Origin: Armatimonadota bacterium
GTDB lineage: Bacteria; Armatimonadota; Zipacnadia; Zipacnadales; UBA5352
Reading direction: 5' to 3'
Length of the DNA: 17,334 bases
Assembly (NCBI GenBank): GCA_034722055.1
Contig: JAYENL010000323.1
Span: 1-17,334, forward strand
Shown piece after piece: positions 1 through 17,334 of this stretch. How positions within the stretch are numbered: position 1 is the stretch's first letter; each line of letters opens with the position of its first letter. The notes beneath the pieces are model-generated. The model was given only the letters and a program-made list of their open reading frames with translations. It made no database searches and was not told where the DNA came from. Made by a program: the position numbers and the translations under genes.

Positions 1-120
1 GCTCCACGCTTCCTTCAGACGACACCTCCCGATGACGCCCCTGCGCTTCGCTCACCCTTCGCCTCCATCTGGCTGGGTAGAGGACTTGCACCTCCCGACT
101 GTCGAACATGCCCGGCACAC
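1..120 (-). mobile_element. Group II intron, 5' end (start of ribozyme domain I); the rest lies left of the window
   Basis: The reverse complement from base 120 reads GTGTGCCGGGCATGTTCGACAGTCGGGAGGTGCAAGTCCTCTACCCAGCCAGATGGAGGCGAAGGGTGAGCGAAGCGCAGGGGCGTCATCGGGAGGTGTCGTCTGAAGGAAGCGTGGAGC. It starts with the GUGYG 5' splice consensus. It also carries blocks typical of bacterial group II intron domain I: GTGTGCCnGGCATG, GGTGnAAGTCC with a GNRA loop, CGCAnGGG and TCTGAAGGAAGCG. Integrase homology starts right at the boundary. Intron class not determined. Confidence 0.85.
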
Positions 121-680
121 ACGGCAAGGGCGGCCGGGATCGCACGGTCCCGCTCCCCGATCACGCCGCCGAGACGCTCGAGACGTGGCTGGTGTACCGC
201 AAGGGCCTGGGGATCGCGAACGGTTCCGTCTTCTGCACAATCGCGCGAGGGCGGAACGTGCATCCGAAGGCGACGGCTGAAGGCCTCGGCGACGAGACCG
301 TGGTCACCGAGCTGACGCCCGGCAAGCCACTCAATCCCCGCTACATCCGCGCCCTTGTCACCCGGCTGGCCGAGAAGGCCGGCATCGAGAAGCGGGTGAC
401 GCCCCACGTGCTCAGGCACACCGCGGCCACGCGCATGCTCAAGGCGGTGGGGGACGTCCGCCGGGTCCAGGAGTTCCTCGGACATGCCGACGTTAGCACA
501 ACGCAGGTCTACACCGAGGTGCTGGGCCAGGACGTGGCCGAAGCGGTGGATGCAGTCCCCAACGTCGAGGCCGAGCCCGAGCACGAGGCCAGCGAGGCCG
601 AAGAGATCGCGGCTGAGGTCTTGGCGGCGGTGCCGGCGGAAGTAAGACACGCGTTGTCACACATGGTCAGGGATGGATAG
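121..680 (+). pseudogene. Tyrosine recombinase/integrase (XerC/XerD-like), C-terminal catalytic half, interrupted by an antisense group II intron
   Basis: Motifs GKGGRDRTVPL, TPHVLRHTAAT (HxxR) and VQEFLGHADVSTTQVY (LGH...catalytic Tyr). The ORF-track ATG at 108 lies inside the intron sequence. The N-terminal domain and box I Arg are absent from the window. Confidence 0.85.
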
Positions 681-883
681 GGGGTGCGACCGAGCTGCGC
701 CCCGGCGCTCGGATGGCAATACAGGGCATCAGACAGCCGGTGGGAAGGTCTATCTGCTGTATGAGGCATGCGAGCAGCAAGTAGCGAGGGAATCCCGCGG
801 CGGTCGGAGAAGGTGTCTTGTGTCCACGTCGCCACGCCCATAGCTAACTGCGATCGACAGAACGAAGTGGGGAGCGGACCACT

Positions 884-3800
884 GTGACGAGCCATGCGAG
901 TATCCGAGATCGATGGCGCGAGCCGGTTGGTGTCCTTTCCTTCTCGCTGAGCGAAGCCAATCTCGTCGTGGTGGCTGGCGCAGGACTGAGCGCCTCAGCT
1001 GGCCTGCCCACATGGCCGGAGCTTCAGGACGCAATGCTCTCCGAGCTTGGGTCTGACGCTGCCGAGGAGAAGCCGGATGGGCCAATGGCGGCCCTGATAT
1101 ATGAGCGACAGCGCGGTCGCGATGAGTTCATCAGCTTCCTGCGGCGCCAACTCCCGCCCGCATCCCCCTCTGACGCCCATCTCGTCCTTGCAGACCTGCC
1201 CGTATCCGAGTACTTCACGACCAACTACGACAGGATCCTCGAGGTCGCGCTTGGGCAGGTAGACAAGGACCCGCTTACCATCGCCGACGACGGGAACTTC
1301 CACGAGCTGTCCTCTGCGTCTGTCCTCACACCCGCTGTGGTGAAGCTCAACGGCGAACTCGAAAACCCGGATAGCCTCATCATCACCGAGGCCGACTTCG
1401 TGGATTACGAGCAACGGCGTCCCAACATTCTACAGCACGCAATCGACAGCCTCAAGCTTCACGAGGTGCTGTTCCTGGGCGTCAGTTTCAACGACCCCTG
1501 GCTGAAGTACATGCGGAACAGGTCTCGCGCAGAGCTCGGTGGAAGCTGCCGCAAGCGGTACGTTGTCTGGCGAGACTGCTCACCTGCGGTACAGGAAGCC
1601 TACGCACAGCTTGGGTTGGAGGTCATCCAGGTTGCCGAATGGGAAGAGCTCCCGGACTTCCTCGGGGCCCTTCGGGAAGCGGCGGGTAGGCGACTTGCCG
1701 AAGCGCGTGGCGCGGGCTCGGTGCTGCGACAACTGAGTCCGCGTCACGTTGCCAAAGAACTGGGAGAACTCGCGGATCGACACTGGAAGAGTGAACTCCA
1801 GAGGATCGCGGGAAGCGCCAACTCAGGCCTCTACTCATTGGCTCAAAGGGAGTTGGCCGCACTTCTTGATCGGGTGCAGAGACCCGGACCCATGGTTGGC
1901 TCGGACGCAGTGCTCTCGGTGGCACACCGCTTGGCCGCCGAGCTCGCCCTGTCGAGCCGGACTGAGGGCTTCATCGGCGACGCGACGGAGCATCTGGCGA
2001 AGGCGCGCGATCTCTACCCAGAAGGCGACGACTCGCCAAAGCTCGTTCAAGCGCAGGCCCGACTCCATGCGGCATCCGGCGACGCCGACGCTGCTATTGA
2101 CCTCCTTCATGGGTACGAAGATCGGGAATCTGTCCTCCTGCGGTTCAGCATCCACACTGAGATGGCCTGGGCCGGTGCGGAGCCCGAGAAACATCTCAGA
2201 GCCTGCCACCGGATGCAGGAGGAGGGAGCGCTTGATCTCACGGCAACCGCCGAGGACGAAGACGTTGCGCGCATTGCAACGCTCTTCTTCGGCCTCGCCG
2301 GTGAAGCGCAGGAGCTCCGACAAGCGGCGGATGATCTCATTCGTCACAATCCCAGCGGAAGGAATCACCAGATCGCCGGGGAGGCTTTCGCACGTGCGGC
2401 TGTATCACGCTATCGAGACCTATGCGACGACTACGGTCTGCCCTTCGGCGTGCCTGTTCTCATAGACCCTGGAGAGCTGGTTGACCACAAGCTCAGCCAG
2501 AGTGCAGCGCGACACTTCGGGGATGCGGCCCGCGTGTTGGCCCAGAGAAACGCGCAAGCCGAAGCTGAGGCCGCTGCCGAGGATGCATTGAGGATCGCGG
2601 TCCAAGAGGAAATGGCCCCCCTCGCTCATGAGGTCCGCAATTGGGTCTCAGAGGGGAGTCCGGCGCTGAGGCTGGCAGCGAACAAATGGCCCACTGACGA
2701 CGAGTTCGCCGAAGGCCGAGAGACGAGCGGCTCGCTGACGCGGGCATTCGACCGTGCAGCGCCGAATGAGCTTCCAGGGCTTCTGAAGGTAGCGATGACG
2801 CTGACACTGGCAGACGAATCTGCAGCCACCGACGTGCTCAAGCTGCTCTGGCAGAACAGAAGGCTATTCACGCGCGACCCGCTCATGGCGCTCGAATGGA
2901 CGCGCGACGTCGCCCAGCTGTGTGCGTTGCTGGAAGCGCGCGAGGAGCGCGTATCGGTAGACGGTGCAGTCTTGTCTCCATCGCGTGTCATCGGGCAACT
3001 GCACCCACCTTCCGTCTTTGCGTGGTTCCCGCACGCCCTTGAGTGCCAGGCTCATCTCAGTTCGCATCCGCGGACGGAAGGGGCTCTTGAGGCCGCGCGC
3101 GCCGCTGTCGAGCGGGCGCGCGAGCTAGCGGACCCAGACAACCCAGAGATACTCCTGGCTGACTACCACGTGGCGCGCCTCAGCGACGAGGTGGCTGCGC
3201 AGACTGAGTGCGCTGAGAGACTTGTGGAACTGATGAAGACGCAACAGACCGTTGAGCTGTACTTGACGGCGCTTCTTCTTGCTGAGGACTGGCACGGCTT
3301 CCTGGCCGTGTTGGCTGAGGCAATCGAGGATGGTCTCGAGAACGAGGACTCGCTTTGGGTGCGCAACAACAGAGCCATGGCCCTGCTATATCTGCAGCGC
3401 ACGGACGAGGCGACGCGCGACCTCGAATGGGTGTGTGATCCGGTCCAGGCGGTAGAGCCCGAAGATGCCCCATACGTCAGAGATGCAGCGCACAATCTGG
3501 CAAGTGTGTACTGCCAGCAAGGTCGGTACGACGCAGCTGCGAACATGCTATGTGACGTCCGCTCGATGCTTCCTGAAGATGAGGTCGAGTTGGTGTTGAG
3601 GCAGTCGCAGGTTCTCTTGGACGCCGGCAAGGCACAGCAGGCCTTTAGTGTGCTGAAGCGGGAAGCCACCACCTATGCTGGAGTTCGAAGGTTTGATCTG
3701 CACCTGTATACTGCTGCCTTCCGTTCCGGCGACGAAGATGACCCCGTCGCTCGAGGAGCGGGCCAGCGTCTGTTCGAGGCCCCCGACGACGAATATGTCC

Positions 3801-5128
3801 GCAAGATCGTGATCCCTCGCGAGGGCACGCTCGGTGCGTTTGGGGAGATGCTGCGGGAGCGAAGCGAGGTCTTCCGTTTCGTTGAGAGCCAGTACGTTGC
3901 CGGCACGATGCCGTTCATTCCCTTCGCCTGCTCACCTGTCATCAACCGCCCAGTGTGTGAGTTGTGGTGGCGCATGGGGCGGGAGCAGATGCCTCGCTAC
4001 GTCGGCTTGTCCAGCGCTCCCGACGAGGTGGAGTGGCTAACGGAGACCAGGCCGAATGCCGCAGTCCTCGACTATACGACGCTTCTTCTCCTTTGCGACG
4101 TCGTCCCCACCGAGCTTGGGACGCCTCTGGATTTGATCGGCCAATTGCTTGAGGCCGTACTCGTACCGCACAGTCTCCGGGTGCTTCTCGACCGCGAGCA
4201 GTCTTCGCTTGCCGCTGTCATCCATCAGCCATCCCGGGTGGACGCGGCCAGAGAGGTCTATACAGCTCTGAGGAGAAGCGGCAAGCTCCGGCGAGCCCCC
4301 GCGATCACTGACCAAGCTGACCCGACCGGCGAGCTGTCCGCGCGACGTCATGCCGCGCACCACGGCCTTGTCTACGTCACCGCGTATCCGCAACAGGGAC
4401 CCGTGAGCGATGAGGAGGTCGCGTCAGTGCGCGAGTTTGCAGGCTTCCTGGAGACTCAGGGCGTGTTGTCGCGGCAAAGCCTGACGAAGCTCCAGGCTCT
4501 GGATCTCCCCGATGTGACCGCGGTTACGCCCGACTGGGATCGGCTCCGAGACGCGAGAGCGGCGGTGCTTGACCGAGGCGCACTCAACGTTCTCCTGAAG
4601 ACTGATGCGCTGGCGGACACGATTCACTGGTTAGACGTGATTCACGTACCAGAGGTCAACATCGTGCAGTTTGAGGCCTGGCAGGAGGAGAGCAGCTGGG
4701 TCGCGGGGTGCGGTGACCGGTTTGCTCAATTGCGGGAGGAACTGGAGCGTCGTGATGACATTGTCCAGTGGGTTGCATTGGGGGCCGATGACAGGATTCT
4801 CGTTGAGGATCAGCTCGGAGAGGGCGAGTGGAGCTTGTCGTGGGACTGCTTCTTCGACTTCATGAACGTGGCCGTCAAGACGGGCGCGCCACTGTGGACA
4901 GACGATCGGGCGACTCGTGCCTTCGCCGTTGAGGATCACACTGTTCGCCGCTTCGGTACTGACGCCATGATCCAATACAGCCATCGGGAGGGCCGCATTA
5001 GCGACGACCAGTATGCAGAACTGACATCACGCCTGTTGCGGGCAGGCGTTCTCTCTCTCCCCATTGATCCCATCTACCTTGCTCAGATGCTCCGAAGCGC
5101 AGGGGATGAAGATGAAGGTAGAGCTTGA
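884..5128 (+). CDS. Large multidomain protein: N-terminal SIR2-like (SIR2_2) domain, TPR-like helical repeats, two PIN-like domains (1414 aa; possibly continues into the next ORF via a frameshift)
   Basis: GTG start with GGGGAG at 869-874. SIR2 motifs: VVVAGAGLSASAGLPTW, YFTTNYD, VVKLNG, LFLGVSFNDP. TPR-like segments include NRAMALLYLQRTDEATRDLE, HNLASVYCQQGRYDAAANML and SQVLLDAGKAQQAFSVLK. PIN-like strands are AAVLDYTTLLLL...VLVPHS and AAVLDRGALNVL...IHVPE...LWTDDRATR. Confidence 0.85.
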   Translation: MTSHASIRDRWREPVGVLSFSLSEANLVVVAGAGLSASAGLPTWPELQDAMLSELGSDAAEEKPDGPMAALIYERQRGRDEFISFLRRQLPPASPSDAHLVLADLPVSEYFTTNYDRILEVALGQVDKDPLTIADDGNFHELSSASVLTPAVVKLNGELENPDSLIITEADFVDYEQRRPNILQHAIDSLKLHEVLFLGVSFNDPWLKYMRNRSRAELGGSCRKRYVVWRDCSPAVQEAYAQLGLEVIQVAEWEELPDFLGALREAAGRRLAEARGAGSVLRQLSPRHVAKELGELADRHWKSELQRIAGSANSGLYSLAQRELAALLDRVQRPGPMVGSDAVLSVAHRLAAELALSSRTEGFIGDATEHLAKARDLYPEGDDSPKLVQAQARLHAASGDADAAIDLLHGYEDRESVLLRFSIHTEMAWAGAEPEKHLRACHRMQEEGALDLTATAEDEDVARIATLFFGLAGEAQELRQAADDLIRHNPSGRNHQIAGEAFARAAVSRYRDLCDDYGLPFGVPVLIDPGELVDHKLSQSAARHFGDAARVLAQRNAQAEAEAAAEDALRIAVQEEMAPLAHEVRNWVSEGSPALRLAANKWPTDDEFAEGRETSGSLTRAFDRAAPNELPGLLKVAMTLTLADESAATDVLKLLWQNRRLFTRDPLMALEWTRDVAQLCALLEAREERVSVDGAVLSPSRVIGQLHPPSVFAWFPHALECQAHLSSHPRTEGALEAARAAVERARELADPDNPEILLADYHVARLSDEVAAQTECAERLVELMKTQQTVELYLTALLLAEDWHGFLAVLAEAIEDGLENEDSLWVRNNRAMALLYLQRTDEATRDLEWVCDPVQAVEPEDAPYVRDAAHNLASVYCQQGRYDAAANMLCDVRSMLPEDEVELVLRQSQVLLDAGKAQQAFSVLKREATTYAGVRRFDLHLYTAAFRSGDEDDPVARGAGQRLFEAPDDEYVRKIVIPREGTLGAFGEMLRERSEVFRFVESQYVAGTMPFIPFACSPVINRPVCELWWRMGREQMPRYVGLSSAPDEVEWLTETRPNAAVLDYTTLLLLCDVVPTELGTPLDLIGQLLEAVLVPHSLRVLLDREQSSLAAVIHQPSRVDAAREVYTALRRSGKLRRAPAITDQADPTGELSARRHAAHHGLVYVTAYPQQGPVSDEEVASVREFAGFLETQGVLSRQSLTKLQALDLPDVTAVTPDWDRLRDARAAVLDRGALNVLLKTDALADTIHWLDVIHVPEVNIVQFEAWQEESSWVAGCGDRFAQLREELERRDDIVQWVALGADDRILVEDQLGEGEWSLSWDCFFDFMNVAVKTGAPLWTDDRATRAFAVEDHTVRRFGTDAMIQYSHREGRISDDQYAELTSRLLRAGVLSLPIDPIYLAQMLRSAGDEDEGRA

Positions 5129-7868
5129 GCAGGCGATAGATAGCTACCGCGCGGGCCTCCTGGAGATCAAGAGGCTGACCGAAGACGAGGCAGCGCCGTA
5201 TCAGCAACCCCTGCTGGGCACAGCCACCAACGCGTACTTCAGCCGCATCGCTGAGACACTCGAGCTATGCTTCGATAGCCGCGAGAGCGTCGACGACGAA
5301 GCGCTTGCTGAGATGCTACGCGAGTTCGACCTATCACGGGCAGATGCTTCATTCAAGGGTGGACCGTGGGCCTATCTCTTTGGCGTCTTGGCTAACCTCT
5401 ATATGCGGACGAGCGCCGATGGGGAGACACGGTCCGGCATCCTCGCACGAGACGATGCGGTCGAGTTCTCGCAGTGGTGTGACCGGCTGTTCGATGCTGC
5501 TGGCTACAGCGACGAAGACCTCGCTCGGGCCTGGCGACGGGTCCTCAGGACCTCGATCAACGTGTGGGGCAATCTTGGCGACCAGCACCGCGACCAAGTG
5601 CAGACGGCCATCAGGCAGCAGCTTGCACGGTTGCTGGCTTCGGTTCCGCCCAGGTTACGTGAAGATGCCCTGGATGACGAACTCGAGGCACTGCTTGAGG
5701 AGCTCGGGCTGGGGCTGATCGAGATCGTCGACATCCAATATGAAGTAGAGGGGCGAGAAAAGCACATTCGGATTCCGACCGAGCAGCTATGGGAAGAGGC
5801 AACACGGTCTATCGTCGACGCGCTTCGCGGCCACGAGACGGGCCCTTCGGACTCGGGCCTCCGCCATATCGTCCGGGTGTCCCCGAGATCGCTCGTGATA
5901 AAGCACATCGCGGCGCCAGATGAGCTCGTTGAACTGGGATACCATCCTGAGGGCGAGGTCAGGGCACGCTTGTCTTTCCATCTCTTGAGCAGCGCTGACC
6001 GTGGCGTTCGGCAGGCCGCTTGGGAGCATGGCTTGGAGATCATCGACGCGGCTTCTGATGATCTTGCTGAAGTCGAGTTGCAGCTTTTCGATCAGACCCG
6101 AAGGAGATGGCTGGGGCTCAAGGAGAGACTGCTGACTGATGACCCGTCGGAGTACGAGCCGGCTGCGATTGAGGCCAGACGGGCGCTCGCCGGCATGCCT
6201 TCAGTCATCGCGCGTTCGATGATGGAGGCATCGGCGTTCGGCGCTGAACCAGTACTTGAGGTACTGCGGCTGGTGACGCCAGGTATAGTGCATGGCTGGT
6301 TGAAGCTGAGCCCGGAGGACTTTGCGGACGCCCAATCGCTGGAACGGGCAGCGAGCCGGCACCGGCCTAAAGGGCGATCTAGCTCCGCACTGCTTGACGA
6401 GGCAGCCATTCGACTATGCACACCGTTTCGCGACGCAGCACTATGGCGACAACGCATCTGGGACGCACTTGGGGACAATGAGCGAGGCGAGCTGATAGAC
6501 GGCCTATTGAGGCGGGCGGAGCGAACCGCCTGTGCATGCTTTGCTGCTAACGTAGCCGTGATGTGCATGGAGCAAGAGACGGCTCAGAGCGTAGTAAGGT
6601 CCACGCCTTCACTGCGAGACCGTCTCGCCGCCATCGTAGCCGATACGTTGATGCCTCACTCCCTGATGGATCGGGATGCAAAGCCGGTGCGCCCTGAGGC
6701 CGCCCAACTCCTTGAGTACAAGATCGCCGAGCGGCTGTACTACAGCTGGCGAACACGGGGAGACGAAGTTGGTCAGGGCAATTTCGAGCAGAATGCATAC
6801 CTATCCATTTGTGCTGGCAGCCTGCTGAGTTCAGTGCTCAGCCAAGCCAGCGGCGTAGCCGCCGAAGGTGAGGGCGACATGCTTGCAGAACTGGCGGAAG
6901 CGGTGAGGCTTGGTCCCGAGGCGAGTGTCCTGTGGCACTTGGAGCCGGAGGATGCGAACTCGCGCCTGAACCCTCTCCGTAACTGGAGTTCCCCATGGGC
7001 TGCGCTCCTGCTGCTGGCGGAAGCCAACGAGCATCGGGAGTTCTTCTGTTCGGATGTTGCGGATGCAGATGTAGGCAATGCTCTCTTCGCCCTGGCCGAA
7101 CAGCTGTCCGCTTCGGCTATCTTCTGGGATGTACCTTCGACGCGGCGCACATGGCTTGAGGACCATCTGAGCCCTGAGGCACACCGGCTCGCTGTGGACC
7201 TCCTGCTCGCGGCGAGGAGTCACGCAATTCCGTACTGGCCCGATTCGCGACAGGAGCGAGTCCGACGCCTCGAGGAAGGTCTCGTGCCCGAGGATCTCGA
7301 CAGGGAAGTCGCTGAGACAATCGCCGAGGGGGCTCCCGATACTGCCGCTTACGTGATGGGCTTCGGGCTTGTCTACGGTCCGCTAGACTATGACGCCTGG
7401 ATCACCCGGCTTCTTACCGTTCTCGAGCAGGATGCCGTCTGGGACCGTATAATGGATGAACCTGTGTTGCTCCACCAAGCGCTCAACGCTCTGGTTACCG
7501 CGGCGGTTGTCGCAACAACGCGGGAAGAGACGCTGCCCGACGCGCTGCGGCAACGACTTCTCAGCAATGAAGACCTTCCTCCTGACCACATCGCCCGATT
7601 CTTTCCCGCGGTCGCTCAGGCCTTGTGGGCGGGAGCCCGGCTCGATGGTGCGACCGAATGGCTTGAGAGGCGCGTTCTTGAGACCTCAGGCAGCCAGGAG
7701 TTGGCGAGCCAGTTGACTGAGCAACTCGTAGCTATCGTTGAGTCGGGCCAAGCTTTGATAGCTGTGAGAGCGTCCATCGAGGACATGCTGCGACGTCTCG
7801 CGATGCAGCCACCATTCAGCGAGTTAGCGCAACTGCGGCGCTATCGGCAGGGCGATACGGATGAGTGA
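5112..7868 (+). CDS. Large alpha-helical hypothetical protein (~918 aa); either a separate gene or the frameshifted C-terminus of the SIR2-TPR-PIN protein
   Basis: Long ORF (frame open from 5064). ATGs at 5106 and 5112, with AGGGG at 5101-5105 as a possible RBS for 5112. It overlaps the upstream stop (5128), and its own stop overlaps the next start by 8 nt. No catalytic motif recognised. Confidence 0.7.
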   Translation: MKVELEQAIDSYRAGLLEIKRLTEDEAAPYQQPLLGTATNAYFSRIAETLELCFDSRESVDDEALAEMLREFDLSRADASFKGGPWAYLFGVLANLYMRTSADGETRSGILARDDAVEFSQWCDRLFDAAGYSDEDLARAWRRVLRTSINVWGNLGDQHRDQVQTAIRQQLARLLASVPPRLREDALDDELEALLEELGLGLIEIVDIQYEVEGREKHIRIPTEQLWEEATRSIVDALRGHETGPSDSGLRHIVRVSPRSLVIKHIAAPDELVELGYHPEGEVRARLSFHLLSSADRGVRQAAWEHGLEIIDAASDDLAEVELQLFDQTRRRWLGLKERLLTDDPSEYEPAAIEARRALAGMPSVIARSMMEASAFGAEPVLEVLRLVTPGIVHGWLKLSPEDFADAQSLERAASRHRPKGRSSSALLDEAAIRLCTPFRDAALWRQRIWDALGDNERGELIDGLLRRAERTACACFAANVAVMCMEQETAQSVVRSTPSLRDRLAAIVADTLMPHSLMDRDAKPVRPEAAQLLEYKIAERLYYSWRTRGDEVGQGNFEQNAYLSICAGSLLSSVLSQASGVAAEGEGDMLAELAEAVRLGPEASVLWHLEPEDANSRLNPLRNWSSPWAALLLLAEANEHREFFCSDVADADVGNALFALAEQLSASAIFWDVPSTRRTWLEDHLSPEAHRLAVDLLLAARSHAIPYWPDSRQERVRRLEEGLVPEDLDREVAETIAEGAPDTAAYVMGFGLVYGPLDYDAWITRLLTVLEQDAVWDRIMDEPVLLHQALNALVTAAVVATTREETLPDALRQRLLSNEDLPPDHIARFFPAVAQALWAGARLDGATEWLERRVLETSGSQELASQLTEQLVAIVESGQALIAVRASIEDMLRRLAMQPPFSELAQLRRYRQGDTDE

Positions 7869-9108
7869 CGATACCCGGCATGTCATCTCGTTCCACTCCC
7901 AGAAGGGTGGAGTTGGCAAGAGCGTTTTGGCGTGGCACCTGGTGAGCCATCTCGCGAAGCCCGGGCTGCATGAAGACAGGAAGGATGAGAAGCCCCTGAG
8001 GGTCACCCTCGTCGATGGTGATCTTACCGGCACGAGCATCGCGGATGCGGAGGACCTCCGGGCAGCTCGTACCGGGACGAAGACGCCGAGCTTCAGCGAC
8101 GCCGCCACCACCGTACGCATCATCCGCGAAGAGTACCGTGGGGCCTTCCCTGACACTGGTTCGCCGCCCGTGGTCTTCCTCAACAGGCTGCTTTTGTCGG
8201 ATCCGACGGAGTTCGCACACTTGATCTGTTCTGATGTCGACGACGCTGAGCGTTATGCGGTACGCAGGCGAGCTTACCAAGCCTCATTTGCAGGGCTCCC
8301 ACACTATGCGTGGCGGACGGCAATCTCGGAGAGGCTTCGCGTGATTCCCTCATCATCTTACCCCAGGGATGTGCGCGAGATCGCGCCGCACCTGTTTCGA
8401 GAGGACATGACAAGCCACTTCAGCGACCGACTTGCGGACCTCGTTCTCACGCTTATTGGCACGCGGCACACTGATGGGGGCAAGCGGCACAACGCGCATC
8501 CGAGCATTGGCAGTGTCGAGGCTGATGCAGTCATCATCGACTCTCCACCCGGGCTCCACGGTCTATCGAGGGCGGTTCTCCAATGCCATGACGAGCTTGC
8601 CCGGCGGATATCAGCGGGTGTCACTGCGGTTGACGTCAGGAGAACCGCCGTGTTCGTCGGGACGGATGATCTCCAGGACATCGCCGCACTATCCCGCTCG
8701 TTGAACGGCATCCTGCGAGCGGCCGGGAGTGAGGACGCGCAAGTGCCGGATGGTCTAAGAAGGCTCACGCGGTTGCTACTGCTGAACAGATATCGCGACC
8801 GTGACCCATGGCCCAACGGAGCCAAGAGATTGCTCGAAGCTGCGGGGGCGCCGGGCCGTAAGTGGGACATGACCGAAGTGCGTGAGGTCGGCGGCTACTA
8901 CCACGAGAAGCTCCAGGAGTATGTCGCGGCGCCGCACCCATCGCTGGAGAGACCTCCAGGCGATCCGGAGAGTGTGTTTGCAGACATGCTCTGTGTACCC
9001 TTCGATGATGGACTCGCGAAGACGTTTAAGTCCGACCGTGCCTCAGGCATTCCGTCTTGGCAGAACGCAGATGTGCTCCTACAGCTCATTAGGGGGGTGC
9101 TCGATTGA
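7861..9108 (+). CDS. ParA/MinD-family (SIMIBI) ATPase
   Basis: Deviant Walker A VISFHSQKGGVGKS, Walker A' VTLVDGDL, LRVIPSS, Walker B VIIDSPPGL, and LLLNR. ATG overlaps the upstream stop (ATGAGTGA). Confidence 0.85.
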   Translation: MSDDTRHVISFHSQKGGVGKSVLAWHLVSHLAKPGLHEDRKDEKPLRVTLVDGDLTGTSIADAEDLRAARTGTKTPSFSDAATTVRIIREEYRGAFPDTGSPPVVFLNRLLLSDPTEFAHLICSDVDDAERYAVRRRAYQASFAGLPHYAWRTAISERLRVIPSSSYPRDVREIAPHLFREDMTSHFSDRLADLVLTLIGTRHTDGGKRHNAHPSIGSVEADAVIIDSPPGLHGLSRAVLQCHDELARRISAGVTAVDVRRTAVFVGTDDLQDIAALSRSLNGILRAAGSEDAQVPDGLRRLTRLLLLNRYRDRDPWPNGAKRLLEAAGAPGRKWDMTEVREVGGYYHEKLQEYVAAPHPSLERPPGDPESVFADMLCVPFDDGLAKTFKSDRASGIPSWQNADVLLQLIRGVLD

Positions 9109-10437
9109 ATGCGCGTTGATGACAAGTGGATGTACGGAGTCCTCCGGCGCAGTCACCTGGCCGCGCATGGCTCTGAGGTGGACCTGTCAGAGTACTACGA
9201 GAACTCAGTCGGGACGCCAGCGGTCCGCGCACCGGTGTGGCGCCAATCCTCACTGCAGGACCACATGGCCAAGGCGAAGCGCTTCCTTGGGCGCGAAGAT
9301 GCGGACGCCTTGACGTATGCAGGGGGCCTCCTGATGGGCGTGCTGGACAGGGTCTTCCCGCCATTCGCCCACTCTGGGGGTGCTCGGTGGCCCTTGCCGG
9401 TAACTCTACTGAACTGGCCATACTGTGAGTGGCTTCTCCATGCTGAAACCGACTACGAGCATTACAAGGACCACATCATCCACTCTCTCCGTGTCGCTGC
9501 GATAGGACGATGGCTGATCGGAGAATGCAACTGGGCGAGTCCAGGAAACCCTGGCCAGGGGACACTCGCAGAGGCAATCGCCAAAGCGCCGCAGGTGAAG
9601 GTATTGCTGTCAAAGCTAGGCTTGCAGTTGTCGGCCATCAGTGACCGACTGGTGCTTGCCGCATGGTGGATAGCATCGCTTTTCCACGACATCGGCTACG
9701 GCTTCTACTTGTTCGGGAAGTTAGAGCGCCATATCTGTGAGGCATTCCCGTGGTATGCCGGCGATGCGGCGGCTGGCCTTGTCCGAGGATGTCGCGTCGA
9801 GACCTTACAGAGAAGTCTGTTTCAGTCCTATCTTGAGCACCTGTCCCATGAGGCCCAGCCATGGTCACCACGTCGTCGCGCATGGGAGATCGGCCTATAC
9901 GAGTCTTGCCTCGATGGCCATTCAGCAGCGGGAGCAGTGCTGCTTCTTATGGCGTTAGATGAGACATGGGCGATGACTGGCTATGTCAGGCCGGAACTGG
10001 AGTTGATTCTCCATCTCGCTGCAGAAGCGGCCTTCTATCACGATCTGCTCCCAGTTGGCAAGACGCGTCAAGTTGCCGAGCCCAAATGCGCCGTCGGCTG
10101 GGGGGAAGGAACAACGACTTGCTCCAGAACCTACCGAGCACAGGGTCCGCTGGCTGCCATCCTGGCGCTGTGTGACCGCCTGCAGTGCTGGGGGCGGCTT
10201 TCCTTGAGACCCCGGCCGGGGCCTTACGACGCAGTTCTCGAGCGTGATGTACCTCGGGACAGCGTCGAGCTGGAGTTGCTGGAAGGCGATCCCCCGGCCC
10301 TCAATGTCGAGGCTGCCGCACTCCGGAGCAACACTGATGGGGCAGCTCGCACGGTTGACTTGGCATTCCTCATCGAGAACCGACTGATCCGTCTCGATCC
10401 CGCCCTCCACGTCGAAGAGATCCCCTGTTCTCTATGA
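9109..10437 (+). CDS. HD-domain metal-dependent phosphohydrolase-like protein
   Basis: H...HD...H...H...D pattern: KDHIIHSLRV, SLFHDIGY (H193-D194), DGHSAAGA, AFYHD, LAAILALCDRLQCWGR. ATG immediately follows the ParA-like stop (TGA ATG). Confidence 0.8.
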   Translation: MRVDDKWMYGVLRRSHLAAHGSEVDLSEYYENSVGTPAVRAPVWRQSSLQDHMAKAKRFLGREDADALTYAGGLLMGVLDRVFPPFAHSGGARWPLPVTLLNWPYCEWLLHAETDYEHYKDHIIHSLRVAAIGRWLIGECNWASPGNPGQGTLAEAIAKAPQVKVLLSKLGLQLSAISDRLVLAAWWIASLFHDIGYGFYLFGKLERHICEAFPWYAGDAAAGLVRGCRVETLQRSLFQSYLEHLSHEAQPWSPRRRAWEIGLYESCLDGHSAAGAVLLLMALDETWAMTGYVRPELELILHLAAEAAFYHDLLPVGKTRQVAEPKCAVGWGEGTTTCSRTYRAQGPLAAILALCDRLQCWGRLSLRPRPGPYDAVLERDVPRDSVELELLEGDPPALNVEAAALRSNTDGAARTVDLAFLIENRLIRLDPALHVEEIPCSL

Positions 10438-10477
10438 GACTCTTGCGGAGCGCATGCAGTTCTCTGGGCTCCTGACG

Positions 10478-10940
10478 CGCGATAGGCGCCCCGCAACCGC
10501 CGGAGACCGCTTGGGCGACGAGATCGCCGGGACGAAGCCATAACCGCAAGGCTCTCCCCCCATCCCACATCGAAGCGACGGTCAAGCGCCTCACGGAATA
10601 CTGCGGCATCGACAAGCGCGTTACGCCTCACGTCCTGAGGCACACCGCAGCCACAAGAATGCTCAAGGCCGTGGGTGACGTCCGCCGCGTCCAGGAGTTC
10701 CTCGGCCATGCGGACGTGAGCACCACGCAGGTCTACGCGGAGGTGCTTGCCGAGGACGTGGCCGAGGGGGTTGATGTGGTTGCTGACGTCGAGCCCGTGC
10801 AAGGGAAGGTCAGCGACGCTGAGCAGATCGGAGCAGAACTGCTGGCGGCGCTTCCGCCGGAAGCTCGAGATGCCCCTCCGCGCCTGCTTGGGTCGGATCA
10901 GCAGCAGACCCCTGGCCTGCCTGATGCTGAGACCGAGTAG
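10478..10940 (+). pseudogene. Degraded 3' half of a tyrosine recombinase paralogous to 121-680
   Basis: 10614-10736 encodes the same 41 aa as 390-512 (KRVTPHVLRHTAATRMLKAVGDVRRVQEFLGHADVSTTQVY). Upstream similarity (LGDE at 10511) is in a different frame and followed by TAA at 10541. No 5' half. The 5' boundary is approximate. Confidence 0.85.
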
Positions 10941-11055
10941 GCTCACGACAATGCCTGAGCTGATTGTGAGCTTCGTAGCACCAACTCTGGCGTCGCTGGT
11001 CGAAAACGCGGTCGGAGGACCGGTCGCAAGGGCGGCGAACACGTACCGAGGGCGA

Positions 11056-11394
11056 ATGCGATGCAGGTTGGTGGACGTGCTCAATGCCGAGGGTGACACC
11101 CCGCTGCATGTTGCTGCACGTGAAGGACAGGCTCAGATGGCGCAACTGCTGATTGACCATGGAGCGGATACGTGGCAACTGACCCAGGAAGGCCAGACGC
11201 CGCTGGAGATTGCCGTCGCGATGGGCCGGCCGGAAACCGTGCGAGTTCTGCTTCGCGCGGGGAGCCACGATGGGCTTGTGCACGAGCAGGATACGTACAT
11301 CGTGAGGCTTGCACTCCGCTACGATCGCCCGGAAGTGCTCGACGTGATCGCCGAGGAGCAGCAGCGTTGGGACGACGAGCAGGGGTGCAGATAG
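11056..11394 (+). CDS. Small ankyrin-repeat protein (start uncertain: 10951, 11056 or 11071; could be a fragment)
   Basis: Canonical repeats NAEGDTPLHVAAREGQAQMAQLLIDHGAD and QEGQTPLEIAVAMGRPETVRVLLRAGS, plus a degenerate third (DTYIVRLALRYDRPEVLDVI). Confidence 0.75.
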   Translation: MRCRLVDVLNAEGDTPLHVAAREGQAQMAQLLIDHGADTWQLTQEGQTPLEIAVAMGRPETVRVLLRAGSHDGLVHEQDTYIVRLALRYDRPEVLDVIAEEQQRWDDEQGCR

Positions 11395-11610
11395 CAGCCC
11401 GCTCTGCATTGCAGCGCGCGCCAGACCCAAGGGCTTGTATCGTCGCAGTGTTGCCGGCGGATATGCGCCAGGCGCTCGGGGACTGTGAACAACGCTCGAC
11501 CTGTTGCGGCAACGACTGCGTTTGCGCCTGTTGGCCTCGAGGAGATCATCCCGGAGAGCGCTGCGGTTCCCAGAAAGGGCCAGCTTCCTGGAGGTCCTGG
11601 GCTCAACGTC

Positions 11611-11630
11611 GAAGAATAGTTAATGATAGA
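11611..11630 (+). promoter_or_regulatory. Possible promoter (-10 region) for the DUF499 operon
   Basis: Isolated AT-rich patch GAAGAATAGTTAATGATAGA in GC-rich DNA, ~65-80 nt upstream of the ATG at 11693. No clear -35. Confidence 0.25.
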
Positions 11631-11692
11631 GCAGTTTCCCCACTCGCACTGCCGTGAGACGTGGCCGAGTAGCTCTATGGAGGGCATGGCAG

Positions 11693-14683
11693 ATGCAGCG
11701 TGTATTCGAGACGTGCGTGCCACGAGACGAAGTCCTCTCGGGCAAGCTCACCGATGACATGTTCGCTGCGAAGCTGGGCAGGGTCGTCGATGGCGAAGCC
11801 CCTGATGTGTACCAGGATGCGGATGTCTTCTTCGCGCGGACGTTCCCTACTGAGGGCCTGAAGTCCCTCGTCGCCCAGGTGATGTCGCGGGTAACCGACG
11901 AGGGGTCGGCTGAGGCACCAATCATCCGCCTGGAGACGTCATTCGGTGGCGGGAAGACCCACGGCCTCATCGCGCTCTATCACCTGGCTCGGAGTAACCA
12001 GTCTCTGGGGGAGCTGCCGGAGGACCTGATCGATGCTTCGCTTCTCCCGGAAGAGCAAGTCCCCTTCGCGGCGGTGGTGGGGACCGAGCTTGACCCGGTG
12101 AATGGCATCAAGCACGGGGACGTCACCACCTACACGATGTGGGGCGAGATCGCCTATCAGCTCCGCGGCGCTGAGGGCTATGCGCTCATGGAGAAGAGCG
12201 ACACCGAGGGCACCCGGCCTGGTTCCGGGGTGTGGGAGGAGTTGCTTGGCGACCGGCCGGCCATCATCTGCATCGATGAGATCGCCAACTTCCAGCGCGC
12301 CTTCGGCCGCAAGCACGCCAGCGCTGAGCAGACCGCCGCGTTCCTGCACACTCTCTTCGGAGTCGCATCCTCCTTGCCCCAGGTGTGTGTCGTCTGGACG
12401 CTTGCGACCGCGGGAGATGCCTTTGCTCATGAGAGCGAGCGTTTGGTCGCGGAGCTGGGGGAGCTGGGAAGCATCGGCGCACGCGAGGAGCTCGTCCTGA
12501 CTCCGACCGGGGACACCGAGTATGCTCCGGTCATCAATCATCGCTTGTTCGACGAAATCGACGAAGACGCGGCGCAGGACGTTGCCGACGAGTTCGTGCG
12601 GTTCTACGACGAGCAGGCGTCGCGTGGCGTGGCGCTGCCCTCAGAGGCGACCAGCGCATCGTTCAGAGCCGAGATGCAGCAGTCCTATCCCTTCCACCCA
12701 GCCACCATCGAAGTGCTCAGCCTCAAGACCGCGGCCATTCACAACTTCCAGCGCACGCGGGGCATGCTGCGCCTGCTGGCGCACGTTATCCACAATGTGT
12801 GGACGGAGGAGCCCGACGACGCGTACTTCATCCAGCCCTATCACATTGACGCCAGCGTCGAGGAGATTCGCGACGAGATCACCAGTCGGTTGGATCGGCC
12901 CGAGTACAACACCGTGGTCCAGGCTGACATACAGCGGGGCGACGGGCAGGCCCACGCGCAGCAGCTTGACGAGGAGTGGCGCGAGCGCGACAAGCCCCCT
13001 CTGGCGAAGCGCGTCGCGAACTCCATTCTGCTGCACAGCATCACGATCGGGCAGGCGCGGGGCGCGACCGAGGCCGACATCAACCTCGCCTGCGGCGTTC
13101 CCGGGCTCGACTTCGACTACATCGACCAGGCCCTCAGCGGCCTTTACGATACCTGCTGGTACATCGATCCCGACCGCACGCGCTATCGCTTCCAGACCGA
13201 GCCGCAGATCAATCGGATCATCCACGAGGAGATCCAGAACGTCGAGCGCGTCGCGGCGAAGAACGAACTGCACGACCGCATCCGCAGCGTGTTCTCGGGG
13301 AGGTTCTTCGAGACCGTCTTCTTCGCCGAGGAGCCCAACGACGTCGATGACAACGCGGGCAAGCCGAAGCTGGTCATCCTCGACTTCGACTCCGAGACCA
13401 CCGGCAGCACGCCTGAGGGCCTGCCGACACTCGTCGAGACCATCTACACCCGCACGGGCACACAGGGCAAGTTCCGCACCTACCAGAACAACCTGCTCTT
13501 CCTCGTAGCCGACCAGGCCCAGCGCGAGCCCATGATCGACGTCGCCCGGCGCTATGTCGCCCTCGATCGTTTGACCGGCCCGACCCGGATCGCCGAGTAT
13601 GACGAGCCGCAGCAGGACGTGCTCAAGGAGCGCATGGGCGACGCCGAGCTCGACCTTCGGGTCGCGGTCACGCGGGCCTACCGGCACCTGTTCTATCCCG
13701 AGCGCGGCGATAGCGGCCTCAAGCACCACATGATGGACGTCCAGGAGTCCTCGCAGGCCGACCGCGACGAGGAGAAGGTGCTCGTCGATCTGCTGCATCA
13801 GCTCAGGAAGGTCCTGATCGCTGATGATCAGCCGCTCGGCCCCACCTGGGCGAAGGACCGGGTCTGGCGGGGAGACGAGCAGGAGCTGTCAACAGCCGAG
13901 TACGCGCGCCGCTTCGCAATCAACCGTCAACTGCCCATCGTACTCACCACCGACCAGCACAAGCGCACCATCAAGGCCGGCGCGGAGGATGGCACGTGGG
14001 TCTACTACGATGGGAAGGCCGAGAGGGCCTACCACGAGGACGCGCCTCCGACGGTCAGCATCGATGAGGACCACATGCTCTACACCCCCGAACGCGCTGA
14101 GGAGCTTGGTCTGCTCGAGGAGGAACCGAGCCCTACTGGCGGCCCGGATGAGACCGGGGTGACCATTGGACCGCCGGGTGGCGGGTGGACGGCGCCCACC
14201 GGCGGCACGGGTCTCTTGATCCGTGACCGCATCTCGTGCGAGGGCACGCCCAAGAAGGCCTTCACCGACCTGCGCGACCAGTGCGAGGCCGCCGAGGTCG
14301 GGGGCCTCGGGGCGCTGAAGATCACCGTCGATGCCGTCCAGGAGATGCGCGTGCTGGCGCTGGCGCTGCCACGGCTTGTGGAGCTGCAGATGGACGCCGC
14401 GGTCGATCACGCGCGCTTTCTGGCCGAGTTCGAGGGCGGCGATCTGCAGATGGAGTGCAGGGGCCCCTGGGAGGAGCTGGGTAAGGTCCGGGACTTCATC
14501 GAGCAGTTCTCCAAGCAGGCCGACGAGCACTCGCTGAAGATCACGCTCGATCTCGTCTTCCCCAAGCCCGTCGCGCCGGATGGCGGAGAGCTTCAGCGAA
14601 TGTGCGATGCGTTTGACGACCTGCAGCTCGGGAAGATCGAGATGACCGGCCTGCCTGCGGAGGAGGCGGACGAGGATGGCTGA
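11693..14683 (+). CDS. DUF499-family AAA+ ATPase (restriction-like / BREX-related defence system)
   Basis: GGAGGG RBS at 11679-11684 favours the ATG at 11693. Family-typical N-terminus (PRDEVLSG...FAAKL...Y.DAD.FFARTFPTEGL). Walker A LETSFGGGKTHGLIALYHL, Walker B IICIDEI, and motifs SYPFHP and FQRTRGMLRLLA. Pro/Gly linker before the C-terminal domain. Confidence 0.9.
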   Translation: MQRVFETCVPRDEVLSGKLTDDMFAAKLGRVVDGEAPDVYQDADVFFARTFPTEGLKSLVAQVMSRVTDEGSAEAPIIRLETSFGGGKTHGLIALYHLARSNQSLGELPEDLIDASLLPEEQVPFAAVVGTELDPVNGIKHGDVTTYTMWGEIAYQLRGAEGYALMEKSDTEGTRPGSGVWEELLGDRPAIICIDEIANFQRAFGRKHASAEQTAAFLHTLFGVASSLPQVCVVWTLATAGDAFAHESERLVAELGELGSIGAREELVLTPTGDTEYAPVINHRLFDEIDEDAAQDVADEFVRFYDEQASRGVALPSEATSASFRAEMQQSYPFHPATIEVLSLKTAAIHNFQRTRGMLRLLAHVIHNVWTEEPDDAYFIQPYHIDASVEEIRDEITSRLDRPEYNTVVQADIQRGDGQAHAQQLDEEWRERDKPPLAKRVANSILLHSITIGQARGATEADINLACGVPGLDFDYIDQALSGLYDTCWYIDPDRTRYRFQTEPQINRIIHEEIQNVERVAAKNELHDRIRSVFSGRFFETVFFAEEPNDVDDNAGKPKLVILDFDSETTGSTPEGLPTLVETIYTRTGTQGKFRTYQNNLLFLVADQAQREPMIDVARRYVALDRLTGPTRIAEYDEPQQDVLKERMGDAELDLRVAVTRAYRHLFYPERGDSGLKHHMMDVQESSQADRDEEKVLVDLLHQLRKVLIADDQPLGPTWAKDRVWRGDEQELSTAEYARRFAINRQLPIVLTTDQHKRTIKAGAEDGTWVYYDGKAERAYHEDAPPTVSIDEDHMLYTPERAEELGLLEEEPSPTGGPDETGVTIGPPGGGWTAPTGGTGLLIRDRISCEGTPKKAFTDLRDQCEAAEVGGLGALKITVDAVQEMRVLALALPRLVELQMDAAVDHARFLAEFEGGDLQMECRGPWEELGKVRDFIEQFSKQADEHSLKITLDLVFPKPVAPDGGELQRMCDAFDDLQLGKIEMTGLPAEEADEDG

Positions 14684-15119
14684 TACCTTCGAGCTGCGCG
14701 CCGAGCAGCATCGCAACAACGAGATGAAGCTGACGCTGCTGCAGCGGCCGGCACGCAAGCGTGGCGAACAGCAGCCTGAGCCCGTCGAACTCGTCCGCAT
14801 GTGGGGGCCGCCGCTGCAGCTTGCAGGCGAGGCCATCTCGTCGATCCTGCGCGACGCAGGCGTCTCTCGTGGCGTTACCTCCCTGCGGCCGGGGGATGCC
14901 CTGGACCTGAGTGAGGCGCTGGGGACGCGGCTGGCGGTGCTGATGTTCGCGCTCAAGCCCATGCGCAAGCTCGAGCGCATCCGCACCATCGCCGAGGCCA
15001 TCCTCAATATGAGCCCGGAGGCCACCTGCTACTGGTTGTCGAAGGCCACCAATGGACTTGACTACAATACGCAGCGACGCCACATGCGCGCGCTCCGCAT
15101 CCTGCTCGCCCCGGAATGA
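14676..15119 (+). CDS. Small DUF3780-like accessory protein of DUF499 systems
   Basis: Overlaps the DUF499 stop by 8 nt. C-terminal pattern L.E..G.RLAVL...LKP...MSPEATCYWLSKA...RALRILL, plus size and position, match the small gene that follows DUF499 ATPases. Confidence 0.7.
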   Translation: MADTFELRAEQHRNNEMKLTLLQRPARKRGEQQPEPVELVRMWGPPLQLAGEAISSILRDAGVSRGVTSLRPGDALDLSEALGTRLAVLMFALKPMRKLERIRTIAEAILNMSPEATCYWLSKATNGLDYNTQRRHMRALRILLAPE

Positions 15120-15140
15120 GCCGCACGAGGGAGATCTGTC

Positions 15141-15488
15141 ATGGACCAGAGGACCACCGCGTTGCCTGAGGCGCTTCGGCGGGGGCTGGAGGAGGCCGTG
15201 GAGCGCATCGTTGAGCTGGCCGGGCCCCAGGCCGTCATCCTATTCGGCTCTCGCGCCGAGGGCCGGGCAGGAAGCGAGAGCGATGTCGATCTCCTGGTGG
15301 TGGCGGAGACCGATCAGCCCTTCCATCTGGCCGCGAGGCTCATGCCGCCTGTCCGCGACGCGCTTGCCGGGCACCACGCTGATGTCGTCGTGATTACGCC
15401 GGCCGACTGGGAGCGCCTGCGCCATATCCCGGGCCAGGTGGTGCACGAGGCCGCGCAGTATGGCGTGAGGCTCTATGAGGCAGCCTGA
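15141..15488 (+). CDS. Minimal nucleotidyltransferase (MNT), pair 1
   Basis: VILFGSRAEGRAGSESDVDLLVV (GS-x10-DxD); C-terminal GVRLYE; GGGAG RBS upstream. Confidence 0.9.
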   Translation: MDQRTTALPEALRRGLEEAVERIVELAGPQAVILFGSRAEGRAGSESDVDLLVVAETDQPFHLAARLMPPVRDALAGHHADVVVITPADWERLRHIPGQVVHEAAQYGVRLYEAA

Positions 15489-15882
15489 CGCGGTGGGTCT
15501 GTGGATGCAGCTTGCCGACCGCGACCTCCAGAAGGCCAGGCGCCTCGCGGAGCCACCTCCCTTCCCGGAGGGCGTGTGCTTCTACGCCCAGCAGGCCGCT
15601 GAGAAGGCTCTCAAGGCCTACTGCTGCGCGCTGGGAGCCGAGAGGGTGCCGCGGACTCACGACTTGGTTGACTTGGCGGAGCTGGTCGAGCAGCTTGGTG
15701 GTGAGCCCCCACGGGCTGCACCGCTCGAGTTGCTGAGCCGCTATGCCGTGGCCGCACGCTACGAGGTCCCGATACCCGCGCCGGACGATGCGGAGGAGGC
15801 GCTTCAGATGGCGGCGGACCTTTGCGCGGAATTGCTGGAGCCGCTGACCGGGAATACCAGCAACGAGGACGCTGAGGAGTAG
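15475..15882 (+). CDS. HEPN-domain protein, pair 1
   Basis: W...ADRDL..A, VCFYAQQAAEKALKA, PRTHDL, YAVAARY. Overlaps MNT1 by 14 nt, as is usual for MNT-HEPN pairs. Confidence 0.9.
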   Translation: MRQPDAVGLWMQLADRDLQKARRLAEPPPFPEGVCFYAQQAAEKALKAYCCALGAERVPRTHDLVDLAELVEQLGGEPPRAAPLELLSRYAVAARYEVPIPAPDDAEEALQMAADLCAELLEPLTGNTSNEDAEE

Positions 15883-15886
15883 CGCC

Positions 15887-16279
15887 ATGAGTGAGGCCTC
15901 GCTGGTTGACAGAGGCATGCCCCTCGCCGTCGCGGTTGACCTCCTCAACGCCATCGCGGAGATCGCCGACGACCTCCGCCCGCAGGCCATCGTCCTCTTC
16001 GGCTCCTACGCCACAGGCGAGGCGCGTGAGGACAGCGATCTCGACCTCATGATCATCGCCGAGACGGATGATCGCTGGCGGCTTGCCGGGCGGCTGTATC
16101 GGCACTGGCATGAGTTGCGCGGCCGGCTCGAACACCTGCCGCCTGCCGACATTCTCGTCTATAGCCCGGCACAGTTTGCCGAAGCGCAGGTCGTCGGCTT
16201 CCCCGCCTGGCAGGCCGCCCGAGAGGGGGTTGTAGTCTATGGGCGACTGCCCGAGCCCAGCGGGACCGTGGCTGGATAA
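15887..16279 (+). CDS. Minimal nucleotidyltransferase (MNT), pair 2
   Basis: IVLFGSYATGEAREDSDLDLMII, DILVYSP, EGVVVYG; GAGGAG RBS upstream. Confidence 0.9.
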   Translation: MSEASLVDRGMPLAVAVDLLNAIAEIADDLRPQAIVLFGSYATGEAREDSDLDLMIIAETDDRWRLAGRLYRHWHELRGRLEHLPPADILVYSPAQFAEAQVVGFPAWQAAREGVVVYGRLPEPSGTVAG

Positions 16280-16646
16280 GGCGCGGCAGGACCTCGCCGC
16301 CGCTGAGCGCATGCTGACAGAGCCGGCGCTGCCCGCGCCCGCCTGCTTTCACGCCCAGCAGGCCGCCGAGAAGGCGCTCAAAGCCGTCGCGGCGCATGCG
16401 GGGGCGCAGGACATCCCTCGCGTCCACAGTCTGCTGGAGATCGCCGCCATCGTCCAGAGCCTCAACCAGGACGTGCCCTTCGCCGCCGACGAGCTGGCAT
16501 CGCTCGATCCCTTCGCCGTACAGGTACGCTATCCGGACCTGCCGGAGCCGGGCGCGGAAATCGCCAGACAGGCCGTCGAGACCGCTCAGGCCGTGTGCCT
16601 GTGGGCCGCAGAGACCATCAGCCACACAGAAGTTGAGGAGGAGTAG
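16239..16646 (+). CDS. HEPN-domain protein, pair 2
   Basis: WLDKARQDL..A, ACFHAQQAAEKALKA, PRVHSL, FAVQVRYP. Overlaps MNT2 by 41 nt. Confidence 0.9.
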   Translation: MGDCPSPAGPWLDKARQDLAAAERMLTEPALPAPACFHAQQAAEKALKAVAAHAGAQDIPRVHSLLEIAAIVQSLNQDVPFAADELASLDPFAVQVRYPDLPEPGAEIARQAVETAQAVCLWAAETISHTEVEEE

Positions 16647-16647
16647 C

Positions 16648-17334
16648 GTGCCGGACAGCGACGACCGCCCCCAAGTGCTCATCGAGGAGTTCATGCCGGT
16701 CAAGGAGCTTGGCATTGAGTCCAAGCGCGAGAGCAGCACCGGTCATCACCCTCCGCCGAATCGATTGCATGTGTGGTGGGCCCGGCGCCCAATGACCGTG
16801 AGCCGGGCGGCGATTCTTGCCAGCATGCTTCCCGTCGATACCGATGCCAAGTGGTTCTTGAAGACGCTCGGGATCATGGGCGATCCAGTCTCGACGTATG
16901 CGCGGCTCCAACGGGCAAAGCGTAAGGGGGAGAGGGTCGAAAGCTATTCCTACGACAGAGCCTTTCAGTACACCCCGCCCCTGAGTGTGGTCGAGGAGGT
17001 GCGCGAGCGCATCGCCTCGCTATGGGGGCAGCAGGACATGGTCGTCCTCGACCCCATGGCCGGCGGGGGGAGCATCCCCTTCGAGGCCATGCGCTACGGG
17101 TTCGACACCTACGCGAACGAGCTGAATCCCGTGGCGGCGGTCATACTTGAGGCGACCCTTCGTTATCCCGCACAGTTTGGCCCCGGCCTCGCGAAGGACA
17201 TTCGGCGCTGGGCAAACGAGCTCCACGACCGGGTGCGCCCCCAACTCGCGGAGTTCTACCCGAAGCAGCCGGGTGAGGAGATCTTCGCCTACGTCTGGGC
17301 CCGCACTGTCAGGTGTCCCAACTGCGGGCTGATC
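16648..17334 (+). CDS. DUF1156-family DNA methyltransferase (5' part, runs off the window; absent from the ORF track)
   Basis: Translated by hand from GTG at 16648 (RBS GAGGAGGAG), open to the window end: MPDSDDRPQVLIEEFMPVKELGIESKRE...LHVWWARRP...VVLDPMAGGGSIPFEAMRYG...ANELNPVA...AYVWARTVRCPNCG. This gives the WWARRP signature, SAM-binding motif I and the start of a Zn ribbon. Confidence 0.92.
   Translation, partial: MPDSDDRPQVLIEEFMPVKELGIESKRESSTGHHPPPNRLHVWWARRPMTVSRAAILASMLPVDTDAKWFLKTLGIMGDPVSTYARLQRAKRKGERVESYSYDRAFQYTPPLSVVEEVRERIASLWGQQDMVVLDPMAGGGSIPFEAMRYGFDTYANELNPVAAVILEATLRYPAQFGPGLAKDIRRWANELHDRVRPQLAEFYPKQPGEEIFAYVWARTVRCPNCGLI

Follow-up and report, generated by a model that had tools for sequence, protein, structure and literature searches.

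A SIR2-TPR-PIN giant, a ParA-type ATPase and an HD-fold phosphohydrolase form a recurrent gene cassette with a possible role in defence

Locus and gene content

The DNA analysed here (the window) is a 17,334-nt stretch of contig JAYENL010000323.1 from an Armatimonadota bacterium (GCA_034722055.1). A sequence-only reading had proposed that it carries a four-gene operon, and the four plus-strand ORFs were confirmed at the proposed positions, with the proposed overlaps (Table 1). The ORFs are real, but the unit consists of three genes, since one gene is split between ORF1 and ORF2: the corresponding giant is a single ORF in all ten relatives that cover the junction. ORF2 had been considered a possible helical partner; the unsplit giant of the relatives rules out a separate partner protein, and ORF2 is the giant's own tail. 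The block was also said to lie between two integrase remnants and to adjoin a DUF499/DUF1156 system, and both statements were borne out. The remnants align over 255 nt at 76%, and flanks that are 76-79% identical do not represent a fresh target duplication. The adjoining system is Hma-like and contains DUF499 (HmaC), DUF7680, two nucleotidyltransferase-HEPN pairs and a DUF1156 methylase (HmaB). The GC content of the cassette is 60-62%, compared to 68% for the genome. Scans of the window for promoters and terminators gave results at chance level only, and no tRNA was found in it.

Table 1. Features of the window and their positions
Feature	Position	Strand	Description
Tyrosine integrase, C-terminal part, left flank	108..680	+	5' part lost to repeat at 1-123
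ORF1	884-5128	+	1414 aa; N-terminal 60% of the giant
ORF2	5112-7868	+	918 aa from ATG 5112; mostly helical C-terminal tail, ~920 aa
ParA/MinD-family ATPase	7861-9108	+	415 aa
HD/PDEase-fold phosphohydrolase, unnamed subfamily	9109-10437	+	442 aa
Integrase remnant 2, right flank	10546..10940	+	76-79% identical to left remnant
Hma-like system, separate neighbour	11654..17334	+	runs off contig

Domains of the giant protein

Together, ORF1 and ORF2 correspond to a giant of ~2,300 aa with the organization SIR2-TPR-PIN-PIN-helical tail. The domains recognized by the sequence-only reading hold, except that PIN1 is degenerate and that the SIR2 domain has Asn156 in place of its His. The SIR2 domain (ORF1 aa ~20-250; Pfam SIR2_2, E 6e-21) most resembles ThsA (E 7e-51 against the family profile) and KomC. 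The ThsA match is confined to aa 21-241, and SIR2 similarity ends past residue ~330. The motifs GAGxS and TTNYD are present, and the His of KLHG is found in the relatives. A helical/TPR region follows (~300-960), with TPR matches near aa 820-930. PIN1 (~1058-1170) is without the C-terminal acidic pair, while PIN2 (~1226-1348) has D1230, D1340 and D1341. The PF20698-type PIN match (E 2e-4) scored 21.9 bits alone, below the cut-off of 27.8, and 29.2 bits with the neighbouring stretch; in the giant of locus L046 the score was 30.1. The top three Atlas matches for the PIN were PF20698 clusters (0.86-0.87), which serves as a lead only.

The ORF2 tail had no match in Pfam, PADLOC or NCBIfam, and its single-sequence fold model (pLDDT 43) was too poor for use. 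A search for the tail among longer proteins returned one match, which is weak evidence of rarity. A similar C-terminal motif had prompted the idea that the tail is homologous to a ~680-aa protein encoded upstream of a sister ParA clade; this was rejected, with a probability under 1%. An apparent giant-HD fusion (P0086, 2519 aa) proved to be a repeat artefact. At the other end of the giant, the SIR2 head is present in 7/7 full relatives and in the window copy, and a further relative (P0153) has an Mrr-type restriction nuclease as its head instead. The N-terminal slot is exchangeable, accepting either a ThsA-like SIR2 domain or a restriction nuclease.

State of the window copy

The window giant is divided by a frame change near 5064-5128. 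Assembly error as its cause is unsupported: contigs from three runs (X1, X2, X3) span the junction gap-free, in a check that covers contigs of one study, two of the runs being possible sources of the window itself. The SIR2 domain keeps N114, but the catalytic His position is occupied by N156, which sets the window copy apart from ThsA, KomC and DSR2; both catalytic residues are present in 7/7 full relatives. Asn156 aligns with the Asn of KomC(H146N). H152A in ThsA and H146A in KomC abolish activity. By analogy, Asn at this position may have a similar effect, so the window copy may be detuned or decaying; its SIR2 arm is probably off through the His to Asn change. The dual-effector role proposed earlier is thus doubtful for this copy, given its SIR2 residue and degenerate PIN1. 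If this giant is expressed, it is probably made in two chains, with ParA-HD as the intact part.

Recurrence of the cassette

The prediction that the gene order would recur in unrelated genomes was upheld. The order giant-ParA-HD was found in 13 loci beyond the window, in several phyla (7/37 in a ParA-first scan, 5/27 in an HD-first scan and 1/1 viral contig), several of these loci being near-duplicates or close kin (87%, 82%, 66-70%). Among 11 loci with a close HD relative, ParA was the next gene in all eight with upstream DNA, and the giant was present in all five with DNA beyond ParA. The giant-ParA junction is overlapping or near-abutting in 14 loci, the window included. In seven loci, the trees of ParA, HD and tail have identical unrooted topology (Spearman 0.67-0.83), with tail identity as low as 12-25%. 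Such co-divergence is also expected from plain linkage.

ParA and HD also occur without the giant (G322, L054, L067, L056/L057), and in G717 a giant that has the tail is followed by neither ParA nor HD. Flanking genes vary between loci: restriction or Wadjet-like genes adjoin the cassette in four (L007, L019, L048, L049) and housekeeping genes in three (L005, L008, L046). ParA was not found in 60 relatives in which it was sought, a search of plasmids with HD gave no match, and a ParA scan of viral contigs returned 14 loci matching in the P-loop region only. The cassette is rare and patchy, and probably horizontally spread.

ParA, HD and their predicted complex

The ATPase has a P-loop match of the ParA type (E 1e-6). 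In 20 aligned sequences, S-x-KGGVGK[ST], DxDxxG, the Walker B residue D227 and N309 are invariant, as are S13 and the Walker A Lys K20 (20/20), and T56 is nearly invariant. The HD domain (Pfam E 0.024) was confirmed by fold comparison. Its residues H122, H125, H193, D194, H311 and D356 are invariant in 64/64 sequences, and H271 in 63/64. Judged by these residues, the active sites of both proteins are complete. The best fold matches of HD were tied at Z 8-9.6 between the HD domains of PPX, CCA and class I PDE enzymes. Searched against the sequences of solved structures, HD gave no match at E<=1 and two chance matches at E<=5, and Foldseek gave none at E<=0.001. Its substrate may be a nucleotide pool or a nucleotide signal.

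Modelling of complexes between cassette proteins, which had been suggested as a check, gave a score of 0.72 for ParA with HD, compared to 0.00 for the best of three controls; the mark used for such scores is reached by 116/157 solved pairs and by 2/215 mismatched pairs. The ParA-HD runs had at least 59% of contacts in common, with a partner pLDDT of at least 69. In the model, HD docks via its N-terminal helices (5-18 and 53-76) on an insert (107-125) and a helix (176-193) of ParA. The model suggests that ParA and HD probably bind each other. The same ParA region binds partners in other ParA proteins.

Comparison with known and predicted systems

By sequence, the giant belongs next to the TGP class (TPR-GreA/B-C-PIN) of predicted conflict proteins, whose genes mostly stand alone (Kaur et al., 2021, eLife, PMC8195603) and of which Agp of Bab/Agp is a tested member (bioRxiv 10.1101/2024.11.07.622273). 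It shares with this class a variable N-terminal effector (SIR2 is named in the TGP list; SIR2 or Mrr-type here), a TPR body and a PF20698-type PIN. It differs in having two PINs and an extra ~920-aa tail, in the fixed ParA-HD pair downstream (ParA next in 14 loci), and in lacking a detectable GreA/B-C domain between TPR and PIN. No PF01272 match was found in ORF1 at E<=0.1, a threshold that a very divergent copy could escape, in the three giants with full match lists, or in the genome at E<=1. The operon had been put forward as a candidate undescribed system, but a giant of this kind is already on record: Figure 2-source data 1 of Kaur et al. (PMC8195603), which also has many TPR+PIN rows, lists a TM+SIR2+TPR+PIN+PIN+TM protein of 2304 aa from Omnitrophica (MBI4846278.1), in a row that shows no neighbours and omits GreA/B-C. 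This protein and the giant of locus L019 have equal length and the same taxon label, and were matched on those alone.

With ThsA, DSR2 and KomC the giant shares a SIR2 NADase-type domain, but the cassette differs from Thoeris, DSR2 and Kongming in having no SLOG, TIR, HerA, Argonaute or KomB partner. The earlier view that no usual SIR2 partner is visible held up: TIR had no match among the window ORFs scanned, and neither the SLOG nor the Macro domain of Thoeris was found, the match to ThsA being limited to aa 21-241. As had been predicted, no PADLOC model covers the cassette ParA, HD or tail.

Among ParA systems, the closest in outline is APE, described in the text of Li, Burroughs and Aravind (bioRxiv 10.64898/2026.10.19.760177) as an alpha-alpha toroid, a ParA and an effector that may be HD. 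Both have three genes, among them those for a ParA and for a helical protein that is uncharacterised; the third encodes an HD phosphoesterase, one of the possible effectors in APE, the HD subfamilies being compared by description only. However, APE ParA is of the ConB2 type and has Arg at the Walker A position where Lys is invariant in the cassette (20/20). The APE partner is a toroid with a charged C-terminal helix, and the 2300-aa SIR2-TPR-PIN giant of the cassette is probably of a different kind. ConB1 systems resemble the cassette in pairing a ParA gene with an enzymatic effector gene and in a Val inside Walker A, but have two genes, not three; the effector list in the same text includes sirtuin and PIN, not HD. 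By our reading of the positions in the text, the PriB1 type has Asn ahead of Walker A and Gln two residues beyond DxD; the cassette ParA has neither, and carries Ser (S13) and mostly Thr (T56) instead. By that description its motifs are PriB2-like (MinD/FlhG side), without the ConB2 Arg. We found no ParA-HD coupling in print, Li et al. being compared by their text.

Proposed function and alternatives

We infer a defence function for the cassette, with the giant coupled to ParA and controlled by ParA and HD. The preferred reading, to which we give a probability of about one half, is a horizontally spread, three-component anti-invader system, with abortive infection the likeliest outcome. The TPR/helical body of the giant would sense a phage component and switch on the SIR2 NADase, leading to NAD+ loss and growth arrest, and PIN2 might cut RNA. 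ParA-HD would be a second, ATP-gated arm, in which ParA, depending on its nucleotide state, would retain or set free a two-metal HD enzyme, which would destroy a nucleotide pool or signal; the long tail of the giant is the likely link to ParA. The sequence-only reading had a TPR sensor with dual effectors under an ATPase and a phosphohydrolase; the linkage within the cassette held, but the dual effector is doubtful in the window copy. It is tempting to speculate, although we consider it rather doubtful, that the cassette divides an NLR-like job, with a TPR/helical giant that lacks an ATPase and carries an exchangeable killer head recruiting, via its 900-residue tail, a ParA switch bound to a new HD nucleotide hydrolase. 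If true, ParA would gate two enzymes at once, the HD protein and an NADase, and the window copy, its SIR2 dead and its tail detached, would be a natural variant relying on ParA-HD only.

Very few members have been tested in two large predicted classes, the TGP proteins and the immune ParA ATPases, and the cassette joins both. It is suited to asking whether ParA switches immune enzymes, and bears on the trigger of a TGP-like protein without an RNA-polymerase-binding domain. The ParA-HD pair is small and testable, its active sites being intact and its interface predicted, while the HD subfamily has no close solved relative.

ParA-HD could instead be a brake, with HD clearing a nucleotide signal or by-product so that the SIR2/PIN giant is kept inactive until infection alters the state of ParA. 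Cyclic-nucleotide phosphodiesterases are among the HD fold matches, the gene order is tight, and nucleotide signals gate SIR2 effectors such as ThsA and KomC. The cassette has no signal-making enzyme, however, and ParA-HD and giants each exist without the other, which leaves this reading unlikely. That separate occurrence, together with the mostly stand-alone TGP genes (Kaur et al., PMC8195603), fits with two independent modules that became neighbours in one event and were co-inherited without joint function. Yet the giant-ParA junction is kept in 14 loci at tail identities down to 12-25% while the flanking genes change from locus to locus, and we regard independence as improbable too. Least probable, in our view, is a signalling or positioning module outside defence, where ParA would position an enzyme of nucleotide turnover together with a large scaffold: the PriB2-like motifs (as far as the text of Li et al. 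defines them) and the housekeeping surroundings of some loci agree with it, but the rare, patchy distribution, foreign GC, rapid divergence and exchangeable SIR2/nuclease head speak against it.

A different question is whether the window copy is a decaying relic, its giant a pseudogene through frame change and catalytic loss and the cassette defunct in this host. This is a serious contender, if slightly short of an even chance. The split is found in 0/10 relatives, the SIR2 His is present in 7/7 relatives and replaced by Asn here, the integrases on either side are broken, and a genome of the same family has just a 5'-cut HD remnant. Nevertheless, the two halves (4.2 and 2.7 kb) contain no further interruption, the ORF2 ATG is preceded by a purine-rich stretch, and the ParA, HD and PIN2 residues are intact. 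The break closely follows PIN2, the point at which TGP proteins of the ordinary kind (about 1100-1500 aa) stop. Decay would be confined to the window copy and does not conflict with the anti-invader reading of the family, for which the intact relatives, rather than the split form, are the copies for bench work. A second example of a split giant is found in G717.

The cassette in the window

The window is one complete contig of a 6.1 Mb genome. Re-reading its sequence confirmed the four ORFs and overlaps described in the sequence-only reading, as well as integrase remnants on both sides of the block. In ORF1, Pfam detected SIR2_2 (E 6e-21), TPRs and a weak PIN match (PF20698), while ORF2 had zero matches in Pfam, PADLOC and NCBIfam. 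Profile searches assigned ORF3 to the ParA-type ATPases and, weakly, ORF4 to the HD proteins. The idea of a four-ORF operon, with ORF2 as a gene of its own, had to be abandoned: ORF1 and ORF2 form a single frame in all 10 relatives spanning the junction, one of which (L004) begins only about 20 codons before it. Complete giants in relatives measure 2295-2350 aa, and in the alignment to the L008 giant, ORF1 reaches residue 1405 and ORF2 picks up at about 1420. Contigs of three sequencing runs (one study, contigs only) cross the junction without gaps; the split is therefore present in the population. The GC content of the cassette block is 60-62%, versus 68% for the genome, and its GC3 (0.67-0.70) is below that of the integrase genes and the Hma-like genes (0.82-0.86). 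The Hma-like system lies downstream (HmaC E 1e-108, HmaB E 7e-25).

A second split giant was found in genome G717, followed by two integrases and not by ParA or HD. Another relative, P0153 (2148 aa), has the giant's body and part of its tail with an Mrr-type nuclease head.

Coordinates of the cassette genes and of additional features
Location	Feature
Window 884-5128, 5112-7868 (+)	ORF1 and ORF2, halves of the giant
Window 7861-9108 (+)	ORF3, ParA
Window 9109-10437 (+)	ORF4, HD
Window 1-123	Repeat truncating the integrase 5' end; in at least 8 other contigs, 94-100% identity
Window 9478-9637	In run X3, divergent stretch within the HD gene: many substitutions, two compensating one-base indels
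Window 10747-11394	Small ORF with ankyrin repeats; overlaps the integrase remnant on the right
Window 15141-16646	Nucleotidyltransferase-HEPN pairs, two in tandem, inside the Hma-like system, between DUF7680 and DUF1156 methylase
L131:690-7302 (G717)	Tail-bearing giant, split (1531 + 682 aa), unrecognised N-terminus
L046:8726-9702	ParA split into two ORFs (150, 198 aa); intact in L048, an 87%-identical sister locus
L054:4203-9439	ParA+HD pair without giant
L067:105-3361	ParA+HD pair without giant
L056:5086-11596	ParA+HD pair without giant
L111:970-3190	ParA+HD pair without giant

The giant-ParA-HD order recurs

A ParA alignment searched against one genome per species returned 37 loci. The giant or its tail lies directly upstream of ParA in eight of them (L004-L008, L019, L034 and L039), labelled Poribacteria, Pseudomonadota, Spirochaetales, Thermodesulfobacteriota and Omnitrophota. 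HD is the next gene in seven of the eight, in L004 as its first 83 codons only; the sequence of L039 stops within ParA, so its HD side is not covered. Of the other 29 loci, 27 form a sister ParA clade whose partners differ, and two are weak general ParA matches. An independent scan of metagenomes with an HD alignment gave at least 27 loci. Among the matches listed, 11 are close HD loci, with ParA directly upstream in eight and at most 152 bases of upstream DNA in the remaining three; the giant lies beyond ParA in 5/5 with DNA that far. The 16 distant loci among the matches listed have ParA upstream in four and the giant in none. One viral contig carries all three genes. The recurrence that the sequence-only reading had proposed to look for was thus found: the full order occurs in at least 13 loci outside the window, under several phylum labels, close kin among them being L046/L048, L034/L050 and L079.

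Trees of ParA, HD and the tail share one topology over seven loci, and their identities correlate (Spearman 0.67-0.83; 29-132 of 5040 permutations equally high). The three genes are inherited together, and the active sites of ParA and HD are kept. ParA was not found in any of the 60 relatives searched. Among 400 genomes of the same phylum, strong HD matches occurred in two others, one a 5'-cut remnant and one a ParA+HD pair without giant, and two more samples (401 genomes) held no further complete cassette. The three-gene cassette is real, rare and conserved.

ParA and HD are predicted to form a complex

All 20 aligned ParAs, 14 of them cassette members, retain the two Walker A lysines, the DxD motif, the Walker B motif and the terminal Asn. 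The six putative metal ligands of HD are kept in 64/64 near-full-length sequences, picked from 135 matches and the loci. The HD model (pLDDT 85.9, pTM 0.91) has an HD/PDEase fold by structure comparison; the matches are tied between a PPX HD domain (Z 9.6, rmsd 3.5, 164 aligned) and class I phosphodiesterases (Z ~8.5), a tie that does not single out a substrate. The divergent HD stretch of run X3 comes either from another allele or from a related organism.

The ParA+HD complex model scored 0.72, versus 0.00 for the best control; the mark used is passed by 116/157 solved pairs and 2/215 mismatched pairs, counts that are only approximate for the alignments used here. The runs had at least 59% of contacts in common and a partner pLDDT of at least 69. 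The modelling supports binding of ParA and HD to each other. A sequence search returned no solved HD relative, which makes it less likely that the score reproduces a known structure. HD is predicted to contact ParA at insert 114-125 and helix 176-193, a surface similar to the one that Li et al. 2026 describe as binding partners. P115, E181 and R190 are invariant in the 14 cassette ParAs, the latter two also in the sister clade.

The giant in the window is damaged

The SIR2 domain is closest to the NADase effectors ThsA and KomC. Its motif is KLHG in 7/7 full relatives and KLNG in both the window and the run X3 contig; the window's Asn aligns with that of PDB entry KomC(H146N). According to the accessible text of the reports, His-to-Ala abolishes activity in ThsA, with an oligomer caveat (PMC7272460), and in KomC (PMC13454610; bioRxiv 2024.12.20.629578). 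By analogy, Asn would abolish activity in the window's SIR2 as Ala does. PIN1 keeps the first Asp in 8/8, and its closing acidic pair is absent; PIN2 keeps D1230 in 7/8 and a DDR motif in 11/11 covering that part. The window's copy is damaged, and the chances that it still works are about even.

Relation to known systems and possible function

The proposal of an undescribed defence operon holds in part. Full-text literature searches, with subscription papers mostly outside their scope, returned no description of the giant-ParA-HD combination, and its novelty may also depend on the supplements of Li et al. The giant's class is known, and a recent survey covers ParA in immunity; the cassette joins these two predicted classes. 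In its available part, Kaur et al. 2021 (PMC8195603) defines TGP (TPR-GreA/B-C-PIN) proteins, names SIR2 among their heads, calls their genes mostly stand-alone and lists one SIR2+TPR+PIN+PIN protein (2304 aa) with no neighbours, in a table that may omit unannotated ones. The part available of Kaur et al. 2020 (PMC7159879) contains nothing matching the cassette. Agp, a TGP, is described as protecting against T5 in the accessible portion of bioRxiv 2024.11.07.622273. PF01272 (GreA/GreB) had no match at E<=1 in the window's own genome (93% complete); the same search was positive in 11/14 controls. Li et al. 2026 surveyed 28 ParA systems, and only APE has an HD effector named in the available main text; the APE ParA has a Walker A Arg, which the cassette ParA lacks.

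We give a probability of about 0.5 to an abortive-infection system in which the giant would sense the invader and act as NADase, while ParA-HD, modelled as binding partners, would form a second arm gated by ATP. In this picture we infer the sensing and triggering steps, a link between the tail and ParA, and the target of HD. HD could instead act as a brake, which we consider unlikely. It is similarly doubtful that the giant and ParA-HD, despite their common inheritance, are two independent modules, and a cassette with no defence role appears less probable still.

Related ParA and HD neighbourhoods

The sister ParA clade (L009-L018, L020-L033, L035-L037; mostly labelled Myxococcota) sits behind a ~680-aa unknown protein; the next genes usually encode a protein of ~160 aa and one of ~410 aa with a metallo-beta-lactamase fold. 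It shows the same logic as the cassette (large protein, ParA, metal hydrolase), in an arrangement not found in the available main text of Li et al. 2026. The locus is divergent from a GAP1-N1/double-GTPase/GASH system. The Pfam assignments in these neighbourhoods come from L027 and L036 only. ParA+HD pairs without giant include long ParA forms (632-644 aa), in one case with a SIR2 gene next; a form with a 915-aa unknown gene ahead of ParA and an HD of 798 aa; and a pair behind a helical-repeat gene. Distant HD-family members (L058, L060, L065, L066) are 720-790 aa long; RyR domains occur in both L065 HD copies, and HSP70-like genes lie upstream in L058 and L065.
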